DNA of 64,000 nt. Origin: an uncultured virus (IMG/VR IMGVR_UViG_3300020213_000033) (taxonomy: Duplodnaviria > Heunggongvirae > Uroviricota > Caudoviricetes). The notes beneath the pieces were generated by a model. It was given only the letters and a program-made list of their open reading frames with translations, made no database searches and was not told where the DNA came from. This document shows, piece after piece, positions 1-64,000 of the stretch (within the stretch, counting starts at the first letter, position 1; every line of letters begins with the position of its first letter). The translations under genes were made by a program, and so were the position numbers. The stretch lies in the IMG/VR virus record IMGVR_UViG_3300020213_000033; one strand, given 5' to 3'.

Positions 1-240
1 CGCGGACCCACCCGGCCATCTGCCCCGCGTCGCCCAATGTGTTCGCCACGGCGAGCCGCTCCGGTGGCACGAGCGCCGACACGACAGGCACGGGCGCGAC
101 GAGTGGGCCTGGCACCGTCACGGTGATACGCGTGCCCACCGGCAGCGTCGTGACGGGGCCATTCGTGTCACAGCGGAGATACCGCCTGATGTCACCGTCC
201 GCATACCCCGCTCTCACGCTCACGACCGTGCATGAGTAGG

Positions 241-684
241 TTAGGGCCGGAGGCGGACATTCACCGGGGCCGCAGGGCTGGACCCCGGCCGCGTAAAAAG
301 GTTCGACCGCGCACTCTCCGGGCTCGTGCCAGCCGTGTTCGTGGCGGCCAAAGTCGATTCGTATGTCAACGTCCCAGAGAACGGCAGCGCGAACAGCGGC
401 CCGCCCGCCGTCTCCACGCGCACGCAATCGAGCGCCGGAGCCGCAGGGTCGTCCCAGCGTATTTGCGTCGGGTTGGCCTGCGTTCCGCTCACCGCCGCGC
501 GCGCCTGACCGCAGACCGCCTGTGACGCGGGAAACGCAAACGTGGTGATCGGCGCGGCCCCGCCCTGCGCGTAGATGCTGAGCCGGTAGTCCGTGACCGC
601 CTGCGCCTCAGCCTGAGACGACGCCAGCAGCGACAGCGAGAGCGAGAGCGTGACGAGTAGCGAGCGTGAGAGCCTTGACATCAT
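241..684 (-). CDS. Signal-peptide protein, beta-rich (possibly FN3/Ig-like); paralog of 63144..63590
   Basis: MMSRLSRSLLVTLSLSLSLLASSQAEAQA Sec-type leader; TLAATNTAGTSPES resembles an FN3 C-terminal strand. Confidence 0.75.
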   Translation of the reverse strand: MMSRLSRSLLVTLSLSLSLLASSQAEAQAVTDYRLSIYAQGGAAPITTFAFPASQAVCGQARAAVSGTQANPTQIRWDDPAAPALDCVRVETAGGPLFALPFSGTLTYESTLAATNTAGTSPESARSNLFTRPGSSPAAPVNVRLRP

Positions 685-832
685 GCAGTGCCTCTTTCTG
701 AGCCGTCCATAACGTGCATCCGTAGTCCGCTACCGTGACCACCATAATCATCGGCGCGTCGGGATTGCGGCACACCATCGCAGCGTAGTGTGTCGACCAA
801 TCCCAGTGCATGCAGTCCTTGCACCGGTCCAT
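608..832 (-). CDS. Small 4-Cys protein (CxxCxHW...CRN...DYGC)
   Basis: ATG at 832; conserved in copy 63514..63741. Confidence 0.6.
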   Translation of the reverse strand: MDRCKDCMHWDWSTHYAAMVCRNPDAPMIMVVTVADYGCTLWTAQKEALHDVKALTLATRHALALAVAAGVVSG

Positions 833-860
833 CAGAGCAGCGCGCAGAGGACGAGCAGGA

Positions 861-1553
861 CTAGGAGACGACAACGCGACATGTGGCACCTCGCAGGAGT
901 GTCACCGCGCTAGCGGATACCTCCGACCTGAAACGGATGGCGACGGTGCCGGCGTTCGCACCGTTCTCGTGCGTCCCGCGAATCGTCACGGGGAGGGCAA
1001 GCGCCGCGCCGCCCGTGGCGGGATTCGTGTTGGCGTCCGCCGCGGACTGGCTCGCCTGGTGCCGCGCTGTGGCCGTGGTCGCCGTCACCACGTCATAGCG
1101 CATCGCCGTGGGCGTGGCTGGGCCGTTGATCGCTAGTTGCAAGGCCGTGGTGCTAACGGCCGAGGTATACGAGCCGGCACACTCGAACACTGAGACCTGA
1201 TTCGCCGTCACCGCCCAGGTCAGGCCAGTGACATCGGCAAAGCTCAAGGACGAGGTCGCTTGATCTGCCGTGACCCGCGCGGTGAGTTCGGTGTCGTAGT
1301 CCGTGCCTGGCACGGCCCGCGCCACGACGCCAGCGGCGTGCTTCAACACCCCGTCCGATAGATTGGCGAGGGCTTGTTCGGCGGAGAGAATCCCGTTGGC
1401 GGTCTGCGTGATGTACGTCGCATCGACGGGCGCGCTCTGCGCGGACACTGTCGCCTGGCCCGCGCCGGTCGTGAGCAGTTGATAGAACGCCTGCACCACG
1501 CTCGGGCCGAGGGCCAGCGCGAAGGCGAGGGCCAGCACGCGCGTGGCGATCAC
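861..1553 (-). CDS. Late-region protein with signal-peptide-like N-terminus (tail/virion-associated?)
   Basis: GTG 1553, VIATRVLALAFALALGPSVVQA; Ala/Thr-rich beta-type C-terminal domain. Confidence 0.65.
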   Translation of the reverse strand: MIATRVLALAFALALGPSVVQAFYQLLTTGAGQATVSAQSAPVDATYITQTANGILSAEQALANLSDGVLKHAAGVVARAVPGTDYDTELTARVTADQATSSLSFADVTGLTWAVTANQVSVFECAGSYTSAVSTTALQLAINGPATPTAMRYDVVTATTATARHQASQSAADANTNPATGGAALALPVTIRGTHENGANAGTVAIRFRSEVSASAVTLLRGATCRVVVS

Positions 1554-1569
1554 GCCCGCGGCGCCACGT

Positions 1570-3534
1570 TTAGCGGAAGCTGACGAAGCCATACACTCCC
1601 ACCGCCGCGTTGGTGTTGTCCGTCGAGGTTGGCCCGCCGGTGATGCAGTAGGCGATCCCCGTGGTAAAGGCCATGCCCACCGGCAGGGGCACCGAGACGC
1701 CCGCGCCCGTGGCGGAGGCCGGGATCGGCAGGGTCGTGACGTAGCCCGTGGCGCTCGAGCACGTCGGCGCCGTCGCCAGGTTGTAGAGGCGCAGGTAGTA
1801 GAGGACGGCCGTCGTGTTGATCAGGGTGATGCTGTAGGCGGTGCCCGCCGAGGCTTTGACCGACGTCGCGTTGGTGCTCGCGGCGCTGGCGACGTTGTGC
1901 GTGTCCGCGCCGCCCGAGGCGCCTGCGGTGGGCTGGGTATAGAGGGCGCCCAAGGCGTTCGTGTTAGCCGTCGCGTTGTCCCCGGCCGTGCCCGCCGATG
2001 ACGCCAGCGTGTCGCGCCGTACGGTCAGGATCATCGGGCCAGACACGCCTACCGTTTCCGCCGCGTCCTCAATCACGTCCGAGTTCAGCGTCAGGGCCGC
2101 ACCGGCCGCGTCATACAACACCGTGTTGGTGTAGAGCCTCCCGTTCGCGTCCACGTTGATCGCGCTGTAGTCGCCGGCCGTGCCCGACGAACTGGTCGGC
2201 GTGGTGTCGCGGCGAAGCGCGCCCACAAACACCGTCGCGTCGCCTGTGGTGTGGGCGATGTCCTCGGCAAACTGCGTCGTGCCCGAGCTGCCCACGACGC
2301 GTAACGCGCCCGAGCTGTCCAGCGACAGGGGCGCGTAGTCCCCCGTCGTCCCGGCGAGCGTCGTGCCCGCGTCGTTCCTTACCGCAAGAAGTTGGGTGCC
2401 CAGATCGGCGGTCGTATGCGCGACGTCTTCAGCGAACTGGGTGCCACCGGAGCAGCCCGCCCCACAGTTGACCCACAGGCGTCCGGTGGCGTCCGTCTTC
2501 GGGTTGATGTAGTCGCCATCCGCCGCCGTCGCGGTCGGCGTGGCCTGGGCCATCGCGAGTATCGCCACGCCGGTGTCGGCGGTCGCCACGACCGCATCCT
2601 CGGCCTTGCCGAGATGCGCCGCCGAGGTGCCAGGGGTCACACTGGTGGTAATCGCCGCCATCGAGCCCACCGTGTTCGCGCCCGTGGCGAGCCCTACCAC
2701 GCCCGTGGAGTCGCTGGCGAGGGTGACGCGCTGCACCCCCGTGCCGGCCGCGCCATTGCCCGCCACGGCCAAGATCCCCGCATAGGTCGGCTGGCTGGCC
2801 ATCGCGCCAGAGCGCAGATACCACGGCAGCACGGCGTCGTTGTCCGCGCTCACATCCGTGGGCACCGCCGCACTCGCCCGGCCAACAGCCATGGTGCCAA
2901 TCGTCGACGCGACCGTCAACGCGGCGTCCTGCGTATACTGTGTGCCGCCGCCGAATGATGTGATCTGGGCGCCCGCGGCATCCACAATCGCCATCGAGCC
3001 AGCAAAGTGGGACCCCACCGCGAAGCCCGTCCAGCCGCGATGGGTGCCGGCGACGTTGATGCCCGTGTAGCTTGCGGCGGCCGGGACGGCCGAGGCCGTG
3101 GCGCTGGCCGCGGCATTCGACCCCCCGCCACCGGCCGCGAGCCGCATACCGGCGTTCGGCGCGGCGTCGCCGAACACGCGGGCGGCGCCGGCGCTGTAGC
3201 CGGACATCACGGCTTGGATGGCGGTGTAGCCCGCCACAGGGCAGGACCACGAGCCGGGCGCCGTGGTGGACGTGACCTCACTGGTGCTGTTCGGCGCGAC
3301 GCAGTTCGCGGCGTAGGTGTTGCCGACCGCGTCGAGCACTTGGAAGCTGATGGTGCCGGTGAAGGTGCCATCGACCGAGATCGACGCCTGCGCCATGCCG
3401 CGCGTGCCGGTCACGTACGCTTGGCCGTCGCCGTCCAGTTTCGCCGGGCGCGTTTGCGCGACGGCCGGGAGAGCGGACGCCAGGAGGAGCAGAGTGACGA
3501 TCGTTCGCGTCACTGCTTTCATACGGATGGTCAT
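1570..3534 (-). CDS. Large Ala/Gly/Thr-rich repeat protein with Sec signal
   Basis: MKAVTRTIVTLLLLASALPAVAQ; ~5 internal repeats of the type GTQFAEDxAHTTxD...AGxxGDY...DxxGxL. Confidence 0.8.
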   Translation of the reverse strand: MTIRMKAVTRTIVTLLLLASALPAVAQTRPAKLDGDGQAYVTGTRGMAQASISVDGTFTGTISFQVLDAVGNTYAANCVAPNSTSEVTSTTAPGSWSCPVAGYTAIQAVMSGYSAGAARVFGDAAPNAGMRLAAGGGGSNAAASATASAVPAAASYTGINVAGTHRGWTGFAVGSHFAGSMAIVDAAGAQITSFGGGTQYTQDAALTVASTIGTMAVGRASAAVPTDVSADNDAVLPWYLRSGAMASQPTYAGILAVAGNGAAGTGVQRVTLASDSTGVVGLATGANTVGSMAAITTSVTPGTSAAHLGKAEDAVVATADTGVAILAMAQATPTATAADGDYINPKTDATGRLWVNCGAGCSGGTQFAEDVAHTTADLGTQLLAVRNDAGTTLAGTTGDYAPLSLDSSGALRVVGSSGTTQFAEDIAHTTGDATVFVGALRRDTTPTSSSGTAGDYSAINVDANGRLYTNTVLYDAAGAALTLNSDVIEDAAETVGVSGPMILTVRRDTLASSAGTAGDNATANTNALGALYTQPTAGASGGADTHNVASAASTNATSVKASAGTAYSITLINTTAVLYYLRLYNLATAPTCSSATGYVTTLPIPASATGAGVSVPLPVGMAFTTGIAYCITGGPTSTDNTNAAVGVYGFVSFR

Positions 3535-3598
3535 AGCCGTGGTACCTCGGGAACTGCGTTGGACGACTCGTACCAAACCGAGAACAAGAGCGCCGGAA

Positions 3599-3663
3599 CC
3601 ACGGCGCCGCCGGCTCGCCTGCGGAGAATCCCGCTCGACGTGTCCCAGCCAGCGGCGCCGTGG
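3599..3663 (-). other. Conserved intergenic stem-loop, copy A
   Basis: 17-bp outer stem (3599-3615/3647-3663) with inner hairpin; homolog at 63752..63809. Confidence 0.6.
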
Positions 3664-3668
3664 CTGGA

Positions 3669-3956
3669 TCAGGGGCGGCGCGCGCCGGTCTTCGGGTCGA
3701 ACTCGGGATGCTTATCGAACCATTCGTCCGCCACCGCCTCGAGCTTCTCGCCGCCGGACCGCATCAGGGCGATCTGGCTTAGGAGCTGGGCCTCGATCTC
3801 GTCCGCGGTCTTCACGCCCTCCGTGTCGCGGCGCGCTTTCGCGGCCTCTCGGATCTTCCGGAGCAGCATGAGCGCGGCGCCGATGGTCGGGAACAGCTTC
3901 TCGGCAAACGTGTTCACGGTGTCGAGGGTCGTCTTCGCGGTCTGTGACTTGGCCAT
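3669..3956 (-). CDS. Hypothetical protein with one hydrophobic segment (lysis region)
   Basis: 95-aa ORF, LFPTIGAALMLL. Confidence 0.65.
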   Translation of the reverse strand: MAKSQTAKTTLDTVNTFAEKLFPTIGAALMLLRKIREAAKARRDTEGVKTADEIEAQLLSQIALMRSGGEKLEAVADEWFDKHPEFDPKTGARRP

Positions 3957-3969
3957 TGGGTATCCTGCC

Positions 3970-4698
3970 CTACTGGGTGGGCGCCGGGAGTGGCGCGAGT
4001 CCGGTGGTGATGAGGTCGAAGAGTTTCTCCATGTTGTCGAAGCTGCGGTTCAATGCGGTCGCCAGGGCTTCGGAGCCGCCGGTGAAGACCATGACCGTCC
4101 GCATGATCCGCCGGGCTTCGCCGATGATTGTGACCAGGGTGCGCCCAGCATCTTCCTGCTCTTTGCTCCTGGGGGAAAGCACGCGGTATGTGTCGAGCGC
4201 GGCTGCAAGCTTCTGGAGCGTCTGGCCCAGGGAGCGGAACTGTACCTGGGCTTTCGCGACATACTCCTGACGCAAGCCCGTAGCCTCGGCTGCGATCAGC
4301 GTCTGCTGGGCCTCGATGGCGATCGGCGTGAGCCGGGCGCCGACGTCGGCAATCGTGTGGGCGGGCGTCTTGCCGGCGCACGCGGTCATGGCGCCCGCCA
4401 GGGCCAGAGCCGCCAGGACGGCGCCCACCTTCCGGGCCAGTGCGTCCGGCGCGTCCATCGCCTTGACGGTCGATTCAGACGTGCCGGCCGGCGCCTCGAG
4501 CGCGTTCACGAAGTCGGCACGCGCGCCATATTTCTGCCAGAGGGACCACGCCAGCGCGAGCATCGCCAAACTCAGCCCCGCCACGAACGCCTCGGCCTGC
4601 GTCGGCGTCCAGATACCACGGCTGACGAAAAACGGGACCGCGAGGGCCAGCGCCCAGCGGAAGAGGGAACCGAGCGCGTCGGCAAGAAGGGGTGACAT
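3970..4698 (-). CDS. Putative holin-like membrane protein with internal lipobox-like segment
   Basis: AAGGAG RBS before ATG 4698; two N-terminal TM segments, then ARKVGAVLAALALAGAMTAC. Confidence 0.55.
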   Translation of the reverse strand: MSPLLADALGSLFRWALALAVPFFVSRGIWTPTQAEAFVAGLSLAMLALAWSLWQKYGARADFVNALEAPAGTSESTVKAMDAPDALARKVGAVLAALALAGAMTACAGKTPAHTIADVGARLTPIAIEAQQTLIAAEATGLRQEYVAKAQVQFRSLGQTLQKLAAALDTYRVLSPRSKEQEDAGRTLVTIIGEARRIMRTVMVFTGGSEALATALNRSFDNMEKLFDLITTGLAPLPAPTQ

Positions 4699-4729
4699 GA
4701 GGGTTTCTCCTTGAGAATATGGACGAGGG

Positions 4730-6229
4730 TTACTGGACGATGCGAATGACCGTGGCGCCTGGGACTGAGACACGTTCTCCACGAAACACGCGGCGCTCCC
4801 AGAGCACGCCGCCCGCACGGTAGGCGGTGGCCTGTCCGGCGATGCCGAAGCGGGCCTCCCCGGAGATCACGCCAAGCGAGTAGCCGCCTCGCACCATCGA
4901 ATCCGCACGCGGCGACCCGCCAGGGACGACCTGCAGCGGCGCATCGTCGTGATGCCCCGGCTTCAACACGCCCTGGCCGATGTCCTCGGGAATCTCCATC
5001 GCCCGCCACGCGGCCGGCAATTCCTTGAAGCCCCACGTCGAATCGATAGGCTCACGACTCACGAGCGCCGGGTCGTTGAAGTAGGTCGATGCCTGCCCGG
5101 TCAGCACGTGCATCGTGTAGAGGGCCAGCAGGACATCGTGATCCTCGGTTTGCTGGTAGACGTGCCGAGCGAAGTCACTGGGCGGCGGCGAGCCGTTCGG
5201 CCCGGTGGGCTCATCCTGCACGACCGGCTTCCCGGGGAAGTTCTCGTAGACCGTGTTGAACGATCGGCGCAACGCATCTTCGGCCTGCCACCGCACATCG
5301 TGGATCAACGCGCACGTTGAGTTGCCGCCGGACAGCATCCGCATCCCCGCCTTGTCCTGCGTGTAGGGGTCGCTGATGGACCGCATCCCCCACGGGTAAT
5401 GCTGCGCCCAGGTCCGCATGAGCGACTCGCACTGGGCGATGTTCGCCGAGGACTCCCCGCCGCGCATCGTGCCGCGCAGCTCATTGGCCGCAGCGCCGAG
5501 CCAGCAGATGTCCGCGGAGACTGACGCCGCGATCTGAGCCGTGCGCCGGAATCCGTCCTCGGCCTGCGCCGCGGACCAGTCGTTCATGTCTCCGGTGGAC
5601 AAGTTCACGCGCAGGCCTTGCTCGTGGCAGAACCTCAACACCTCGCGGAGCGTGTCGTCATACCAGCCATCGCGGATCGGGTCCACCGTCAGGCCGCTGT
5701 TGGGCCACCGCGTGCCCTCGCCCGACCACATCCACCCGTTCAGCCGCCAGAGGATGCGGACGTACTGCTGGTACCGCGAGGCATTGGCGATCTCGCGCTT
5801 GGCCTTGTCTGGATTCTCGCGCCACTTGGGCAGCAGCGCGAAGTCCGAGTACCCATGCACGAGGCGCGGCCCGGAGGCATCGCCGAAGCTGCGCCCCTCG
5901 GCCTTCACCTGTCCCACCAGGGGGCGCACAACACGCGCAGGGAGCGGAGGGGGCGGAGGGGGCTCGGGCTCGGCCGGCACATCGTAGGGCGGCGCCGAGC
6001 CGGGGTACCACTCCTGCAGCAGCGCGTTCATCGAACGCAGCGCCGCGTGGTGCCCCTGCCCCGCGTGGCGCGCCTCGACGTAGCGGATGCACAAGTCCAC
6101 GCGTGCGCCATCAGGTGAGGCGCGCTCGTGCCACTCGATCACCGCAAAGCCCTGCGCCAGTTCGCCCTTTTCGTCGTCACCGATATGTGGAATGTTCATT
6201 TGAAGACCTGAGAATACACTACCTGTCAT
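4730..6229 (-). CDS. Putative clan GH-A-like TIM-barrel glycoside hydrolase
   Basis: TAATG overlap with endolysin stop; Pro-rich linker; AANE and VQDEP candidate catalytic glutamates. Confidence 0.45.
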   Translation of the reverse strand: MTGSVFSGLQMNIPHIGDDEKGELAQGFAVIEWHERASPDGARVDLCIRYVEARHAGQGHHAALRSMNALLQEWYPGSAPPYDVPAEPEPPPPPPLPARVVRPLVGQVKAEGRSFGDASGPRLVHGYSDFALLPKWRENPDKAKREIANASRYQQYVRILWRLNGWMWSGEGTRWPNSGLTVDPIRDGWYDDTLREVLRFCHEQGLRVNLSTGDMNDWSAAQAEDGFRRTAQIAASVSADICWLGAAANELRGTMRGGESSANIAQCESLMRTWAQHYPWGMRSISDPYTQDKAGMRMLSGGNSTCALIHDVRWQAEDALRRSFNTVYENFPGKPVVQDEPTGPNGSPPPSDFARHVYQQTEDHDVLLALYTMHVLTGQASTYFNDPALVSREPIDSTWGFKELPAAWRAMEIPEDIGQGVLKPGHHDDAPLQVVPGGSPRADSMVRGGYSLGVISGEARFGIAGQATAYRAGGVLWERRVFRGERVSVPGATVIRIVQ

Positions 6230-6756
6230 TAATTTGACGGGAGTCCGTGATCGTCGAGAAAGCCGAGCGCGCGCGTCGTCCAGCCGAGGATGAAATCGCC
6301 CTGGCTGCGGTTGTCGCGCACGATCGTCGCGTAGCGCAGCAGCCGGGCCTTGAGCACGCGGATGTGGATGACGGCCGGATCGGCGCCGGCGAGCGCAGCC
6401 TTGGTCCGGCCGCCGAACACGCCGTCCGCCGTCACCCGGAGCGCCTCCTGGAGCGTCTGCGTGGCCTCGTAGGGGCCCGACAACACGCCGTCGTCCACGA
6501 CCTGGACTCTGAGCGGCTCGAACGTGATGGCGTCGAAGCCGGGGCCGAGGATGTAGCGGTGGCGGTAAATGTCGGCGGCTTCCGTGACCGTGAGCTTCCG
6601 CACTTCCTCGCGCGTGGCCTGGCGTCCGAGCTTGCGCCACGCGCCGAGCGTCTTGACCGTGATCCCGTGGTTCGTCGGGCCGCCACGGTCGTTGGGATGG
6701 TCCGAGAAGCCGCCCTCGCGGTCGACGATGCCGGCGATGATCTCGTCGCTGGTCAT
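6229..6756 (-). CDS. Endolysin, glycoside hydrolase family 108 with PG-binding C-terminus
   Basis: REGGFSDHPNDRGGPTNHGIT motif; C-terminal FILGWTTR. Confidence 0.92.
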   Translation of the reverse strand: MTSDEIIAGIVDREGGFSDHPNDRGGPTNHGITVKTLGAWRKLGRQATREEVRKLTVTEAADIYRHRYILGPGFDAITFEPLRVQVVDDGVLSGPYEATQTLQEALRVTADGVFGGRTKAALAGADPAVIHIRVLKARLLRYATIVRDNRSQGDFILGWTTRALGFLDDHGLPSN

Positions 6757-7277
6757 TTGTCCTTGAGCGCGCCGAGGACGATGTCGTGCGTCTCTTCGCC
6801 GGTCTGCTGGATGTCGTCGATCTGCGCGCGCGGCGGAATGGCGTCCACAAGGCGCTTGTTCAAGCTCGCGATCTTCTGGTTCACGTCATTGGCCTCTCGC
6901 TGCGCCTCCTTGGACGCCTTGGTGCCCTCGGCAATCTTCGCCGACAGTGTCGTGGTCTGCGCCTCAAGGTCTGTCCGCGCTGTCGTCTTGTCGCTCTCCA
7001 TCTTCCGCGCCACGTCCGCAAACCGGAGGCTCGCCTCTGCGAACTCCTTCGAGCGCGCGGTGCTGGCGAGCAGGAGGGCGAACTTGACGTCCGCCAACTC
7101 GCGCGCCGTCTCCGCTGCCGCGTGCTTGGCGACGAGGATGTCCCGAATGAGCAGCGTGGCCAGGAGCCAGAATCGTGCGAGCGCATTCCCGGGCGGCGGG
7201 ATCAGCTCCGTGAGCAGCGCCACGGCGATCGCCACGACCGACCACCCCGCCGGCGTGGCGAGCGTCCTCGCCGTCAT
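6753..7277 (-). CDS. Membrane/coiled-coil protein (holin-like)
   Basis: Two TM segments then coiled coil; ATGA overlaps at both ends. Confidence 0.6.
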   Translation of the reverse strand: MTARTLATPAGWSVVAIAVALLTELIPPPGNALARFWLLATLLIRDILVAKHAAAETARELADVKFALLLASTARSKEFAEASLRFADVARKMESDKTTARTDLEAQTTTLSAKIAEGTKASKEAQREANDVNQKIASLNKRLVDAIPPRAQIDDIQQTGEETHDIVLGALKDK

Positions 7278-7474
7278 GATGCCCGCCTTCGCGCCGCCGC
7301 CGCATTGATATGGTCGAGCATCCGCTGCATCTCCTCGGCCTCGCGCTCGTCTATCGTGATGCCCGCGCGGAACGCCACACTGTCGACCGATTCCACCCGG
7401 GGCGGCCCCGTCGCCGTGTATGTCGCCCGTGCCCGCCACACCCGCGTCGCCCATGCCGCCATGCGCCGCCACAT
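7274..7474 (-). CDS. Small hypothetical protein
   Basis: GAGG RBS before ATG 7474; coupled to downstream gene. Confidence 0.5.
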   Translation of the reverse strand: MWRRMAAWATRVWRARATYTATGPPRVESVDSVAFRAGITIDEREAEEMQRMLDHINAAAARRRAS

Positions 7475-7476
7475 CG

Positions 7477-7698
7477 TCAGGTCCTCTTCGCTCTGAGCGG
7501 ATCGCGATCGGGTGCCAGGTCGTTGATGCGCTTGGTCTGCAAGTCGAGGATACGCTCGTAGAGCGCCGTCTGGGCGGCGAGCGCCTCCACGTGGTCCGTG
7601 CGCCACATCCAGAGCCGGAAGTAGCTCGCGACGAGCACCGCCCCGAGGGGTCCATACTTGAGCGATTCGGCGATCCATCCTGCAACTCCTTCTTCCAT
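7477..7698 (-). CDS. Small single-TM protein (holin-like)
   Basis: YGPLGAVLVASYFRLWMW followed by helical segment. Confidence 0.6.
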   Translation of the reverse strand: MEEGVAGWIAESLKYGPLGAVLVASYFRLWMWRTDHVEALAAQTALYERILDLQTKRINDLAPDRDPLRAKRT

Positions 7699-7710
7699 GT
7701 GGGGGTCCTA

Positions 7711-8892
7711 CTACTTCACGTCGAACGCGAGCCAGCGGCTGCTGTTCCCGTCGTAGATCATCTGCACCGCTTTGGTGGCTGTCACGACGATGTCCGCCCC
7801 AGTGGCGCAGGTGATGCGATTCGCCGCGAGTGAACCAGCGTTTTCGTGGCGCAGCGTGAGCGAGGCCGCTGACGCGGGTGACGTGACCACCCAGATTTGC
7901 CGCCCGCTGACGCCGCCCGCGATGCCTGTGAAATCGGCGGCGGCGAAGCCGCTCATGAAGAGGATGCAGCTCGCGTTGCCGATCGCCCAGTTGTGCGTGG
8001 TGCCAATCGGGGGACTCGTTGGCGTGAGCGTGAGCGCCCCAATCGACACGCCCCCGGACGCGGAGATCGTAATGGCCGGCGTGACGGCGAACCCGCCCGC
8101 GAAGAAGCGAATGGCCCCACTCACGTGCGAGGCGAAGATGCTGAGCCCCCCCACTCGTGTGGATTCCAGCACCAACCCGTCCTGCACGTAGGCGCCGGCG
8201 GTCACGTACCCGCTGCTCAAGGCGAACAGGGCGCCCACGTTGGTGGCCGCGTCATTCCCCAACAGGAAGGACGCGACCGCGGCCGCGCCGTTCGTGGTAT
8301 TCCGAATCCCCAGCCGGTTGGCGCCAGCAGTGGCGCCAGCGAACATGTGGTCGCCAGCCCCTGTCACCGACAAGAGGCCTCCAGCGATCGTGAAGAGCCC
8401 CGTGAGTGCCGCGGTGATGTCGTTGCCGAGGAACGTGAGCGACGGCGTGCCGTCGGCGTCGTCTCGAATGATGAGCGCGCCCGCGGGGGTCGAGACGATC
8501 CCGTAGGTTTTGCCGGTGCCGCCGATCGATTGGATGCTGAGGCCCGCGTCGGCGGCGGAGCGGCTGATTTGCAGGCCGCGGACATTGGCCGCGGTGACCG
8601 TCAGGACGCTTGAGAGCGCGCCCATCACGTTGTCGACGGTCCAGACGTCCACGAGCGCCGCCGTCTTCAAATTGATCTTGTAGTTGACAGCGTCGCTCAG
8701 AAAGAACGTCTCTCGGCCGTCGCCGTCAAGCGTCACCGGATTGGTGTGCGGGACGGTCAAGGCGGAGTCCTGGTAGACAGGCGACGGCGTATTGGTGCCA
8801 GCGAGGAAGGTGTGGAGCTTGCCGCCGGCCAACGGGGTGCCGTTGCCGTCGAAGAACTGGTGCCGGGGAACCGGCATGAGCGTGCCTGGCAT
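7711..8892 (-). CDS. Tail fibre/tailspike with P22-like head-binding N-terminal domain
   Basis: QFFDGNGTPLAGGKLHTFLAGT...NPVTLDGDGR; Gly/Ala-rich body. Confidence 0.8.
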   Translation of the reverse strand: MPGTLMPVPRHQFFDGNGTPLAGGKLHTFLAGTNTPSPVYQDSALTVPHTNPVTLDGDGRETFFLSDAVNYKINLKTAALVDVWTVDNVMGALSSVLTVTAANVRGLQISRSAADAGLSIQSIGGTGKTYGIVSTPAGALIIRDDADGTPSLTFLGNDITAALTGLFTIAGGLLSVTGAGDHMFAGATAGANRLGIRNTTNGAAAVASFLLGNDAATNVGALFALSSGYVTAGAYVQDGLVLESTRVGGLSIFASHVSGAIRFFAGGFAVTPAITISASGGVSIGALTLTPTSPPIGTTHNWAIGNASCILFMSGFAAADFTGIAGGVSGRQIWVVTSPASAASLTLRHENAGSLAANRITCATGADIVVTATKAVQMIYDGNSSRWLAFDVK

Positions 8893-8927
8893 TTACTGTT
8901 CCTTTCGCACGGCCTGCGCCGGTGCCC

Positions 8928-11900
8928 TCATTGTGCCGCCTGCGCGACCGATTTGGTGATGACCTTCTCTTGCACCGCGCGCTGGACCCACGCGCGACGG
9001 CGTGCGGCCGACGGGAAGGCTTCGGCGATGATCGCCACGCGCTGGGCCGTGGTCTGGGCGCTCAGCACTGCCGTGGTGACTGGGTCGTGACCGCCACGGG
9101 CCGCGCCCATGCGGATCTTCTTCTTCACGTCTCGGAACTGCTCGTCCTGTTCGCGCTGGGGAAGGTCTGCGTAGAGTTCCTTGACGACCTTGCGCGCCAG
9201 GGTTTCCTGCGCGGCCTGGGTCCGCGACGGGGGCGCTTTCTTGAGATACGCCTGCACAGCGCCAGCGACCGCCGCCGTCTCGGCCCGCCGGCTGCGCGCT
9301 TCGGACGCCTGCACGGGCTTCTGGGCCTTGCGGAGCCGTTCGACCTGGCCGTAGTTCGAGATCCGCAGGAACCTGCCTGCGACGGGCGTCATCTCGAGGA
9401 GGACTTGCCCCGTGGTGAGGTCGCGCGGGCGCGCGTCTCCGGCGATGAACCGGCCGATGGCGCTCGGGCCGACCTGTTGGAGCTCGTAGCCGATGAACTT
9501 CTTGGCGCGCTCGGTCAGCGGCAGCGCCATCTCGTCACGGCTGAACACTTCGCGGCTGCGGAAGTCGTCGTAGATGTTCTGGCCGGACAGGAACCGTCCG
9601 GTATCGGCCAAGACGCCCAGGCTCGGCGTGAGGCCCGGCGCCTGCCCCGTGATGTAGTCGAAGACGGTCGCGGCCGACTGGAATACCTCGACCTCGCCGG
9701 AGGCCGCGAGCAGCCCCTTGCGGAGCACGCCGCCGATCAACCGGCCGGCGTCCGATCGTGGGATGCGCCAGTAGATGCTATTGCCGTGCTCGTCCAGCCC
9801 TCGCGGGATGATGTAGAAGTTGGTCTTGTCGTACTCGCTCACGCCACGCAGGATGCGCCGCACGTAGCCCCAGCCGGTGTCGTCGTCGTCATCGTCGCCC
9901 AGCAGATGCTCGATCGCGAACGTCAGGAGCGTGGGGACCATCACGGCGGCGGCCATCTTGCGCCAGAACGGAGCGCGGGTGCCCTTGGTCGTGGCGATGG
10001 CATAGTCCGCCCGAATCGCCTGCGTGATGGCGTTCGAGAAGAGGGCCACTTCGTTCGTGATGGGCTTGAGCGTGCCGCCGATCAGGAAATCGGGACTGCC
10101 CACCTTCTCGCGGATAAAGGCGCGCTCGGCCGCGTCGAGGTCGCTGATCTGGCGCCCGTCCGAGGTCATCTCGTAGATGCTCGCGGCTTTGGGAAGCGTT
10201 TCGATGAAGTTTCCGAGCTTCTCCACGAAGTCGATCACGGCCTTGGCGCGGCCGGTGAGGCCGGTGGCGGGCGGCCCCTCGCGCTTGAGGCCGTGCTGCG
10301 AGAACAGTTCTTCGACAAGGCTGTCTTCCTTCGGCCTGCCCGCCATGAGGTCGTTCATGGTCACGCCGAGAATGCGCGCCTCGGTCGCGTCGGCGAGCAG
10401 CTTCGCCACCGCGAGGTTTTTGGCGGTGGGCTTCGTTCTCGGCCCGAACGCGCGCTGCCGGGCCAGCGGCACAGCCTTGGCGTAGTTCCTCAAGGTGCTC
10501 CCGAGCGTGGCGTCCGGGTTGTTCATATACGTCCGCTGAAGATCGCGGAGGAGGTTCGCCGCCTGGAATGACAGGTTGATCCCGGTGAACACCGGGCGGA
10601 ACCACTTGGCGTTGGCGAACCGCACGGCCTCGAGCACCGCAAGATTCCCGCCGATGCTCTCATTGTTGATGGCGACGGCCACGTCCTTGGGCACATACAT
10701 GCCCTTGCGCCGCCCTTTCTCTCGGTATTCCACAAGTTCGAGCGCGGCGTCCTCGGGCGGCTTCGGGCTCATGCCTTTGCCGTCAAAGCCCATGATGGCC
10801 GGCGTGGACTCGTCCGGGATCGAGGCGAACACCGCCGTTTTCATCTTGTTGAACTCGGTGGCGCGGATGGTCACGAGCAACTTGAGGATCGTCGCGTCCG
10901 CGGGGTTCTGGATGTCCTTCACCGTGCCGATCTGGTGATGCACGGTCGAGGTCACGTCCTTGTGCATGTAGTCCACGACGCGGAATGCGGCCCACGCCGG
11001 GTTCTCCGCCATCTTCTCGTAGAGATCGGGCGTGTAGAGCCCGGCGTCGAACGCGTCTTTGGAGACGCCCTTGACGGCGGCGCGGAAGCTGGCGAGCGCC
11101 GCGTCGAGCGCCGTGCGGCCCTTGTCGGTCAGCTCGGCTCGGACGGCCGCCAGCATCTCCGGCACGGCGGCCACGTCCAGGCCGCGGGGGTTCGCCATGT
11201 CCGTGCGGTCGCCGCTGGCGATGCGCGCGTACATCAGGGCTTCCCCGAACTGGCTCCACGAGACGCCGGCCGCCTCTAGGGTGTCCTTCATCGGCTGGAA
11301 GGTGCGGTTGAGGAACCCGTGCTGCTTCGCGCCCAGGTGGCGCATTTCCTTGAGGAAGTAGCGGGCATCGTCGTCAGGGTTCTGCACGATCCCTTGCGCC
11401 TCACGCGCTTCGATGCGGTCGATCACGGCGATGTTCTTGTCCACAAGCTCGAGCCGCATTCGGTAGGCGAAGTCCCCGCGAGCCTTCTGGCGCTCGGCCT
11501 GGCGCAACGCCTCGAGGTCGAGTGCCTTCGTGTCCGCTTCAGCGAACATCCCCTGTACGCCGAGACGGCGGCGGGCGATCAGTTCCTCGCGTGTGCCAGA
11601 CAGCAGCTCTTGCAGCCCGAAGTAGGCGGCTTTGACGTCAGGCTTCTGGTCCAGGTTGGCGAAGAACTCCCGATAGAACGTCGGCGCGTGCCACTTCAAC
11701 TGCTCGGGGTTGTTGAACAGCACGCTGATGGCGTCGGCGTACAGCTCCTTGGCGCTGTCCCGGTAGGCGCGGTACTTCTCGTCGTGGGCGTCCGGCCAGG
11801 GGCGCCATGCAGCGGAGAGCTTCTTGAGTTCGTTCCGCACCTTGAGGTTGGTCACGGTGCGCCCATCAGCGTCGGTGTAGCTGGCTTTCATGAAGCGGTG

Positions 11901-14900
11901 GAGCGTTCGCAGCCGTCCGAGGACGTTGCCGCGCTTCATCGTCATGGTCGGGAGGTAGTCCACTAGGTGGCCTATTTCGTGGGCGACGATCTGTGCCAAC
12001 TGCCCGACGTTCTCGGGCTTGAACAGGTCCGCGGTGAAGATCAGGTGCCCCGATCGGTGCTTCGCCCCCGACAGCGCGTTGCGGAACCCGCGCACTACGC
12101 GCACGTCGCGCGCAAGCTCGCGGGCGAACATCACCAGTTCCGGTAGTGCGACATCGCCCTGAATCGTCGCGAGTGGCGCCGCCTGACGCACTGGCACCAG
12201 CGCCACGGGCAGGCTCACACGCTGGCTGGGATTCCTCTGGGCGAACACGCCGATGGCCGCGTCTTCGGACGTGCCGGTCGTGGCGCCGCCAGTGTCTTCG
12301 ACATCTGAGGCGAGCGTCTGGCTCTTGACGTCGAGGCTCAGCAACGCGGCCAGCCGCTTCTGTTCGATGACGAGTTCGGCCATGCGGGCCGTCTTCCCGA
12401 ACGGCTCCGCCAGCAACGCCGCCACGTCGGCGCTCTTCTTCTGCGCCTCTTGCAATTCGTTTTCGAGCGAGTCGATCCGTTCCTCGACGCGGTGCTTCAC
12501 CGAGAACTCAATCGACCGCACGGTGTCGCCGGTGTCTTCGCGGTGGCTGCCTGTGCCGTAGTACACCGATAGGATGTTCACTGTCGTGCCGCCCGAGCCT
12601 TCGCCCCTGTATCGCCTGGCGCTGATGTTCAGCCCGGCGTAGGTGGCGATGACGCGGGCGACCTGGGGCGCGCTGTCGGTGGCCTTGACAAACGCCTTGT
12701 CAGCCTCGTCTCGTTTGTCGAACGTCGTGCCGCCAATCGTCATGGTGAACGTGTCCGGGATCTTGCGGGCGGCGAGGATCGCTTTGACGCCGGCCAGCGT
12801 CCGCGTGATTCCCTCGATACGTTCCGGGAGGTCGCTGGCCTCCCGCTGGGTGAGCCACCGTTCCCGCTTGTGCGCGGATTCCAGCAACTCGAGCTTCCGC
12901 AACTCGGCATCGACTTTCACCTTGTCGATCACCATTGGATTGCCGGACGCCAGCGCCTTCACTTCGGCATAGGTGAGCGCGCCGCCATCAACGTCGTCGG
13001 CCCTGCGGACCGTGATGTCTCCGCGCATGGCCTGCTCAATGAACCTGGCTTTGCTCTCGAGGGTTTGCCACGAGTAGGCGTCAAAGGACTCCTTGGTGAC
13101 ATAGCGGAGCACTTCGACCTCGAAGCCCTCTGGGTCGGCGTCGTAGAACTCGTTGCCCTGGCGGATGATCCGCCCCTCGCGCTGTTCAATGTCTGACGGG
13201 CGCCACGGCACGTCGAGATGGTGGAGCGCGACGAGCTTCTTCTGCGCGTTCATGCCGGCGCCCATCTTCTCGGTCGACCCGATGAGGATACGGACCTCGC
13301 CCGTGTTGACCTTCTCGACCATCGCGAGCTTGTCGTCGTCGCTCTTGGCGTCGTGGATGAACGCGATCTGGTCGCGCGGGATACCGTCGCGAACGAGCCG
13401 ATCGCGCAAGTCGGCGTAGAGGTTGAAGCTTTTCCCCTTCTTCTTTCCTGGCGTGCCTTGATCTAGGAACACGAGCTGGGCGCCCTTGCGGCGCGTGTTC
13501 GCCTTGTAAATGTCCGAGATGCGCGTGACGGCCGCACGCACCTTCGTGGACGCCTCGAGCGGCGAGCCCAGGCCGAGTAGCCGCATGTCGAGCGCCGCCT
13601 TGCGCCCGTCCCCTGTGACCATCAGCATATTGTCGTCTTTGGCATCGGGCTTCGCTGGCGTGAAGGTCAGTCCGTTGACCGTGACCGGTTCTCCGCGGAG
13701 CGCCGCCGCACGCACGACAAGGCTCTGCATCAGCCGCTTCATGGCGGCGCTCGGCTCCACGGCGACCACTTCCGGCGTGCCGCCCTTGATTCTCGGCGTG
13801 GGAAGTTTGACGTCCTTGGCCGTGACGATGTCCCACACCTGCCGGAACATGGTGAGCAGCTCGGGGAGGTTCGAGAACTGGGCGAAGCGGGTGCGCGAGC
13901 GGTAGCCGGTGCCCTCGGGGGCGAGTTCCTGTGACACCACGACCGACCCGTACTGCTGTGCCCAGGCGTCGAAGTGCGCCATGCCCGACGCGCGCATGTC
14001 GTCCGGCTGCAGGTACCGCTGCATCGTGAACATTTCGGCCATCGTGTTGCTCAGCGGCGTGCCGGTCGCGAACACGGTGCGGCCCTTGAGGCGCTGGATG
14101 TGCAGCACCTTCAAGCGCATGTCGAAGGCGCGATCGGAGCCCGTGGTCGGCAGGCCGGCGATGCGCGTCATCTTCGTGGCGAATTGGAGGTTTTTGAACA
14201 TGTGCGCTTCGTCGACGAAGAGGCTGTCCACGCCCAGTTCCTCGAACGTCAGCGTCTTGTCCTGGTCCTCTACGTCTCGCTGGTCGCGGATCTGCGCCTC
14301 GAGGTTCTTCTTCGCCTTCTCCATCTGCTTCACGCTCGCCGACTTCTTTCCGGTGGCGGCCGCTGCGTCGGCGATGGCGCTCTCGTACTCTGCGATCTGG
14401 TCCTTCAAGTAGTCGTTGAACGCCTCGTCTGAGATCGGCAGGAACTCGAACGACCGATGGGCCACGATGACGGCGTCCCAATCGCCGGTGGCGATGCGCG
14501 ACATGAAGCGTTGGCGTTGCCCGCCCGCGAAATCGGCCTTGGTGGCCACGAGCACGTTGGCCGTGGGATACATCCGCAGCACTTCCGCGCCCCAATACGA
14601 CACAAGGTGGTTCGGCACCACAATCATCGGCTTCCGGGACATCCCCAGCCGGCGCAACTCGATAGCCGCGCCGATCATCTCGAATGTCTTCCCGGCGCCG
14701 ACGACGTGACCGAGTCCCGTGTTGGCGGACTGCAGCACGCGCCAGATCGCGGTCTTCTGGTGCGGTCGCAGCGTCAACTCGGCGGACATCCCGGGCAACT
14801 GCAAGTGCGACCCGTCGTAGGACCGCAGCCGGAGGTTGTTGAAGTCGCGGTTGTAGATGTCCGCGAGCATGGTGGCGCGAGCGGTGTCCTTCCAGATCCA

Positions 14901-17900
14901 CTTGGCGAACTCGTCTTTGATGGCCTGCTGTTTCTCCCGCGCGGCCACGGTGCGTTCCTGGTTGACCGACGATTTCCCTTCGCCGTCCTTCTGGTAGATG
15001 GTCGGCAGCTTGAGATTCATGGCCTCTTCGATCAGCGTGTGGCCGAGGATCTCCGGGGTGCCCCACCTGGTTTCATTGGCGGCGGTGTTCTTGGTGCCCT
15101 TGGCGTAGGTCGGGTCGACTTTCCACGCCGCCAGCGGGGCGGCATAGGTGATGCGGAAGCCGTCTCTACGGACTTCGAGGAGTTCTGTCACGAACTGGCT
15201 GTAGACCTCGGGGGGAACCCAGGCCGACCCGAGCCGCACGTCGATGTCCACCGGCGCGAGGTCCGTCGGCTGCACCGCGGTGAGCGCGCTGACGTTCGCC
15301 TGGAACTTCTTGGGGTCGATCTTTGCCGCGGCCTCGGCCTCGGCCAACTTCTGCCGCACGGGGCCAGACAGGTAGTCGTCGGCCGTCAGCCACACGCCGC
15401 CAGGCGTCTGGTAGATGATCCCCGCCAGCGCATCCGCAACCGTGTCTTCTGACTGACTGGTCAACCGCGCCATCAACGACAGGTCGACGCGCCCGGTGTT
15501 GTTCAGCGAGACAAGGAGGGCCTCCTTTGGCGACTCGGCCGACGTGACGTCCTTCCGGGGCGACAGCGTGCGCCTGGTAAAGATAGCGGCCTTGGTCGGC
15601 GGCTTCCCCTGGCCGTGGGTCTTCTCGAGGGACATCAGCAGCGGAAGATCCGGGTCTTCGTCGAACGCCTCTTCATTGGCACGGTCGTTCAGGTGCCCGA
15701 ACTTCTTGACGAAGGCGTCGTAGACCGTGTTCAGCGTCTTCTGCGCGGCAACGATCGCGCTGTCGGTGGCCTCGGGCGAGAGCATGGCGCGCATGGTGGA
15801 CCTCGCCGCCCCGCGCACGCCCATCATGCCGACGATCCGCGCCTTGGTGGCGTCGGGGAGGTCGTCTACCGACTCCATCTCGTCGCCACGCTTCACCCAC
15901 AGCCGGCCATCCTGCTGGACGAAGGCATTTTGCTTGACGAACTCCGGGGCCGGCACCGACTCGCGGCGGGCGTCTTCAGTGGCGGCCTTGGTCGGCGTTT
16001 CGTCGTAGGTGATGGCGTTGGCTGGCAATCGGTTCAGCGCCGCGCGGAGATCGGCCTCGAAGTCGCCCCCCTCGTGCTTCACGTTGTAGCCGCCGCCGCG
16101 CCACATCTTGGCGTCGGCGGTGTGGAGGCCCACGACCATCCTGGGGTGCGCCACGTAGTACTCGTTGATCTTGATCGGTTGGCCGCTGTTGGGGTCTTCG
16201 ACGCCGCTCTCGGCCAACCGTGTGAATGCTTCCCCCTTCGCAGGAAGGTCCGCGGTGCGCCGACGCAGGAAGAGGATGTCAGTGACGACTTCCGTGCCCG
16301 CGTTCGCCTTGAACGCGGAGTCTGGGAGTCGCACCGCGCCGATCAGGTCCGCGTGCGTGGCGAGATAGTCGCGGACAGTCGCATGTTCGGCCGTGTTGCC
16401 GTCCATCGTGTAGCGCGACGTGATGAACGCCACGAGCCCGCCAGGGCGCGTCTTGTCGAGCGCCTTGGCGAAGAAGTAGTTGTGAATGGACGACCTGAGC
16501 GCCTTGGGCCTGCCGCGGAACGCCGAGTCATGGACGGCATAGTCCCCGAACGGCACATTGCTGATGATGAGGTCGAAAAAGCCGTCCGGGAGCCGGGCGG
16601 ACTCGAATCCGCGCGCCTGCACGTCCGTCTCGGGGTACAACACCTTGGCGATGCGGGCGGTGATGGTGTCGAGCTCCACACCGCCGCGCAGCGTGGACGC
16701 GCGCAGCGCATCCGGCATCGCCCCGTAGAAGTTGCCGACGCCCATCGACGGCTCGAGCACGCGGCCACTGGTGATGCCGAGCCGTTCCACGGCGGCCCAC
16801 ATAGCGCGCACGACCGGGACCGACGTGTAGTGCGCGTTCGGCGTGGACGCGCGAGCGGCGCCGTATTCCTCGTCGGCGCCGTATTCCTCGTCGGTCAGCG
16901 CCTCTTGGAGCGCCGTGTACGTCTTGGTGCCGTAGTGGAACGCCTCATTGAGCCCGCCCCAGCCGACGTACTGGGCGAGGATCGTCTGTTCGTCTGGCGT
17001 GGCGTCGCGGCGCTCGGCCTCGATCTGCTTCAGTAGCGCGATTGCCGCCAGGTTATTGCGGATCTTGACCGAGGGCGTGCCGGCGCCGACCGCTTCGTCG
17101 TCGGCTATTCGGTAGTCGGTTCCAGCGGTCCCTCGTACGGCGTCAGATCCTCGGGGTCGGCCGGCGTCATCGTGTACGCCGCCAATTCCCTCGCCTGATC
17201 CGGGCTCATCCCCGCTTGTAGTGCGTCCACGCGGATCTGGCGGGCCATCTCCTTGGCCTGCGGGCTCATCGGCGGCGGCGGCGGTATCTTCGCGGGCTGC
17301 GTCATTGGGTGCCTCTCCCTGAGTCTGCGCCTGCGGGCCGAGATCCGCAAGGGTGGGCTCGGCCACGCCGTGGACCATCCCCCAGGCCATCGTGAACGCC
17401 CGGCGAGCCTGCGCCGCAAGCGCGCCGAGATCCTCCTGGAAGTTCTCCCAGCCTTCTTGTGCGTCGATGATCCCGGCCTTGGTGTAGGCGCGCACGAGCT
17501 TGACCGTCTGCACCAAGAGCACGTCAGAGGGGACCGGCAGGCCGCTGCTCAGCGTCGAGCCCGACTTGCGAAGCTCGGCCTTGATGCCGGCGACGGCGGA
17601 GTCAATCTCGCCCTGCACCGCGGCGCGGCGCGCGGCGCGCGCGGCGGCCTTGGCGTCGACGGCCGGCGCGGCGGCGGCGGCGTCTGGCGCCCTGGCGGGC
17701 GTGATCTGCGGCGTGACCGGCTTCTTCTCCGCGAGCGCGGCCTTGCTGGCGGCCTGCGACTCGGCGCGGCTCGTGGCGATGCGCTGCTGCGCGCCGGCTT
17801 CCTCGGCGAGGTCGGCGCGCGTGTCGACCACGGACGGATGCACCTTCAGCAGCGTCCAGTCGGTCGCCCGGCTCGAGGACCGTGGCGTCGGTCCAGTTCT

Positions 17901-20900
17901 GGATGTCCCGCCGCGCGTCGGCGCCAGCGCCACCGCTTCGGTCTGCCGCACGCCGTTCTCGACGTACGAGCGCACGCCGCGCTCATCCTCGTAGATGGTC
18001 TGCCCAACCGCGTTGGTGCCGATTGCGTCCCAGGCCGTGGGGGGCTTTCCCGTCTTGCTCGGCGTCTTCGCGGCCTCCCTCGGCTGCTCCGGCACGAGTT
18101 TGCCGTCGCGCCATGCGGGTTCGACCTGCGCGGCGCCGAGTTTGACCTGCCGGCCCCCGCCGTTGTCGGGCTCGAACACCAAGACGCGCGTGAAGCTCCC
18201 GCTGTCCACGCGCAGGACGACGCCTGCACCGATGGCGCCGGCCCTGGCGCGCACCGCGCCGAGTTCCTCAACAGCGTTCGCCCACCAGTCCATTTCGGCG
18301 CCGGGCGACATCTTCGCCGCATGGCCCCACGTCGTGGCGGGACCGCCGACCGCGACCGTGGTCGTCTCGTCAGATCCGAACAGCGGTTTGATGATCAGCT
18401 CGACCGGCGCGTCCTGTGACGACACGGGACGCTCGGCGGGCGCGGGCGGCGCGGCCGGCGCGGGCGTGACGTTCAGTGCGCGTTCAGCCCGCGCCCGTCG
18501 GTCCTTCGCCTTGGAATACCAGGTCTTGGAGGGGCCGAACCATCGGAACCCCTCCCGTTTGAGCGCCGCCCGCACCGTCTCGTCCGGCTTGCCGTCGAAC
18601 TTGAGTTCTATCGACGCGCGTTCCGTGTTGTCCCGGATCTGAACCTCAGTCCCGCGGGCAATCGCAAACGGCGCCCAGACGCCAGGGGCCGTGGTGGCGT
18701 CCGTGGGCGCGACGTCAGGCGCGGCTGGGGCCGCGTCTCCGTCGAAGCTGATGTCGCCCTTGCCGGGGTCGACGCTGTCGTTGGCGAAGCCTGCATCCGG
18801 GTCCGCCTCGGGCCGCTGGCGATTCTTCCACCACGCGGTCGCGGGAGTGACGCCGAGCGCCGTGAGCGACGGCGTGGGCTTGGTCACGCCCTTGATCTGG
18901 ACCGTTCTGATGAACTCGAGAATGTCGTCGGTCGTCTCGATCTGATTGAAGCGGCCATCGCCGCGCAACTGGTCGAGCATGTCGTCGAGCGCGAGGCCAC
19001 GCTTCGGGTCGATCGAGAGCACGCCCCTGACGCCGCCGACCGCCCCGAACGCCTGCCCCTGACGGAGCCGGAACAGCTCCTCGACCTGTCCGCCCTGCTT
19101 CTCGTGGAGGCCGCCCAGGGCCGCGATTTCCTTGAGCAGCACCAGCGGGCCGGCGTCGGCGGCATCCTTCGCCTCGTCCCAGGCTCGCGTTTCGCGGAAG
19201 TCGTACTCGTCCCGCAGGTCCGTCTCGTCGACGTCCGGGTCCACGGCGCGTGCCGACGCAAGCACCTCCGCCCATTGCGTCTCGGCGGGGTCAGCCTTGG
19301 GCTCGCGCGTCTTCCGCGGCGGGCCCCCTTTGGTAGGCTTCGCGACCGGCGCCTCGGCCTCCGCTTCCCGCGTCAACCGGGCGCGAATCTCGGCCGCCAT
19401 TTCCTCGTCAGTCATCTCCGCGGCGGGCTTGGGGTCCGGCACTGGCGCAGGGGTGCTCTCGGCCAGCGCCGGCTCGAACGGCTTGAGGGACATCGCGTCT
19501 ACCCAGGTCGATGCTCCTGATGTTCTCGTCGGGGACGCAAACTGCAGCTTCGCCTTACCATCAGCGATCTGTGCCACCGTCGCCGCGCCGTGGCGCGTCG
19601 TGACCCGTGTGCCGACCTTGACCTTCAGCGCGGGCGTCTCCGCTTGGTTCGGTGTCGCTGACGCGGCGGCATCGCGCGCCACGGTGATCCGCTTGATGCG
19701 CTGTCGGATCTCTTTCAGGGTCGCAGTCGACGCCCCTGACCGCATTGCGTCCTGTTCTTCTTGGAGCACCGCCAACAGGTCGGTGGTCGTCTCCGAGGGG
19801 GCCTTGGACGTAGTGGCCGCGGTCGGAACCGCATCCACCCGCCCCTCGACAAGCTCCTGGTTGACGGACCAGCGACGACCGTCGAGCGTGACCTGAAGAC
19901 CGGAGAAGGGATCGGCCGCGGCCCGAGCCACGGTGACGATACGGCCATCCACGAGCTTGAGGGTGTCGCCCGCCTTCCAGTCCTCCCAGCGTGTGTCGTC
20001 CTCGTAGGACTGGCGCGGGATGGGCTCCTGCGCCTCTATCTCTTGGCCTCGCGCGTCGATGCCGAGGTCAGGACGTTCCCGGTCCAGGACTTCAGGACGT
20101 GTGCCCGCGACACGTTGGCGGTCTTCCGGCGCGGCGTCGAGCACTTCCGGAGTCGTCGCCTCTCTCGGCGGGGCCTCCGCTCGCGTGGCCGTCCGCATCG
20201 ACGCCACATCCGCCTGCCGCGCAGGGTTCTCCATGAACTCCGTGCCAAGCGCCACGAGCCCTTCTGGGCTCATCGGGTCAGCGATGGCTGGGGCGACAAG
20301 GCCGCGGGGCTGTTGACGCCGCTCCACGGCAGGCGTGCCCGTCCGGAGCGCCTCCTGCACCTCGGGCAGCGTCATCGCCGCCACGCGTTCAGGCGCATAG
20401 CCGAGCGCCGTCAACTGCTGCGTCTGTTCGGCGCTCACCCCTGGCGGCAGCGGCCCGAGGGCGTCGCGCATCGTCGCGGGCGGTGCCTCTGCGGCTGGCG
20501 CCGGCTGCGTGAGCGTGTAGGTGCCCGCCTGCGCCGTCGGAGTGACAAGCCCTTCGCGCTCGAGCTGGTCGATCGCGGCGCCTGCCTCACGCGGGCGCAT
20601 GGCCGTGGCGCTGCTCACATCGTTGATGCTGATCGTGGTGCGGCCGGGCTCGGCCATCAGCCGGCGCACGTTGCGCGTCTCTAGGTCGGTCGGCACGTAC
20701 GCGGGCGGCGCTCCGCGTGGAGCCACCGGCGGCACGTCGACGGGAGCGGGTGACGGGCCGGCCGGCGGCGCCTCTGATGCGAGGTCGGCCAGGGGCGGCG
20801 CTGGCGGGGCGCCGGCGGCCGTGCGAGGACGGCGGATGTTCGCGCCGCCGCCCATCACAGCACCGGAAAACAGGCCGAGCACGGCGGACTCGTCCACGCC

Positions 20901-22382
20901 TTCAAGGATCGGTCGGTCCTGAGCGACGTTCGCCAAGAGCTGTTCGGAGATCGACTGCGGCAGCTCTTCGAGGACACCTTCCTGCACCATGCCGAGCGCC
21001 ACACGCGTAGCCAGCCCACGAGCGGCGACAGGACTGGCCGCACCAGCGGCGATCATGGTGTCGATGTCGGCGATACCGAGCGACTGCGCGATGCGATTGC
21101 CGAGCAGGCCGAATGTGGTCGTCGCCGCGCCTGTCGCGACGGCGAGGGCGGACTGCTTCACCGTGAGACGGCCATCCTCGGAACCTTCCCTGGTGTGTGA
21201 AGCCGCGCTCCCGGCAGAGGCGATGCCCTCCCCGAGCGCGCCACGTACACCGGCACTCGCGTACGGAATAGCGCGACCGATAGCCCCCCCTGCCAGCATC
21301 ATGGGCGCCGACTCGACAACCGTGTTTGCGACCACGCCGGGGTTCGAGAGTGCGGCCACGGCGGTAGCGAGCACACCATCAGCCGCCTGCACGGCCGCGC
21401 TGCCCTCGCGCTGCTTCTTGGAATACCAGGACGAGAGGATCTTCGTGGCCTCGGCGGGGCGGAAGCCGATCGTCTCTTCGAGGAACTGACCCACACGACC
21501 GCCGGTCGCGATGTCCGCCAATCCCACCGGCACATTCACAGCGCCGATGGCACCCTTCACCGCGCTGATGACTGGGTCAACGCCAAGGCGACGCGGCAAG
21601 GACATGCCGAAGTCCGCCAACGTCCCCAGGGCGCCACGGGGCTCTGGGGCGCGGCTGATGCCCGTCGCCTGGCCCATGATGTCGCCCATCGACTTGGCGG
21701 CGCTCGGCTCCTGGGTCGCGTCGAGACGGGCCGCCGCGTCCGGTTCCCAGCCCAGGCGCACGAGATCGTCTCGAGACGCGCGGGGCGTGCCAGGCACGCG
21801 CGCGCCGGTGCGGGTATTGAAGCCGCCCACGACCTCGTTGGGGTGTCCGGGCTTCTTGAACGCCGATGGCCAGTGGCCGTCCGGCCCTGGCTCGGCGCCG
21901 GCCGCGAAGGCGGCGCGGTAGTCGTAGGACTGCTCGGGGGCGTCGGGGTTGGGGTCGAGGCCGAGCGTCTTGGCGCGCTGGCCGTACCACGCCTGGAACG
22001 TCGGCTCGTCTACACCAGCAGCAGGTAGAGCGCGGCGAGGATCGTCGGCACGAGTCGGCCCGGAAGGCAGCGCGGCATCTAGCGAGAGTGTATCAGTGTC
22101 CTCTTCGATGGTGAGCCCCATCGATCGAGCCACATCGAACGGGTCGGGGTCTGGCGTGTCCTCTTCGATGGTGAGTCCCATCGTCCTGGCCACATCAAAC
22201 GGGTCCACACGCGGCGTCCGCGCCGCAGGCCGCGGCGTCGGCGGGCGCATCTCAGCCGTGCCAGCCAGGATCGACTGGCGTTGCCAGTCCTGGTCGTGCG
22301 TCTCAAGCGTCGGCGTGTCGTCTTCGACGGCGAGTCCCATCGATCGAGCCACGTCGAACGGGTCAAGTGGGCGGGTCGGCAT
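8928..22382 (-). CDS. Giant DarB-like polyvalent protein (N6-adenine MTase + SNF2-like helicase + HExxH zincin + LPD38-like C-terminus), probably injected
   Basis: [11 protein letters not shown] and ISNVPFG (MTase); [33 protein letters not shown] (helicase); AHEIGH (~11970); last gene of ejection module. Confidence 0.9.
17105..17305 (-). CDS. Candidate nested 66-aa gene in +1 frame inside giant protein
   Basis: GGGAGAGG 6 nt before ATG 17305; [44 protein letters not shown]. Confidence 0.45.
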
Positions 22383-22385
22383 GGC

Positions 22386-23996
22386 TTATTTCGACATCTC
22401 GTAGCCGCTGGCCTTCAGGAACTTGTCAAGCTCGGCCTTGCTCTTGGCGATGATCCGCTGACCGTTCAGCTTCACCGCGAACTTGCCGTCTGGGAGCGTC
22501 TGGACGGTGATCTGGCCGGAAGCCGAAGGCGGTGCCGCCTGCGCCCGTGGAGCCGGCGGACGCGCGGCGGTGGCGGGCGCCGCACCGAGGGGCGCCGAGG
22601 GCCGCGCCGGTGGCGGGGCGGCGGCGTTCGAGGGGTCACTCTGCGGGAATCCGGGGAGCCGGCGCGGGGCCCCACCCCCGGCGGCGCGGAGCGGCTGGGC
22701 GGTCGCGAGGTCCGCCATGCTGGTGGAGTCCTGGTTCTGCTGCTCCTCGAAGGACATCTCGGCGGACGACTGGGCGCCGGGCTCGCCGCGCTGCACGCCA
22801 AGGCGCGGCGGCGGCGGCGGCTGGCCGATCTGCTGGGCGTAGCTCGCTTCGATGCGGTGGAGCTCGTCGCCGTACATGTCGTCGGTGAGCGTGGCGTCGG
22901 CGTCGCGGCGTTCCCGGTTGAGGGCCGCGATCGCGGTGTCTCGGCGGCCGGTCGCGGCGTTGATCTGCACCTGCGTCAAGCCGCCGGCACCGGCGGTACT
23001 CGGCGCGCGATCCGCGGTGCCCTGCCGGCGCACGAGCGCCAGCTTCTCGTCCGTGTTCAGATCCCGGCCCAGACGCGTCTGTTCGCCCGCGATGATGTCC
23101 GCGGCGCTCCCCAACGGGGCGTCTGCCCGGCGGGGCTGGGTCAACTGTGCGGCCCGCGCCGCGGCCTCCGGCGAGTAGGTGGCCGCGAACTTGTCCAGCG
23201 CGATCTTGGGGGCGCCGGCTTCTTCGGCCGAGCGGAGCCCGGCCGTCCAGTCGGCCGCCGTCGTCACGGTGGGAAGATATTGGCTCAGGGACTTCGTGAA
23301 GTGATCCTCGCGGTCGGCCGCATCCTTGAACGTCGTCCGCGTCTGGGCCAGCAACTTCGCGTTGTTGTCGAGCGTCGCTGTCGTGGACATCCCCCACGCC
23401 ATCACCCTGTCGAGGCTCGCGGGGTCGTACGTCTTGGGGAGGTTCTGCGCGAGATCGGCGCCCACCATCTCCTGGATCTTCGGGAGCGACTGCGCGTAGG
23501 CCGCCCCGGGGTCCGGGGCCTCGCGCACGCTGCCGAGCAACGTGAGGGCCTGATCGAGCGTCCCCTTGGTCAGCGCGAGGTTCGCCACACTGGTGTCGAT
23601 GGCGCGCTTCCGCGTCTCGGCCAGCTCCTTCGCCATCTCCGACGCTTCAGGCGCGAAGCCGCGCGTCCGCAAGAACTCGATCGCCTCGTCGGGCGGCCTG
23701 GTCCCAGCCTCCTTCAACGCCTCGTTGAACTCGCCTTTGCGACGGCTGTTCTGCAGGGACTCGTTCGCCCGCTGCCGTTCGGCGTCACGGATCGGCTTCT
23801 GGTCCTGGTACTCGGCCAAGTCCGCCATCGTCCTGCCGGCGATCTGGCCGACCTGCTGCACGCCGCTCGCCCACGCTTGGCCGGATCGGAGCGCGCCTTC
23901 GGCCTCGATCTCGCCTCGGTGGAGCGCGAGGTCGGCCATCCGCGACATGCCGCGGCTGTTGTCGTAGGGTCGCGCCTGATACGGTCCGATGCCCAT
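22386..23996 (-). CDS. Putative DNA ejection/internal virion protein
   Basis: Helical, Ala-rich, position between gp7-like gene and giant protein. Confidence 0.65.
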   Translation of the reverse strand: MGIGPYQARPYDNSRGMSRMADLALHRGEIEAEGALRSGQAWASGVQQVGQIAGRTMADLAEYQDQKPIRDAERQRANESLQNSRRKGEFNEALKEAGTRPPDEAIEFLRTRGFAPEASEMAKELAETRKRAIDTSVANLALTKGTLDQALTLLGSVREAPDPGAAYAQSLPKIQEMVGADLAQNLPKTYDPASLDRVMAWGMSTTATLDNNAKLLAQTRTTFKDAADREDHFTKSLSQYLPTVTTAADWTAGLRSAEEAGAPKIALDKFAATYSPEAAARAAQLTQPRRADAPLGSAADIIAGEQTRLGRDLNTDEKLALVRRQGTADRAPSTAGAGGLTQVQINAATGRRDTAIAALNRERRDADATLTDDMYGDELHRIEASYAQQIGQPPPPPRLGVQRGEPGAQSSAEMSFEEQQNQDSTSMADLATAQPLRAAGGGAPRRLPGFPQSDPSNAAAPPPARPSAPLGAAPATAARPPAPRAQAAPPSASGQITVQTLPDGKFAVKLNGQRIIAKSKAELDKFLKASGYEMSK

Positions 23997-24005
23997 GAGA
24001 ACCCT

Positions 24006-25052
24006 CTACCGCTGTCCGAGTTCGGCCAGGAAGCGACGCCGCGACTCGGATTCGTCGCGGTAGCGCCACATGTCCTGGTTGCGGAAGCGGCTATCGTCTT
24101 CGCCCGCGCGCGAGCGCCGCCAGGCGTCGTCGCGGCCGTAGAGTTCGCGCTGCCAGTTCCGATCGTAGGTCATCTGCCGGCCGGTCGAGTTCTCGTCCTG
24201 CTGGCGGTTCCATGACAGCAAGCGGGGCGCGTACTCGGTCTGCGTGGCGGAAGCGTCGGCCTCGTGGCCGAACCGGCGCTCGCCCGCGTTCACGCCATAC
24301 TCGCCGGCCCGGCGGTCGTAGAAGCTCCGGAACTCGTTCGAGGCGTAGTCCTGCGCGGCGGTGTTGAGGTCGCGGAGATGCGTGCCGGTGCCGAGCATCC
24401 CCCGGCCGGCGGCGCGCGACTCCATCGCGCCGAGGCCCTCGCCGAGCCGGCGCGCGTAGGTCGGGTCGTTGGCGACCATCTCATCGAACGTCGGCGGCGT
24501 GAACTGCTGCTGCTGGTAGCGCGGGGCGTTGATCGTCGGCGCGGGTTCGACGGTCGCCGTGGGGTAGGGGTCAGGGTTCAGTGGCCCCTCGGTGGGGTAG
24601 GGGTCCGGCCCGCCCGTCGAAGGCGGCGCCGAGTCCGCGTACGGGTTGTAGGCCCCGCCGGACCGCTGCGCGGCGAGCTGCATGAGCCGGTTGTAGTTCT
24701 CGCCGGTGATCGACGCCGCGCCCGTGGGATCGGTGTAGTTGATGTGCTGGGCCGCCTCTTGCTGCTGCGCGGTCGTCAGGGGCGTGCCCTGGATGCCGCT
24801 GAGATGTTCGAACGTCTGGAGCCCAGTACGCGAGTCGGTGGGGTTGATGCCCTGGAACTGCCAACTGCTCGGTGCGCCAGGGGTGGCGCCGACGGAGACG
24901 GGCGGCCCGGTGGGCGTCCGCCTCGGCCCGGCGGTGCTCATGCCCGGGTTCGCGTGTGACACCGTGACGCCGCCGGCCACCGTGGATGCCCCGGTGGGCG
25001 CCACCGTGGGCGCCGTGGAGCCATAGGACGTTTGTGCGTTGGGGTAGGCCAT
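24006..25052 (-). CDS. Putative DNA transfer/ejection protein
   Basis: DPTYARRLGEGLGAMESRAAGRGMLGTG...AQDYASNEF motif typical of P22-like ejection proteins. Confidence 0.7.
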   Translation of the reverse strand: MAYPNAQTSYGSTAPTVAPTGASTVAGGVTVSHANPGMSTAGPRRTPTGPPVSVGATPGAPSSWQFQGINPTDSRTGLQTFEHLSGIQGTPLTTAQQQEAAQHINYTDPTGAASITGENYNRLMQLAAQRSGGAYNPYADSAPPSTGGPDPYPTEGPLNPDPYPTATVEPAPTINAPRYQQQQFTPPTFDEMVANDPTYARRLGEGLGAMESRAAGRGMLGTGTHLRDLNTAAQDYASNEFRSFYDRRAGEYGVNAGERRFGHEADASATQTEYAPRLLSWNRQQDENSTGRQMTYDRNWQRELYGRDDAWRRSRAGEDDSRFRNQDMWRYRDESESRRRFLAELGQR

Positions 25053-25064
25053 GAGGGGACCGTC

Positions 25065-26126
25065 CTAGATACCGAGATCCGAGAGATTCGGGCGCTGCTG
25101 CTGGTCGCGGGCGAGGAGACGCCGCGCTTCGTCGCTGATGCCGTCGCCGCCAGGACCGCCAGGACCACCAGGCGGCGTGCCCGGGGGCGTGCCCGGGGGT
25201 ACCGGGGGCGCCTGCGCTGATAGCCAGGTCGCGTAGCCCCTGCCCGCCGTCGGGGACACGGCGGTGCTTTCAGGCATCCAAGCCCACGCCGTGGCCGTGT
25301 CGGTGTTCGGGTCGGCTTTCTCGAGCACGTCGACCGCCTTGCCGTCGCCGTAATCGATCTTGTCGAAGCCCACTTGCTTGGCGTTCGGGAAGAGCGCGCG
25401 GAACTCCGGTTTCGCCAACAAGATCGGGATGCTCGAGGGCTTGGCCGGCAGGTTGCTGAAGAACCGTCCGTTGACGTTCTTGATCGTGTTGCTGCCCCGG
25501 ACGCTCAGGTCGCCGTTGAGCCCGACCTCGGTGAAGCCAGCCGTCACTCCCACGTCGCCGCGGGTGATGTGGTCGACGTTCTGGATGTCGCCGGTGCCGT
25601 AGTAGTCCAAGGCGCCGCCGGTGTAGGCGTGCGTGGTCCGTCCCGACGGAGACGTGCCCGGGGGCGTGCCCGGGGGCGGGTTGTTGCCGTAGTTGTATCC
25701 CGGGCTGCCAGGGCCGCGGTACCCGGGATTGGATGCCCCGCCTGGGCCAAAGCCTGATCCCGGCGTGCCTCCGCCAGCCAACGCGCCAGATCCGGGGCGC
25801 TGACGATTCATCGACCCGCCAGGCGGGAGCGCCGCGTACTCGCGGTCCCACGCGGCTTGCTCGTCCGCCGTCGCATCGATACGCGGGTCGCGCGGACTCG
25901 CGCCGGCGTTCGGCGTCATCCCGCCACCGGTGTAGCTCGTCTGCGCGCCGGCGAGCGGCGGGGCGGGCGACGTCGGCGGGACGACGGTGTTGGGGGCGGC
26001 CATCGGCGGCGCCATCGGCGGCGCGCCGTAGGGCTGCTGCGGCGGCTGCGGGCGCTTCAACAGCCGGTCGTAGGCCCAGCGGTCGGCGTGCTCCGGACTC
26101 AGGCCCAGCGTGTCCATCGTGTTCAT
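25065..26126 (-). CDS. Pro/Gly-rich hypothetical virion protein
   Basis: 353-aa ORF in the ejection module. Confidence 0.6.
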   Translation of the reverse strand: MNTMDTLGLSPEHADRWAYDRLLKRPQPPQQPYGAPPMAPPMAAPNTVVPPTSPAPPLAGAQTSYTGGGMTPNAGASPRDPRIDATADEQAAWDREYAALPPGGSMNRQRPGSGALAGGGTPGSGFGPGGASNPGYRGPGSPGYNYGNNPPPGTPPGTSPSGRTTHAYTGGALDYYGTGDIQNVDHITRGDVGVTAGFTEVGLNGDLSVRGSNTIKNVNGRFFSNLPAKPSSIPILLAKPEFRALFPNAKQVGFDKIDYGDGKAVDVLEKADPNTDTATAWAWMPESTAVSPTAGRGYATWLSAQAPPVPPGTPPGTPPGGPGGPGGDGISDEARRLLARDQQQRPNLSDLGI

Positions 26127-26702
26127 CTATTGGCGCTCCGTCACGAGATCCGCCATGGTCGGATTCCAGATCGAGCCCGGCGCGCGAGAGACGATGCGCG
26201 GGTCGCCTGGGAGGCTGCGCGGGCCGGGCGGCGGCGGGGTAAAGCCAGGCGTGGTCTGCTGCGGCGACATCGACGCGGCATCCCAGCCCTGCGAGAAGTC
26301 TGGGGCGGCCTCGCCCTCGATGCCCTGGATGCCCGCGAGGTCGGCCAGCGAGCGCACGGCGCCACGGCCCACGGATCGGTAGGGCTCGCGGCGGCGCTGG
26401 TCCCACGACCAGCGGGCGCTGTCGGCGGCTTCCGCGCGGCTCGAGTCGTCCCGGCCACGCTGATACCGCTCTTGCTCACGCGACTGTTCCACTTCCCAGT
26501 TGCGCTGGTTCTGGTCTTCGACGCGGCGCGCTTCCTCGAGGCGGCCCGCCTCGGCGCGCTCCTCCATCGACATCGCGGCGCTATTCCCGCGTTCTTGCGA
26601 CCGCTGCGCGCGTCTGGCGGCGCTCGCGTTGATCTTGGACGATCCGATCGCCCCGCCTGCGGACAGTATCCCCCCGACGACAATCGACGTGGCTACACCC
26701 AT
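26127..26702 (-). CDS. P22 gp7-like DNA transfer protein
   Basis: Gly/Ala hydrophobic N-terminus (GGILSAGGAIGSSK), later EPYRSVGRGAVRSL. Confidence 0.65.
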   Translation of the reverse strand: MGVATSIVVGGILSAGGAIGSSKINASAARRAQRSQERGNSAAMSMEERAEAGRLEEARRVEDQNQRNWEVEQSREQERYQRGRDDSSRAEAADSARWSWDQRRREPYRSVGRGAVRSLADLAGIQGIEGEAAPDFSQGWDAASMSPQQTTPGFTPPPPGPRSLPGDPRIVSRAPGSIWNPTMADLVTERQ

Positions 26703-26703
26703 T

Positions 26704-27147
26704 TCACACCCTCCGCGCGTACGCAATTTCGACGCGCTCGAACTTGAGGCGGTCGTAGAACGCCGCCACCTTCTCGTTCGGCGCGATCATCTGCACATGG
26801 GACGCGCCGTGGTCCCGCGCCCAACCCTCGAACGCGGTCAGGAGGCGCAGCCCGACACGGCCGGTGCGGTGCGCGACGTCCACCCACCAGACCAGCTCGG
26901 ACGCCATGACCACGTCGAGCATCGGATGCACGGGGATGTGCCCGGCCAGCATCCCGACGACGCGGCCCTCGACCTCGGCCACGAAGACGCACCCGTCGGG
27001 GTGCTGGGCCAGCGTCCGCGTGAGCGCCGCAATACGGTGCGGGTCGGCGGGGCCGAGATCCTTGAAGTGCGACGACGCGACGAACGTCTCGCCCATCTCC
27101 ACGATGCGCGCCAGGTCGGCCGGTTCGGCGTGACGGATGGTCGTCAC
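26704..27147 (-). CDS. GNAT-family acetyltransferase
   Basis: TIRHAEPADLARI...FVAEVEGRVVG...WWVDVAHRTGRVGLRLL...FYDRLKF. Confidence 0.85.
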   Translation of the reverse strand: MTTIRHAEPADLARIVEMGETFVASSHFKDLGPADPHRIAALTRTLAQHPDGCVFVAEVEGRVVGMLAGHIPVHPMLDVVMASELVWWVDVAHRTGRVGLRLLTAFEGWARDHGASHVQMIAPNEKVAAFYDRLKFERVEIAYARRV

Positions 27148-27752
27148 GGCTGCACCAAGTAGGAGAACGCGAACGTGAGCACGCTCGTCGCTCCGAAGTT
27201 GGACTCGTCGAGCACGGCCACGCCCGTGGTGCCCGTGTCGAGCAGGTCGATGACCGTGCTGCCGCCTTGCACGCGGGCGAGCACGCCGGAGGTCAGGCCC
27301 ACCATGGCGCCAGAGAGCACGGCGCCCGTGTAGTTCGGATTGGGCGTGGCGGCCATCGCCGCGACCGGCAGTCCGGCGACCGTCGCCGTGCCCGTGCTGC
27401 TGCCGTTCGCCGACAGGATAATGCGGCCGCTCACCGTGACGACGTTGCCGAGACGCGCCCACCAGCCCCCGCGGTCGGAGTAGGTCAGACCAACCGCGGC
27501 GCCGCCGAAGGTGAGCGCCGGGGTCCAGACGCCGGTCGCGGGCTGCAACGCCGCCACAGCGGCGACCAGGGCGACATCGGCCATGAGCAGCGCGGCGTCC
27601 TGCGCGACGAGGCTCGACGCGCGCGTGTCGAGCGTCTCGAGGCTATCGACCACGGCTTGTAGCCAGTCCGCGATCCGCTTGGTGAAGCGGTTGCGCGGCG
27701 CCTGGGTGGTGATGACGTCGTCGCGGCTCGGGAAGGGCGGCAGGTGAGCCAT
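27144..27752 (-). CDS. Tail-associated protein (needle/fibre-like)
   Basis: Coiled coil followed by beta-rich domain; follows gp10-like gene. Confidence 0.55.
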   Translation of the reverse strand: MAHLPPFPSRDDVITTQAPRNRFTKRIADWLQAVVDSLETLDTRASSLVAQDAALLMADVALVAAVAALQPATGVWTPALTFGGAAVGLTYSDRGGWWARLGNVVTVSGRIILSANGSSTGTATVAGLPVAAMAATPNPNYTGAVLSGAMVGLTSGVLARVQGGSTVIDLLDTGTTGVAVLDESNFGATSVLTFAFSYLVQP

Positions 27753-27753
27753 G

Positions 27754-29205
27754 CTATGTGGCGTCCAGGTAGGCGCCGACGATGCGCCAGGGCGTGGGGT
27801 CAGTGGTCTCGATGCGGAACTGGCGATTTTCTGCGGAGCCCAAGCGCGTCCACTCCGGGAAGCGGTTGTACTCCCCGAGCCGGCCGGCGCCGGAGTAGCC
27901 CTCCGAGTAGAACGTCTCGCCGCCGTCGTTGGAGACCTGGAGTTCGACCATGGGGTCGACGCCCTGGCCGCTGATCGCGCCCTGGCCGGCGTGGAGATGC
28001 AACCGGAACCGCGAGAAGTAGATGCGCTCGAGCTGGTTGGTGACGTGCGGCGCCTGCCGGACGCGGCGCACGGGGCGGTCGAGGTCGGTCCCGAGCGTGT
28101 CCACGAGCTGCAGCAGGTCGGGGCTGTCGAGACTGAGCGTGAGGTTCTGGCCATCGAACCGGGCGTGGTAAAGCGGGCGCCAGCAGCCCCAGCGGGATTG
28201 CTCCGCATACCAAGTGCGGCGCTCGTGCCAGCGGCGCGTCATGAGGTCGTAGCACCACGTCGTGTCGCCCGAGGGGAACGTCAACCCGTAGAACTCGTGG
28301 CCGTCTACGTCCGCGAAGGCGAAGCCGATCGCGTCGTCGATGCGGGCGTAGCGCCCCATCGCGGCCTGCACCGCCAAGTCGGAGACGACCTGCGGCTGCA
28401 ACCCGTCGGCCTGCACGACCTGCGCCCGCACGTTCCGCGTCTGCGCCAGCCAGAACAGGCTGCTGCCCACCTTCGCCAGGGAGAAGTCGGCCGCGATGCC
28501 AATCTCGATCGCGCCGGACGGGTGCGGCGCGATCGTGAAGGGGAACGTGCCGGCCCCGTACCAGACCTCCGACGTGTACTGGCCGAGGAGGAAGAGTTCC
28601 TTGCCGAGGACGCCGATCTGGCGCCACGGGTCATCCGCCACGATGCGCTGCGCCTTGTCGAGCGAGTTGAACAGGTTGCCGTCCAGCAACGCCGACTGAT
28701 ACACGGTGTTCGCGGCTTGGTCGAGCATGAAGAAGTAGCCGTCCAGCATGGCCGTGCTCGACGCCATGCCACTCGGGGATTGGTTGGTGGCGAGCGTGAG
28801 GACGCCTGACACGGTGTCGAAGATGTACGAAATGCCGCCGCCCGTGATGTGGATCTGATGGCCGCCGGTGCCGTTGTAGGCCATCGTCGCGCGGTTGGGC
28901 GTGCCGGCGATCGTGCCGTAGGTATAGATGATGCCGCCGGGCAGACCGTTGACGAACTCCACAAAGGCGGAGCCGAGCACGGCGAAGAGGCGCCCGTTGA
29001 ACAACCCGAAGGCCCGGCCCGGCCCAGACAGGCCGACGGAGTCGAACCGTGGCCAGACGGCGACGCCCGGCGTCGGCACGAGATGCCAGCGCGCCAGCGC
29101 GCCCTCCGACTCGAGCGGGGCGGGATACCAGTTGATGGTCAGCTCGTTCGCCGCAAACGGGTTGTTGGCCTTGTAGCTGCCGCCGACGAAGCTCGGATAC
29201 TCCAT
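27754..29205 (-). CDS. P22 gp10-like packaged DNA stabilization (tail hub) protein
   Basis: TINWYP...LVPTPG; LQVSNDGGETF; GEYNRFPEWTRLG. Confidence 0.88.
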   Translation of the reverse strand: MEYPSFVGGSYKANNPFAANELTINWYPAPLESEGALARWHLVPTPGVAVWPRFDSVGLSGPGRAFGLFNGRLFAVLGSAFVEFVNGLPGGIIYTYGTIAGTPNRATMAYNGTGGHQIHITGGGISYIFDTVSGVLTLATNQSPSGMASSTAMLDGYFFMLDQAANTVYQSALLDGNLFNSLDKAQRIVADDPWRQIGVLGKELFLLGQYTSEVWYGAGTFPFTIAPHPSGAIEIGIAADFSLAKVGSSLFWLAQTRNVRAQVVQADGLQPQVVSDLAVQAAMGRYARIDDAIGFAFADVDGHEFYGLTFPSGDTTWCYDLMTRRWHERRTWYAEQSRWGCWRPLYHARFDGQNLTLSLDSPDLLQLVDTLGTDLDRPVRRVRQAPHVTNQLERIYFSRFRLHLHAGQGAISGQGVDPMVELQVSNDGGETFYSEGYSGAGRLGEYNRFPEWTRLGSAENRQFRIETTDPTPWRIVGAYLDAT

Positions 29206-29208
29206 CGG

Positions 29209-29937
29209 TTAGCGATCCGTCCAGACGTTGTAGCCGCCCGAGATGCCCAGGAGCGTGGCGTCCACGCTCAGGATGCGCGGCCGGTGGTTGGCGCGGCGCA
29301 CGTCGGCCATCGCCTCGCTGGCACGGGCCACCAGCGCGCCGGCGGGCTCGCGCTCCCAGGCCGGGGCGAGCTCGATGGCGAGATTCGCGCGAATGGCACG
29401 CTCGTAGCCGTCCGGGAAGTGGTAGGTGGTGCTCAGGTCGGTGAACCGCTGCACCGGGCTCGGCAGGTAGAGCACGAGGTCACTCACCGCGCCGGAGGGG
29501 GTCGGGATGACGCGGATCGTGCCCAAGCCTGCGGCCATGCCCCAGTCGTAGTAGACGCCGTAGGGGTGCGTCGAGGCCTGGGCCTTGGCCACGACGTGCT
29601 GATACTCCGACACGTTCAGGGGGCGGCCCAGGCTGACCTCGGTCACGGTGGCGGCGGTGCGGTCGAAGACGAGTCCGACGCCTTCGATACGGTTGGGCCG
29701 GTCGAGATTGAACGCGCCGCCGGGGCCAATCGTGTAGCTGCCGACGCCGGCCGTGAGCGGCAGGACGTGGCGCGACACCATGAACGTCGCCGTGCGCTGC
29801 GTGCGGAGGCTGCCCACCCATTCATTGAGCGTGGTCAGGCCGAACTCGAGATCGTCCGCCGAGACCGGCTGGCGTGCGCCAATGGCCGCCAGGTCGCGCA
29901 GCGCATTCGTGATCAGCGTGCGAGCGGTGGTGGCCAT
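29209..29937 (-). CDS. P22 gp4-like head-tail adaptor
   Basis: TARTLITNALRDL...GLTTLNEW; YERAIRANLAIELAP. Confidence 0.8.
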   Translation of the reverse strand: MATTARTLITNALRDLAAIGARQPVSADDLEFGLTTLNEWVGSLRTQRTATFMVSRHVLPLTAGVGSYTIGPGGAFNLDRPNRIEGVGLVFDRTAATVTEVSLGRPLNVSEYQHVVAKAQASTHPYGVYYDWGMAAGLGTIRVIPTPSGAVSDLVLYLPSPVQRFTDLSTTYHFPDGYERAIRANLAIELAPAWEREPAGALVARASEAMADVRRANHRPRILSVDATLLGISGGYNVWTDR

Positions 29938-30005
29938 GTGGAATCTCTCTGGGACGGGAGTCCGGCCGGGCGGTCACGAGGGCCGCCCAGCCGGGGAGGT
30001 CACGT

Positions 30006-30335
30006 TTACCGCTTCGCGGCCGTGCGGGCAACGGCGGCGCGCTGCTGGGCCGCCGTCATGAGTTCGGCCGGCTGCTGCAGCTTCGTGGCCCGATTCATGC
30101 GGGTCATCTCGCCCAGGCCGTGGTGGATATCGGCGTCCGGCGTCGTGGCGCCCACGGGGGTGAGGACCATCCCGCCGGGTTCGGCTGGCACGAAAGCCGG
30201 GGGTAGGCCGCACTCGGCGGGTGATTCGCACCAGCCGTCGCCCACGACTTCCGAGGGCGACTCGAAGAGCTGCTTGCCGTGATCCCCGTGAAACATCCAC
30301 TTGGGGAACTGCGCCGGCTGGGGTTTGTCTGCCAT
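30006..30335 (-). CDS. Hypothetical protein
   Basis: QFPKWMFH...GWCESP, common after P22-like coat genes. Confidence 0.65.
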   Translation of the reverse strand: MADKPQPAQFPKWMFHGDHGKQLFESPSEVVGDGWCESPAECGLPPAFVPAEPGGMVLTPVGATTPDADIHHGLGEMTRMNRATKLQQPAELMTAAQQRAAVARTAAKR

Positions 30336-30436
30336 TGGTGAACGTCCTTGTTCGCAGCGGGTGACAGGACGAGTGACCGGCGCCCGAGGCGGCTGCGAAG
30401 CGCCCACGGGCCCCGGTCAAGTTGGCGAGAACCGCG

Positions 30437-31033
30437 CTAGGCGAAGGTGACGCCGATGGTGCCGCCGCCCTTCACCGCCCACAGGCCGTTCTTGGTTTCG
30501 AGCGACAAGCACGCGCCGCCGCCGGCCGCGAACGTAGCGACGTCGGAGGTCGTGGTGTTGCCGTAGAAGCCCGCGGTCAGGGTGACGGTGTGCGCGAACA
30601 ACGACACGCCGTGGATCTGCAACTCGATCCCGTCGAGGACGGTCAAGCCGGGCGCCGTCAGGGTCAACGCCGCAATGGAGCCCTTCATGATGTTGATGCG
30701 GGTGTGGCGCGTCGGGATCGCGATCGCCCCGTCCGCGCTCAGGGTGATTTCCTCGAGTTCGGAGGCCAGCCCGCCGTGCTCGGTGATGTAGGGCGCGAGG
30801 TCCGCGGCGAGGGCGAACATGACCGGCGAGAGCTGCGCGTGGGCGATGGCGCGGCCGCCATTCTGGCCGCGGCTGCGAACGCGCACGGCGGTGCCGTCCA
30901 CGCGGACGATGGTCGAGTACTCGTTGTTCACCTTCACGATCGTGCCCGCGGCTGCGCCGGCGGCCGAGGTGAGGTAGAACGTGTCGGTATCCTTCGATGC
31001 CGCTGCCGACAGAGTGGTGCGAGTGATAGCCAT
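30437..31033 (-). CDS. Putative capsid decoration/structural protein
   Basis: Beta-rich, directly downstream of coat. Confidence 0.6.
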   Translation of the reverse strand: MAITRTTLSAAASKDTDTFYLTSAAGAAAGTIVKVNNEYSTIVRVDGTAVRVRSRGQNGGRAIAHAQLSPVMFALAADLAPYITEHGGLASELEEITLSADGAIAIPTRHTRINIMKGSIAALTLTAPGLTVLDGIELQIHGVSLFAHTVTLTAGFYGNTTTSDVATFAAGGGACLSLETKNGLWAVKGGGTIGVTFA

Positions 31034-31128
31034 GAGCGTGAGTCCTTCCTGGAAACTGGGGTAAGGCGGTGCGCGCGGGAGGCGTGAACCTCACCGCGCG
31101 CGCCGCGATCGCTGCTGGGGCGTGTCGG

Positions 31129-32385
31129 CTAGCTCTGGATCCGCACGGCGAGTTCGGGGCGCACTGCGGCCCAGCCGTACAGGATGTCGAGACGCGCCGG
31201 GGACTGGTCGGTCATGACGTCGTACGCCTTGATGAAGCGGACGCTCATGGCGATGGCCGCGTTGCTGATGCGCTTGCTCACCCACACCCCCTGCGGCAGG
31301 GGGAGGTCCGCCATCACGCACGTGAAGGCGTTCGGGTCATACACCAGGCCGGTGCGCGTGACCTTGTTCGCGTGCGTCGAGGCGTGGCCGAAGATCGTGA
31401 TGATCGCGTTGTCCGCCGGGCGACCCGTGGCGGTCGAGTAGGCGTTGCTCGCGCCATAGACCAGCGGGGGCGAGAACGGGATCGTCGCGTTGCCGCTGCC
31501 GTCGGAGAAGACGTCGGCGCTCACCACGTAGTCCTTGAGCCGCCCGGTGGACTGGTACGACATCGGGTTGATGTCGAAGACGCCGTCGAACTGGATGACG
31601 TCGCCTTCGTTCAGGCGCTTGGCCGCGGCGGCGGTCCAGCCGTCCGTGACGAGCGACGTCACGCCGGAGGCGGCGCCGGCCGCGCCCGCCGCCACGTTGA
31701 CCAAGGGGGTCCCGCCGAGTGGGCCGACCACGTGCGTCGGCGCGTTCTCGTCGATGTACCACTCCTTGATGCCCAGCACTTCGCCGGCAATCTTGCCGGT
31801 GCGGTACTGCTTGGAGATCACGGCGCCGGGATTGAACAACGCCAGATTGGCGTTCGCCAGCGACGCGTGCATCTGCGCGGTGAGAATCGCCACGAGACGG
31901 CCGGTCGGGACCGAGCCTTCCGTGAGCTTCACGGTCGCATCGAGGTAGGACGCGTTGGTCGTGGGGACCACGGCAGGCGTGCCCACCGTGCGGAACACGC
32001 GCTTGTACATCCGCTGCAGCCCGTCGAGGTCCATCTGATTGCCGAGTGCTTCCACGGCCGGGTCGATGTAGCGTTCGGTGTAGTTGTCCACTTCCATCCG
32101 GAGGCTGGCCGAGCTGAACTCGATGCCGACGTTCGCCTGATCGGTGAGGGTGATCGGGACCACTTCTTCGTTGGCGCTGACGGGGTTGAGCGCCTGGCCT
32201 TTGTTGACCATGTAACGCTGCGGCAGACGCGCGTTCACGGTATAGCCCACCTTGGCGCCGGAGATCGTGTACTGGCTGTCGTAGCCCCGCGTCACGTTGG
32301 CGGCAAAGCGGAGCGTGTTGGTGAGACGCTGCGTGACTTTCTTGATGACCCAGGACGGCGTCACCAGGCTGTTCGATACGGACAT
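31129..32385 (-). CDS. Major capsid protein, P22 coat family
   Basis: KVGYTVNARLPQRY; ERYIDPAVEALGNQMD; RLDILYGWAAVRPELAVRI. Confidence 0.95.
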   Translation of the reverse strand: MSVSNSLVTPSWVIKKVTQRLTNTLRFAANVTRGYDSQYTISGAKVGYTVNARLPQRYMVNKGQALNPVSANEEVVPITLTDQANVGIEFSSASLRMEVDNYTERYIDPAVEALGNQMDLDGLQRMYKRVFRTVGTPAVVPTTNASYLDATVKLTEGSVPTGRLVAILTAQMHASLANANLALFNPGAVISKQYRTGKIAGEVLGIKEWYIDENAPTHVVGPLGGTPLVNVAAGAAGAASGVTSLVTDGWTAAAAKRLNEGDVIQFDGVFDINPMSYQSTGRLKDYVVSADVFSDGSGNATIPFSPPLVYGASNAYSTATGRPADNAIITIFGHASTHANKVTRTGLVYDPNAFTCVMADLPLPQGVWVSKRISNAAIAMSVRFIKAYDVMTDQSPARLDILYGWAAVRPELAVRIQS

Positions 32386-32455
32386 GTCAGACCTCTACGG
32401 AGCAGTCGCGTGCTGCGAACCGCCCGAAAGACGACAGGTGCCGGTGGTGGAGGAT

Positions 32456-33709
32456 CTAGCGACGGCCGTGATCGGCGTCCCGCTTGTTCTCGCGGGACAT
32501 CCACGACTCGAAGGATTCGCCTTCGTCGTCCTCGTCGTCCACTACTGACGCCTTGCTGCTCGCGCCCACCGGCCGGATGGGGGTTGCAGCGCGTGAGACA
32601 GTCGTACCGGAACGCCGCGAGCCGGAGGCACGGGGTTCGGGCGAGGACGAGGACGAGAGGCGCGCATCTAGCGCGGCGATCCGCCTTCCGGCAGACGCCG
32701 AATCGAGCGACCGAATCTGTTCAAACGTCTCGCTGCTTTCCGCGAGATGCAACAGCACGGCCGTAGGATCGTCCGACTCCATGATGGCGTCGAACATCAC
32801 CGTCGAGAAGTCCAGCGATTGCAGGATCGCCGCGGATTCGACGTTCTTGCCGAGCGCGTAGAGCAGATCGGCGCCCTTGGGATGCATCCGCACCACGTCG
32901 CGCATGAACGGTGTCTGTTCAACCCCCGCGGCGCGCAAGTCCGCCATGGCGGTGGCGAAGTCGGGGGTGCTGGCCTTGACTGCATCGACGCGGGCCTGCA
33001 GGCCGGCGTTGATGGTGGCTTCGGCTGCGCGCGCCTCGATGCTCTCGACGCGGGCGACCGCCTCCGCCTGCACGCGCGCGAGTTCGGCGGCGAAGTGGCC
33101 TTTCACCACGCCTTCCGAGGCGGCCGCGCGCGCGTCGCGGTAGGCCTCGAGATCGTCATTGAAGACGTCCCAGTCCTTGCCCGCGTCGTCGTATTCCTTC
33201 CAGACGGGCTTCTTCGGGAGCGTGGCCGGCGCGGCGGCGGCGGCGTCTGGCGCCACGGGGGTGTCGCGCGGGAAGCCGGGGCGGGCCTGCTCGCGGGAGG
33301 CGGCCAATTGGGCGCGGATGTCCGCGAGTTCCTTGGCGGCGGCATCGCGCTCGCGGATGGTGTCGTGCTTCTCGCGCGTCCTGGTGGCGATCTCCTTTTG
33401 GAGTTCGGCCACACGCCCCTCGACCGTGCGCTTCGGCTTGCTGACGGCCTCGGTGGCCTTCTCGGCCTTCTCGGCCTTCGCGCTGCCGGCGCCGGTGGAC
33501 TCGACCGATCCGTCCGCGTGCTCGATGCGCTCGCCGGGGGGCGTCTCGTCGCCTGGCGCCACGTCGGCCGGCGTGTCGTGACTCAGGGTGTGGCGGAGTT
33601 CCTCGGCCGTTTCCCGGATCTGCCCGCCATCGGTGATGACGAAGTCGTCATCGGAGACCACCGTGGGGGCTGCGGCGAAGTCGTCAATCGGGGTGGGGGT
33701 GTCGGCCAT
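32456..33709 (-). CDS. Scaffolding protein
   Basis: Acidic, coiled-coil, GADLLYALGKN; between portal and coat. Confidence 0.8.
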   Translation of the reverse strand: MADTPTPIDDFAAAPTVVSDDDFVITDGGQIRETAEELRHTLSHDTPADVAPGDETPPGERIEHADGSVESTGAGSAKAEKAEKATEAVSKPKRTVEGRVAELQKEIATRTREKHDTIRERDAAAKELADIRAQLAASREQARPGFPRDTPVAPDAAAAAPATLPKKPVWKEYDDAGKDWDVFNDDLEAYRDARAAASEGVVKGHFAAELARVQAEAVARVESIEARAAEATINAGLQARVDAVKASTPDFATAMADLRAAGVEQTPFMRDVVRMHPKGADLLYALGKNVESAAILQSLDFSTVMFDAIMESDDPTAVLLHLAESSETFEQIRSLDSASAGRRIAALDARLSSSSSPEPRASGSRRSGTTVSRAATPIRPVGASSKASVVDDEDDEGESFESWMSRENKRDADHGRR

Positions 33710-33727
33710 AGTCCCTGCTCGGCTCAT

Positions 33728-33758
33728 ACTCTACACGTCAAACGGTTGGCGCTGTCAA
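33728..33758 (-). promoter_or_regulatory. Candidate sigma70 promoter for scaffold/coat
   Basis: TTGACA-19nt-TAGAGT (long spacer). Confidence 0.35.
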
Positions 33759-36523
33759 CTTTTTGCCGCTTTCGGCTTCGTCGCGCGCGCCTCCCGGCCA
33801 GTGGCCGCCTCGGCGATCTGGGCCTGTCGGCGGTCGGTGGCTGCCGCGAGGGCGCCTTTCCGCGCGTCGGCGCGCTCGGCCTGCACGTCCTGTCGCACGC
33901 CGTCGCGGCTCGCGCGCTGCTCGTCGCCCTCGCGCTGCTCGCGGGCAAGGGCGCGCTGCCGACTCGCCGCGCTGCCGGCCATCAATTCCTTTCGCACGTC
34001 GCCGCGCACCGCGCGCGTCTCGTCGCGGTCGCCGGCACGGGCGGCACGCTGGTCCTGGTCCTCGGAGAGCTGCGCTTCGAGGGACGCCTCGAGCCGGGCC
34101 ATGAGGACGTCGTGCGCCTGCTGCGACTCGCCCATCGCGGCGTCGATCTCGCCCTGCAGCGTGGCGACGTCCACCTTGCCGCCGCCGTTCATCTGCGCGA
34201 TGGCCAGTTGCGTGCGCGTCGTGGCGAGCACGGTGCGCTCGCGGGAGGCGTTGGATTCCTGCGCGATCATCAGTTGCGTCTGGTACTGGCTGCGCCGGGT
34301 CTGAATCTCGGTCGTGGCCTCCTGCAGTTGCTGCTGCATCTGCTGCAGCTGCATGGTGAGACCCTGGATCTTCGCCATCGCCTCCGGCGACATGTCCGAG
34401 TCGTCGTCCTCGTCGCCCGGCAGGTTGGCGATTGCGGGCTGCACCGCCTTGATGCGGGCCGACAGTTGCTCCGCGATGTCGCCTTCCATCTGCGAGGCGA
34501 GCAGGTCGGCCATGAGCGGCGCGAGGGCGGGGGCGGCTTCCATGATGGCGCGGATCGATTCGCTGTTCTGGTCCTTCGCGCTCTGCGTGCTTGGCCCGAC
34601 GCCCACGGCGATGGTGTAATCGGCGTCGGCGTCGAAGGTGTAGAGTTTCGTGCGCTGCGGCTTCGCCATCCCCGGCATCTGCACCGACTGGCCGACCATG
34701 CCCTCCGGCGGCATGCCTGGGGGGACCGGCACGGCTTGCGGCCCGTCCGGGGTCTGCACGAAGGGGGCGCCGACGATCGCGTACTCCTCCTGGTCGCGCT
34801 CACCGAGCAAGCGCATGACGCGGCCGGGGCGGTCGTAGATGTGGGGCAGGAGGTCCACGATGATGCGCGCTTCGTAGGCCATCGAGATTTCGGCCAGGTT
34901 CGTGAGGAAATGCGAGCTGCCGACCTGGGCCTGCTGCTGGAGCGACTGCACCGCCTTGCCGCTGCGCTCGCTCGAGTATTGGCCGAGGGACGCTTCGTGC
35001 CGGCCGGTGATGTCCTTGATGTCCTGGTCGGCGGCTTGCGCGGCGATCGTGATCGCCTGGATCGCCGGCTCAGACGTGTTGCGCTGCGGCGGGGGCATGA
35101 GATGGCCGTCGTGGCTCGTCGGCTTGTAGACCAGGACCGAGTGATTCTCGGAGTTCGCCGTGTCCCACTCCGGATAGAGCTCGGTCTGGCCCTCGGCGGC
35201 GATGTAGGGCGCGCGGGGGGCGAGCGCCACGGCTTCGACCTGGGCCGAGCGGTGATACTCGTAGGACCGATTCGCGTCCTTGCCCACGGTGTAGATGCCT
35301 TTGAAGGTCCGCTCGCCGTTGACGTTGTGCTCCTCGCCGACGACTTCCACGATCGGGATGAAGCGGCCGGGCCACTGCTCCTCGTCGAGGATTTCTTCGC
35401 CGTTAAGGACTTCCCATCGCACCACCGGCGTGACGATCTCGCGCTTCAACACGTCCGGCGGTAACTGCACGGTCGGCGGGATCTCGTCGGCCCACATCTC
35501 CTGATGGCCCTGCCCGGTCGGCACCCACAGCTTGGTGCGGCGCTCGTACTCGACGTAGAAGTGCTCGGCGACGCGGATCGTGGCCTCGGTAATCCAGCCG
35601 GGCGGCGTGTCGCCGGTCCCTGTAAGCGCGCCGCCCTCGTGCTGCGCGTCGGTCCCGTCTTCCACTACCGACCCGGCCAGAATCTCGCCGTAGGTCTGCT
35701 CCTCGAGCGCCTTGCGGATCTTCTTGGCCAGCTTGCTGTCCGGGTAGCGGTCTGGATAGTCCCGCGTCGGGATGTCCTCGGTGATGAGGCAGAATTTCAT
35801 GTCCGAGCCGTCCGGCTCCTTGCGCCAGGGGTCCGGGTAGACCGCGAATTGGTTCAGGATGCGACTGACGACGATGTCGAGGTCGCGATCCTTGTCGTTG
35901 GCGTACTTCGTTTCGATGCGGTAGTAGCCGCGGCCACAGGTGATCACGCGGTCGAGGGCCCAGTTGCGCGCGATGTGCGCGCGGCTGTCGACTTCAATGG
36001 CCCGCACCGCGTCCTGCACCAGTTGGGCGTTCTTCTTCGTCGCCCGGCCCGCCTTCGCCTTGATGCGGATACTGAGGCGCGCGTTGCGGGCCTCGTTCAT
36101 CGTCTGCCGCTTCGGTACGGCCAGCTTGTCGAGCACCAGCATGGGGCGCCCGTACCCCGGCTTGCCGGACTCGCCATTCGTCTCGCCGCTGCGCCGCGTG
36201 ATGTCGCCAGCCGTCCAGTGGTCCTCGAGGCGGGCGCGCGCGTACTTCAGGTCGTCGAGTTCGGCGCGGCGTTGGTCTTCGTCGGCGCTGCTCGAGGTCT
36301 TGAAGTTGCGGATAGCGCGGGCGTGCCGCTTGCGGAGGGCGTCGGCGCGGGCGATCTCGTCGGGCGTGACGGGGGTCGCGTCTGGGTCGCCGCCGGCTTC
36401 CACGATCGCGTCGTAGTCGCCTCTGCCGCGGCTGACCATGTCCACGCCGTAGGCGTTGTTGGTGCCCTCAACCGGATCGATGCGGGGGAGCGACGGGGGC
36501 CGGCGCCCTGGAGTGGTGGCCAT
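33755..36523 (-). CDS. Portal protein, P22-like
   Basis: CGRGYYRI; VYPDPWRKEPDGSDMKFCLI; WPGRFIPIVEVVG; long helical C-terminal barrel. Confidence 0.93.
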   Translation of the reverse strand: MATTPGRRPPSLPRIDPVEGTNNAYGVDMVSRGRGDYDAIVEAGGDPDATPVTPDEIARADALRKRHARAIRNFKTSSSADEDQRRAELDDLKYARARLEDHWTAGDITRRSGETNGESGKPGYGRPMLVLDKLAVPKRQTMNEARNARLSIRIKAKAGRATKKNAQLVQDAVRAIEVDSRAHIARNWALDRVITCGRGYYRIETKYANDKDRDLDIVVSRILNQFAVYPDPWRKEPDGSDMKFCLITEDIPTRDYPDRYPDSKLAKKIRKALEEQTYGEILAGSVVEDGTDAQHEGGALTGTGDTPPGWITEATIRVAEHFYVEYERRTKLWVPTGQGHQEMWADEIPPTVQLPPDVLKREIVTPVVRWEVLNGEEILDEEQWPGRFIPIVEVVGEEHNVNGERTFKGIYTVGKDANRSYEYHRSAQVEAVALAPRAPYIAAEGQTELYPEWDTANSENHSVLVYKPTSHDGHLMPPPQRNTSEPAIQAITIAAQAADQDIKDITGRHEASLGQYSSERSGKAVQSLQQQAQVGSSHFLTNLAEISMAYEARIIVDLLPHIYDRPGRVMRLLGERDQEEYAIVGAPFVQTPDGPQAVPVPPGMPPEGMVGQSVQMPGMAKPQRTKLYTFDADADYTIAVGVGPSTQSAKDQNSESIRAIMEAAPALAPLMADLLASQMEGDIAEQLSARIKAVQPAIANLPGDEDDDSDMSPEAMAKIQGLTMQLQQMQQQLQEATTEIQTRRSQYQTQLMIAQESNASRERTVLATTRTQLAIAQMNGGGKVDVATLQGEIDAAMGESQQAHDVLMARLEASLEAQLSEDQDQRAARAGDRDETRAVRGDVRKELMAGSAASRQRALAREQREGDEQRASRDGVRQDVQAERADARKGALAAATDRRQAQIAEAATGREARATKPKAAKS

Positions 36524-36984
36524 CAGTCGATCCCCTTGTCGTGGCCGTCAGCGATGGCCTCGTCCAGCCACTGCTGCGGGGACTTGTCGCCGTACTGCTG
36601 GCGGATCGCGTCCGGGTGGCTCGCCTCTTCGATGACCCACGACTTGTCGATCTCGGCCTGCGTGGGCGGGGTCACGGGCTCCACCTGGTCGAGGAACGCG
36701 CCAGCCAGGTGCATGGCCTCCGCGTGATCCTGGTCGAGCGTGAACCGCGCCTGCACCGCGCCGCAGAAAAACAGATAGGCCCTGTCGCAGATTTCGTCCG
36801 GCAGGTCCATGACTGGTGCGAACGCTTCCCGCATCGTTGCCCGCCACACCTTCTCACCCTGGGCGACGACTTCGCAGAGGATCAGGTCGTCGGCGCAGAT
36901 ACCCTCGATGACTCGCCGGATCTGCAGCTTCGCGATCTGCTGCGGCGAATACTCGCTCTCGATGCGCTTGAAGGGGCGGCTCAT
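36523..36984 (-). CDS. Hypothetical protein
   Basis: TGATG overlaps at both ends. Confidence 0.7.
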   Translation of the reverse strand: MSRPFKRIESEYSPQQIAKLQIRRVIEGICADDLILCEVVAQGEKVWRATMREAFAPVMDLPDEICDRAYLFFCGAVQARFTLDQDHAEAMHLAGAFLDQVEPVTPPTQAEIDKSWVIEEASHPDAIRQQYGDKSPQQWLDEAIADGHDKGID

Positions 36985-37229
36985 CAGTCGCGTAGCCGCA
37001 CCGCGAACTCGGGCTGCATCTTGGCCCAGCCGTACAGGACGTCGACACGCGCGGCGTGCCGGTCGGTCACGACGTCATACGCCTTGAGGAACCGCACGGA
37101 AAAGGCGAGCGGCTCGAAGACGAGCGGCGGCGGGGCGACGGGGATCTGGACGGTGGCCACGCCGAGGACGGCCAGTCCGAGTGCCGCGATGAAGTGCCGC
37201 CGCTTGATGCCGTTCTCGAGTGGGGCCAT
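36984..37229 (-). CDS. 81-aa twin-arginine-leader protein fused to a copy of the capsid C-terminus
   Basis: KRRHFIAALGLAVLGVA; SVRFLKAYDVVTDRHAARVDVLYGWAKMQPEFAVRL matches coat C-terminus; GAGG RBS. Confidence 0.75.
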   Translation of the reverse strand: MAPLENGIKRRHFIAALGLAVLGVATVQIPVAPPPLVFEPLAFSVRFLKAYDVVTDRHAARVDVLYGWAKMQPEFAVRLRD

Positions 37230-37247
37230 GCTTGCCTCGGTGGACGT

Positions 37248-37322
37248 TGGTTGCAGGAGCGGGAATTGAACCCGCGGCTTCCAGGTTATGAGCCTGGCGC
37301 TCTGCCACTGAGCTACCCTGCG
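37248..37322 (-). tRNA. tRNA with CAU anticodon (Met/fMet-like), encoded CCA
   Basis: CGCAGGGTAGCTCAGTGGCAGAGCGCCAGGCT-CAT-AACCTGGAAGCCGCGGGTTCAATTCCCGCTCCTGCAACCA folds as a cloverleaf. Confidence 0.95.
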
Positions 37323-37487
37323 ACCCAGAGCATACACGAAACCGTCAGCGCGTTGACGCTTTCCGTGGTGGCGTCGGCTTCTGCGGGGGCGGCGGCGGCA
37401 AGGCGAGCGCGTCTCGAACCCACTCCCGGTTCAGCGCGCATAGGTGGCAGGCCGGATTCCCGCAGTCGCGGACGGCGCAGCACGGCA

Positions 37488-37727
37488 TCAGCGGCGGCTA
37501 TCGCTGGTGACGACGCTGGTGACGACGAACGTGCCTGCGTATCCGGAGAGGGTGATCACCTCCCCTGGGCGGAGACGCCGTAATCGAGGCCACTCGGCGT
37601 GCTGCGGGCGCACGATGTCGAAGTAGCTCCGCTGGCCCGGTATCCACAGGGCGCGCTCTGGGTCGAACACGGCGCCGGCGACGGCGGCGGTCGTCGCGGC
37701 AAGGAAGCGGCGGCGCGTGAGAGTCAT
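37488..37727 (-). CDS. 79-aa twin-arginine-leader protein
   Basis: [25 protein letters not shown] coupling to upstream gene. Confidence 0.7.
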   Translation of the reverse strand: MTLTRRRFLAATTAAVAGAVFDPERALWIPGQRSYFDIVRPQHAEWPRLRRLRPGEVITLSGYAGTFVVTSVVTSDSRR

Positions 37728-38308
37728 CACCAGCCCCACATCACCGGCGGCTCGAGCGTGCCGAACACGACGTGCGTGAGGCGCGCGCCATCGCCCTCCC
37801 CGTGGTTCTCCTCGAGGCTCCGCGAATGGAACAGGTCCGACTTGAACAGCACCAGCCGGTTGAACTTGGCCGAGACGCGGACCCACGGCTTCCACAGCCG
37901 GCGGTTCCGCATGCCCGTGAGATTCCAATCGCCATCGATCGCGCCAGAGTGCCGGTGGCGCCAGAACGTGGTGCCGTCGCCCGCGACGTCCACCGGGGTC
38001 ATGTAGTAGATGGCCGTCATGTCGCCCATCATCGCGTCGGAGTGGATGAAGTTCGGTTCGACTTGGCCGCGGGGGCTCTGCCTGGTGAACGAGAGCGTGG
38101 GCGTGAAGCTGGGCACCAGCGCATCGAGCGCCGCGAGGAGGTCGATGGTCGCCTGCTCCGCGATGCCGTGGAAGGTGTCGTCGCCGAACGTGACCGAACG
38201 CCGGGGCATCGCCAGCGCCGCGGCGCGTACGGCGTGCGGGTTCGGCAAGACGTCGTCGAAGATCTGGATGATCTGCATCGCGGGGGCGGTGGTTGGTGCG
38301 GCGCCCAT
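37727..38308 (-). CDS. 2OG-Fe(II) oxygenase-like protein (DUF6445-like)
   Basis: IFDDVLPNP; FIHSD (HxD); GTTFW; KFNRLVLFKSDLFHSR. Confidence 0.75.
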   Translation of the reverse strand: MGAAPTTAPAMQIIQIFDDVLPNPHAVRAAALAMPRRSVTFGDDTFHGIAEQATIDLLAALDALVPSFTPTLSFTRQSPRGQVEPNFIHSDAMMGDMTAIYYMTPVDVAGDGTTFWRHRHSGAIDGDWNLTGMRNRRLWKPWVRVSAKFNRLVLFKSDLFHSRSLEENHGEGDGARLTHVVFGTLEPPVMWGW

Positions 38309-38568
38309 CACGTCAGCCAGTTGTCGAGCGGGACGCGCTCCACCGTCGCCGCGTCGACGCGCACGGCCGCCACGCTCGCGGCCTCGGCGGTCAGGTGGGC
38401 ACTGACGAGCGTGTGCTGGTCCATCACGACCCAGATGCCGCACTCCGGGGTGAGGTCACGGCGCACTGCGCGCGAGACGATCGCCGCGATCCCGATGCGC
38501 TCGGCCGCCGCCCGCGCGACGAGCGCCGACCACAGGTCAGACGGGATGCCACGCCAGGTGAACGTCAT
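38308..38568 (-). CDS. Small protein, possible ribbon-helix-helix
   Basis: FTWRGIPSDLWSALVARAAAERIGIAAIV; coupled overlaps. Confidence 0.5.
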   Translation of the reverse strand: MTFTWRGIPSDLWSALVARAAAERIGIAAIVSRAVRRDLTPECGIWVVMDQHTLVSAHLTAEAASVAAVRVDAATVERVPLDNWLT

Positions 38569-38813
38569 CGACGGCGCCTCCGCCTGCGGGACTGCGCGCG
38601 TCCCGCCTGGGCCAGCGCGCCCGAGCGGGCGGCCTTCTCCATGACGCCGGCGGCGGTGCGTGGCGGGTGGATGCGATCGAAGAATACCTCCCGGCAGGTC
38701 TGGCACCAGATCAGGACGACCGCATCGTCCTCGTGGGCCACCGCGGTGGTATGCGAGGGGTGGTGCCACGCGTGGGCGAGCCTCTTCAGGGTGGCGACGA
38801 CTCGTGCGGTCAC
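38565..38813 (-). CDS. Small hypothetical protein (CxxC)
   Basis: ATGA overlap with downstream gene. Confidence 0.5.
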   Translation of the reverse strand: MTARVVATLKRLAHAWHHPSHTTAVAHEDDAVVLIWCQTCREVFFDRIHPPRTAAGVMEKAARSGALAQAGRAQSRRRRRRR

Positions 38814-38823
38814 TGGTCTGCTC

Positions 38824-39006
38824 CTACTCGTCGACGCGCGACGTCTGGGCCGTGTTCTTGAAGCTCCCGCGCTGGTCGAGCTGCTTGATGCGCGCCGAGA
38901 GCTCGTTGACCGCGGCCGGCGTGCCGGTCACGAGGCTGTCTTCGGGGACTCCGGCCCAGATCGCCTCGGCCATCGAGCGGTAGATGTCGCCGTTTCTGGT
39001 GTCCAT
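38824..39006 (-). CDS. Small hypothetical protein
   Basis: AGGAG RBS before ATG 39006. Confidence 0.6.
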   Translation of the reverse strand: MDTRNGDIYRSMAEAIWAGVPEDSLVTGTPAAVNELSARIKQLDQRGSFKNTAQTSRVDE

Positions 39007-39018
39007 GTTGTTCTGCTC

Positions 39019-40473
39019 CTAGCTGCCCATCCACGATCCGCCGCCGGCCTGGCGCCCGCGGTTGAACGCGACGCGCCGCTGCTGGGCCTTGGTCGTCACC
39101 GGCCGCGCGCGCTTGATGCCGGAGTATATCGCGTAGCGGGTGGCGTCCATGCAGTGGTCGTTCTTTTTCACGATGCGGCCCTTCGCGTCGCGCTGATACA
39201 TGCGCCACTCGTCCCACCACTCGGTGCAGCTCGCGAAGACCTTGAGGCGGCCATCCGAGAAGAGCTGCCAGACCGACGCGATGCCCGCTTCGACGCTTTT
39301 GTCGGCCAGCTCGAGGTCGAGGCCGCCACGCTGGTAGACGCGGATCAGCTGTTCGGCGTCGCCGGCCGTCACGATGAGCGCCGCCGCATCGCCAGACCCG
39401 GGGATGCCCTCGCCGCGAGCGCGGATCGCGGAGAGATGCACGGCGGGCTCGGGGCTCTCACGCTTGTAGCTGTCGGTCACGATGACGCGGCCCCCGGCGG
39501 ACGGTTCGATCGCGAGCCAGACCGCGGCTGTCGCCTTCGCGCCGCCGCCCACGTCCAGGCCGAAGCACTTGTTCCAGTGGGGCGGGATCTCGAAGTTGGG
39601 GACGCGCAGCTCTGATTCGGGGAAGGCCCACACGGCGCCGGAGCCCAGTTGGGGGATGCCCTGGCTGCGCGCGTCACGCTGGAACGGTGGCGTCGTGGCG
39701 AGGAGTTCAGCCTTTTCGGCCTCGCCGAGGTGCGGGACGTGGTCCCACCCGGCGGTGGTCAGATGGAGATACTGCGCGGCCTCGGGCGACGGCGAGACGA
39801 ACATCGAGACGACGTCCGACATGCCCTGGAGCGGCGTGAAGGTCGTGATCATCAGGCCCGACGTGGTCATGGTACGCACGACGGCCTCGGCGTAGCAGTC
39901 GAGCGGAGGTTCTTCGTCGAACCACACGATGTGCTGCTCGGTGCCCTCGAAGCTTTTACTTCCCTGCTCGTAGGACTTGAACTGGATGATGCTCGTGCCG
40001 CCGTCGTTGTGCCGCACCCACACCGTGTCGAGCGCGCCGGGGTTGTGCGGCTTGCGGGTGGCGTGAATCACCCGGTCGAGCGGGATCATCCCGCCCCCGG
40101 AGAGGGTGCCATCCTCGCCTACCGCGCCGACGAGCGCCTTCTGCAAGATGTTTTTGGTGGTTCCCGTGTCCTTGCCCGCGGCCCAGACGTCGATTCGGTG
40201 CGGGAAGACGCGGCCCGTCCACCAGTCCGGGTACTCGCCAGTGGCGTGCGCGGCAACCTCGTAGGCGCCTGAGCGGGTCTTCCCAACCCGGTTCGCGGCC
40301 ATGAACAGCCGCTGCCGGTGTTGCGCGCCCGCCTTGAAGTGGTCCATGTGCCGCGGGTACAGCTCGCGGCGGACGGGGCCCGACTCCGGGAAGTAGGTGT
40401 ACAGCTCGCAGCCCTCGAGCGCCACGAGCCGCGCGGTGGCGGCATGGAGACGCTGGACGGCTTCGATGGTCAT
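39019..40473 (-). CDS. Terminase large subunit
   Basis: AANRVGKT Walker A; VWFDEEPP; TFTPLQG; GLDVG; DHCMDATRY. Confidence 0.95.
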   Translation of the reverse strand: MTIEAVQRLHAATARLVALEGCELYTYFPESGPVRRELYPRHMDHFKAGAQHRQRLFMAANRVGKTRSGAYEVAAHATGEYPDWWTGRVFPHRIDVWAAGKDTGTTKNILQKALVGAVGEDGTLSGGGMIPLDRVIHATRKPHNPGALDTVWVRHNDGGTSIIQFKSYEQGSKSFEGTEQHIVWFDEEPPLDCYAEAVVRTMTTSGLMITTFTPLQGMSDVVSMFVSPSPEAAQYLHLTTAGWDHVPHLGEAEKAELLATTPPFQRDARSQGIPQLGSGAVWAFPESELRVPNFEIPPHWNKCFGLDVGGGAKATAAVWLAIEPSAGGRVIVTDSYKRESPEPAVHLSAIRARGEGIPGSGDAAALIVTAGDAEQLIRVYQRGGLDLELADKSVEAGIASVWQLFSDGRLKVFASCTEWWDEWRMYQRDAKGRIVKKNDHCMDATRYAIYSGIKRARPVTTKAQQRRVAFNRGRQAGGGSWMGS

Positions 40474-41075
40474 CGCGCCGTCAGGTCGGGGAGGATGATG
40501 ACCGCGCTGGGGGTCGGGAGGTCGTGGTGGTCGAGCACGACCGCCAGCGCGGAGCGTGGGAACAGCCGGCGGAAGTCGGGGGCCATGACCATCTGCGCCG
40601 CGTTCGTGGCGGCCAACCGGACGGCCTCGCTGCCCATGTACCGCGGCTGCTCGGGCGTCCCCTTGTCCTCGGCCTCCGGCGTCCAGACCCAGGTGCCGGG
40701 CACGCCAGGCGTCTGTGACGGGTGTCCAGACGGTGGGGAGGGGGCATTTTCCTTAGCCTTTTCTTCGGCGTGCAACAAGTCGATGCTCATGGCGAGCTCT
40801 TCCGCCAGGCGTCGGGCCTGGTAATGGTCGAGGGCCGAGAGCTGAACGATAAAGCGCCGCACTAGTTCCGCCGTGCGATACCGAATCGTGTCTCGTGCGT
40901 TCATGGTCTGCTCCTGACGAGTGGAAGTCCCTAGCCGTGGGCGCCTCTGCCACGGGATGGCCGACGGTCTGCGGCATTGCGTGCCGCTTGGCGCGTAGCG
41001 TGTCGTCACCCCGCACGTCAACGCGCCCTCGAGGGCGAGCCGGGCGATGGCGACGGCGGTGTAGTCAGCGGACAT
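40470..41075 (-). CDS. Hypothetical protein (alternative start 40904)
   Basis: AGGAG RBS before both ATG 41075 and ATG 40904. Confidence 0.55.
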   Translation of the reverse strand: MSADYTAVAIARLALEGALTCGVTTRYAPSGTQCRRPSAIPWQRRPRLGTSTRQEQTMNARDTIRYRTAELVRRFIVQLSALDHYQARRLAEELAMSIDLLHAEEKAKENAPSPPSGHPSQTPGVPGTWVWTPEAEDKGTPEQPRYMGSEAVRLAATNAAQMVMAPDFRRLFPRSALAVVLDHHDLPTPSAVIILPDLTAR

Positions 41076-41270
41076 CGCCTGCTCCTAGCGAGTGAAAAGG
41101 CCCGGCCGTGGCTGGCACCGGCGCTTGGCTGGCACGACCACGGACGGGCAAACATCCGACGGCTCGTGCGAGCGAGCCACCGGAGAGGGCCAGTATGCCC
41201 CGCTTCGGTGGAAAAGCGTTACGGGTGGGCACGCGGGGCTGCGGAGGGCCCTGCCGGCGCGGCGCCATCG

Positions 41271-41825
41271 TCATTCGGTCGTCCATGGCGTCTGGCTCTG
41301 TCGCTTCAGGCCGCGTGGGAACGTGAGCGTGGGGCTGGTGAAGCTCTTCTCCTCGAACACCGTGTGGTTGGTGGGCTGGATCGTGAGCCAGCCGCTATCG
41401 AGCTGCACGAACGTGAATTCCTTGGCCTGGTCTGGCGAGGCGCTGTAGCCGTCTCCGACTGGGGCCACGGTGAAGAGGTAGGTGCCGAGGTGGTCGTGGC
41501 GGTGCGCGCGCACAAGGCACCGGAGCCCGGCGAGATACGCGTATTCGAGGGCGGTGAAGTCGGTGCCGTAGCAATCCCACGTCTGCGCGTCTTGAGGCGT
41601 CCACAGCCCGGTCGGCGCAGGGTCGAACGCCAGCGCGTGCGGCGGGAGATTGCGGTAGATCGCGCCGGACTCCAGCAGCACCGTGCAGCCCCACATCCGG
41701 CCCGGATGACTGACCAGGCCAAACCACACCGCGGGCACGAATCCGACCGGCTCTCGGTGCGTGTGCGCCGTGTCCACCCAGCAATAGAGATGGCGAGGTA
41801 ACTCGCCGTTCAGCGTGTAGCGCAT
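41271..41825 (-). CDS. Phage hypothetical protein
   Basis: Globular-looking 184-aa ORF (LLESGAIYRNLPPHAL, WDCYG, YLFTV, IQPTN). Confidence 0.7.
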   Translation of the reverse strand: MRYTLNGELPRHLYCWVDTAHTHREPVGFVPAVWFGLVSHPGRMWGCTVLLESGAIYRNLPPHALAFDPAPTGLWTPQDAQTWDCYGTDFTALEYAYLAGLRCLVRAHRHDHLGTYLFTVAPVGDGYSASPDQAKEFTFVQLDSGWLTIQPTNHTVFEEKSFTSPTLTFPRGLKRQSQTPWTTE

Positions 41826-42278
41826 GGCCGGGACTCTACCTGAAGGGCGAGGCGCGGCGCCAGTGAGGAAGGCGTGCCGTTTCTGGCCACTTCCCTTTTT
41901 GCCCACTCTTTTGAGTGTGTGATTCAAGCAGTCCACGTAGGCGAATCGTGGTATCGAGCCGGATTGCTTGACTGTTTAAGCTCGCACGCGGCGCCATTGC
42001 TGCACCTGCACCACCTGCGCCACCTGCAGCTTCGGCCGCCGTGGCTTGGCGAGCCGCGCTGCCGGAGCCCAGGGGCCGACATGCTGCTGTCCTGAGAGCT
42101 GCCGAGCGCGAAGCTCGAGCGCTTGCGTGCTGGCCTCTTTCGTGAGCCTCACACGTCTGGCGAGTAGTTCGGCGTTGAGTTGGGCGTCGGTCATGGGATG
42201 GCACGTGGTGATTTCATTGGGGTTTCCTGAGATGTCGCACGGCTCTGCACTTTTCTTTCGGTCTCGTGTCGATTGCTG

Positions 42279-42308
42279 TTGACACGCGCTGAGCGCGTAG
42301 CATATCCT
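42279..42308 (+). promoter_or_regulatory. sigma70-like promoter with palindromic operator
   Basis: TTGACA-18nt-TATCCT; perfect inverted repeat ACGCGCT-G-AGCGCGT at 42284..42298. Confidence 0.6.
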
Positions 42309-42372
42309 CCCTCTATCGACGGTCGCTTGTGACTGTTCGACGCCGGCCCGCGAGGGCAGAGAGCAGGATGAC

Positions 42373-42591
42373 ATGAGCAGCATGAGAACGAATCTAACAG
42401 CAGGCACCCGCGTCACCCTCGCACTCGACGGGGAGACGTTCGAGGCGGTTGTTGAGTCGACGGCCGTTCGCTACTCTCGCCATCTTGGCGCAGATGTTAC
42501 CTTCGTCACGTTCCATGAAGCGGGCGATGTCACGGCCGGCCTCACCTTCACCCTCGACGAATTCACAGACGCGATCCACGCGGCCGGCTAG
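42373..42591 (+). CDS. Small hypothetical protein (plus-strand operon gene 1)
   Basis: 72 aa, beta-rich, downstream of promoter. Confidence 0.65.
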   Translation: MSSMRTNLTAGTRVTLALDGETFEAVVESTAVRYSRHLGADVTFVTFHEAGDVTAGLTFTLDEFTDAIHAAG

Positions 42592-42661
42592 TCGAGTCTC
42601 CGCTCTGCCCAGGGCGCGGTCCTGGGCAGCGACGGATACTCGACCTTCAGGAGCACAGACC

Positions 42662-42997
42662 ATGACCATCTACACCATCACCGCCGCCCGCGTTGACCTC
42701 ATCCCAGCCGACCTCCTGGTCCCAGTGCTGGGGCTCGACCTCGCCAGCCTGTCGCACGACGGCGGCGCCGACGCGTCGCACACCGAGACGTATCTCGATG
42801 CCGCCGGACAGTCGTGGGATCTCCCGGTCTACGGGCTCGTCGTCGGGACACGCATCCTGATGTGGAGCCGCACTGACGAGGCTGGCGTCGATGACGTCAC
42901 GGTCCAAGACGTCACTGAGGCCACAGACGACGTGCATGACTACGCGGTGGCGCTGGCCGCTGGGCTCGACGCGGCCCCCTGGCCGGAGTCCCACTAG
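42662..42997 (+). CDS. Acidic hypothetical protein (plus-strand operon gene 2)
   Basis: AGGAG RBS before ATG 42662. Confidence 0.7.
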   Translation: MTIYTITAARVDLIPADLLVPVLGLDLASLSHDGGADASHTETYLDAAGQSWDLPVYGLVVGTRILMWSRTDEAGVDDVTVQDVTEATDDVHDYAVALAAGLDAAPWPESH

Positions 42998-43240
42998 ATG
43001 CCGACCCTGCACCTCACTGGACTCACCCCTGATCTCGTCTCCCGTGTCCGCGCCTACGCGCGAGCGCGGGACCTGTCCACCGCGGCCGGCGCCGCCCATC
43101 TGCTCTCTGTAGGCCTCCAGTCGGTCGCAGCGCGCACCGCAGGAGCCACGGCCCTGAATGCCAGCCGCACGCCCGAGGAACGCTCTGCCGCGGCCCGGAA
43201 GGCGGTCCTGGCCCGCTATGGACGCACCGCGCCCGTCTGA
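42998..43240 (+). CDS. Putative RHH DNA-binding protein
   Basis: MPTLHLTGLTPDLVSRVRAYARARDLS; C-terminal RTPEERSAAARKAVLARY. Confidence 0.65.
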   Translation: MPTLHLTGLTPDLVSRVRAYARARDLSTAAGAAHLLSVGLQSVAARTAGATALNASRTPEERSAAARKAVLARYGRTAPV

Positions 43241-43263
43241 TGCATATAGGCGCGGCTGAAATG

Positions 43264-43611
43264 TCATGGCGTCGGCGTAGCCTTCGGTGTGATCGTCGGC
43301 TGTGGGAAGAGCCCACCACAGAATGGGCAGTCGATCGCGCCCCGCTCAGCGCGTAGGATCTGCGCCACGGCGTCGTCGGCACTCGTGGGTCTCCTGAGTT
43401 TCGGCCTCACGCCTTGCAGAAATGCACACGCCACAATTCCATCGGCCCAATCCTCCACATCAGGGAGGGGCTCGGCCCGCCCCGCGTCCACGTCGAGGGG
43501 CACGGCAGTGGTGAGTGCGGCGATGGCTACGGTCAGCGCCTCGCGGAGCGTCAAGTAGTACTCATCGGGCCAGTTGCCCTTGATTGCGGCGATGGCTTGC
43601 TCTGGGGTCAT
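43264..43611 (-). CDS. Hypothetical protein
   Basis: ATGA-coupled; C-terminal CPFC. Confidence 0.65.
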   Translation of the reverse strand: MTPEQAIAAIKGNWPDEYYLTLREALTVAIAALTTAVPLDVDAGRAEPLPDVEDWADGIVACAFLQGVRPKLRRPTSADDAVAQILRAERGAIDCPFCGGLFPQPTITPKATPTP

Positions 43612-43808
43612 GACGTGGCCTTTGGTGTGTAGCCCAGCCGGCAGCCGTCATCGGGAGTGACGTGCGAATCTACCGCGATGGACTGGCTATTGCGGCACAG
43701 GCCGCGAGAGGATGGCCCGAGCTTCTCGAAGTGCGCGCACGTCCCGCAGGTGCCGGCGCTCAGCGCGTCGTCGAGTGCGCGTAGGATGTCGCCTGTGATA
43801 GTCGTCAT
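43608..43808 (-). CDS. Small 4-Cys protein
   Basis: CGTCAHF...CRN...DDGC. Confidence 0.6.
   Translation of the reverse strand: MTTITGDILRALDDALSAGTCGTCAHFEKLGPSSRGLCRNSQSIAVDSHVTPDDGCRLGYTPKATS
43627..43790. repeat. 164-bp perfect direct repeat, copy 1
   Basis: Identical to 44189..44352 by base-by-base comparison. Confidence 0.97.
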
Positions 43809-44173
43809 GGCTTCTTGGTCCAGGTGAACTGCACGCCTACCTGTTGCATGCCGGCGTTGAGCGCGGCGACGCGGGCGGTGTCGTCGACGTGACCGATGTA
43901 AGGCTTGTCATTGATGCTGTAGTGGTCCAGCAGGCCACCCTTGTGGATTCCCATCACACGGCGGAGCCGGGGGGTTAACACCTGGGGGGCAAGATCCGCA
44001 AGTATATACTTCTCTTCTATGTCCGCATCCGTCAGTCCCTCCGCCCGACAGAGCAGCCCGATGCAGCACATCTTGCCTTCCGGGGTGCGGAGTTGGTAAA
44101 GATCACGCTTCCCTCGATGCCAGACGTCATCGGGGAGATCTACCACGAGGGGGGCGAGAGGGGGGTTGGTCAT
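43805..44173 (-). CDS. Hypothetical protein between direct repeats
   Basis: GKMCCIGLLC...IND motif; ATGA overlaps. Confidence 0.7.
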   Translation of the reverse strand: MTNPPLAPLVVDLPDDVWHRGKRDLYQLRTPEGKMCCIGLLCRAEGLTDADIEEKYILADLAPQVLTPRLRRVMGIHKGGLLDHYSINDKPYIGHVDDTARVAALNAGMQQVGVQFTWTKKP

Positions 44174-44460
44174 GGTGTCTCCTTCGCCGTGTAGCCCAGC
44201 CGGCAGCCGTCATCGGGAGTGACGTGCGAATCTACCGCGATGGACTGGCTATTGCGGCACAGGCCGCGAGAGGATGGCCCGAGCTTCTCGAAGTGCGCGC
44301 ACGTCCCGCAGGTGCCGGCGCTCAGCGCGTCGTCGAGTGCGCGTAGGATGTCACTCGCGCGAGCGTTCGCTAACAGTCTCGCATTGGGCTCCCATTTCGC
44401 CACGCTGTCGCGTAGGTAGCGCAGCACCACGTGTGGAGAGGCGTCATCGGGGGTCGTCAT
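44170..44460 (-). CDS. 4-Cys protein sharing its C-terminal half with 43608..43808
   Basis: GAGGAG RBS; identical 54-codon segment. Confidence 0.65.
   Translation of the reverse strand: MTTPDDASPHVVLRYLRDSVAKWEPNARLLANARASDILRALDDALSAGTCGTCAHFEKLGPSSRGLCRNSQSIAVDSHVTPDDGCRLGYTAKETP
44189..44352. repeat. 164-bp perfect direct repeat, copy 2
   Basis: Identical to 43627..43790. Confidence 0.97.
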
Positions 44461-45206
44461 GGGGTCTCCTCTGGGGTCCAGGCGAGCAGGGCTTCGCGGT
44501 CTGAATCGTAGCGGTCACACGCCACCCCGAACGCTTCCACATCCTCGCCCCCGTCCTCCTCGTTCAGCACGGCTATGGCATCCGACGACGCGCGCCACGC
44601 CGCATGCAGCGCCACGAGACTCGGCGGCGCACCCTCCCCGCGTCCAAATTCCCGCCCCGCCGCCGCGCCTGCCGCATAGGCGACAGAGGCGTCAACGCGG
44701 GCATCGCGGAAGGGGTCTGGCCCCGCGATGACGTCGCCCTCGTAGTCGCGGAATTGCGGGGTCGGGGCGCGGAAGGTGGACTGCTGGACACGCGCACAGA
44801 CGGGGCACCAGCCAGTGGCGGAGGTGCAGTGTGGGTGATAGCGGTAGGCGATAAACGCATCCGCGGTCGCACGTTCCGTGGCGGTGAGGGCGGCGACCTG
44901 CACCTCTAACTCCAGCACCCGCGCCTGTGCCGCTTCGGCTGCGCGGCGGTTCGGCCGGCAGTCCGCGTGGTACGCGGCGTCGTCGCGGAGCGTGGCGACG
45001 TGCCGCGTCAGCGCCCGCACACAACAGGCACGGCACCAGACCGCAAGATCGGGGCCTCCGCATATCCATCCTACTGTCGTGGTATGGCTGCTGAGGTCAG
45101 ACTCGGCGAGCCTGGCAATGAACGCGTCGAGGGTGGGGTCAGCCACGGCTGGCGGTTGATCGTTACGCCAGAAGCCGTCACCGTTTTTCTTCGACGGGAT
45201 CGCCAT
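44457..45206 (-). CDS. Hypothetical protein with Cys clusters
   Basis: AAGGAG RBS; mosaic 249-aa ORF. Confidence 0.6.
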   Translation of the reverse strand: MAIPSKKNGDGFWRNDQPPAVADPTLDAFIARLAESDLSSHTTTVGWICGGPDLAVWCRACCVRALTRHVATLRDDAAYHADCRPNRRAAEAAQARVLELEVQVAALTATERATADAFIAYRYHPHCTSATGWCPVCARVQQSTFRAPTPQFRDYEGDVIAGPDPFRDARVDASVAYAAGAAAGREFGRGEGAPPSLVALHAAWRASSDAIAVLNEEDGGEDVEAFGVACDRYDSDREALLAWTPEETP

Positions 45207-46044
45207 GGATCATCTCCTTCAACGCGCGCTCGCGGTGTAGTCGTTGCAGGTGCCACCGTCGCGTGGAGTGACACTCTCTGATGCGGGCCTGCTCATGCAG
45301 ATAGGCGTCACCGAGTGTGTCCATCGGAATCACCTCCTCGGCGCGTGTCCAAATCGTCCGACGAATACCAACAACGCACGGGTCGTCTTGCCACGCTTTA
45401 GCCTCTGAAATCAATAAACCGCTCATCTCCTCATCTGGTTGTCCCGCGTGCTTAGACCTGTAAATCACATCATCCCCCGCTTCGATCACCGGCATCTCGG
45501 GCGACGTGGCGGCCACCATCTCGTCACCCCGCCGCTGGATGGTGACTTCCATGTCGACTCGGCCGTCTTCCGGCCTGATTTGGCGCAGCTCACGCACGAA
45601 AATCACATCCCATCCGGCTGGCACGACAGCGCAAAGCCATGCCGAGAAGGGCGGCGTGAACGGTGGAGGCTCGGGAGTGGGTCGGCCGTAAAGCGAATAC
45701 CCTTGTTGCGACCATGCGAGCGTGCGGTAGCGCGGTGAGGTTTCCGCGTCCCTCTCTTGCGTGATCGCGGCAGCCTCCTGCACCATCGCGACCGCCACGT
45801 TCCCCATGCGGGGCGGCGCCGGACATGCCGGTACCGCCTTGAAGATTTCATCGTCCACGCCTCGGCGTGCCACGCACGCATCGATGAGCCCTTCCGCGTC
45901 GCGTGCTGTCAGGCCGGTATCGATGGTGCGTTCGGCGTAGGTGGTCAGGTTCACGGCGACCACGTCAAAGAGTTGGGGGTCGTTAGACGTTGGTGGCTCC
46001 TGGGGCGGCAGCGCGAGCGAGGCGCGAAAGTCATCACTGGTCAC
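45178..46044 (-). CDS. Hypothetical protein
   Basis: 288-aa ORF in coupled array. Confidence 0.6.
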   Translation of the reverse strand: MTSDDFRASLALPPQEPPTSNDPQLFDVVAVNLTTYAERTIDTGLTARDAEGLIDACVARRGVDDEIFKAVPACPAPPRMGNVAVAMVQEAAAITQERDAETSPRYRTLAWSQQGYSLYGRPTPEPPPFTPPFSAWLCAVVPAGWDVIFVRELRQIRPEDGRVDMEVTIQRRGDEMVAATSPEMPVIEAGDDVIYRSKHAGQPDEEMSGLLISEAKAWQDDPCVVGIRRTIWTRAEEVIPMDTLGDAYLHEQARIRECHSTRRWHLQRLHRERALKEMIHGDPVEEKR

Positions 46045-46313
46045 TTTTTCGCCTCCTCTAGTAACTCCTGGTGGTTGGCGTGTGCCCGCACCGCCTCGTC
46101 GATCGCCAGCCGTGCATCAGCGATGGCCTTGGCGAACAGCATCGGAAGGTGCCCGGCGCAGCCCGCGCTCTCTAGGCATTTATTCGCCCTATCGAGTGCC
46201 CTTGCCACCGCGTGGCCCTCCGCCGTGGCGAGCGCCCCGCGCGCAGCTTCCACTGACATCGTGCCGGTGAAGATCGCTGATATGGTGCCGGCGTCGATGG
46301 AGTTATCTGGCAT
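46041..46313 (-). CDS. Hypothetical protein
   Basis: GAGGAG RBS before ATG 46313. Confidence 0.6.
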   Translation of the reverse strand: MPDNSIDAGTISAIFTGTMSVEAARGALATAEGHAVARALDRANKCLESAGCAGHLPMLFAKAIADARLAIDEAVRAHANHQELLEEAKK

Positions 46314-46905
46314 CGTCGTCTCCTCGGAACGTGTCCAACCGGTTGAGGCGCATTGCGTTCTTGCGCTCCGCCTTCTCGAGCGCCGCACGGGTCTTCCAGC
46401 TCCAGAGAACGTGCCGCGGATTACCCATCAGGATGCCCGGCTGTGGCCGGTAGATGCTGATGGCTGAGGCATACATCGCGCCGGCCTTCGTGATCCCATC
46501 GGCCCGCAGGTAGGGCACCCGGTGGGGCATCTCGCGGATCTCGACCGCGTGCCGCGTGTAGCGCCACCAGCCCACGCTGCTGTCGTGCGGGTGCAGCGCG
46601 ACAATGGTCATGTCCTGACCGTGCTGCGCCACCGCCGCCATGAAGCGCAGAATCAGATCCGAGCTGTAGGGCATGTTCAGGAACCCCACGCGGCCGTGGT
46701 CCGCCCAGCGCGCCGCCAGGGCGTCCTCCGCACGCCCACCAGGGCCGAGCCAGCGCCGGCACAGTGCATTGGTCGCGTCCGCGGCAAGGTCGAGGTCGAA
46801 GCTGAACTCGGCATCGAGCGCGGCGAAGAGCGGCAAGGGGGTGCGCCAGCTGTCCGATGCGCGGACCTCGCCGGGCGCGAGCTTGGTGCGCTTGATCTGC
46901 TTCAT
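46303..46905 (-). CDS. Phage Dam-type DNA N6-adenine methyltransferase (variant motif NMPY)
   Basis: DSWRTPLPLFAALDAEFSFDLDLAADATNA; DALAARW; FLNMPYS. Confidence 0.85.
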   Translation of the reverse strand: MKQIKRTKLAPGEVRASDSWRTPLPLFAALDAEFSFDLDLAADATNALCRRWLGPGGRAEDALAARWADHGRVGFLNMPYSSDLILRFMAAVAQHGQDMTIVALHPHDSSVGWWRYTRHAVEIREMPHRVPYLRADGITKAGAMYASAISIYRPQPGILMGNPRHVLWSWKTRAALEKAERKNAMRLNRLDTFRGDDDAR

Positions 46906-47348
46906 TTCATCGTCCTCTTCGGTTGCGGCGCGAGCCCGCCCTGTACGTGCTGCACGGCCGCTTGGATCTCCAACGCCCACCTTCCCATCCTGAGGCTGAA
47001 AACCGACAAGTGGCGCAGCACCAGAGCCGCGTCGTCGAGATCCGTGGCGTCCGTCGGCATCGCGCAGTCCCAGGCAACGAACGCGAGGAAGTCGGCCAGC
47101 TCGACGATGGTGTCGAGCGGGTGGCCCACGATCATGGTGTTGACCTGCTCGCGCAGCGCGATGCTGGCCAGACACGCCGGGCACGTCGTGGGCGTATGCA
47201 CGCCGTCCTCGAGTGCGTGCTGGTAGCCGCCGCCGTCCGCGAGTGCGTGCTGGTAGCCGCCTTGCGGGTCGTTGGGCGGCGGCATGACGGCCGTGCGCGG
47301 CTTCGGGGCCGCGGGGGCCTTCTTCTTCGGGCGCGTGGGTGTGGTCAT
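46902..47348 (-). CDS. Hypothetical protein
   Basis: Contains tandem GGYQHALxDG; CPAC. Confidence 0.6.
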   Translation of the reverse strand: MTTPTRPKKKAPAAPKPRTAVMPPPNDPQGGYQHALADGGGYQHALEDGVHTPTTCPACLASIALREQVNTMIVGHPLDTIVELADFLAFVAWDCAMPTDATDLDDAALVLRHLSVFSLRMGRWALEIQAAVQHVQGGLAPQPKRTMK

Positions 47349-47349
47349 G

Positions 47350-47544
47350 TCACCGTTCCTGTTCGGGGTCGATCGGCAGTTCGGCGGGGGTGGTCGGGTC
47401 GGGCAGAACCATCGGCCAGATCCCTTCCAGTAGGGCGAGCGCGACCAGCAGCAGCAGGATGATGACCCAATCCCGTGCGGTGAGGCCGAGGAACATCCGC
47501 CGCCACGGGCGCGGGCGGACGTCGAGCTTGTTCGCGTCGCTCAT
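47350..47544 (-). CDS. Small membrane protein
   Basis: WVIILLLLVALALLEGIW. Confidence 0.6.
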   Translation of the reverse strand: MSDANKLDVRPRPWRRMFLGLTARDWVIILLLLVALALLEGIWPMVLPDPTTPAELPIDPEQER

Positions 47545-47792
47545 GGCCTCGGCAACGCTTGGACGTAGAGCACGTCTTTCTCTGCCCTGCACACGGCTAC
47601 TCTCGCGCGTAAGCCCTTCGCATTCGCCCGTTTGCGTATATAGCCAGTCGCGGAGACCATCGTCGATTGGAAATCAACGCCGTTCTGGAGGCGCCAGATG
47701 CGACCGTCGAGAAACCGATCAGGCCATGGCGGAATACCGCTCGGACCCGGTCGCCCTGCCGTCGACGGGAACGCGTCGATCACGTCAGCCAT
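47541..47792 (-). CDS. Small putative DNA-binding protein
   Basis: PWPDRFLDGRIWRLQNGVDF...VLYVQA. Confidence 0.6.
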   Translation of the reverse strand: MADVIDAFPSTAGRPGPSGIPPWPDRFLDGRIWRLQNGVDFQSTMVSATGYIRKRANAKGLRARVAVCRAEKDVLYVQALPRP

Positions 47793-47793
47793 T

Positions 47794-48219
47794 TCAGGGC
47801 GCCCCCAGATACGTCCACGTCGATTCGTGCTCCAGCGCCATCAGCGCCAGCGCGGCCACCGCGCACAACAGCAGCACCGTTGCCTGCACGGGCACGAGAT
47901 CGACCACCCACTGGGCGTCGATGTCGCGCGCGGGGCTGGCGGTGAACTGCACCGTGTCTTCCGCGTCCTCAGTGGCCGCGTCCCTCGAATCGAATGGGCC
48001 GGTCGGATACTTGCCGGCGACGGCCCAGAACCAGCGCGCGTCGTCCATCTCGAAGACGTCGAGCTGGTCGCGCCGATACCGGGTGGCGTGGATGGCCGTC
48101 ATGCCGCCCGGTTCGCCGCAGCGGGGGCACGTCGGCCCCTCGCTGGTGGTCTGGCAGTCGGCCGTGGGCGCGCGGTGGCCGCATTCGTGACAGACAAGAT
48201 CGCGGTTCAGTGTATGCAT
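47794..48219 (-). CDS. Zn-ribbon protein with C-terminal TM
   Basis: CHECG...CPRCG; AGGAG RBS. Confidence 0.6.
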   Translation of the reverse strand: MHTLNRDLVCHECGHRAPTADCQTTSEGPTCPRCGEPGGMTAIHATRYRRDQLDVFEMDDARWFWAVAGKYPTGPFDSRDAATEDAEDTVQFTASPARDIDAQWVVDLVPVQATVLLLCAVAALALMALEHESTWTYLGAP

Positions 48220-48271
48220 CGGGGCTGCTCCTACCCTATGCGGCCGGCGTGAGTGCCGGACCTCGACGCCG

Positions 48272-48300
48272 ATCCTACTGCCGATTTATCGTTCTGTCAA
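48272..48300 (-). promoter_or_regulatory. Near-consensus sigma70 promoter
   Basis: TTGACA-17nt-TAGGAT. Confidence 0.65.
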
Positions 48301-48538
48301 ATCGGGGGCTGCGTGTCGGCGCGCTTGGCCGCCGCCGTAGCCAGTACTTCCACTTGAAGGCGGCCCTGGTCCAGCGTGTGCCGCGCCGCGCCGCCTTCTG
48401 CTGGATGCGATGCTGCCGGGCGCTCAGGCCCAAGCGACGACGCGTCATGCGCGCCGAGTCCGGCGAGCATCGGTAGGTTCGGCCACCGTCTGATTGCCGT
48501 AGCCAGTACTTCCGGTCCGGCGTCGGGTTGTCGAACAT
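48275..48538 (-). CDS. Small basic hypothetical protein
   Basis: TGATG overlap with upstream gene. Confidence 0.45.
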   Translation of the reverse strand: MFDNPTPDRKYWLRQSDGGRTYRCSPDSARMTRRRLGLSARQHRIQQKAARRGTRWTRAAFKWKYWLRRRPSAPTRSPRFDRTINRQ

Positions 48539-49119
48539 CAGGGCCGCCAGAGCGCCACGCTCACCTTGTCGCCGCGCTGCACGCTGTAGCCAGGGATGGT
48601 GAGGGTCGCCGCGCCGAAGTAGAACGGCTGCAAGATCCCGTCGATGACGCTTGTGGCCACGTCGACGTCGCCGAGCCGATACCGATCGGTCACGGTGGCG
48701 TCGAAGGCCACCGCCGGAGGCGGGAGCCGCAGGCGCGGGTCCGCCGGCACGGTCGGCAGGAGCAGGTTGAAAATGGCCGGTGCCGAGCAGTCACCGTTGC
48801 CGTCACACGCCACCATCGCGTAGGCGTTCTGCGCCTGCCGAGACACGATCACGCCGCTGGCGGTGCCGAGTAGCTCGCAGTCCATCGCCGCGTTGCGCGG
48901 GTCTTCAATCCGCAGGCCCGGCGAGCTCGACACGCCGCCCCTGGCCAAGCCGCACGACATGCTCGACGCCAGGAACGTGCTCGTCGACACGGGAAGCGGT
49001 AGTGTGCGCGTCAGTCGATACGACGTGGGGAGCGGCACGCCGGGCAGCGGCTGCGCCTGCGCGGGGCGCGCCGCGAAGAGTACGAGACAGACGATCGCGA
49101 TGATGGCGAGGATTCTCAT
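48538..49119 (-). CDS. Signal-peptide protein, distant paralog of 241..684
   Basis: MRILAIIAIVCLVLFAARPAQAQ; shared YRL...TF.AS...CG.AR...R..DP...A.DC...P...RLR pattern. Confidence 0.75.
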   Translation of the reverse strand: MRILAIIAIVCLVLFAARPAQAQPLPGVPLPTSYRLTRTLPLPVSTSTFLASSMSCGLARGGVSSSPGLRIEDPRNAAMDCELLGTASGVIVSRQAQNAYAMVACDGNGDCSAPAIFNLLLPTVPADPRLRLPPPAVAFDATVTDRYRLGDVDVATSVIDGILQPFYFGAATLTIPGYSVQRGDKVSVALWRP

Positions 49120-49257
49120 GATGCTGTTCCTTTTCTTGTGAGGTGTCGTTGTGTCCGCTCTAGCCGGTGCCGCCGCTGCGCGCACCAGATGCACATCTTC
49201 AAGCGCCTTGAGCATAGCCTGACCGGGCGGTCACAGCCGGCGATGCGGCACGCGCGT

Positions 49258-49437
49258 CTAGCCCTCGGCAATGGCAATTGCGGCCGCGAGGAGGTCAACC
49301 TTGTCCCACAGTTTTTCGATGACGCGCTCCAGGCGCTTTACTCGCGAGAGCAACGCGCTGTCCCGGGTGCGGCCCGCCGTGACGTTGCGGAGGGTGGCGT
49401 CGGTCGGGTTGCGCTTCTTCGTGGTGGTCTTGGCCAT
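49258..49437 (-). CDS. Small coiled-coil protein (59 aa)
   Basis: MAKTTTKKRNPTDATLRNV...RVKRLERVIEKL; purine-rich RBS. Confidence 0.55.
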   Translation of the reverse strand: MAKTTTKKRNPTDATLRNVTAGRTRDSALLSRVKRLERVIEKLWDKVDLLAAAIAIAEG

Positions 49438-49485
49438 GTTGTTGTCCCTTTCCTATGTCGCGCCGTGCTGACGAACGATCCTTGC

Positions 49486-50130
49486 CTACTTGGCCCGCAC
49501 GAGCCTGAGCCCCGCCGCCGGGGCTAGCTCCTTCTCGATCACGTCGCGCAATTGCTCGCGACTCAGGCGGTCGAACTCGCCAGGGCGCCCCTTCTCGATC
49601 TTCGTGACCAATTTGCCGTGCGCCTTGAGCATCGTGATGATGGCCTCGAGCTTGCTGTGGAACCGGGGCTTCAGCACCATGTCGACGACGCCGTCGCCGG
49701 CCTCGACGTTCTGCATCACCAGATCCAAGCTGGCCATCGCCATGCGCGCCCGCGCGGGGATCGTGGACAGCGGGCGGACCCGGCCTTTGTCGTCGAGGAT
49801 GTCGGCGATGTCGCAGGTCGCGATCGCGTGGAGCTGCTCGAAGTAGACGTTGACGTCGACCTGCAGGTGGTCGAACGCGGCTTGCCGGGCGGCAGCGACC
49901 TGTGCTCGCACGCTGGGCTCCTTCAGCATCTCCGCGGCCCTAGTGCGGACGCCCGTCCCTGTGCAGCCGGCGGCACGCGCGGCGTCCTTGTGGGATTTGC
50001 CGGCCGCGACGTGCAGCGCGAACGCCTGGCGCTTCGCCTCGCGTCCCTTGGACTCGTTGGTGCCGTGCCGGTACCGACTGGTGGCGAGGCGGGGCGTGCG
50101 GGGGGTGTCCGCTTTGCGCTTCGTGGCCAT
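49486..50130 (-). CDS. Terminase small subunit
   Basis: AFALHVAAGKSHKDAARAAG...AAEMLKEPSV HTH; IATCDIADILD; HSKLEAI. Confidence 0.8.
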   Translation of the reverse strand: MATKRKADTPRTPRLATSRYRHGTNESKGREAKRQAFALHVAAGKSHKDAARAAGCTGTGVRTRAAEMLKEPSVRAQVAAARQAAFDHLQVDVNVYFEQLHAIATCDIADILDDKGRVRPLSTIPARARMAMASLDLVMQNVEAGDGVVDMVLKPRFHSKLEAIITMLKAHGKLVTKIEKGRPGEFDRLSREQLRDVIEKELAPAAGLRLVRAK

Positions 50131-51149
50131 TACTGCGTGGCGTCCTTGTGCCACCGGCGAGCATCCGATCCGAACGTGGTCCAGCCCTCGGTCGGCGCGC
50201 GCCCGAATAACTCCAAGTATGGACCGCCGGCGTACATCCGCTCGATCGCTTTTCTGAACGTTTCGGGCTTCTCCGAGAGGCGAGGGTCGCGCACGCGCTC
50301 GGCGTGGACGCTCTGGACCATCCCTTCGCCGTGCTCGCCGGTGGACCCGCCGCGGTAGTCGGCCACGAATTTGCCGCGGGTGGCGATGACTAGGTGCTCG
50401 TGGCGCACGTAGGTGTAGTGGCCGCCGAGGCCGCGCACCTTGTCCCAGACGATGTTCGTCCGCGCGGTGAAGTCCCACGCCTCGAGCACCTCGCGCGGGC
50501 CTGGGTTCTGCAGGATCAGCGACGGCGGCACCCAGAGGAACAGCACCGCGTCAGGCGTCGTGTGTGCCGCCACGGGGAGCTTGCACATCTCCGCCACCGG
50601 CATCGTTTTCCATGGTGGGGCCGCGTAGAGGACGCGGAACTGGCCCTCGAGCACTGCTTGGCCCTCGATGACGCCACGACGGGCCGCGGCGCGGATCTGC
50701 CGGCGCAGCTCGTTCGTGCTGTAGCCCTCGTCCGTGGCCTTCGTGAGCCACGCGCGTTGCTCTCCCGGTGGCAACGACGCCACTTCGCCGGAATGCGAGA
50801 ACGACGGGGCGAGCGCACGGGCCTCCACGTCGACATGCGTGGCGATGTAGTGCTGGTTCTTGATCGTGTGCAGCGAGAGCCCCAGCGACGACGTGACTTG
50901 TGCGGCCATGTCTTGCCACTCGGCACGCGTCTCGGCGTACGTCAGGAGGTCGCCCACCCAATACGGGGACGCGGTCCCGGTGGCGGCCGTGAACTCGAGC
51001 GCGGCGCGCCAGTTGTCCTGAGTCACCCGGCCGGTGAACAGGACCGACCGGGCTCTCAGCTTGATGCCCTCGAACGCCGCGATCGGGGTGTCGTCGAACG
51101 AAAAAACCCGTTCACCGGGACTTTTCGCGATAGCGTTCGGCTTCGCCAT
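50130..51149 (-). CDS. LmbU-like N-terminal domain fused to MT-A70-like methyltransferase (degenerate motif)
   Basis: YWVGDLL...SFSHSGEVASLP..EQRAWL; VLYAAPPW, VLFLWV, IVWDK, HEHLVIATRG, SEKP, YLELFGR. Confidence 0.8.
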   Translation of the reverse strand: MAKPNAIAKSPGERVFSFDDTPIAAFEGIKLRARSVLFTGRVTQDNWRAALEFTAATGTASPYWVGDLLTYAETRAEWQDMAAQVTSSLGLSLHTIKNQHYIATHVDVEARALAPSFSHSGEVASLPPGEQRAWLTKATDEGYSTNELRRQIRAAARRGVIEGQAVLEGQFRVLYAAPPWKTMPVAEMCKLPVAAHTTPDAVLFLWVPPSLILQNPGPREVLEAWDFTARTNIVWDKVRGLGGHYTYVRHEHLVIATRGKFVADYRGGSTGEHGEGMVQSVHAERVRDPRLSEKPETFRKAIERMYAGGPYLELFGRAPTEGWTTFGSDARRWHKDATQ

Positions 51150-51155
51150 GATGGC

Positions 51156-51629
51156 CTAGTGGACCTGGTCTTCGTCGTCGTCTGGCGTGGAATTGGGGGC
51201 GTCGTAGGTCAGGTCGACCTCGTCGGTCGTCTCGTCGCCCTCGCCGCGCGCTAGGTCGCCGTCCTGCTTGATCACGTGGACCCGCAGCGTGTCGGCGCCG
51301 GGCACGAGCGACAGTTCGATGCCGGCGTGCTTGTAGACGCTGTAGTTCCGGTTGGTCATCTCCTGGAGCGCCGCGGCCTTACTGCTCTTCTCCTCCCTTT
51401 TCGCGTTGTTGATCACGTCGCGCTGCTCGGAGAGCCCCTCGCAGATCAGGTTCAGACGGACGTTCTGCGGCTGGGTCATGCCGGGGAGTTTCCGTTCCGC
51501 CGGCGTGTGGGCTTTCGCGGTGGCGGCGGCGTGGGCCTTGCTCCGCGGGGCGGACTTGCGCGAGGCGCGCGCGGACGTCTTCTTCGGCGTCGGGATCTTG
51601 CGGGCGGTCTTCTTCTTGGCTTTGCTCAT
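51156..51629 (-). CDS. Hypothetical protein, basic N-terminus and acidic tail
   Basis: 157-aa ORF. Confidence 0.65.
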   Translation of the reverse strand: MSKAKKKTARKIPTPKKTSARASRKSAPRSKAHAAATAKAHTPAERKLPGMTQPQNVRLNLICEGLSEQRDVINNAKREEKSSKAAALQEMTNRNYSVYKHAGIELSLVPGADTLRVHVIKQDGDLARGEGDETTDEVDLTYDAPNSTPDDDEDQVH

Positions 51630-51662
51630 GACGACTCGTTCCTTGGGTTGGGGTGGACGGGG

Positions 51663-52151
51663 TTACAGGGTCGTGCGGCGCTTGTACTCCGCGATCAGGA
51701 GGCAATCCGCGATCGCGTGGGTGACGCGCGTGCCGGGGAAGAGATTCTGTGCGAGCGTCTTCGTGATGTTCTTGTCCCGTCGCACGGGCGGCGACGGCGG
51801 GGCGCCCTTCACCCGCTTGGCGGCTTTCGGGTAGGACACGCCCATCACCTTCTGCCATCGGCGCGGCAGCACGTCCTCGAACGTCACGCCGTGCGCGACC
51901 AGCGCCATGCGGATCGCGCCGTAATTGGTGCCGAAGGTGAACGCGCCGACGTGGCCCCAGCCGGGCGAGGACCAGACGCGCTCGAGCGCCGCGTACACGA
52001 CGCGGCCGAGCGGGGCGAGTAAGCAGAAGATTGCGCGGTCCTCGTCCGGCATGGCCGAGACGTAGACCACCCGCCCATCCGTGTCGAGTAGGGCGATCCC
52101 GCCTGACGTGCCGGGATCGATGCCCAGAAAATAGGGTTCGGGAAAACTCAT
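51663..52151 (-). CDS. RuvC-like Holliday junction resolvase
   Basis: LGIDPGTSGGIA; ALERV; AFTFGTNYG; PRRWQK; ADCLLIA. Confidence 0.88.
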   Translation of the reverse strand: MSFPEPYFLGIDPGTSGGIALLDTDGRVVYVSAMPDEDRAIFCLLAPLGRVVYAALERVWSSPGWGHVGAFTFGTNYGAIRMALVAHGVTFEDVLPRRWQKVMGVSYPKAAKRVKGAPPSPPVRRDKNITKTLAQNLFPGTRVTHAIADCLLIAEYKRRTTL

Positions 52152-53116
52152 GGTTGCTGCTCCGGTTGGGATTCTACCTCTTGCGCGAACATCGGCGCGG
52201 CGTCACCGATCCTTCGCCGAGCCAACGCCACGTATTCCGCGCTCAATTCACAGCCGACGAAGTGCCGGCCAGCCCGCACGGAGACCGCGCCTGTTGTGCC
52301 TGAGCCCACAAATGGGTCCAGCACGGTATCGCCGGCTCGGCTGCCGGCAAAGATGCACGGCGCGATCAGGGCCTCCGGGAAGGTGGCGAAGTGTGCCTCT
52401 GGATAGGGTTGTGTGGCGACCGTCCAGACGCTGCGCTTGTTTCGCTCGTCCACGAGGCCGGCTGTCGCTGCACTAAAGCTCGCGTTTTGCTTCGCCCCAG
52501 GCGCGTTTAAAGCCGCCTTGGGATTAACGCCGGAACCTCGCCCATGTGCCGTACCGCTTACCGGCTCCGTAATCGCCTTCCAGTCGTAGTAGTAGCGCGG
52601 CGACTTCGTGAGCAGGAACAGATACTCGTGCGCCTTTGTCGGCCGGTCAGTCACGGACTCAGGCATCGGGTTGGGCTTCGCCCAGATAATGTCTGCGCGG
52701 AGATACCAGCCATCAGCGCGGAGCGCGAAGGCGACGAGCCATGGGATGCCGATGAGGTCCTTGGGTTTAAGACCAGTCGCAACCTTCTGCCTCCCAATCC
52801 CAGTGGCGCCGTGGAGCGCCTTTACGTGCTTGCCACCACTGGACCCGCCCCACTTCGTGTCGTTCGCATAACTGTCACCGAGGTTCAGCCACAATGTCGC
52901 GTCGTCCTTGAGCACGCGCCGCACCTCGCGGAACACGTCCACCAGCGCCGACACGTAGGCGTCGGGGGTGGCTTCGAGGCCGAGTTGCCCCGCCACGCCG
53001 TAGTCCCGGAGCCTCCAATACGGCGGACTCGTCACGCACATCTGCACACTGGCATCGGGTAGCGTGCGGAGCCCGTCGCGCACGTCGCCGTGGAGAATTT
53101 GCCATGTGCTCATCAA
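52148..53116 (-). CDS. DNA methyltransferase, N4-C/N6-A beta class
   Basis: VTSPPY motif IV; HFATFP; VLDPFVGSGTT motif I. Confidence 0.93.
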   Translation of the reverse strand: MMSTWQILHGDVRDGLRTLPDASVQMCVTSPPYWRLRDYGVAGQLGLEATPDAYVSALVDVFREVRRVLKDDATLWLNLGDSYANDTKWGGSSGGKHVKALHGATGIGRQKVATGLKPKDLIGIPWLVAFALRADGWYLRADIIWAKPNPMPESVTDRPTKAHEYLFLLTKSPRYYYDWKAITEPVSGTAHGRGSGVNPKAALNAPGAKQNASFSAATAGLVDERNKRSVWTVATQPYPEAHFATFPEALIAPCIFAGSRAGDTVLDPFVGSGTTGAVSVRAGRHFVGCELSAEYVALARRRIGDAAPMFAQEVESQPEQQP

Positions 53117-54561
53117 ATTGTCACCCGCTTCCTGGCGATGATCATGGCCTTTTTGGTGGCGGCTTTCTCCTCTGCCGTGGGCTCCGGCGCGGTGTAGCCC
53201 TCGGGCATTTCCTCAAACCGGGTCGTCTGGCGGTCCAGGGTCAGCCAGATGTCCGCGGTGTCGTGGTTCCGCGCCTTGTCGATAATAAAGGCGGTCGGGC
53301 CGCTGTTCTTGTGGTCTTTCCGGTGCAGAAACGCGATCACGTCGGCATCCTGCTCGAGCGCGCCGGTGTCGCGAAGGTCTGACAGCTTCGGCCTCGGGTC
53401 GTCCCGGATCGTGCTGTTGCGGTTCAGCTGCGACAGCAGCATCACCGGCACGTCGAGCTCTCCAGCCATCAGCTTCAGTTCCCTGCTCACTGCGGCGAGC
53501 TCCGCGCTGCGGTTCGTCTCTCCGCCTTTCCTCGGTTCGCCTTTCATCAGCTGGAAGTAGTCGATGATCACGAGGTCGAGCCCGCCGTCCGCCATCATCT
53601 GCCGACACTTGCCCCGGATGGTTGAGACGTAGGGTTTGTCGGCCGCGTCGTCAATGAAGAGGCCCATCGTCGCCATGCGCTCCTGCGCCTGCGCCACCGC
53701 CGCCCACTCGTGCGTGACGTGCTCGGGGATGCCGCCGCCGCGGAGGCGCTTGATCGGGATGCCGGTGAGCAACGCCATGAGGCGATACATCAGTTGTAGC
53801 TTCTTCATCTCCAACGAAAAGAACGCGACGCGCCGCTGCATGCCGTCGCGCCGGTGCGACTCTGCCGCAGTCCATGCGCTCTTGAGCACGAGACTCGTCT
53901 TCCCGATCGACGGGCGCGCGGCCACCACCACGAGATCGCCGTTTTCCCAGCCGCCGGTATGCACGTCGAGGGTGGAGAAGCCCGTGGGCACACCCAGTAG
54001 CTCGCCGCGGTGCGCGAAGCGGTATTCCAGGTCGGCCGAGAGTTGCCGGCCGAGTTCCGACGTGTGCAGGAGCGCGCCACCGGTGCCGTGCCGGAGTTTG
54101 ATGATCGCCGAGTCCGCGTCCGCGAGGAGCGTGGCAACGTCATCGCCATCGAACGCTTGCGCCAGCATGGCCTGGCCGGCGGCGATGATTTCGCGCCGCT
54201 GCTTCGCTTCGGCCACCAGTGTGGCGTAGTGCGCGATGTTCGTGGCGCGTGTGGCGCCGGTCAACAGCTCCGAGAGGTAGAGCATCCCGCCGACGTCCTC
54301 GAGGGTGCCATGCCGCACGAGGTCGGCCTGTGTCGTCAGCGGGTCCGCGAGCCCGTGCGGCCGCTCGAGTTGCCGGGCGAGGCTGGCGAACAGCAGTTGG
54401 TGCGCCAGCCGATAGAACGACGCCTCGCGCACGAGCGGCGCCGCCTTCGCATACGCGGCGTTGTCGACCAGGATCGACGCCAGCACCGCGCGCTCCGCGT
54501 CGAGGTTGTGGGGGAGGACACGATCAGACTCCGTGTCGGCCCTCGCGGCGCGCGTCACCAT
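53113..54561 (-). CDS. dnaB: Replicative DNA helicase, DnaB family
   Basis: PHNLDAERAVL; AARPSIGKT; FFSLEM; IIDYFQLM; LSQLNR; LRDTGALEQDAD. Confidence 0.95.
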   Translation of the reverse strand: MVTRAARADTESDRVLPHNLDAERAVLASILVDNAAYAKAAPLVREASFYRLAHQLLFASLARQLERPHGLADPLTTQADLVRHGTLEDVGGMLYLSELLTGATRATNIAHYATLVAEAKQRREIIAAGQAMLAQAFDGDDVATLLADADSAIIKLRHGTGGALLHTSELGRQLSADLEYRFAHRGELLGVPTGFSTLDVHTGGWENGDLVVVAARPSIGKTSLVLKSAWTAAESHRRDGMQRRVAFFSLEMKKLQLMYRLMALLTGIPIKRLRGGGIPEHVTHEWAAVAQAQERMATMGLFIDDAADKPYVSTIRGKCRQMMADGGLDLVIIDYFQLMKGEPRKGGETNRSAELAAVSRELKLMAGELDVPVMLLSQLNRNSTIRDDPRPKLSDLRDTGALEQDADVIAFLHRKDHKNSGPTAFIIDKARNHDTADIWLTLDRQTTRFEEMPEGYTAPEPTAEEKAATKKAMIIARKRVTI

Positions 54562-55088
54562 GAGAGCCGCTCTTTGTTCGATGCCTTTGTGCAACCGGCC
54601 TGCGTGGTGCAAGGCGGGGTGTGCCGGCAATCGCTCGGTGCAGGCTCATCGGAAAGGAAGTCGCCCAGGGCCGCGTCACCGGATGCCTCGGCGTGCTGGT
54701 TGACCGTCGCCACGAACACGCCGAACGAGTGCCGCGCCTTGGCGAAGAACAGATCGTGCGACAGCAGATACCGCTGCATCCGCCGCGCCAGTTCCTCGAT
54801 CCCGAGTTGCTTGATCAGCCGCTTCAGGTGCGGCACGTCCTTGAAGGCCGTGAAGGCGTAGGGCGACCGATAGCGCCGCTCCCACGCCTGGCTGAACGTG
54901 CTCGCGGCGATCTTCACCAGATCCCCGATGGCCTGCTCGCCCTTGAGCACTTTCGCCAGTTGCTCGCTGAGATCGGCCCGCTGGGCGTCCAGCGCGTCTA
55001 GCGCGTCCACGATCTTTGTCGCTCGTGCGATCCTGCGCTGCATCGTAGCGAGAGTCTCGTCGTCTTCGTTCTTCGTCTTGGTTGCCAT
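54555..55088 (-). CDS. Putative replication/helicase-loading protein
   Basis: AAGGAG RBS; immediately upstream of dnaB; helical domain resembling phage initiator C-termini. Confidence 0.5.
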   Translation of the reverse strand: MATKTKNEDDETLATMQRRIARATKIVDALDALDAQRADLSEQLAKVLKGEQAIGDLVKIAASTFSQAWERRYRSPYAFTAFKDVPHLKRLIKQLGIEELARRMQRYLLSHDLFFAKARHSFGVFVATVNQHAEASGDAALGDFLSDEPAPSDCRHTPPCTTQAGCTKASNKERLSW

Positions 55089-55109
55089 GCTCGCTGCTCC
55101 TTCGAGTAT

Positions 55110-55585
55110 GTGGTGATGAGATTAGCCAAGGTCAGGAGCCCACGAGGCAGACGGCTCCCCATACCCTCTGAAGAGAGGATGCGAAAGCCTGCCCCGTTGG
55201 GTTGCGACAGCCAATGGCCGATCGCCCTTTCGTGGCCCGACGCTGCCCGTTAGCACAGCGCGTCGGATGGTCCGGACTTTTCGAGACGCGGCTTACGGCG
55301 TCCCCCTCTACTCAGGCTCCAGACCTCCCGGCCCGACCTGCCCACACTCCGTAGTCACCCGAGTTGTGTGGTCCGTGCGGTAATCGATGGCGCTAGGTGG
55401 CGTCGTCCTGGCTCCCCACCATCGACTAAGCAGGGTATACTCTCCGAACTGGCTGGGCGGGAAGTGGGAGTCATCCCCCACACCATCTGGTCGCCCGGCG
55501 GCGCGAGGGCCTGCTTCCCTTCGCGTTGCCGGGCATCTTCCCCCCTTTGGTCCTCCAATAGCAAGTACGCTCCTGATTGATAGAG
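55110..55585. ncRNA. Candidate structured non-coding region / replication origin
   Basis: Largest intergenic gap; at least seven stem-loops. Confidence 0.4.
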
Positions 55586-55589
55586 CGAT

Positions 55590-58349
55590 CTAGCGCCGGC
55601 CACGCCGGTGGTGTAGGGCGCTGTCGATGAGCGCGCCGGCGGCGCCGCTGGTCAGCGTGGCCGCGTTGAACGGCACGCGGAGACGCTTCAGGAACTCCAT
55701 CTGCTTCGTGCTCGCGGGGTTCCCCTTCCAGCGCGCGGTGCGGCTCTTCATTTTCGCGACGCTGCCGCGCTGCTCGGTCACGTAGGACTCGCCGAGCATC
55801 ACGGCCGTGGCGAGGTTGGCGATCTGTGACGCGATGGTGCGCTGGCGTAGGGCCGTCGCATCCGCCGCGCGTGGGTGGAACTCCACGGCGACGTCCCAGT
55901 GGCCCAGCATGTCCTGAGACACCCGCACCGTCTCGTGGCCGTCGCTCCACGGGTAGTTCAGGCGGTAGACTTCCCCGGCGCGCATCCAGTCCAGGTGCGT
56001 CGCTTGGAGCACGCTGGGGTCCAAGGGCTGCACGTCGAAGACGTTGACCTCGACCAACCGCGAGCGGAGCTGGTCGAGGTCGGTGAGGCTCGAGAGTATG
56101 GCATCGAGATCCACGCCTGCGTGCTCGTCGCGCAGCGCCGCGATGTCCGCCTCGAGCACGTCGAGCCGCTGCCCCTTCGCGTTGATGAGCGGCGGCAGGC
56201 CGTAGAGCACCGGCGCGGCCATCAGACTGTGCTTCCGGCTGATGTCGACCATGTCGAGGATCAGGCAGTCGTCTTTGCCGGGGAACAGGCGCAGGCCGCG
56301 GCCGGTCATCTGGGTATAGAGCGTGGCGCTCTTCGTCGGTTTCAGGTGGAGGATGCACGACGTGCGCGGCAGGTCGGTGCCCTCGGTCAACAACATGGCG
56401 TTGAAGAGGCCATCGATCTGGCCCTCGGTGTACTGGCGCAGTAGCCTCCGGCGGTCGTCGTCCGGGGTCTGGCCGCTGATGGGCAGGAAGCGATGGCCCG
56501 CCTTCTGCCACAGGTCGGCCGCGGCGTGCGCGTGGGCGACGTCCACGGTGAACCCGAGCGTGGGGCGTCCCAGCGCGTGCTGTTGCCACGCCAGGAGCGC
56601 CTGGGCGTTGCGCTGCGGCGTGTTGACGGCCGTCGCTAGGTCCTTCTGGTTGAACTCGCCTGCGGTCGTCCGGACGGCTTCAAGGCTCGCGTCGGTGGCG
56701 ACCGCCAGCGCCCGGGGCGGGGCCAGCCACGCATCCTTGATGGCCGCCTTCATCGGATAGGAAAAAGCGATCGTTTGGAACACGACCGACAGCCCGACCG
56801 CGTCCGTCCTGTTGGGCGTGGCGGTGAAGCCCACCAGGAGCCGGTCCTGGGGCGCCACGGCGTCCCAGGCGTTCATCCGGGCCGCAATGGCCTCGGTGCG
56901 CTTCGTGCTCGACAACAGCGAGTCTAGGGGGGCCACGCCGCCGTGGTCTGGGAGGAAGCCCAGGACGGCGAGCACGCGCCGGTAGCTATCGGCCGAGGCG
57001 TGGTGGCAGTTCGACACGAAGATGCCGTTTGCGGCATACGTGTGGAAGTCTTCTACTTCGAGATTGTAGACAAGACCGTCCGCACACACGCCGCCAAATC
57101 GGCCGTCACTTCCTGGTTCGAGAACCTCAAGATCGTCCACCCGAGCCCAGCGAGACACGCGCCCTTTTTCGAGTCTTGCGCCTGTCGTGATTTCGCCCCG
57201 TGACTCGGGCCGTCTACTTCGATCCCGATCAGCATCGGCCTGTTGGCGATGTCGATCTTGTAATTCGTCGGGTAGATGCCCCCCCTCGGCTCCCTGGTCT
57301 TGACCACGACTTCTGTCTCCCAGCCGAGCGCCAGCGCCAGCGCGGCCTGCGGCAACGGGATCGGCTTCCCGTTGCCGCCACGCGACGTCGGCCTGTGGCC
57401 GATCTTGCGAAGTGACGCCTGCATCTTCTCGCGTGCCGAGGCCAGCCGCATCGGGTTGTTCCGCTTCATCCGCGCCGATGCGTGCTTCCGATTCGTCCGT
57501 GCCATCCGCGCCGACGACTCCTCTGATGTTGTCCTGTCCCTGCACTCGTCCGAACAGAAGGCCCGGCCGCTGCGCCTGAACGTGTCGATTCGGGCCTTCG
57601 TGTCCAACAGTTTCGGGGCGAGGCAGCGGCGACACTGGACGTGTGTTCCTATCTTGATTTTCATTTGGCGGCTCCGTGGTGACGGCGATGGTATCACTTC
57701 GTCGCAGATCCTCCGCGCGCACCCATCCGCGCATGGTCCAGATCCGGTGATTTGGAGTGCAATGCAGCGTCACGCCGTTGGATGCGCGCACGCGCACGAT
57801 ACCGGTCGGCGCTTTGCACATGAGGCGCACGACGCGCTTCTGCTCGATGACGCCGGTGCGCGGGCAGAACGCCGTGACCATCTCGCCTACGCGCACGGAC
57901 TCGATGGGCCGACCATCCACCAGCGTGCCGGCAGGGAAGCACTCGTCCACGATCACGAGCCCGAACTGCATGTGGACCAGGAGCCGGTGTAGCCGTCGCT
58001 GGTCGCGTGCGTCCAGGGTCTGGATACTGGCCACGATGACGTCGGAGTAGACGTTGGCGCATTCGTTTCCCTTTTCCTTCGTGACGATCAGGCCAGGGTT
58101 GTTCTGGCGGATACGCGTCACGGCTTGGGCGATCAGCTCCTCGCGGTGCGCGATGACGAGCATCTTGCGATGCTTCTGCGGCAGGGAGTCGAGCCAGGGG
58201 CCGAGCCGGGTGGGCAAGGACGAGAACACGGTCGTCTTGCCGACCCCGGTGGCCGCCTGGACCAGTACGCGGTTCTGGCCGGCGAGGCGTGCGGCGACGA
58301 TACTGTCGAGCATCTTCTCCTGGTAGGGCCGAAGTTCCTGGGACGCCAT
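55590..58349 (-). CDS. DExH-box SF2 helicase containing an intein
   Basis: ATGVGKT; IAHREEL; VIVDE-[intein]-CHH; GFTATPNR; LTEGTDLP; QMTGRGLR. Confidence 0.93.
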   Translation of the reverse strand: MASQELRPYQEKMLDSIVAARLAGQNRVLVQAATGVGKTTVFSSLPTRLGPWLDSLPQKHRKMLVIAHREELIAQAVTRIRQNNPGLIVTKEKGNECANVYSDVIVASIQTLDARDQRRLHRLLVHMQFGLVIVDECFPAGTLVDGRPIESVRVGEMVTAFCPRTGVIEQKRVVRLMCKAPTGIVRVRASNGVTLHCTPNHRIWTMRGWVRAEDLRRSDTIAVTTEPPNENQDRNTRPVSPLPRPETVGHEGPNRHVQAQRPGLLFGRVQGQDNIRGVVGADGTDESEARIGADEAEQPDAAGLGTREDAGVTSQDRPQADVAWRQREADPVAAGRAGAGARLGDRSRGQDQGAEGGHLPDELQDRHRQQADADRDRSRRPESRGEITTGARLEKGRVSRWARVDDLEVLEPGSDGRFGGVCADGLVYNLEVEDFHTYAANGIFVSNCHHASADSYRRVLAVLGFLPDHGGVAPLDSLLSSTKRTEAIAARMNAWDAVAPQDRLLVGFTATPNRTDAVGLSVVFQTIAFSYPMKAAIKDAWLAPPRALAVATDASLEAVRTTAGEFNQKDLATAVNTPQRNAQALLAWQQHALGRPTLGFTVDVAHAHAAADLWQKAGHRFLPISGQTPDDDRRRLLRQYTEGQIDGLFNAMLLTEGTDLPRTSCILHLKPTKSATLYTQMTGRGLRLFPGKDDCLILDMVDISRKHSLMAAPVLYGLPPLINAKGQRLDVLEADIAALRDEHAGVDLDAILSSLTDLDQLRSRLVEVNVFDVQPLDPSVLQATHLDWMRAGEVYRLNYPWSDGHETVRVSQDMLGHWDVAVEFHPRAADATALRQRTIASQIANLATAVMLGESYVTEQRGSVAKMKSRTARWKGNPASTKQMEFLKRLRVPFNAATLTSGAAGALIDSALHHRRGRR
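57009..57941 (-). mobile_element. Intein (311 aa) inserted in helicase Walker B
   Basis: Block A CFPAGTLV; block B LHCTPNHRIW; blocks F/G VYNLEVEDFHTYAANGIFVSN followed by +1 Cys. Confidence 0.93.
57053..57664 (-). CDS. DUF559/Vsr-like endonuclease nested in +1 frame within the intein
   Basis: GGAG 7 nt before ATG 57664; CRRC...FCSDEC; YKIDIA...IEVDGPSH...LGWTILRFSNQEV. Confidence 0.85.
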   Translation of the reverse strand: MKIKIGTHVQCRRCLAPKLLDTKARIDTFRRSGRAFCSDECRDRTTSEESSARMARTNRKHASARMKRNNPMRLASAREKMQASLRKIGHRPTSRGGNGKPIPLPQAALALALGWETEVVVKTREPRGGIYPTNYKIDIANRPMLIGIEVDGPSHGAKSRQAQDSKKGACLAGLGWTILRFSNQEVTADLAACVRTVLSTISK

Positions 58350-58353
58350 GGGG

Positions 58354-59370
58354 TCAGCCCCGGATCTTCGTGTTGGAGATCAGCCGGACGCCGGGCCAGT
58401 GGTTGATAGCCTCGCCCATGCTGCGGGCGCGGGCGGTGAGTTCGGCCTGCTTCACGGTCAGCAGGGCCGAGGCGGGAATGCGGTAGGGGTTGCCCGGGGC
58501 GAGGCACGCCGCGAGGAACGCGCCTTCGTCGAACAGCTCGGCGCGGTAGGTGGTGCGGTCGGCACTGGCCGCGACCTCGGGCTGCACGGTCACGTCTGCG
58601 ATCACGACGGGCTTGGCGATGACGGCGGCGGCCTGCTGCCGGAGTTCCACGGCGCGGTCATGCGCCGCGAAGGCCGCGATGACCTTCGGCGTCGCCAGGA
58701 GCCGGCTGGCGGTCGCGTCCGGGTGCTTGAATCCAGCGGCGCGCGCGGCATTGCCGGCGGACGCGCCATGCCGGCTGCTCGCGACGAACGCGGCCACGAA
58801 GACGCGCTCGCGCTCACTCAGGTCCGGCGACGACGCCTCGGCCTCGAGCGCCGCCTCTTCGAGCTTGCGGAGTTCGGCCGCGCGCGCCTCGCGTTCGAGG
58901 GCTTCGTGGGCGTCCCGCTTGCGCTGCTCCTCGAGCCGCACACGCTGGGCTTCGGCGGCGACCCAGTCGTTGTGCAGCCGCGTGCCCAGGGCGATGGCGT
59001 CCTCCATCGGGCGGTCGGCGCGCTGGAACGCGGCGATCAGGCGCTTGTGCAGCGAGAACACGACGCCGCGTGCGTCCCAATGATTGGTTGCCTCACGCCG
59101 CTCCGCGGTCCACTGCCGCACGGTCGCCACGATGGCCTCGTCCTCGTCTTTGCTGGTGGGCTGCCGGAGCTGCTTGGCGACGTCGAGGGTGTCGAGCGCG
59201 CGATCTTCGAGCCGCCGGGCCGTGGTCAGGAACCCGGCGATGTTCGTGAGGAACGATCCCAGCGTGGCGACTTCGGTGTGGGCGCCGACTTGGAGTGACG
59301 TGTCGATCACATCGTCGGCGACAGGGACGGTGACAGGCGTAACGACAGGGACGGTGGGCTTCTTGGCCAT
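58354..59370 (-). CDS. Coiled-coil protein with internal TerS-like HTH
   Basis: AAGGAG RBS; LSERERVFVAAF...AARAAGF..PDATASRLLATPKV; C-terminal WPGVRL. Confidence 0.7.
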   Translation of the reverse strand: MAKKPTVPVVTPVTVPVADDVIDTSLQVGAHTEVATLGSFLTNIAGFLTTARRLEDRALDTLDVAKQLRQPTSKDEDEAIVATVRQWTAERREATNHWDARGVVFSLHKRLIAAFQRADRPMEDAIALGTRLHNDWVAAEAQRVRLEEQRKRDAHEALEREARAAELRKLEEAALEAEASSPDLSERERVFVAAFVASSRHGASAGNAARAAGFKHPDATASRLLATPKVIAAFAAHDRAVELRQQAAAVIAKPVVIADVTVQPEVAASADRTTYRAELFDEGAFLAACLAPGNPYRIPASALLTVKQAELTARARSMGEAINHWPGVRLISNTKIRG

Positions 59371-59441
59371 GATCGACTGCTCCTTGAATTGTGGCGAGAG
59401 AGAGACGCACGCCGGAGGGTCATGCCTCCGTGCGTGCGGTA

Positions 59442-59471
59442 AGACTACGCGACGACTTGGCGTTTTGTCAA
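59442..59471 (-). promoter_or_regulatory. sigma70-like promoter
   Basis: TTGACA-18nt-TAGTCT. Confidence 0.55.
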
Positions 59472-59980
59472 ATCTCCATCAGGGCGAGCTGCTGCAGCAC
59501 GGCCGTCTGGCGGGGCGAGAGGGGGCCGACCGTGCCGGCCTGCCGCTCAGCGGCGACCTCGAACCAGGTCGGCCCGACCGGGCGCTGGGTGGCTTGGCCG
59601 GTGAGGTAGGCGTACATGGCGATGTCGAGGAACCAGACGATCGGCCCCTTGGCGCCGTCCGCCGTGAGGGGCTCCCATTGCAAGGTGTGCCTGTCGAGGC
59701 TGATCGGGTTGTCCTTGTGCCGCTCCGCGCACACCAGCAGCAGGTTGGCGGCGTCGTTGCGGTCCTCGGCCGGGTTGCCGCCGGCACCCTGATGCGCGCG
59801 GTGGCTCACTTCGAGCCGCAGCCGGAGCCGCCGGCACCCGCAGAGCGGAAACCGACAGCCCTTGTCTCGCGCCTTCACGACGCGCTTGGACGCGTCAAGG
59901 TGCGACTTCCGCGTCTTCGTCCGCAGGGCCCGGCGCACCTTCTGGCTCGGCCCACTGTCTTTCCACAGCGGCGCCGGCAT
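59468..59980 (-). CDS. HNH endonuclease-like protein
   Basis: RDKGCRFPLC...LEVSH...NLLLVCAERH. Confidence 0.7.
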   Translation of the reverse strand: MPAPLWKDSGPSQKVRRALRTKTRKSHLDASKRVVKARDKGCRFPLCGCRRLRLRLEVSHRAHQGAGGNPAEDRNDAANLLLVCAERHKDNPISLDRHTLQWEPLTADGAKGPIVWFLDIAMYAYLTGQATQRPVGPTWFEVAAERQAGTVGPLSPRQTAVLQQLALMEI

Positions 59981-60579
59981 CAGGCGGCCCGCCGTCCGGC
60001 GAACTCGCCCAGGATGCGGCGCGCCTCGTCCAGCTCCTTCATGTCCGTGTGCGGCTTGAGCTTGTACCTGCCGGTCTTCTTGAGGTACAGCGCGTAGCGC
60101 GGGATGCCCTCGGCCGGGAGGCCGACGTGGGGCTCGAGGAGGATGGCCTGCAGCGCCGTCTGGATGCGCGCCGCTGGGGTTTCGATGCCGCTCTTGATGT
60201 CGCACAGCGACTTGGCACCCTGCACCAGCCCGTAGCGGTCTGGGCGTCCGCCGAAGTACCACGTCCAGTTCACGAACGGGACTTCGATGTGCTCCCACTC
60301 CGGGGCGAGCTCCGCCAGGAACCGCTCGTAGGCGTGGATGTAGCCCAGGACGTCACCCGCGATGAGATCCTTGGCCGACGCGAAGACACCCATGTCGAGG
60401 TCGGCAGTGAGCCGGTGGACGCGCTCGCCGCGGTGGCAGTGCTCGGGCTTGAACCACTGGGCATTGACCTTGCCGGCCTGCTCGAGCATCCCGGTGATGT
60501 GCGGCATGACGGCGCCGGTCTGGTCGTCGATGTACTCGTGGACGTGGCTGTCGAAGCTGAAGGTGCTACTCATCGCCAT
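59980..60579 (-). CDS. PD-(D/E)XK exonuclease (Cas4/lambda-exo-like)
   Basis: HEY...PHITGML; RGERVH; FGGRPD; CDIKSG; IQTALQ. Confidence 0.8.
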   Translation of the reverse strand: MAMSSTFSFDSHVHEYIDDQTGAVMPHITGMLEQAGKVNAQWFKPEHCHRGERVHRLTADLDMGVFASAKDLIAGDVLGYIHAYERFLAELAPEWEHIEVPFVNWTWYFGGRPDRYGLVQGAKSLCDIKSGIETPAARIQTALQAILLEPHVGLPAEGIPRYALYLKKTGRYKLKPHTDMKELDEARRILGEFAGRRAA

Positions 60580-61660
60580 CGTCCGATCCCGGCTCGCGGC
60601 CTTCGATGCGGGAGAAGTTCGACCATTCGATGTCGTCCGCCCGTGCGGGTTCTGGCGGGGCGCCGGCCGGCAGGGCCTTGGTCGCGTTCTTCGGGGCTTC
60701 GACCCAGCGCACCACCGTGTCGTAGTCGCGCCGCTGGATGTCGGCCGTGGACGTAAGGCGGAACTTCTGCAGCAGGTACTCGCGGAGTTCCTCGTCGGTG
60801 CGCGCCTTGCTCTTGAGGATGGTGAACAGCCGGGCCTGCTGCTGGCGCGTGATGGGCTCGGTTTCGGAGGCGTGCGCGCCGGCGGGCGCGACGTCGCCGG
60901 GCTCGTAGCGGTTGTCGCCCTTCTGCTCGCTCCGGTGGGCTAGCTCGCCCTCGAACGGGGCGGACGATTTCAGCCGCCATTGCTCCTTGGTCTGCTGGTT
61001 GCCCCACTTCTGGCGCACCTGGACCTGCACACAGTGCGCGTGGAGAAACGTCCGCGTGTAGTCCCGGTCCCACAGTTCCGGGAAGACGCCGATCCGCTTG
61101 AGGCAGCGCCGGAGCCCGCTCGCCACGGTACCCTCAGCGGCATCCCCGTAGGATTGCTCCGGGTTTTTGTCTGAATAATCCTGCTCTCCGACCGCCGCCG
61201 CCACGGGTTTCCCGCCGATGTGCAGCACGTAGTAGGCGGTCACTTGCTTCCGCCCGTTCCCGCTCTCCGACAACTTCGGCATCGAGGCCGGCAGGAGCGC
61301 CCAGCCGAACCGGCCGAACGCGCTATTCATCAGCGCCGTGAGCTGCGGATGGGAGACGTAGACGGCGCCGTTTGGCTTCACGCGTAGCCATTCCGCCGGC
61401 GCCGGCCGCGCGAGCACGGCTTCCTGCTCGGCCGTGAGCGTCAGCGCCACCATGCCGAGTTGGCCGAGTTGGATGTCGTCACCGGAGATGATCCGGTCGG
61501 GCGTCGGTGGGGGGACGAGCGCGAGCGCCGCGGCCTCCTGCTTCACGCCGGTGGCGAACACGGGGCGTGGCGTCTTCTTCGCGGGCGTCGGCGTCTTCTT
61601 CGCGGGCGGCTTCGTCTTGGCGAGCGCCGCCGTCTTCGTCGTGGGCGTCTGCTTCTTCAT
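60566..61660 (-). CDS. Rad52/Mgm101-like single-strand annealing protein
   Basis: VKPNGAVYVSH...MNSAFGRFGW; GDAAEG..ASGLRRCLKRIGVFPELWD. Confidence 0.8.
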   Translation of the reverse strand: MKKQTPTTKTAALAKTKPPAKKTPTPAKKTPRPVFATGVKQEAAALALVPPPTPDRIISGDDIQLGQLGMVALTLTAEQEAVLARPAPAEWLRVKPNGAVYVSHPQLTALMNSAFGRFGWALLPASMPKLSESGNGRKQVTAYYVLHIGGKPVAAAVGEQDYSDKNPEQSYGDAAEGTVASGLRRCLKRIGVFPELWDRDYTRTFLHAHCVQVQVRQKWGNQQTKEQWRLKSSAPFEGELAHRSEQKGDNRYEPGDVAPAGAHASETEPITRQQQARLFTILKSKARTDEELREYLLQKFRLTSTADIQRRDYDTVVRWVEAPKNATKALPAGAPPEPARADDIEWSNFSRIEGREPGSDDGDE

Positions 61661-61686
61661 GGGTCTGCTCCGTGAGGGTGAGGGCG

Positions 61687-61971
61687 TTACCGCGTCCGCT
61701 TGATGGTCATGTCCGAGTCGGCTCGTCTGGCGGCAGCCGCGCTGAGCACCAGCCGCTCGGTGAGGTCCACCAGCGGTTGGCCGTGGGTCGCGGCACGCAC
61801 GGCGAAGTCGATCACGTCCGCGTCGCTGATGCGCTTCCGGCCCGAGGCCAGGAGAAGCGCGCGGCGGATGCGCTCGAACAGGGCGCCGCCGTCTTTCGAC
61901 AGGACGCCCTGCACGCGAATGGATTTGTCCGAGGGGTAGAGGGTGTAGGCGGTGCTCTTCGGTGGGGTCAT
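61687..61971 (-). CDS. Small putative DNA-binding regulator (first early gene)
   Basis: ATG 7 nt after the -10 box; ISDADVIDFAVR. Confidence 0.6.
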   Translation of the reverse strand: MTPPKSTAYTLYPSDKSIRVQGVLSKDGGALFERIRRALLLASGRKRISDADVIDFAVRAATHGQPLVDLTERLVLSAAAARRADSDMTIKRTR

Positions 61972-61978
61972 GCGGGCC

Positions 61979-62007
61979 AGTGTGCCGCCCCTGGCCCGAT
62001 TTGTCAA
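61979..62007 (-). promoter_or_regulatory. Early promoter (likely leaderless) with inverted-repeat operator
   Basis: TTGACA-17nt-CACACT; CGGGCCAG/CTGGCCCG at 61973-61980 and 61991-61998. Confidence 0.6.
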
Positions 62008-62049
62008 GACGCTAGGACGGGAGCACGCCGACGTGTGTGCGAGTCACGA

Positions 62050-62691
62050 TTAACCCACTCCCATCACCATCAACCTCTTTGGGCCGCCGCCCGCCGCCTC
62101 GATGTAATTCATGATCGCTGCGTTGGCGGTATTCGCAGTGGCCGTGGTGAACGGGCCATCTGTCGTTTCCGCGCCGGTCGAGAGCTTGTATTGACGGAGG
62201 TGGCGGCCGAGTGTTTCTGCCCTCGTGAACCCGGCGCCTGCCACTGAGGTATCGATATCCGCAGCGAACGCCGCGCCCACGACAATGACGCCCGCGCCAG
62301 TGGTCGTGATCGACCCACACGTGTACGTCGTGACGGAGCTATTTGCCGCGTCGTTGGTCTGATCGAATGCGGTCCATGATGTGGCCGGAATCCACGCGTC
62401 AAGATAGCCGCTGAAGACGCTGTTGCCGCCATACGTGATCGTGATGACATGGCTCCCCGTCGTCGCCACGATCAGGCTATAGAGCCGGATGTGCTCTCCG
62501 GCCCCAGATCCGCGCTCTTGCCGGAACGTGAGCGCACCATCGAGATCACTCACCACGCTACTTGGTGTCCCGCCGTCGCGTTCGCGCAACGACAACGTGA
62601 CCAAATCCCCCACGACCAGCGACGCGAGTGTGCCGCTCGCCGTCGTGCCGAATCCCTGCGCGAAGGTCGTGCTCGTGCGAAGCGTCGCCAT
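62050..62691 (-). CDS. Thr/Gly-rich beta-type late protein
   Basis: GGGAG RBS; ends PKRLMVMGVG. Confidence 0.7.
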   Translation of the reverse strand: MATLRTSTTFAQGFGTTASGTLASLVVGDLVTLSLRERDGGTPSSVVSDLDGALTFRQERGSGAGEHIRLYSLIVATTGSHVITITYGGNSVFSGYLDAWIPATSWTAFDQTNDAANSSVTTYTCGSITTTGAGVIVVGAAFAADIDTSVAGAGFTRAETLGRHLRQYKLSTGAETTDGPFTTATANTANAAIMNYIEAAGGGPKRLMVMGVG

Positions 62692-63126
62692 CTATTGCTC
62701 CCTCACCGGGAGCGCCCGGTCCAAAAAGTAGCTTACTGGAATGGCTGACGGCGCTGGCGTGCGAATCCCCAGCAGCGCGTCTGCATTGCCATACTCAATC
62801 AATGTCGACGTGACCACGGGGTCTGCCGCCATGCCCCACTCCCCCGGCGCGTAGCCGAGGCGATAGATGGCTTTGCTAGTAGGGTTGAACGTCGGCCCAT
62901 CCTCGCGGACCCACCCGGCCATCTGCCCCGCGTCGCCCAATGTGTTCGCCACGGCGAGCCGCTCCGGTGGCACGAGCGCCGACACGACAGGCACGGGCGC
63001 GACGAGTGGGCCTGGCACCGTCACGGTGATCCGCGTGCCCACCGGCAGCGTCGTGACGGGGCCGTTGGTGTCGCACCGCATCGTGCGCCTGATGTCACCG
63101 TCCGCATACCCCGCTCTCACGCTCAC
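62692..63126 (-). CDS. ORF lacking a good start; probable -1 frameshift extension of 63144..63590
   Basis: Frame stays open back to the slippery site at 63207; homolog runs off window at position 1. Confidence 0.6.
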   Translation of the reverse strand: MSVRAGYADGDIRRTMRCDTNGPVTTLPVGTRITVTVPGPLVAPVPVVSALVPPERLAVANTLGDAGQMAGWVREDGPTFNPTSKAIYRLGYAPGEWGMAADPVVTSTLIEYGNADALLGIRTPAPSAIPVSYFLDRALPVREQ

Positions 63127-63143
63127 GACCGTGCAGGAGTAGG

Positions 63144-63590
63144 TCAGGGGCGTCGGAGCCGGAGGTTGCTCGGCGCAGGACGCACCGCCCCCGGACGCAC
63201 AAAAGGGTGACTGCGCGCACTCTCTGGAGAGACGCCAGCGCTACTGATGGCCGCGAGTGTCGAATCGTAGGTCAGCGTCAACGAGAAGGGAAGGGCGAAG
63301 AGGGGGCCACCGGCCGTCTCGTCCCGCACGCAATCGGTCGTGTCCCCAGCGTCTCGGAGGAATCGGATCTGCGTCGGGTTAGCCTGAGTGCCGCTGACCG
63401 CCAACACCGCCTGACCACAGAGCGCCTGCGCGGCAGGGAACGTGAACGTCGTGATCGGAGAGGCAGCGCCGAGGTTGTAGATCGACAGCCGGTAGTCCGT
63501 GACCGCCTGCGCCTCAGCCTGAGACGACGCCAGCAGCGACAGCGAGAGCAAGAGCGCGACGAGCAGCGATCGTGAGAGCCTTAACATCAT
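63144..63590 (-). CDS. Signal-peptide protein, paralog of 241..684
   Basis: Near-identical leader, diverged mature part. Confidence 0.75.
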   Translation of the reverse strand: MMLRLSRSLLVALLLSLSLLASSQAEAQAVTDYRLSIYNLGAASPITTFTFPAAQALCGQAVLAVSGTQANPTQIRFLRDAGDTTDCVRDETAGGPLFALPFSLTLTYDSTLAAISSAGVSPESARSHPFVRPGAVRPAPSNLRLRRP

Positions 63591-63741
63591 GCAGTGCCTC
63601 TTTCTGTTCCGACCATAACGTGCATCCGTAGTCCGCTGCCGTGACCACCATAATCATCGGCGCGTCGGGATTGCGGCACACCATCGCAGCGTAGTGTGTC
63701 GACCAATCCCAGTGCGTACAGTCGTTACACCGTCTCGCCAT
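63514..63741 (-). CDS. Small 4-Cys protein
   Basis: CNDCTHW...CRN...DYGC. Confidence 0.6.
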   Translation of the reverse strand: MARRCNDCTHWDWSTHYAAMVCRNPDAPMIMVVTAADYGCTLWSEQKEALHDVKALTIAARRALALAVAAGVVSG

Positions 63742-63751
63742 GATTCACGAC

Positions 63752-63809
63752 CGGCGCCGCCGACTCACCTGCGGAGACTCCCGCTCGATGTTCCCAGCCA
63801 GCGACGCCG
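63752..63809 (-). other. Conserved intergenic stem-loop, copy B
   Basis: Homolog of 3602..3660. Confidence 0.6.
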
Positions 63810-63839
63810 ATATGCCATCGTCGTTCTCCTGCGCGCCGA

Positions 63840-63998
63840 CTATGACGCGGTGATGCTGAGGTCGATCTGCACGTCGAGCAGCTCGCTCGACTGCAGCAGC
63901 TTCGATCCGACTGAGAACAAGCCGCCGCCGAAGAGTAGGCCCGTGGTGCCCCCCTTTGTGTTGTTGCTCGACAAAAAGCCGCCGAAGATGCGCGTGTT
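63840..63998 (-). CDS. 3' end of a phage tail-type protein (truncated by window)
   Basis: ...IFGGFLSSNNTKGGTTGLLFGGGLF...LLDVQIDLSITAS*. Confidence 0.55.
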   Translation of the reverse strand, partial: NTRIFGGFLSSNNTKGGTTGLLFGGGLFSVGSKLLQSSELLDVQIDLSITAS

Positions 63999-64000
63999 AG

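Follow-up and report, generated by a model that had tools for sequence, protein, structure and literature searches.

Why would a phage carry a gene of 81 codons that joins a twin-arginine-type leader to a copy of the end of its own coat protein? The gene in question, ORF81, lies in a 64,000-nucleotide stretch from an uncultured virus (IMG/VR IMGVR_UViG_3300020213_000033), referred to here at its full length as the window. This is a 64-kb phage genome with a G+C content of 67.7% and nearly all genes on the minus strand. At slightly better than even confidence, we read ORF81 as a genuine, dispensable accessory gene that encodes a Tat-targeted mimic of the last P-domain strands of the coat, with a role in conflict likelier than one in the assembly of the phage's own heads.

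ORF81 appears gene-like and lies among the head genes

ORF81 occupies 36984..37229 on the minus strand, starts with ATG and was identified by ORF calling as an 81-residue mini-protein composed of a leader, a linker and a coat-tail copy. Inspection of the sequence reveals a Shine-Dalgarno-like GAGG (37235..37238, minus strand) 5 bases 5' of the ATG, which the allele of a closely related locus, L002, retains as GAGGG. G+C by codon position is 0.74/0.43/0.90 for ORF81 versus 0.59/0.47/0.92 for the coat gene, with third-position values of 0.93 (leader half) and 0.90 (tail half), and the remaining five frames across the region show atypical composition or stops. The Shine-Dalgarno-like element and the coding-type base composition suggest that ORF81 is a gene-like reading frame.

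A phage tRNA-Met (CAT; 37248..37322, minus strand; ARAGORN) lies 18 bases upstream of ORF81, in a position that is conserved in relatives. On the downstream side, the ORF81 stop TGA overlaps the ATG of ORF153 (36523..36984, minus strand; no assigned function) as ATGA. ORF153 lacks a Shine-Dalgarno element of its own as read from the sequence and is conserved directly upstream of the portal gene (33755..36523; PF16510, E 1.4e-111). The scaffold gene (32456..33727) and the major coat protein gene follow, the latter encoding a P22-type protein of 418 aa (31129..32385, minus strand; PF11651 P22_CoatProtein, E 3.9e-26; PHROG 283, E 1.2e-57). A promoter/terminator scan found no promoter-like sites and three terminator-like sites versus 1.8 expected.

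Across the tRNA from ORF81 is ORF79 (37488..37727, minus strand), a second twin-arginine-leader gene (T-RRR-F-L) in which a DPERALW-PG motif follows the leader. The same motif follows the leader in the homologues P0021, P0050 and P0056 and in the leader genes of three other coat loci (L018, L045 and L049), and comparison of the C-terminal half of ORF79 with the window proteins returned no recognisable fragment (best E 0.96). Three small or accessory genes lie between ORF79 and the large terminase gene (39019..40473; Terminase_6N/6C). A 2OG-Fe(II) oxygenase-like gene (37727..38443, minus strand; DUF6445, E 7.6e-8) sits between the terminase and the tRNA, and its stop overlaps the ORF79 start.

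The C-terminal half of ORF81 copies the end of the coat protein

Residues 41-81 of ORF81 (36987..37109, minus strand) correspond to the final coat segment, residues 378-418 (31132..31254, minus strand). Between ORF81 41-80 and coat 378-417 the BLASTP alignment is gapless, with 25/40 identical residues and 35/40 positives (E 4e-17). At the DNA level, identity is 80% over 103 bases by blastn and 74% (89/120) across the last 40 codons. Similarity ends at the stop codon, and both C-termini coincide. A sequence-only reading of the window had described the frame as ending in a copy of the coat C-terminus, with DNA similarity to the coat 3' end, and both observations are borne out by these alignments. 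The tail keeps the coat residues R, D, L-Y-G-W and P-E..A-V-R, with its conserved Gly 14 residues before the C-terminal end. Searched alone, ORF81 matches the far end of PHROG 283 'major head protein' (positions 345-381 of the 385 in the profile; E 7e-4) and gives no match to PF11651 at E<=0.01. Self-comparison of 87 window ORFs indicates that ORF81 is the sole fragment-sized copy of a virion gene in the window. A template/variable pair of a diversity-generating retroelement was considered and rejected: such a pair would show differences confined to the adenines of one copy, and of the 31 differences 11 fall at adenines of the coat gene and 7 at those of ORF81.

To place the copied segment within the coat fold, we used an AlphaFold model of the coat built from a 60-sequence alignment (pLDDT 82, pTM 0.79), in which residues 379-418 form three strands (380-386, 394-407 and 413-417). 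The closest solved relatives are Sf6 gp5 (5L35, 7SP4; E 1.5e-25) and the coat entry 8SKG. For P22, the gp5 domain map in PMC9965877 counts residues 358-416 as P-domain sheet and residues 417-430 as A-domain, and P-domain residues I366 and W410 are reported to form a pocket for W61 in the E-loop of the neighbouring subunit (bioRxiv 10.1101/626804). By position, then, the ORF81 tail would correspond to the last P-domain strands and the final A-domain strand. The ORF81 model itself contains the leader helix (residues 10-26), with the remainder predicted as an unstructured chain (pLDDT 49-69). A complex prediction with coat and ORF81 residues 34-81 scored 0.01, which weighs neither for nor against binding. 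ORF81 thus shares the C-terminal strands and the C-terminal end of P22-type coats (PF11651, HK97 fold) but holds only about one tenth of the fold, without the N-arm, E-loop, spine helix, A-domain or I-domain, and therefore cannot serve as a shell subunit.

The leader resembles a twin-arginine signal

The leader spans residues 1-27 (37149..37229, minus strand). Its motif K-R-R-H-F-I-A occupies residues 9-15, after MAPLENGI, with the arginine pair encoded at 37197..37202, and residues 10-26 form a hydrophobic helix with the properties of a Tat h-region (pLDDT 77-88 in the AlphaFold model). It is like a Tat signal peptide in having RR-x-F-[LI] a few residues into the chain and then a Gly/Ala-rich helix of mild hydrophobicity. 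The RRxF motif and hydrophobic stretch noted in the sequence-only reading are accordingly both present, as KRRHF from residue 9 and the helix at 10-26. A proline-rich linker follows (residues 28-40; 37110..37148, minus strand), in which P34 is nearly invariant across the family.

Profile searches grade this likeness. ORF81 scores 14.1 bits (E 0.045) against TIGR01409 TAT_signal_seq, below the cut-off of 16.7, and has no match to PF10518 at E<=0.01. Among 35 family members, 30 match TIGR01409 at E<=1 (best 3e-6) and 11 match PF10518 TAT_signal at E<=0.01. Because its own score is below the TIGR01409 cut-off, we call ORF81 itself 'Tat-like' and take the term 'Tat signal' from the family only. 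The Tat pathway is known for folded cargo, whereas the ORF81 passenger is a 40-residue fragment predicted not to fold alone. In many relatives a Pro directly follows the end of the Ala-rich helix; Pro at that position would block signal peptidase I.

ORF81 appears to belong to a large virus-borne family

A phmmer search of ORF81 against 1.84 billion cluster representatives returned 66 matches at E<=1e-3, self included. Small proteins of <=150 aa make up 47 of the 65 non-self matches, and they align end to end with ORF81 (query 1-79). By simple patterns, 41 of these 47 carry RR-x-[FL]-[LIFMV] near the start, 44 carry the tail motif and 38 carry both, where each of the 38 represents a separate 50%-identity cluster. 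Five other matches are full-length coats (401-432 aa) aligned solely to ORF81 36-80, and the remaining 13 are proteins of 167-334 aa with mainly tail similarity, four of which also have the leader. In a 35-member alignment R10, R11, F13, G67 and P73 are invariant, all of them present in ORF81, and P34, R46, D63 and Y66 are nearly invariant. PF11651 matches 12 of the 35 members at E<=0.01, and most small members have a conserved Gly 14-15 residues from the C-terminus, as in full coats. The nearest neighbours in the ESM Atlas are small viral clusters of 72-84 aa with 50-96 members each, and 24 of the 30 nearest clusters have a share of PF11651.

The architecture of the family comprises a leader, a Pro-rich linker, an R-x-D-[VIL]-[LIM]-Y-G ... 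P-E tail and the native coat C-terminus within ~65-125 aa, and ORF81 contains all of these elements in one ORF. Some relatives have other coat pieces after the leader, for example an F-H-x-D-A-F strand, and in the subfamily that shares the ORF81 N-terminus (MAP..G-KRRHF) a stretch resembling the long helix of the coat (R-Y-I-x-P-A-V..L....D) was recognised by eye only. Taken together, these similarities suggest that ORF81 belongs to a large family of virus-borne mini-proteins, each roughly 70-100 aa long.

All ten homologues that were looked up are metagenome singletons, and one NCBI MAG record carries the name 'twin-arginine translocation signal domain-containing protein'. Among 50,697 records of cultured phages, the tblastn matches of ORF81, P0009 and P0050 (9, 9 and 5 records) were confined to annotated coat genes, at their 3' ends, and blastn with the ORF81 region found tRNA-Met genes only. 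A profile of the leader subfamily recovered only L002 from viral contigs (1 of 15 stretches), L002 and two short leader-only matches from metagenomes (3 of 122) and two ordinary bacterial leaders from genomes (2 of 97). A search with P0003 gave a single locus, which matched its coat-tail half (1 of 331).

Other coat loci carry the mini-gene, some with a phage-borne TatA

We scanned 81 loci with P22-type coats, 80 from IMG/VR and the window. Tat-plus-coat-fragment genes in other P22-like phages, which the sequence-only reading had put forward as a check, were found: a family profile detects full-length small members in 5 of the 81 loci (the window, L002, L018, L045 and L049), and all five members lie upstream of the coat gene and share its strand. 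A strict leader pattern finds leader ORFs in those five loci and in the doubtful L051. Genomic context was read for the five loci, which represent four lineages.

Inspection of related phage loci reveals phage-borne TatA genes. In L018, a TatA_B_E gene (1273..1455; PF02416, 57 bits, cut-off 21) lies directly after a leader gene. In the record of L045 (G002, L100), a TatA gene (4385..4597, minus strand; 56 bits) lies upstream of five consecutive leader genes. A third TatA is found in L024 (1042..1233, minus strand; PF02416, 64 bits), so that TatA is directly beside leader genes in two of the three TatA loci (L018 and G002). A PF02416 search found no TatA in the window. It is mainly because phage-borne TatA adjoins leader genes that we take the Tat reading literally, although as a sign of TatABC-dependent export these genes are circumstantial.

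In G002, TatA and the block of five leader genes split the large terminase gene, leaving its parts (L100 6799..7665 and 264..1040) ~5.8 kb apart. The record of L049 (G003, L101) shows the same split with the parts ~8.3 kb apart, and its family member stops 6 bases before the C-terminal half of the terminase. In both records the break lies near residue 230 and separates an N-terminal ATPase part from a C-terminal part. The family member of L018 (8191..8481) adjoins a LAGLIDADG homing-endonuclease gene (7462..7992), which lies between portal and scaffold, immediately before the family member.

A residue core is held and other positions change fast

The tail of each mini-protein was compared with the coat encoded by the same phage, and alignment columns were classed by conservation among 60 coats. 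In window ORF81, differences affect 1/15 conserved and 14/25 variable columns (P 0.0017). The corresponding values are 3/14 and 16/25 for L049 (P 0.012), 0/9 and 9/13 for L018 (P 0.0014), and 4/13 and 14/18 for L045 (P 0.012), in a test that is partly biased because members are recognised via those very residues. Ranking the 60 coats by similarity to each tail places the cognate coat first for the window, seventh for L049, twentieth for L045 and fifty-fourth for L018, where the first rank of ORF81's own coat is narrow (25/40 versus 24/39 for the coat of L014). These ranks suggest that the tail copies are neither simply recent duplicates of the resident coat nor tightly co-evolving with it.

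Substitution rates add a second view. The ORF81 tail against the coat tail gives dN 0.294 and dS 0.392 (omega 0.67-0.75). Comparison of the window with L002 over the leader's 37 codons gives dN 0.052 and dS 0.066, in contrast to omega values of 0.11-0.26 for the flanking ORF153, portal, scaffold and coat genes. Plain dN/dS thus detects no purifying selection on ORF81 in either comparison, and the high leader ratio relative to the flanking genes makes the recent evolution of ORF81 look relaxed or diversifying. The sequence-only reading had argued from synonymous and conservative differences that ORF81 is under selection. That argument is weak given a dN/dS of 0.67-0.75 and given that most changes between the window and L002 alleles are non-synonymous substitutions or frame-preserving indels. 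ORF81 does keep the coat-conserved columns (P 0.0017). The evidence for selection comes from where the differences fall and from the depth of the family. A core of residues appears to be held, with other ORF81 positions changing fast.

ORF81 is an optional cassette in the phage population

Three IMG/VR records, G001 and two more, lack ORF81 and match the window to either side of it at 98-99% identity. The presence/absence cassette comprises the Shine-Dalgarno element and ORF81 (256 bases, 36985..37240), in place of which the sister genomes have one base, and no microhomology was seen at the cassette junctions. In the deletion form, 10 bases separate the tRNA from the ORF153 start, with no upstream ORF and no Shine-Dalgarno element. 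Contigs from three microbial-mat runs join 36984 to 37241 at depths of 18.5 (X2), 24.6 (X3) and 6.9 (X7), and run X1, which may be the source of the window, contains the ORF81 form at a depth of 47. In two sister samples the main contig has the deletion form. The mat samples may come from one campaign and from the sources of the IMG/VR records, and so are not independent.

A third allele is found in L002, which is 96.5% identical to the window overall and is matched by one X7 contig. This allele encodes 84 aa, keeps the leader and shows no differences in the last 22 codons. Its first copied strand differs by five non-synonymous changes and by two indels, a deletion of 15 bases and an insertion of 24, none of which breaks the frame, and has lost conserved residues. 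The replaced segment within ORF81 spans 37055..37113, with 59 bases in the window versus 68 in the L002-type allele, and the frame is kept. In the outgroup L014 (coat 76% identical), the order of tRNA-Met, slot, ORF153 homologue and portal is preserved, and the slot is filled by an unrelated 46-aa ORF. ORF81 is therefore a dispensable, optional gene in the phage population, and the intact, altered and absent natural alleles within one microbial-mat phage population provide a ready-made comparison.

The slot across the tRNA is also variable, with ORF79 in the window and a 192-aa leader protein in L002 (558..1136, plus strand). The last 23 residues of the latter show a weak resemblance to coat 380-402 (E 0.007, or 2.6e-4 with the family profile), and the protein terminates just past D-V-L-G. 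A 221-aa leader protein in L045 (161..826) has a similar end just past D-V-L-C-G. A second indel relative to G001 lies at 38827..39011 in the window, where a 60-aa ORF (38824..39006) is missing from the 99%-identical G001.

A possible conflict function and its alternatives

Full-text searches of the published literature found no Tat leader fused to a virion fragment and no phage TatA used in this way. In the parts of a 2026 Tat review that were consulted (PMC13673990), phage appear only through PhiX174 E/SlyD, T4 RI and PspA.

Several known systems share single aspects of the design. P4 Sid and the SaPI proteins CpmB and Ccm are small satellite proteins that exploit capsid interfaces in the cytoplasm, on assembling heads. 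The likeness to ORF81 would be that of small mobile-element proteins using capsid protein interfaces; in contrast, the satellite proteins have no export leader, and ORF81 has one and is encoded by the phage itself. In T4, Gol, a short internal stretch of the major capsid protein, is recognised by the defence protease Lit, and such use of a short capsid stretch as a host-defence ligand supplies the logic of a decoy reading. Gol, however, belongs to the complete capsid protein and switches defence on, whereas ORF81 is a separate, leader-tagged gene. The microProteins of plants and animals are truncated paralogues that titrate their parent proteins, and ORF81 is likewise short and copies a single motif of a multi-domain protein that self-associates. 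They belong to another kingdom and have no export leader.

In the reading that we prefer, the leader would bring ORF81 to the host Tat translocon, with the product either exported or anchored in the inner membrane. Since the tail is predicted to be unable to fold alone, it would act by presenting a face to a partner, here the conserved face of the coat P-domain sheet. Such a partner might be a general recogniser of P22-type coats, that is, a host defence or quality-control factor or the coat of a rival phage, and ORF81 would then be a conflict gene acting as decoy, sink or exclusion factor. The sequence-only reading had proposed a membrane-tethered or exported capsid mimic serving as a decoy, an assembly modulator or an exclusion factor, and all of these roles stay conjectural. 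A general partner is likelier than own assembly because the gene is optional, its non-key positions change fast and in three of the four lineages the tail fails to track the cognate coat. A recurrent conflict function is further suggested by the size of the family and its restriction to viruses, the gain and loss between near-identical genomes and the TatA genes of some relatives. A periplasmic location of the tail fits poorly with a target in the cytoplasm, be it the coat or an immune sensor.

One alternative, which we consider unlikely though not far-fetched, is a decaying scar of illegitimate recombination in which the coat 3' end was copied behind a leader-like start and, being functionless, is now being lost. 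Absence from 98-99% identical genomes, a dN/dS near 0.7, a tail predicted not to fold alone and a place in a variable slot beside a tRNA are all consistent with decay, as is the L002 allele with its degenerate first-strand residues and indels. Those same indels both preserve the frame, however, and the wider family is difficult to reconcile with a scar: 38 small cluster representatives keep leader and tail in a single open frame, RR and F are invariant in 35/35 members, differences avoid the coat-conserved columns in 4/4 lineages, and the ESM Atlas clusters are large and viral. The third-position G+C of 0.93 in the leader half also speaks against a scar. A function in head assembly, in which the tail would pair with the phage's own coat, for instance by presenting the P-domain pocket for a neighbouring E-loop, and time, nucleate or limit procapsid assembly at the membrane, draws on the location of ORF81 inside the head-gene operon, on its own coat being the best match among 60, and on the copied strands themselves, which comprise the last P-domain and final A-domain strands and in P22 form the pocket for the neighbour's E-loop W61. 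We judge it clearly improbable, given that sister genomes with the same coat dispense with the gene and that in the other lineages the cognate coats reach only ranks 7, 20 and 54 among 60. Anchoring by an N-terminal RR leader would moreover leave the tail on the far side of the membrane from the cytoplasm in which heads are assembled.

A role in cis is more improbable still. ORF81 might deliver ribosomes to ORF153 through the ATGA coupling, or its 103-base homology patch might serve recombination with the coat gene. ORF153 begins within the ORF81 stop without a Shine-Dalgarno element of its own, and both L002 indels keep the frame up to that stop, as coupling would predict. Yet the abundant deletion form has ORF153 10 bases after the tRNA with neither upstream ORF nor Shine-Dalgarno element, and coupling requires neither an invariant RR leader nor coat residues throughout the family. 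Recombination between the direct repeats, for its part, would be expected to delete the portal, scaffold and coat genes. A last proposal, which might be termed 'hitchhiker expulsion', is a long shot. Here the mini-protein would bind, in the cytoplasm, a host factor that senses the conserved P-domain strands of P22-type coats, such as an immune sensor, protease or chaperone, and remove it by pulling it to the Tat translocon or through it, so that binding precedes export and the location problem is avoided. The leader would always be of Tat type because Tat alone among export routes carries folded proteins together with bound partners. Phages with several such genes would bring their own TatA for capacity, and sister families derived from portal, terminase and tail pieces would act on other sensors.

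Should the preferred reading of ORF81 as a functional, Tat-targeted coat mimic hold, phages would as a routine direct short copies of the virion parts that are most conserved to the Tat machinery, which none of the phage strategies described so far would predict. Identifying the partner might uncover a novel class of host sensors for capsid proteins; equally, the outcome might be a novel means of disarming or exclusion, or a novel use of the Tat pathway.

Further features of the window

Beyond the head-gene region, the window contains a single 4484-aa ORF with coding-type composition (8928..22382, minus strand), presumably a giant virion or internal protein. A pair of paralogous ORFs on the minus strand lies near both ends (241..684 and 63144..63590; 73% identical over 123 aa), and two further minus-strand ORFs (43608..43808 and 44170..44460) are close tandem paralogues with 97% identity over 59 aa.

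Follow-up and report, generated by a model that had tools for sequence, protein, structure and literature searches.

The locus

The window analysed here is a 64,000-nucleotide stretch of DNA from an uncultured tailed virus (IMG/VR record IMGVR_UViG_3300020213_000033). The virus is a P22-like podovirus, and P0001 belongs to its late head operon, where it is encoded between the genes for the large terminase (TerL) and the portal and ahead of those for scaffold and coat (Table 1). It is joined to its neighbours by TGATG overlaps, its ATG sharing bases with the stop of the oxygenase-like gene upstream and its stop with the ATG of the Cys-rich ORF downstream. GC3 is 0.84, compared to 0.85-0.93 in long genes nearby. 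The reading frame is open, the coupling exact and GC3 high in every copy of P0001 seen. The ORF is a real, stop/start-coupled gene.

The initial annotation gave the sequence and coordinates of P0001 correctly, as it did the two stretches quoted from P0001 and from coat. It had also described P0001 and a second twin-arginine gene, P0002, as flanking a tRNA between TerL and portal. This arrangement is true, and the oxygenase-like gene, the Cys-rich ORF and others also lie between TerL and portal.

Table 1 Features of P0001, its neighbourhood and the coat gene (positions in the window).
Feature	Position	Strand	Description
Large terminase (TerL)	39019..40473	minus	
2OG-Fe(II) oxygenase-like gene (DUF6445)	37727..38308	minus	Upstream slot edge
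P0001	37488..37727	minus	79 aa; Tat-type leader, DPERxLWxPG module and coat insertion-domain fragment
Tat-type leader	37665..37727	minus	P0001 residues 1-21; T-R-R-R-F-L, then 14 Ala-rich residues F8-F21
Family-defining motif	37620..37664	minus	P0001 residues 22-36, DPERALWIPGQRSYF
Cargo	37497..37583	minus	P0001 residues 49-77; two segments homologous by sequence to coat insertion-domain strands, hairpin between omitted
47-aa Cys-rich ORF	37345..37488	minus	TGATG-coupled to P0001 stop; downstream slot edge
tRNA, CAT anticodon	37248..37322	minus	The window's only tRNA, flanked by P0001 and P0002; Met by ARAGORN
P0002	36984..37229	minus	Companion twin-arginine gene without DPER; coat C-terminus (BLASTP E 4e-17, 25/40 identical)
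P22-like portal	33755..36523	minus	
Major coat protein	31129..32385	minus	P22/Sf6/CUS-3 type; PF11651 E 3.9e-26, phrog_283, fold TM 0.76 to Sf6
Coat segment 1	31582..31623	minus	Coat residues 255-268; model strands 255-258, 263-266
Coat segment 2	31498..31533	minus	Coat residues 285-296; model strands 286-288, 292-294

The leader and the DPERxLWxPG module

The Tat-like leader proposed from the sequence is recognised by TIGR01409 at 22.2 bits (cut-off 16.7); the Pfam model PF10518 gives 13.1, below its cut-off of 22.7. An SRRxFLK-like paired-arginine motif is present as T-R-R-R-F-L-A at residues 4-10, and the arginines of this motif are given as near-invariant in Tat signals (PMC7317946). Tat signals have a moderately hydrophobic, helical h-region of at least 12 residues (12 in the same source); that of P0001 has 14 (F8-F21) and is helical in the model. 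The model (pTM 0.34) places a helix at 5-21 and a short helix at 23-26, an arrangement parallel to that of the MdoD signal in its complex with TatBC, which has helices 2-20 and 22-26 (PMC13323110). A-G-A at residues 17-19 is a candidate AxA signal-peptidase site; the loose [AVG]x[AG] pattern, found in 129 of 141 distinct locus copies of the family, is expected of any Ala-rich helix. A complex prediction of residues 1-45 with TatC from a bin titled Acidobacteriota scored 0.00, with controls that did not fold, and counts neither for nor against such docking.

Across the family, RR is found in 135 of the 141 copies and KR, RK or KK in none. Phenylalanine stands two places after RR in 125/135 leaders, and the F-to-D spacing is only 10-11 residues in 33/135. 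The DPERxLWxPG motif is near-invariant among the 141 copies, which were partly collected by the motif itself, and is also near-invariant in phmmer matches collected without a motif filter. Leader and motif together form a module that is conserved far better than any cargo. Like known Tat signal peptides (TIGR01409, PF10518), the P0001 leader has RRxFL, an Ala/Gly-rich helix and a helix break 17 residues after the arginines. Unlike them, leaders of this kind have a very short n-region and often a short h-region, followed by the invariant DPERxLWxPG, and are phage-encoded without a folded, cofactor-bearing passenger.

L054:752-1234 and L059:5079-5732 (+) hold a DPERxLW module without a nearby RR leader, which suggests that module and signal are separable. 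In each of four public DNA runs (X2, X6, X7 and X8) there is a further contig that agrees with the leader-coding DNA from 37672 onward and then runs into unrelated sequence; this is perhaps another leader-bearing gene, or a chance match of GC-rich DNA.

The cargo and the coat insertion domain

The model of the window's coat protein folds like the coat of Sf6, CUS-3 and P22 (TM about 0.7-0.76). Positions 233-338 of the coat profile match two isolated small PDB chains, 6MPO and 6MNT, which were taken as insertion (I-) domains from their length and position. The coat stretch matched by P0001 is the I-domain, in agreement with the initial annotation. In P22 this domain spans residues 222-345 and is a non-conserved addition to coat (PMC9965877). 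P0001 residues 49-77 align to coat 255-268 and 285-296 with 13-16 residues skipped, such that strands 255-266 and 286-294 are copied and the hairpin at 270-283 is absent. By position, the missing hairpin is probably the S-loop (P22 277-292 in PMC9965877).

Direct comparison of P0001 with coat is not significant, neither by BLASTP (E 0.065 over 13 residues) nor by a HMMER model of the whole coat built from 120 coat homologs, which scores the leader-less tail at -2.0 bits, as high as which came 172 of 2000 shuffles. When the HMMs were restricted post hoc to the insertion domain, between 1 and 6 of 3000 shuffles reached the score of the tail. Profile comparison by hhalign recovered, with a 13-residue gap, the same alignment of P0001 C-terminus and coat stretch that had been noticed by inspection: the leader-less tail matches the coat profile at 52.6% probability (E 1.4e-4), and the tail of the allele P0004 at 88.4% (E 2.8e-6), with 0/200 shuffles reaching the score in either case. 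Further evidence comes through the relatives. Twenty-four tails chosen by coat score align to coat at 99.0% (E 2e-18) and the P0001 tail aligns to them at 94.7%; against the bridge profile, 0/3000 shuffles reach the P0001 tail. This bridge is partly circular because its tails were found with P0001. The profile-profile comparison with the P22 coat family that the initial annotation had suggested gave 96.3% (E 1.9e-9, coat 248-325) for P0001 and 50 relatives, picked by eye for a GD..I motif from 149 matches. Long insertion-domain cargos make up 24/141 tails found with P0001 and 1/76 of those found with a leader-only query (Fisher p 2e-4), the two samples being drawn from different collections and the second consisting of the best 80 of 127 matches. 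Just 5/76 cargos in the leader-only sample reach 5 bits on the coat model.

These comparisons identify the P0001 cargo as homologous to the I-domain at the level of sequence. The known I-domain (PF11651; PDB 6MPO, 6MNT, 5L35) is a six-stranded barrel, and residues 49-77 are homologous to two of its strand segments; P0001 differs in having about 29 of some 120 residues, no intervening hairpin and no barrel, its model showing two 2-residue strands only. At 79 residues it is not a full HK97-fold subunit. Since only two strand segments are present and the model holds no barrel, the cargo is a degenerate peptide fragment, not a domain. The description of P0001 as a capsid-like fragment therefore stands as regards homology to coat, but the piece is too short for a folded capsid domain. 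P0001 is neither a coat protein nor an I-domain and at most works like a piece of one. No capsid match was found in Pfam or PHROGs (neither PF11651 nor phrog_283), and a fold search with the P0001 model gave no match at E<=0.001.

The cargo does not appear to be a recent copy. Fresh copying from the present coat is unsupported by DNA identity (22/45 and 20/36), and in a tree whose rows were chosen by a cargo-built profile, 31 long I-domain cargos and 28 coats fall on separate sides (98/71, unstarred, 106 columns, long branches). Given this separation, the cargos cannot be recent copies tracking the present coat and look, from these sequences, more like an old, fast-evolving lineage. A profile of short-form cargos did not list the window coat and a profile of long-form cargos found it at 43 bits. 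No better source for the short cargo within its own genome was found among 603 window ORFs.

A family of Tat-like leaders with virion fragments

A search of 1.84 billion representatives puts the family of P0001 at no fewer than 205 clusters (E<=1e-3). Among the 150 matches listed, almost every one aligns through residues about 3-45, and the common part is RRxFL, the Ala-rich stretch and DPERxLWxPG. One of the 150 is the allele and three unrelated repetitive proteins (P0023, P0073, P0146) were dropped; tails could be cut from 141, leaving out three proteins without the motif pattern and two with tails under 15 residues. Among these tails, 37/141 score at least 5 bits on the coat model, as do 0/2900 shuffled and 0/145 reversed tails. 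They fall on the insertion domain (27, from tails not selected for coat likeness), the N-terminal region (8), the P-domain (1) and the C-terminus (1). In PHROGs (E<0.01), 14 of the 150 proteins match phrog_283 (major head) and two match terminase families; on visual inspection, further tails are reminiscent of tail-tube, decoration and portal motifs.

Most locus cargos (120/142) match no long ORF in the fetched loci, and 22/142 match one at E<0.01, against 0 when reversed. The phage's own capsid is matched in six cases, ranking first in four and third in two. In 24/47 loci the nearest large genes include TerL, portal or scaffold. Two or three genes of the family occur together in 20/178 loci, a total that includes some contigs fetched twice. 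The cleanest test case is L060:1469-2527 (+), where three overlapping genes with DPER leaders follow in a row and carry the coat N-arm, the insertion domain and the C-terminus. Twin-arginine ORFs without DPER lie next to genes of the family, and 12/31 in the fetched loci reach at least 7 bits on coat, mostly on the C-terminal strand as in P0002; ten of the 12 lie outside the phage group of the window, the other two being P0002 and its variant in the relative L004. Thus the design of leader plus fragment is not tied to one leader.

P0001 is a worn member of this family. A word-index protein search with it matched solely the allele P0004, and a search with P0113 matched one relative, so few that no independent bridge can be built that way. 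ESM Atlas matches to P0001 were all under 0.9 and serve as leads only; P0113 had none there. As to hosts, 5/12 genome-collection loci lie in bins titled Acidobacteriota and 4/5 of those bins hold TatC; this is a hint at hosts, no more, as the contigs are possibly misbinned phage DNA.

Taken with its operon setting, the data make it highly probable that P0001 is an intact accessory gene, optional in its phages and from a family widespread among phages, which joins a twin-arginine leader and DPERxLWxPG to a shortened, diverged piece of a P22-type coat insertion domain.

Exchange of genes between TerL and portal

Three close relatives of the window (L001-L003, 98-99% identical) carry the allele P0004 and precisely lack P0002. 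A fourth (L004, 96% identical) carries a variant of P0002 and lacks P0001. In this phage a 194-aa twin-arginine gene without DPER (L004:552-1136, +) fills the exact P0001 slot, between the same TGATG and the same downstream ORF. The replacement gene has no match in PHROGs, NCBIfam or PADLOC. A weak likeness to the C-terminal strand of coat was not counted, as it reaches 28% (E 6e-4) with a C-terminal piece chosen post hoc and 6.5% with the whole tail. Among public DNA runs, contigs of X2 and X8 carry the P0004 allele without P0002, X6 has the window allele with P0002, and X7 has the window allele, its contigs occurring both with and without P0002. The P0001 locus is an exchangeable slot of the late head operon.

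Co-occurrence of P0001 and P0002 in related phages had been proposed as a check. Clusters of twin-arginine genes with different coat pieces do recur, as in L060, but the pair is not obligate. Obligate pairing was rejected, since near-identical phages lack one or the other.

Selection on leader and cargo

The window and P0004 alleles of P0001 show no difference in the first 53 codons; between them there are four non-synonymous and no synonymous changes, all in codons 54-77. Over the same comparison TerL has 20 synonymous and no non-synonymous changes. The alleles give no sign of purifying selection on the cargo, and four changes are too few to separate relaxed from diversifying selection. At the level of the family, seven independent close pairs give a dN/dS of 0.28 for cargo and 0.30 for leader, where choosing pairs at 60% or more cargo identity biases the ratio down. 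The one long insertion-domain pair has 22 synonymous and eight non-synonymous differences. Judged by these ratios, the family cargos show purifying selection.

These data bear on whether the cargo matters at all. One alternative is that the leader and DPERxLWxPG are the working part, for example as a competitive blocker or hijacker of the Tat translocase or as a membrane-active peptide, and that the tail is a tolerated passenger from nearby late genes, decaying in the case of P0001. The far better conservation of the module, the confinement of allele differences to codons after the first 53, the many unrecognised cargos and the very short members P0048 (46 aa) and P0132 (33 aa), which may be cut, would all fit. 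It is nonetheless rather unlikely: purifying selection on cargos is about equal to that on leaders, leaders without DPER carry coat pieces too, a small set of coat segments turns up again and again across many lineages, and one active peptide would need no two or three paralogues with different coat pieces, as found in L060.

That P0001 is a functionless by-product, with a tail that resembles coat by chance or is a drifting relic of a partial duplication, seems very improbable. The 4:0 excess of non-synonymous changes is compatible with neutrality, the BLAST and whole-coat HMM values are not significant, and the GD..I.G / FVV pattern is short and occurs also in the tail family phrog_1302. Against this stand the hhalign result, unmatched by any shuffle for both alleles, the bridge comparison (partly circular), the enrichment of insertion-domain cargos in tails found with P0001, the open frame, exact coupling and high GC3 of all copies seen, and selection at the family level.

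Possible function

We tentatively propose, at somewhat short of an even chance, that P0001 is targeted to Tat and serves as bait, by which a host factor that binds capsid is drawn to the membrane. P0001 would be made together with terminase, portal and coat through translational coupling, and its leader would dock on the host TatBC receptor. The capsid-derived peptide would bait a host factor that recognises capsid, which might be an immune sensor, an anti-capsid protease or an assembly inhibitor. The bait would hold this factor at the membrane or carry it out of the cytoplasm, allowing the real coat protein to escape, and phages would vary their bait set by gain, loss and swap of these genes. 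Tat can export partner proteins that have no signal of their own. Among the known triggers of immunity are capsid, portal, terminase and tail proteins (PMC11364771, PMC13728456).

The points in favour of a bait can be summarised as (i) the non-random coat cargo; (ii) its self type; (iii) conservation of the leader; (iv) selection at the family level; (v) the late-operon context; (vi) swapping. Other data argue against it. Avs sensors are reported to bind folded cores, such as the capsid A-domain, over large surfaces and to leave variable extensions unbound (bioRxiv 10.64898/2026.01.04.697583), whereas P0001 keeps only two short segments of an I-domain that is itself a non-conserved addition (PMC9965877). 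The P0001 alleles differ 4:0, most cargos are unrecognised, few of the leader-only sample score on the coat model, the insertion-domain cargos do not track the present coat, a quarter of leaders are short, and most unfolded proteins are not carried by Tat (PMC7317946).

A broader form of the proposal is that such genes make up a swappable repertoire of 'export-and-remove' decoys, in which Tat-led virion copies capture capsid-, portal- and terminase-sensing immune proteins and host Tat tethers or exports the complex. We regard this as unlikely. If true, the copied segments (N-arm, insertion domain, C-terminal strand and Walker A) would be an epitope map read by the sensors of uncultured bacteria, the coat insertion domain would be a so far unrecognised immune trigger, and export-and-remove decoys would constitute a relocalisation-based counter-defence.

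The cargo might instead bind virion proteins, either tethering the phage's own procapsid or folding coat to the membrane or poisoning assembly in related phages that co-infect the cell, much as the assembly blockers Tai and Tab do. The cargos do come from the phage's own capsid type and the genes sit in the head operon, N-arm and C-terminal cargos have the length needed for pairing with coat, and phage-borne assembly blockers exist (PMC11364771). However, the coat sequence in P0001 amounts to no more than two discontinuous core segments, phages that are 96-99% identical do without one gene or the other, and late coupled expression would strike the phage's own capsid first. Integrase (PF00589) is absent in 4/4 partial relative records (three distinct) and has no PHROGs match among 37 further window ORFs, hence there is no sign of a lysogen in which an assembly blocker would serve. 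This explanation is quite unlikely.

The peptide could also act after export, in the periplasm or at the surface, through superinfection exclusion or as bait for envelope defences against incoming particles. A Tat signal implies an envelope destination, and one antiphage system has been published that works in the periplasm by blocking DNA entry (PMC13128918). A consensus scan of 36000-43000 found no promoter-like site on the coding strand, which together with the tight late coupling argues against early or lysogenic expression, and N-arm and terminase cargos are not parts of the outer surface. Action of this kind is very unlikely.

The proposed bait has partial parallels among known systems. 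Anti-defence mimics and decoys, such as Ocr-type DNA mimics and antitoxin mimics, are likewise small optional phage genes, for which occupation of a host defence factor is also proposed. DSAD1 competes with the tail tube at DSR2. P0001 differs from such mimics in that it joins an export leader to a sequence copied from the trigger protein itself, and in that its decoy role is predicted. P0001 has no PADLOC match. Tai/Tab blockers and moron-type late-operon genes resemble it as small, variable hotspot genes concerned with virion proteins. In contrast, as treated in PMC11364771, they protect lysogens or satellites against other phages, and the passages on them describe no Tat leader or capsid-derived sequence. 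No description of an export leader joined to a fragment of the phage's own virion was found in the full text of open-access papers and bioRxiv. The main text of the EVADES preprint, on 268 anti-defence proteins, has neither 'capsid' nor 'signal peptide', and the searched text of a 2026 review of counter-defence (PMC13728456) has no whole-word 'Tat'. The architecture of export leader plus virion fragment is apparently undescribed. What P0001 itself adds is the insertion-domain class of cargo, together with a slot whose content is exchanged exactly between near-identical phages. Should the fragments be decoys, they would indicate the parts of virion proteins sensed by bacteria; if the leader is the active part, the family would be a phage-made modulator of Tat.

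Neighbouring genes and other features of the window

The 47-aa ORF has five to six cysteines and its frame is kept open in L001 and L004; it is possibly a small metal-binding protein. The oxygenase-like gene, labelled 'minor coat protein' by PHROGs (phrog_1644), has 17 non-synonymous and seven synonymous changes between the window and L004. A 60-aa ORF directly behind TerL (38824-39006, minus) is cleanly absent from L001-L003 and run X2 and is a second presence/absence gene in the TerL-portal hotspot.

Further upstream, the sole sigma-70-like promoter in 36000-43000 lies in the region 42279-42666 (+) and faces against the direction of the operon. The stretch behind it, 42310-42666, is in opposite orientation in L001 and L002, and 43606-43790 and 44168-44352 form a 185-bp direct repeat (96%); the region is possibly a rearranging early region. 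Elsewhere the window encodes a 4484-aa DarB-like antirestriction protein (8928-22382, minus) and at least three DNA methyltransferase genes at 46303-53116.

Follow-up and report, generated by a model that had tools for sequence, protein, structure and literature searches.

A predicted -1 frameshift, conserved across a phage gene family, would give an exported protein two alternative ends

The stretch of DNA analysed here (hereafter ‘the window’; 64,000 nucleotides, IMG/VR IMGVR_UViG_3300020213_000033) makes up most of a 66,781-bp contig and represents a P22-like tailed phage, with genes for coat, portal, head-closure, terminase, DnaB and methylase proteins, coded on the minus strand; its host may lie in the Vicinamibacteria. 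Elsewhere in the window, a helicase gene (55590-58349, minus strand) contains an internal overlapping ORF and a sub-threshold match to an intein splicing domain (35.5 bits, against a cut-off of 35.8), and a 4484-aa ORF (8928-22382, minus strand), with three ~50-bp repeats near its start, sits in the position of a DNA-ejection or DarB-like protein. A direct repeat of 185 bp and 96% identity (43606-43790 and 44168-44352) spans the ends and starts of small early-type ORFs; a tRNA with a CAT anticodon (37248-37322, minus strand) is found between the terminase and portal regions, and the segment adjoining it (36996-37098) is similar, at 80%, to the 3' part that closes the coat gene (31141-31243).

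The gene of interest, which is separate from the coat gene (31129-32385), is present as one copy at each end of the window (copy A, 684..241; copy B, 63590..63144), within an end repeat in which bases 1-826 match 62904-63732 at 84%:

241..684, minus strand: 0-frame ORF of copy A, 147 aa, 75% identical to copy B
63144..63590, minus strand: 0-frame ORF of copy B, 148 aa, with a signal peptide, a putative FN3-like domain and a C-terminal PxxPxxLR; the predicted short isoform
63510..63590, minus strand: predicted Sec signal peptide, residues 1-27, with an AxA|Q cleavage motif, called from sequence features

Other, independent records of the same phage end at 673 and begin near 62334, and a single run contains both alleles, with three different upstream flanks. 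The simplest reading, and one that we regard as fairly probable, is a ring of ~62.9 kb with one cassette, two alleles of which were assembled at its ends; the two copies may represent alleles from co-assembled phages, rather than paralogues, with a true duplication of the gene being the alternative, and not the simplest reading. Both copies are preceded by a near-identical leader of ~140 bp (684-826 and 63590-63732), encoding a short CxxC-containing frame (MDRCKDCMHWDWSTHY..) that overlaps the start of the gene in the -1 frame.

A profile search places the protein in a family with 330 representatives at 50% identity. We fetched 150 of these, most of them 130-150 aa in length, and aligned 92 of the shorter ones; across these 92 rows Phe130 is invariant and is preceded by Pro in 67, a hydrophobic core at the N-terminus and the AxA|Q motif are each found in 91/92, and a lipobox in 0/92. 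The frameshift gene has no family match in Pfam or PHROG and no match to a structural protein, neither ORF has a usable match in the ESM Atlas, and no match was returned by a locus search of viral contigs with the single copy B protein or by tblastn against GenBank phages; a scan of genome contigs gave 6 matches, 0 of them family members. Literature searches, incomplete in their coverage, found no description of the family, nor of a frameshift in a phage signal-peptide gene. In other phages the gene is neighboured by terminase, portal and lysis genes, and its position within the late region varies. Directly upstream of it, in one phage group (L017, L026, L063), sits a distantly related family that has the NP..WPDP..C motif in common with it; this family (the upstream ORFs of L017, L026 and L063, along with L033 and L165) is without the Pro-Phe site described below.

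An AlphaFold model of the copy A protein (pLDDT 92.5) can be superposed on FN3 domains over residues 28-134, with a best Z of 6.5 and an rmsd of 2.3 for 70 residues. FN3 chains rank top in all three fold searches, with middling scores, no Foldseek E <0.001 and no match to the fn3 model of Pfam; with single-domain FN3 targets the match starts ~33 residues in, so that the order of the first strands is not matched, and, for the seven-strand order (A-G) of FN3, a Z of 6.5 falls below the level that would exclude a common arrangement. On the strength of the model, the constant part of the protein appears to be an FN3-like domain.

The same first domain is also found joined in frame to other C-termini:

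48538..49104, minus strand: paralogue E, in which this first domain continues in frame into a second domain of another kind; the equivalent site reads C ATT TTC, and there is no nearby -1-frame Cys

Fusions of this type number 7 among the 150 representatives fetched, with the attachment made after the PxxP segment, which is not replaced; this counts against the main reading given below. A homology between the -1 module of the window and the second domain of paralogue E, plausible by eye, was rejected (hhalign probability 0.6%, below 10/40 shuffles). Four family proteins (P0035, P0049, P0093, P0081) have longer in-frame C-termini; in P0081 an NPF runs directly into a Pro-rich linker and another domain, without a PxxP segment, and this protein is possibly a fixed form of the long isoform. 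Among family proteins <300 aa there is no in-frame copy of the -1 product.

Close to the end of the 0 frame, each copy carries a candidate slip site:

63201..63207, minus strand: slippery heptamer C CCT TTT at Pro129-Phe130 of copy B, assigned by register and family conservation
295..301, minus strand: degenerate slippery site C CTT TTT of copy A, with the U_UUU tetramer kept

The original prediction proposed a -1 frameshift at these positions, and its description of copy B, a C CCT TTT heptamer at 63207..63201 followed by a 6-nt spacer, is accurate. For copy A, the C CTT TTT at 301..295 and the 6-nt spacer are likewise correct, whereas the label ‘canonical’ does not apply, as the heptamer is not X XXY YYZ. 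In a third allele, seen in three runs, CTT is replaced by TCT (giving C TCT TTT), with the T TTT and the Cys codon kept, among the differences listed; its protein is probably P0002. Full P-site re-pairing is not possible on the heptamers of copy A and the third allele. On the minus strand of the 64-kb window CCCTTTY has a single occurrence, at 63207; in 16 other genes of the window CCT accounts for 46/699 Pro codons and TTT for 26/324 Phe codons, and 0/17 Pro-Phe pairs use CCT.

Homologous DNA was collected by five degenerate-motif scans of viral contigs which, together with earlier searches, gave 213 loci, from which family members were kept by profile search. Repeats of the same protein were dropped (L064; L057, L167, L206; L050; L111; L175, L204, L211; L207), including those of copy A (L005-L007) and paralogue E (L008), as were L029, which is cut before the site, the weak matches L034 and the second ORF of L050, and, for want of the C-terminal motif, the distant neighbouring family (upstream ORFs of L017, L026 and L063; L033, L165). 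The final set comprises 17 distinct outside homologues, with a median pairwise identity of 37%. L102, a weak profile match, was found with a motif lying over the site, in which the first C was fixed but CCN and TTY were free; the other 16 rows, 15 of them slippery, were found by motifs upstream of the site, and were therefore not selected for it.

At the same Pro-Phe codons, 16/17 outside homologues read C CCT TTY (10 TTT, 6 TTC), spread over the whole tree; the one non-slippery homologue, L046, has G ACC TTC and is without the first -1 Cys. Where the slip-site residue is Pro, its codon is CCT in 17/17 rows (including copy B), compared with 18/210 Pro codons upstream. As the rows are related, we counted third-base changes on the tree, and found 0 at the slip Pro versus 2-9 at 15 other conserved four-fold columns; with one row for each 45%-identity cluster (5 representatives), the chance estimate is ~5e-6. 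Of 116 columns, the two richest in third-base T are the slip Pro and the codon that makes the -1 Cys. Saying this, the Phe is invariant and the Pro common for reasons of the protein, so these residues in themselves weaken the argument from the site; it is at the synonymous positions that the site has been kept across the family, which bears out the conservation in homologues that had been put forward as a check. As judged from sequence comparison, the slip site is held beyond what the protein needs.

Reading on in the -1 frame gives the following:

62692..63201, minus strand: -1-frame ORF of copy B, which adds 169 aa beyond the shift; the predicted long isoform would have 130 + 169 = 299 aa
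1..295, minus strand: -1-frame ORF of copy A, truncated where the window ends and complete in L005-L007
63175..63177, minus strand: conserved -1-frame Cys codon, from 0-frame CCT GCG; NNT + GC/GT in 18/18 slippery rows (the 16 outside rows together with copies A and B)

In both copies, as had been proposed, no stop interrupts the -1 frame from the site on into LTYSCTVVSVRAGY, and the isoform sizes given for copy B (148 aa for the short form, 299 aa for the predicted long form) agree with our computation; upstream of the site, the -1 frame of copy B is open for just 12 codons. Two finer details held up in part: of the linker said to have two Cys in both copies, one Cys is common to A and B (at +8/+9) and the second is not, and, whilst the synonymous changes CTA/CTG and TCA/TCC are present, the former is also merely a TAA/TGA swap of the stop.

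One sign of constraint on the -1 frame is this Cys, which lies 8-11 codons past the shift in 18/18 slippery rows, its T being drawn from codons for 7 different 0-frame amino acids, against a background of -1 Cys in 184/1843 upstream 5-codon windows. In several folds (L017, L173) the Cys-making T sits in a loop, so pairing does not explain it. A second Cys falls within the last 8 residues in 15/16 complete -1 ORFs, that is, in all but copy B. In 14/18 rows the 0 frame reaches its stop within 20 codons. Beyond that stop the -1 frame adds 16-21 aa (11 rows), 44-49 aa (3 rows), 107 aa (L102) or 150 aa (copy B), the -1 ORFs of L169 and copy A being truncated where their sequences end; the post-stop tails have a hydrophobic fraction of 0.38 in the -1 frame, versus 0.17 and 0.20 in the other frames. 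Taken together, these patterns indicate that the -1 frame is under a coding constraint of its own. Guesses at DUF families for the longer tails (L102, L182, L200, L192) gave no Pfam match over the cut-off and were rejected, and the loss of a 7-nt repeat, breaking an in-frame fusion, was dropped as an explanation when the family-wide site appeared.

The extension in the window is longer than those of most homologues, and has two recognisable parts:

63013..63144, minus strand: two-Cys beta module TYSC..YADGD..RCDTNGP..TVP, found in frame in other signal-peptide proteins (L001-L004, P0166)
62692..62946, minus strand: C-terminal ~80 aa of a secreted beta-helix protein, with a ~450-aa core deleted in frame and the junction near 62945

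Identity between the module (TYSC...RCDTNGP...TVP) and the C-terminal portion of the L001-L004 signal-peptide protein is 66-68%, and in P0166, a 673-aa protein with weak beta-helix matches, the module follows a signal peptide in frame. For the remainder of the downstream ORF (ORF C), the match is to the final 73 aa of P0166, with 78% identity; ORF C is thus a P0166-like sequence from which ~450 aa have been deleted in frame. In its in-frame settings the module is exported, and we infer that here only a frameshift could supply it with a signal peptide; the distal part of the extension, as a deletion product, may be passenger sequence. An AlphaFold model of the -1 extension, built on only 5 sequences, is unusable (pLDDT 37.7). 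Past its stop, the third allele goes on into the same module in diverged form, and the part covered (the differences listed and one 30-letter end) contains no GTG. A 59-bp segment, 90% identical, occurs at 3602-3660 and 63752-63809 and also in L001, L005, L007 and P0166; it matches the last part of a small Zn-ribbon-like ORF (..ERDSPQxSRRRR), located ahead of signal-peptide genes in several related phages, and may be a shared junction for cassette exchange.

Candidate stimulators flank the site on both sides:

63159..63194, minus strand: GC hairpin of copy B, 6 nt after the heptamer, -20.7 kcal/mol; a possible stimulator, not family-conserved
264..288, minus strand: hairpin of copy A, 6 nt after the site, -16.1 kcal/mol
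316..319, minus strand: GGAG, an SD-like element of copy A whose end lies 14 nt upstream of the heptamer; not present in copy B

The two hairpins can indeed be found where the original prediction placed them, but a role as a conserved stimulator is not supported. When trimmed to those ends they give z of -2.2 (B) and -1.8 (A), as against -0.43 and 0.00 in 51-nt windows; unless so trimmed, they are unremarkable for the local GC content. Across 20 rows the folds downstream do not exceed shuffles in stability (mean z of -0.43 for 50 nt and of -0.12 for 70 nt), RNAalifold returned 0 consensus pairs in 18 rows, and the tRNA was the sole Rfam match. Hairpins starting 5-10 nt downstream average -17.7 kcal/mol versus -12.6 upstream, in a comparison unmatched for composition. 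An SD-like element is found ~7-16 nt upstream in 14/18 rows, with an anti-SD duplex of -6 kcal/mol or better in 14/18 rows versus 21/180 control windows, a signal that overlaps a conserved (P/G)ES protein motif; copy B, with a duplex of -3.3, has no such element. Internal SD elements act 9-14 nt upstream (PMC5009743).

Synthesising these findings, we consider it very probable that a programmed -1 ribosomal frameshift is conserved across this phage gene family, and that the gene most likely makes two proteins with a shared front and different ends; the reading put forward in the original prediction is supported by the family-wide C CCT TTY and by constraint on the -1 frame, with the trans-frame product itself being predicted. 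In the model we propose, most ribosomes would complete the 0 frame, giving a short form of ~140-150 aa that ends in PxxPxxLR, whilst a minority would slip back by one base, with tRNA-Pro and tRNA-Phe moving in tandem on C CCU UUY; at the two degenerate sites, of copy A and of the third allele, slippage would probably take place via the U_UUU tetramer alone, and at a lower rate. The upstream SD-like element and local 3' hairpins may assist the slip. In E. coli, C_CC.U_UU.Y heptamers and U_UU.Y tetramers are shift-prone, with H_HH.U_UU.Y heptamers being among the most efficient and U_UU.Y tetramers shifting with a stimulator (PMC4066793). The long form would keep the signal peptide and the domain up to Phe130, lose the last ~17 residues, and gain an interchangeable module, probably closed by a disulphide, which in most phages would be a ~20-aa beta-hairpin, in others 45-50 aa or >100 aa, and here 150 aa. 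Both forms, we suggest, would leave the infected or lysogenic cell by export, with the efficiency of slippage determining their ratio.

As to function, the role that we find most likely, at about even odds, is that of a constant scaffold on which, in the minority form, a variable binding module would be presented in the cell envelope. We also entertain, as a doubtful idea, that the frameshift controls assembly of an exported fibre, in which short forms would chain by donating the PxxPxxLR segment (which we take to resemble the first strand of FN3) and the long form, having lost this segment and gained a phage-specific module closed by a disulphide, would act as a cap, showing a swappable tip; the efficiency of slippage would then set fibre length, and recoding would, if this were true, be a length and tip switch for a secreted polymer.

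Among the alternatives to a working frameshift, the one that fares best is that the family signal is real, yet the shift is decaying in this particular phage, with weakened sites and an extension that is the relic of a deleted beta-helix gene. The degenerate heptamers in 2/3 local alleles, the in-frame deletion relative to P0166 and the poor model of the extension (pLDDT 37.7, on 5 sequences) all fit with decay; set against this, T TTT and the -1 Cys are preserved in all three alleles, as are the openness of the -1 frame and, directly after the stop, a homologous two-Cys module (diverged in the third allele), and ORF C, the members of which differ by substitutions only, is intact in L005-L007. 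We regard decay as unlikely, though deserving of some weight.

Much less likely still is that the downstream ORF is a separate gene, starting from GTG 63126 or from a non-AUG codon over the stop (CTGA in copy B), with the heptamer a by-product of Pro-Phe. Gene callers do start ORF C at a GTG or ATG (the P0004 cluster, 10 members), the CTG overlapping the TGA stop of copy B resembles an ATGA junction, and in L161 and L088 a -1 ATG sits exactly at the stop of the 0 frame. The competing outcome named by the original prediction was an independent start at GTG 63126, codon 26 and the first ATG/GTG/TTG in the -1 frame of copy B; it cannot explain the family, as in 4/18 slippery rows the -1 frame is devoid of ATG/GTG/TTG and the conserved Cys precedes the first start codon in 18/18. 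The conserved TYxC start of the window domain is also upstream of 63126, copy A and the third allele have CTAA rather than CTGA, and the third allele has a GTC near the GTG codon. A separate gene would, furthermore, leave CCT in 17/17 rows unexplained and make most of the tails into 20-aa genes.

Recoding at the CCC-stop that ends the 0 frame (CCC TAA/TGA), instead of at the heptamer, is highly improbable. Both copies in the window end in this way, 41/148 family proteins end in Pro, and the E-type fusions retain the entire 0-frame end; CCC_UGA is, moreover, a known shift site in Listeria phages (PMC5009743). Known CCC-stop shifts are, however, +1, and in this gene the +1 frame runs for 15 codons before it closes; 0/17 outside homologues end in a CCC-stop, and the conserved -1 Cys lies upstream of the stop. 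Least credible of all is that the fusion arises from the T run by slippage during transcription or by a phase switch at the DNA level: 11 outside rows, along with copies A and B, do have runs of 4-5 T at the site, but 6 rows have C CCT TTC with three T only, the C triplet is conserved too, and no indels are seen in 4/4 runs (in contigs, from which rare variants are dropped).

To our knowledge, nearly all documented phage frameshifts are in tail chaperone, capsid or tail genes. The gene described here shares with the tail assembly chaperone G/GT (lambda type) an X XXY YYZ near the end of the 0 frame, conservation at the codon level and two products with a common N-terminus; in contrast, it has a signal peptide and no Pfam or PHROG match, it sits in a podovirus-type genome, and its neighbours are lysis, portal or terminase genes, not the tail tube or tape measure, so we do not place it in the chaperone class. 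Of 2476 joined genes in SEA-PHAGES, 2397 are tail chaperones and 79 are hypothetical (PMC10885494). Another parallel is offered by the Ig-like domains that frameshifting adds to the coat or tail proteins of phages T3, A2, A118, A500 and PSA (PMC5009743): there too, a mobile C-terminal module is appended to part of the pool, and the module also occurs in frame elsewhere. Here, by contrast, the constant part is apparently FN3-like and exported rather than a virion shell or tube protein, which sets it outside that class, and the appended module varies between phages, replaces a conserved C-terminal segment and draws a Cys from the overlap of the two frames. The -1 cassettes of E. coli dnaX and the IS3 family combine an SD-like element, a shift motif and a 3' stem-loop (PMC5009743 and PMC4066793). 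With these the present family shares a U_UUY-based motif and, as candidate stimulators, the SD-like element of 14/18 rows and local 3' hairpins; it is without conserved 3' structure and differs in gene type and product logic.

If the frameshift is used as we predict, standard gene calling misses the long form in this family and calls its tail as a start-less ORF; and the loci described here offer a natural allelic series (full, two degenerate, loss, and in-frame fusion) for the poorly sampled C_CCU_UUY and U_UUY signals. In each gene, 17-20 codons would be read in two frames, both under selection. What is new, finally, is a widespread and unannotated phage gene family in which the shift would swap the end of an exported protein for interchangeable modules.
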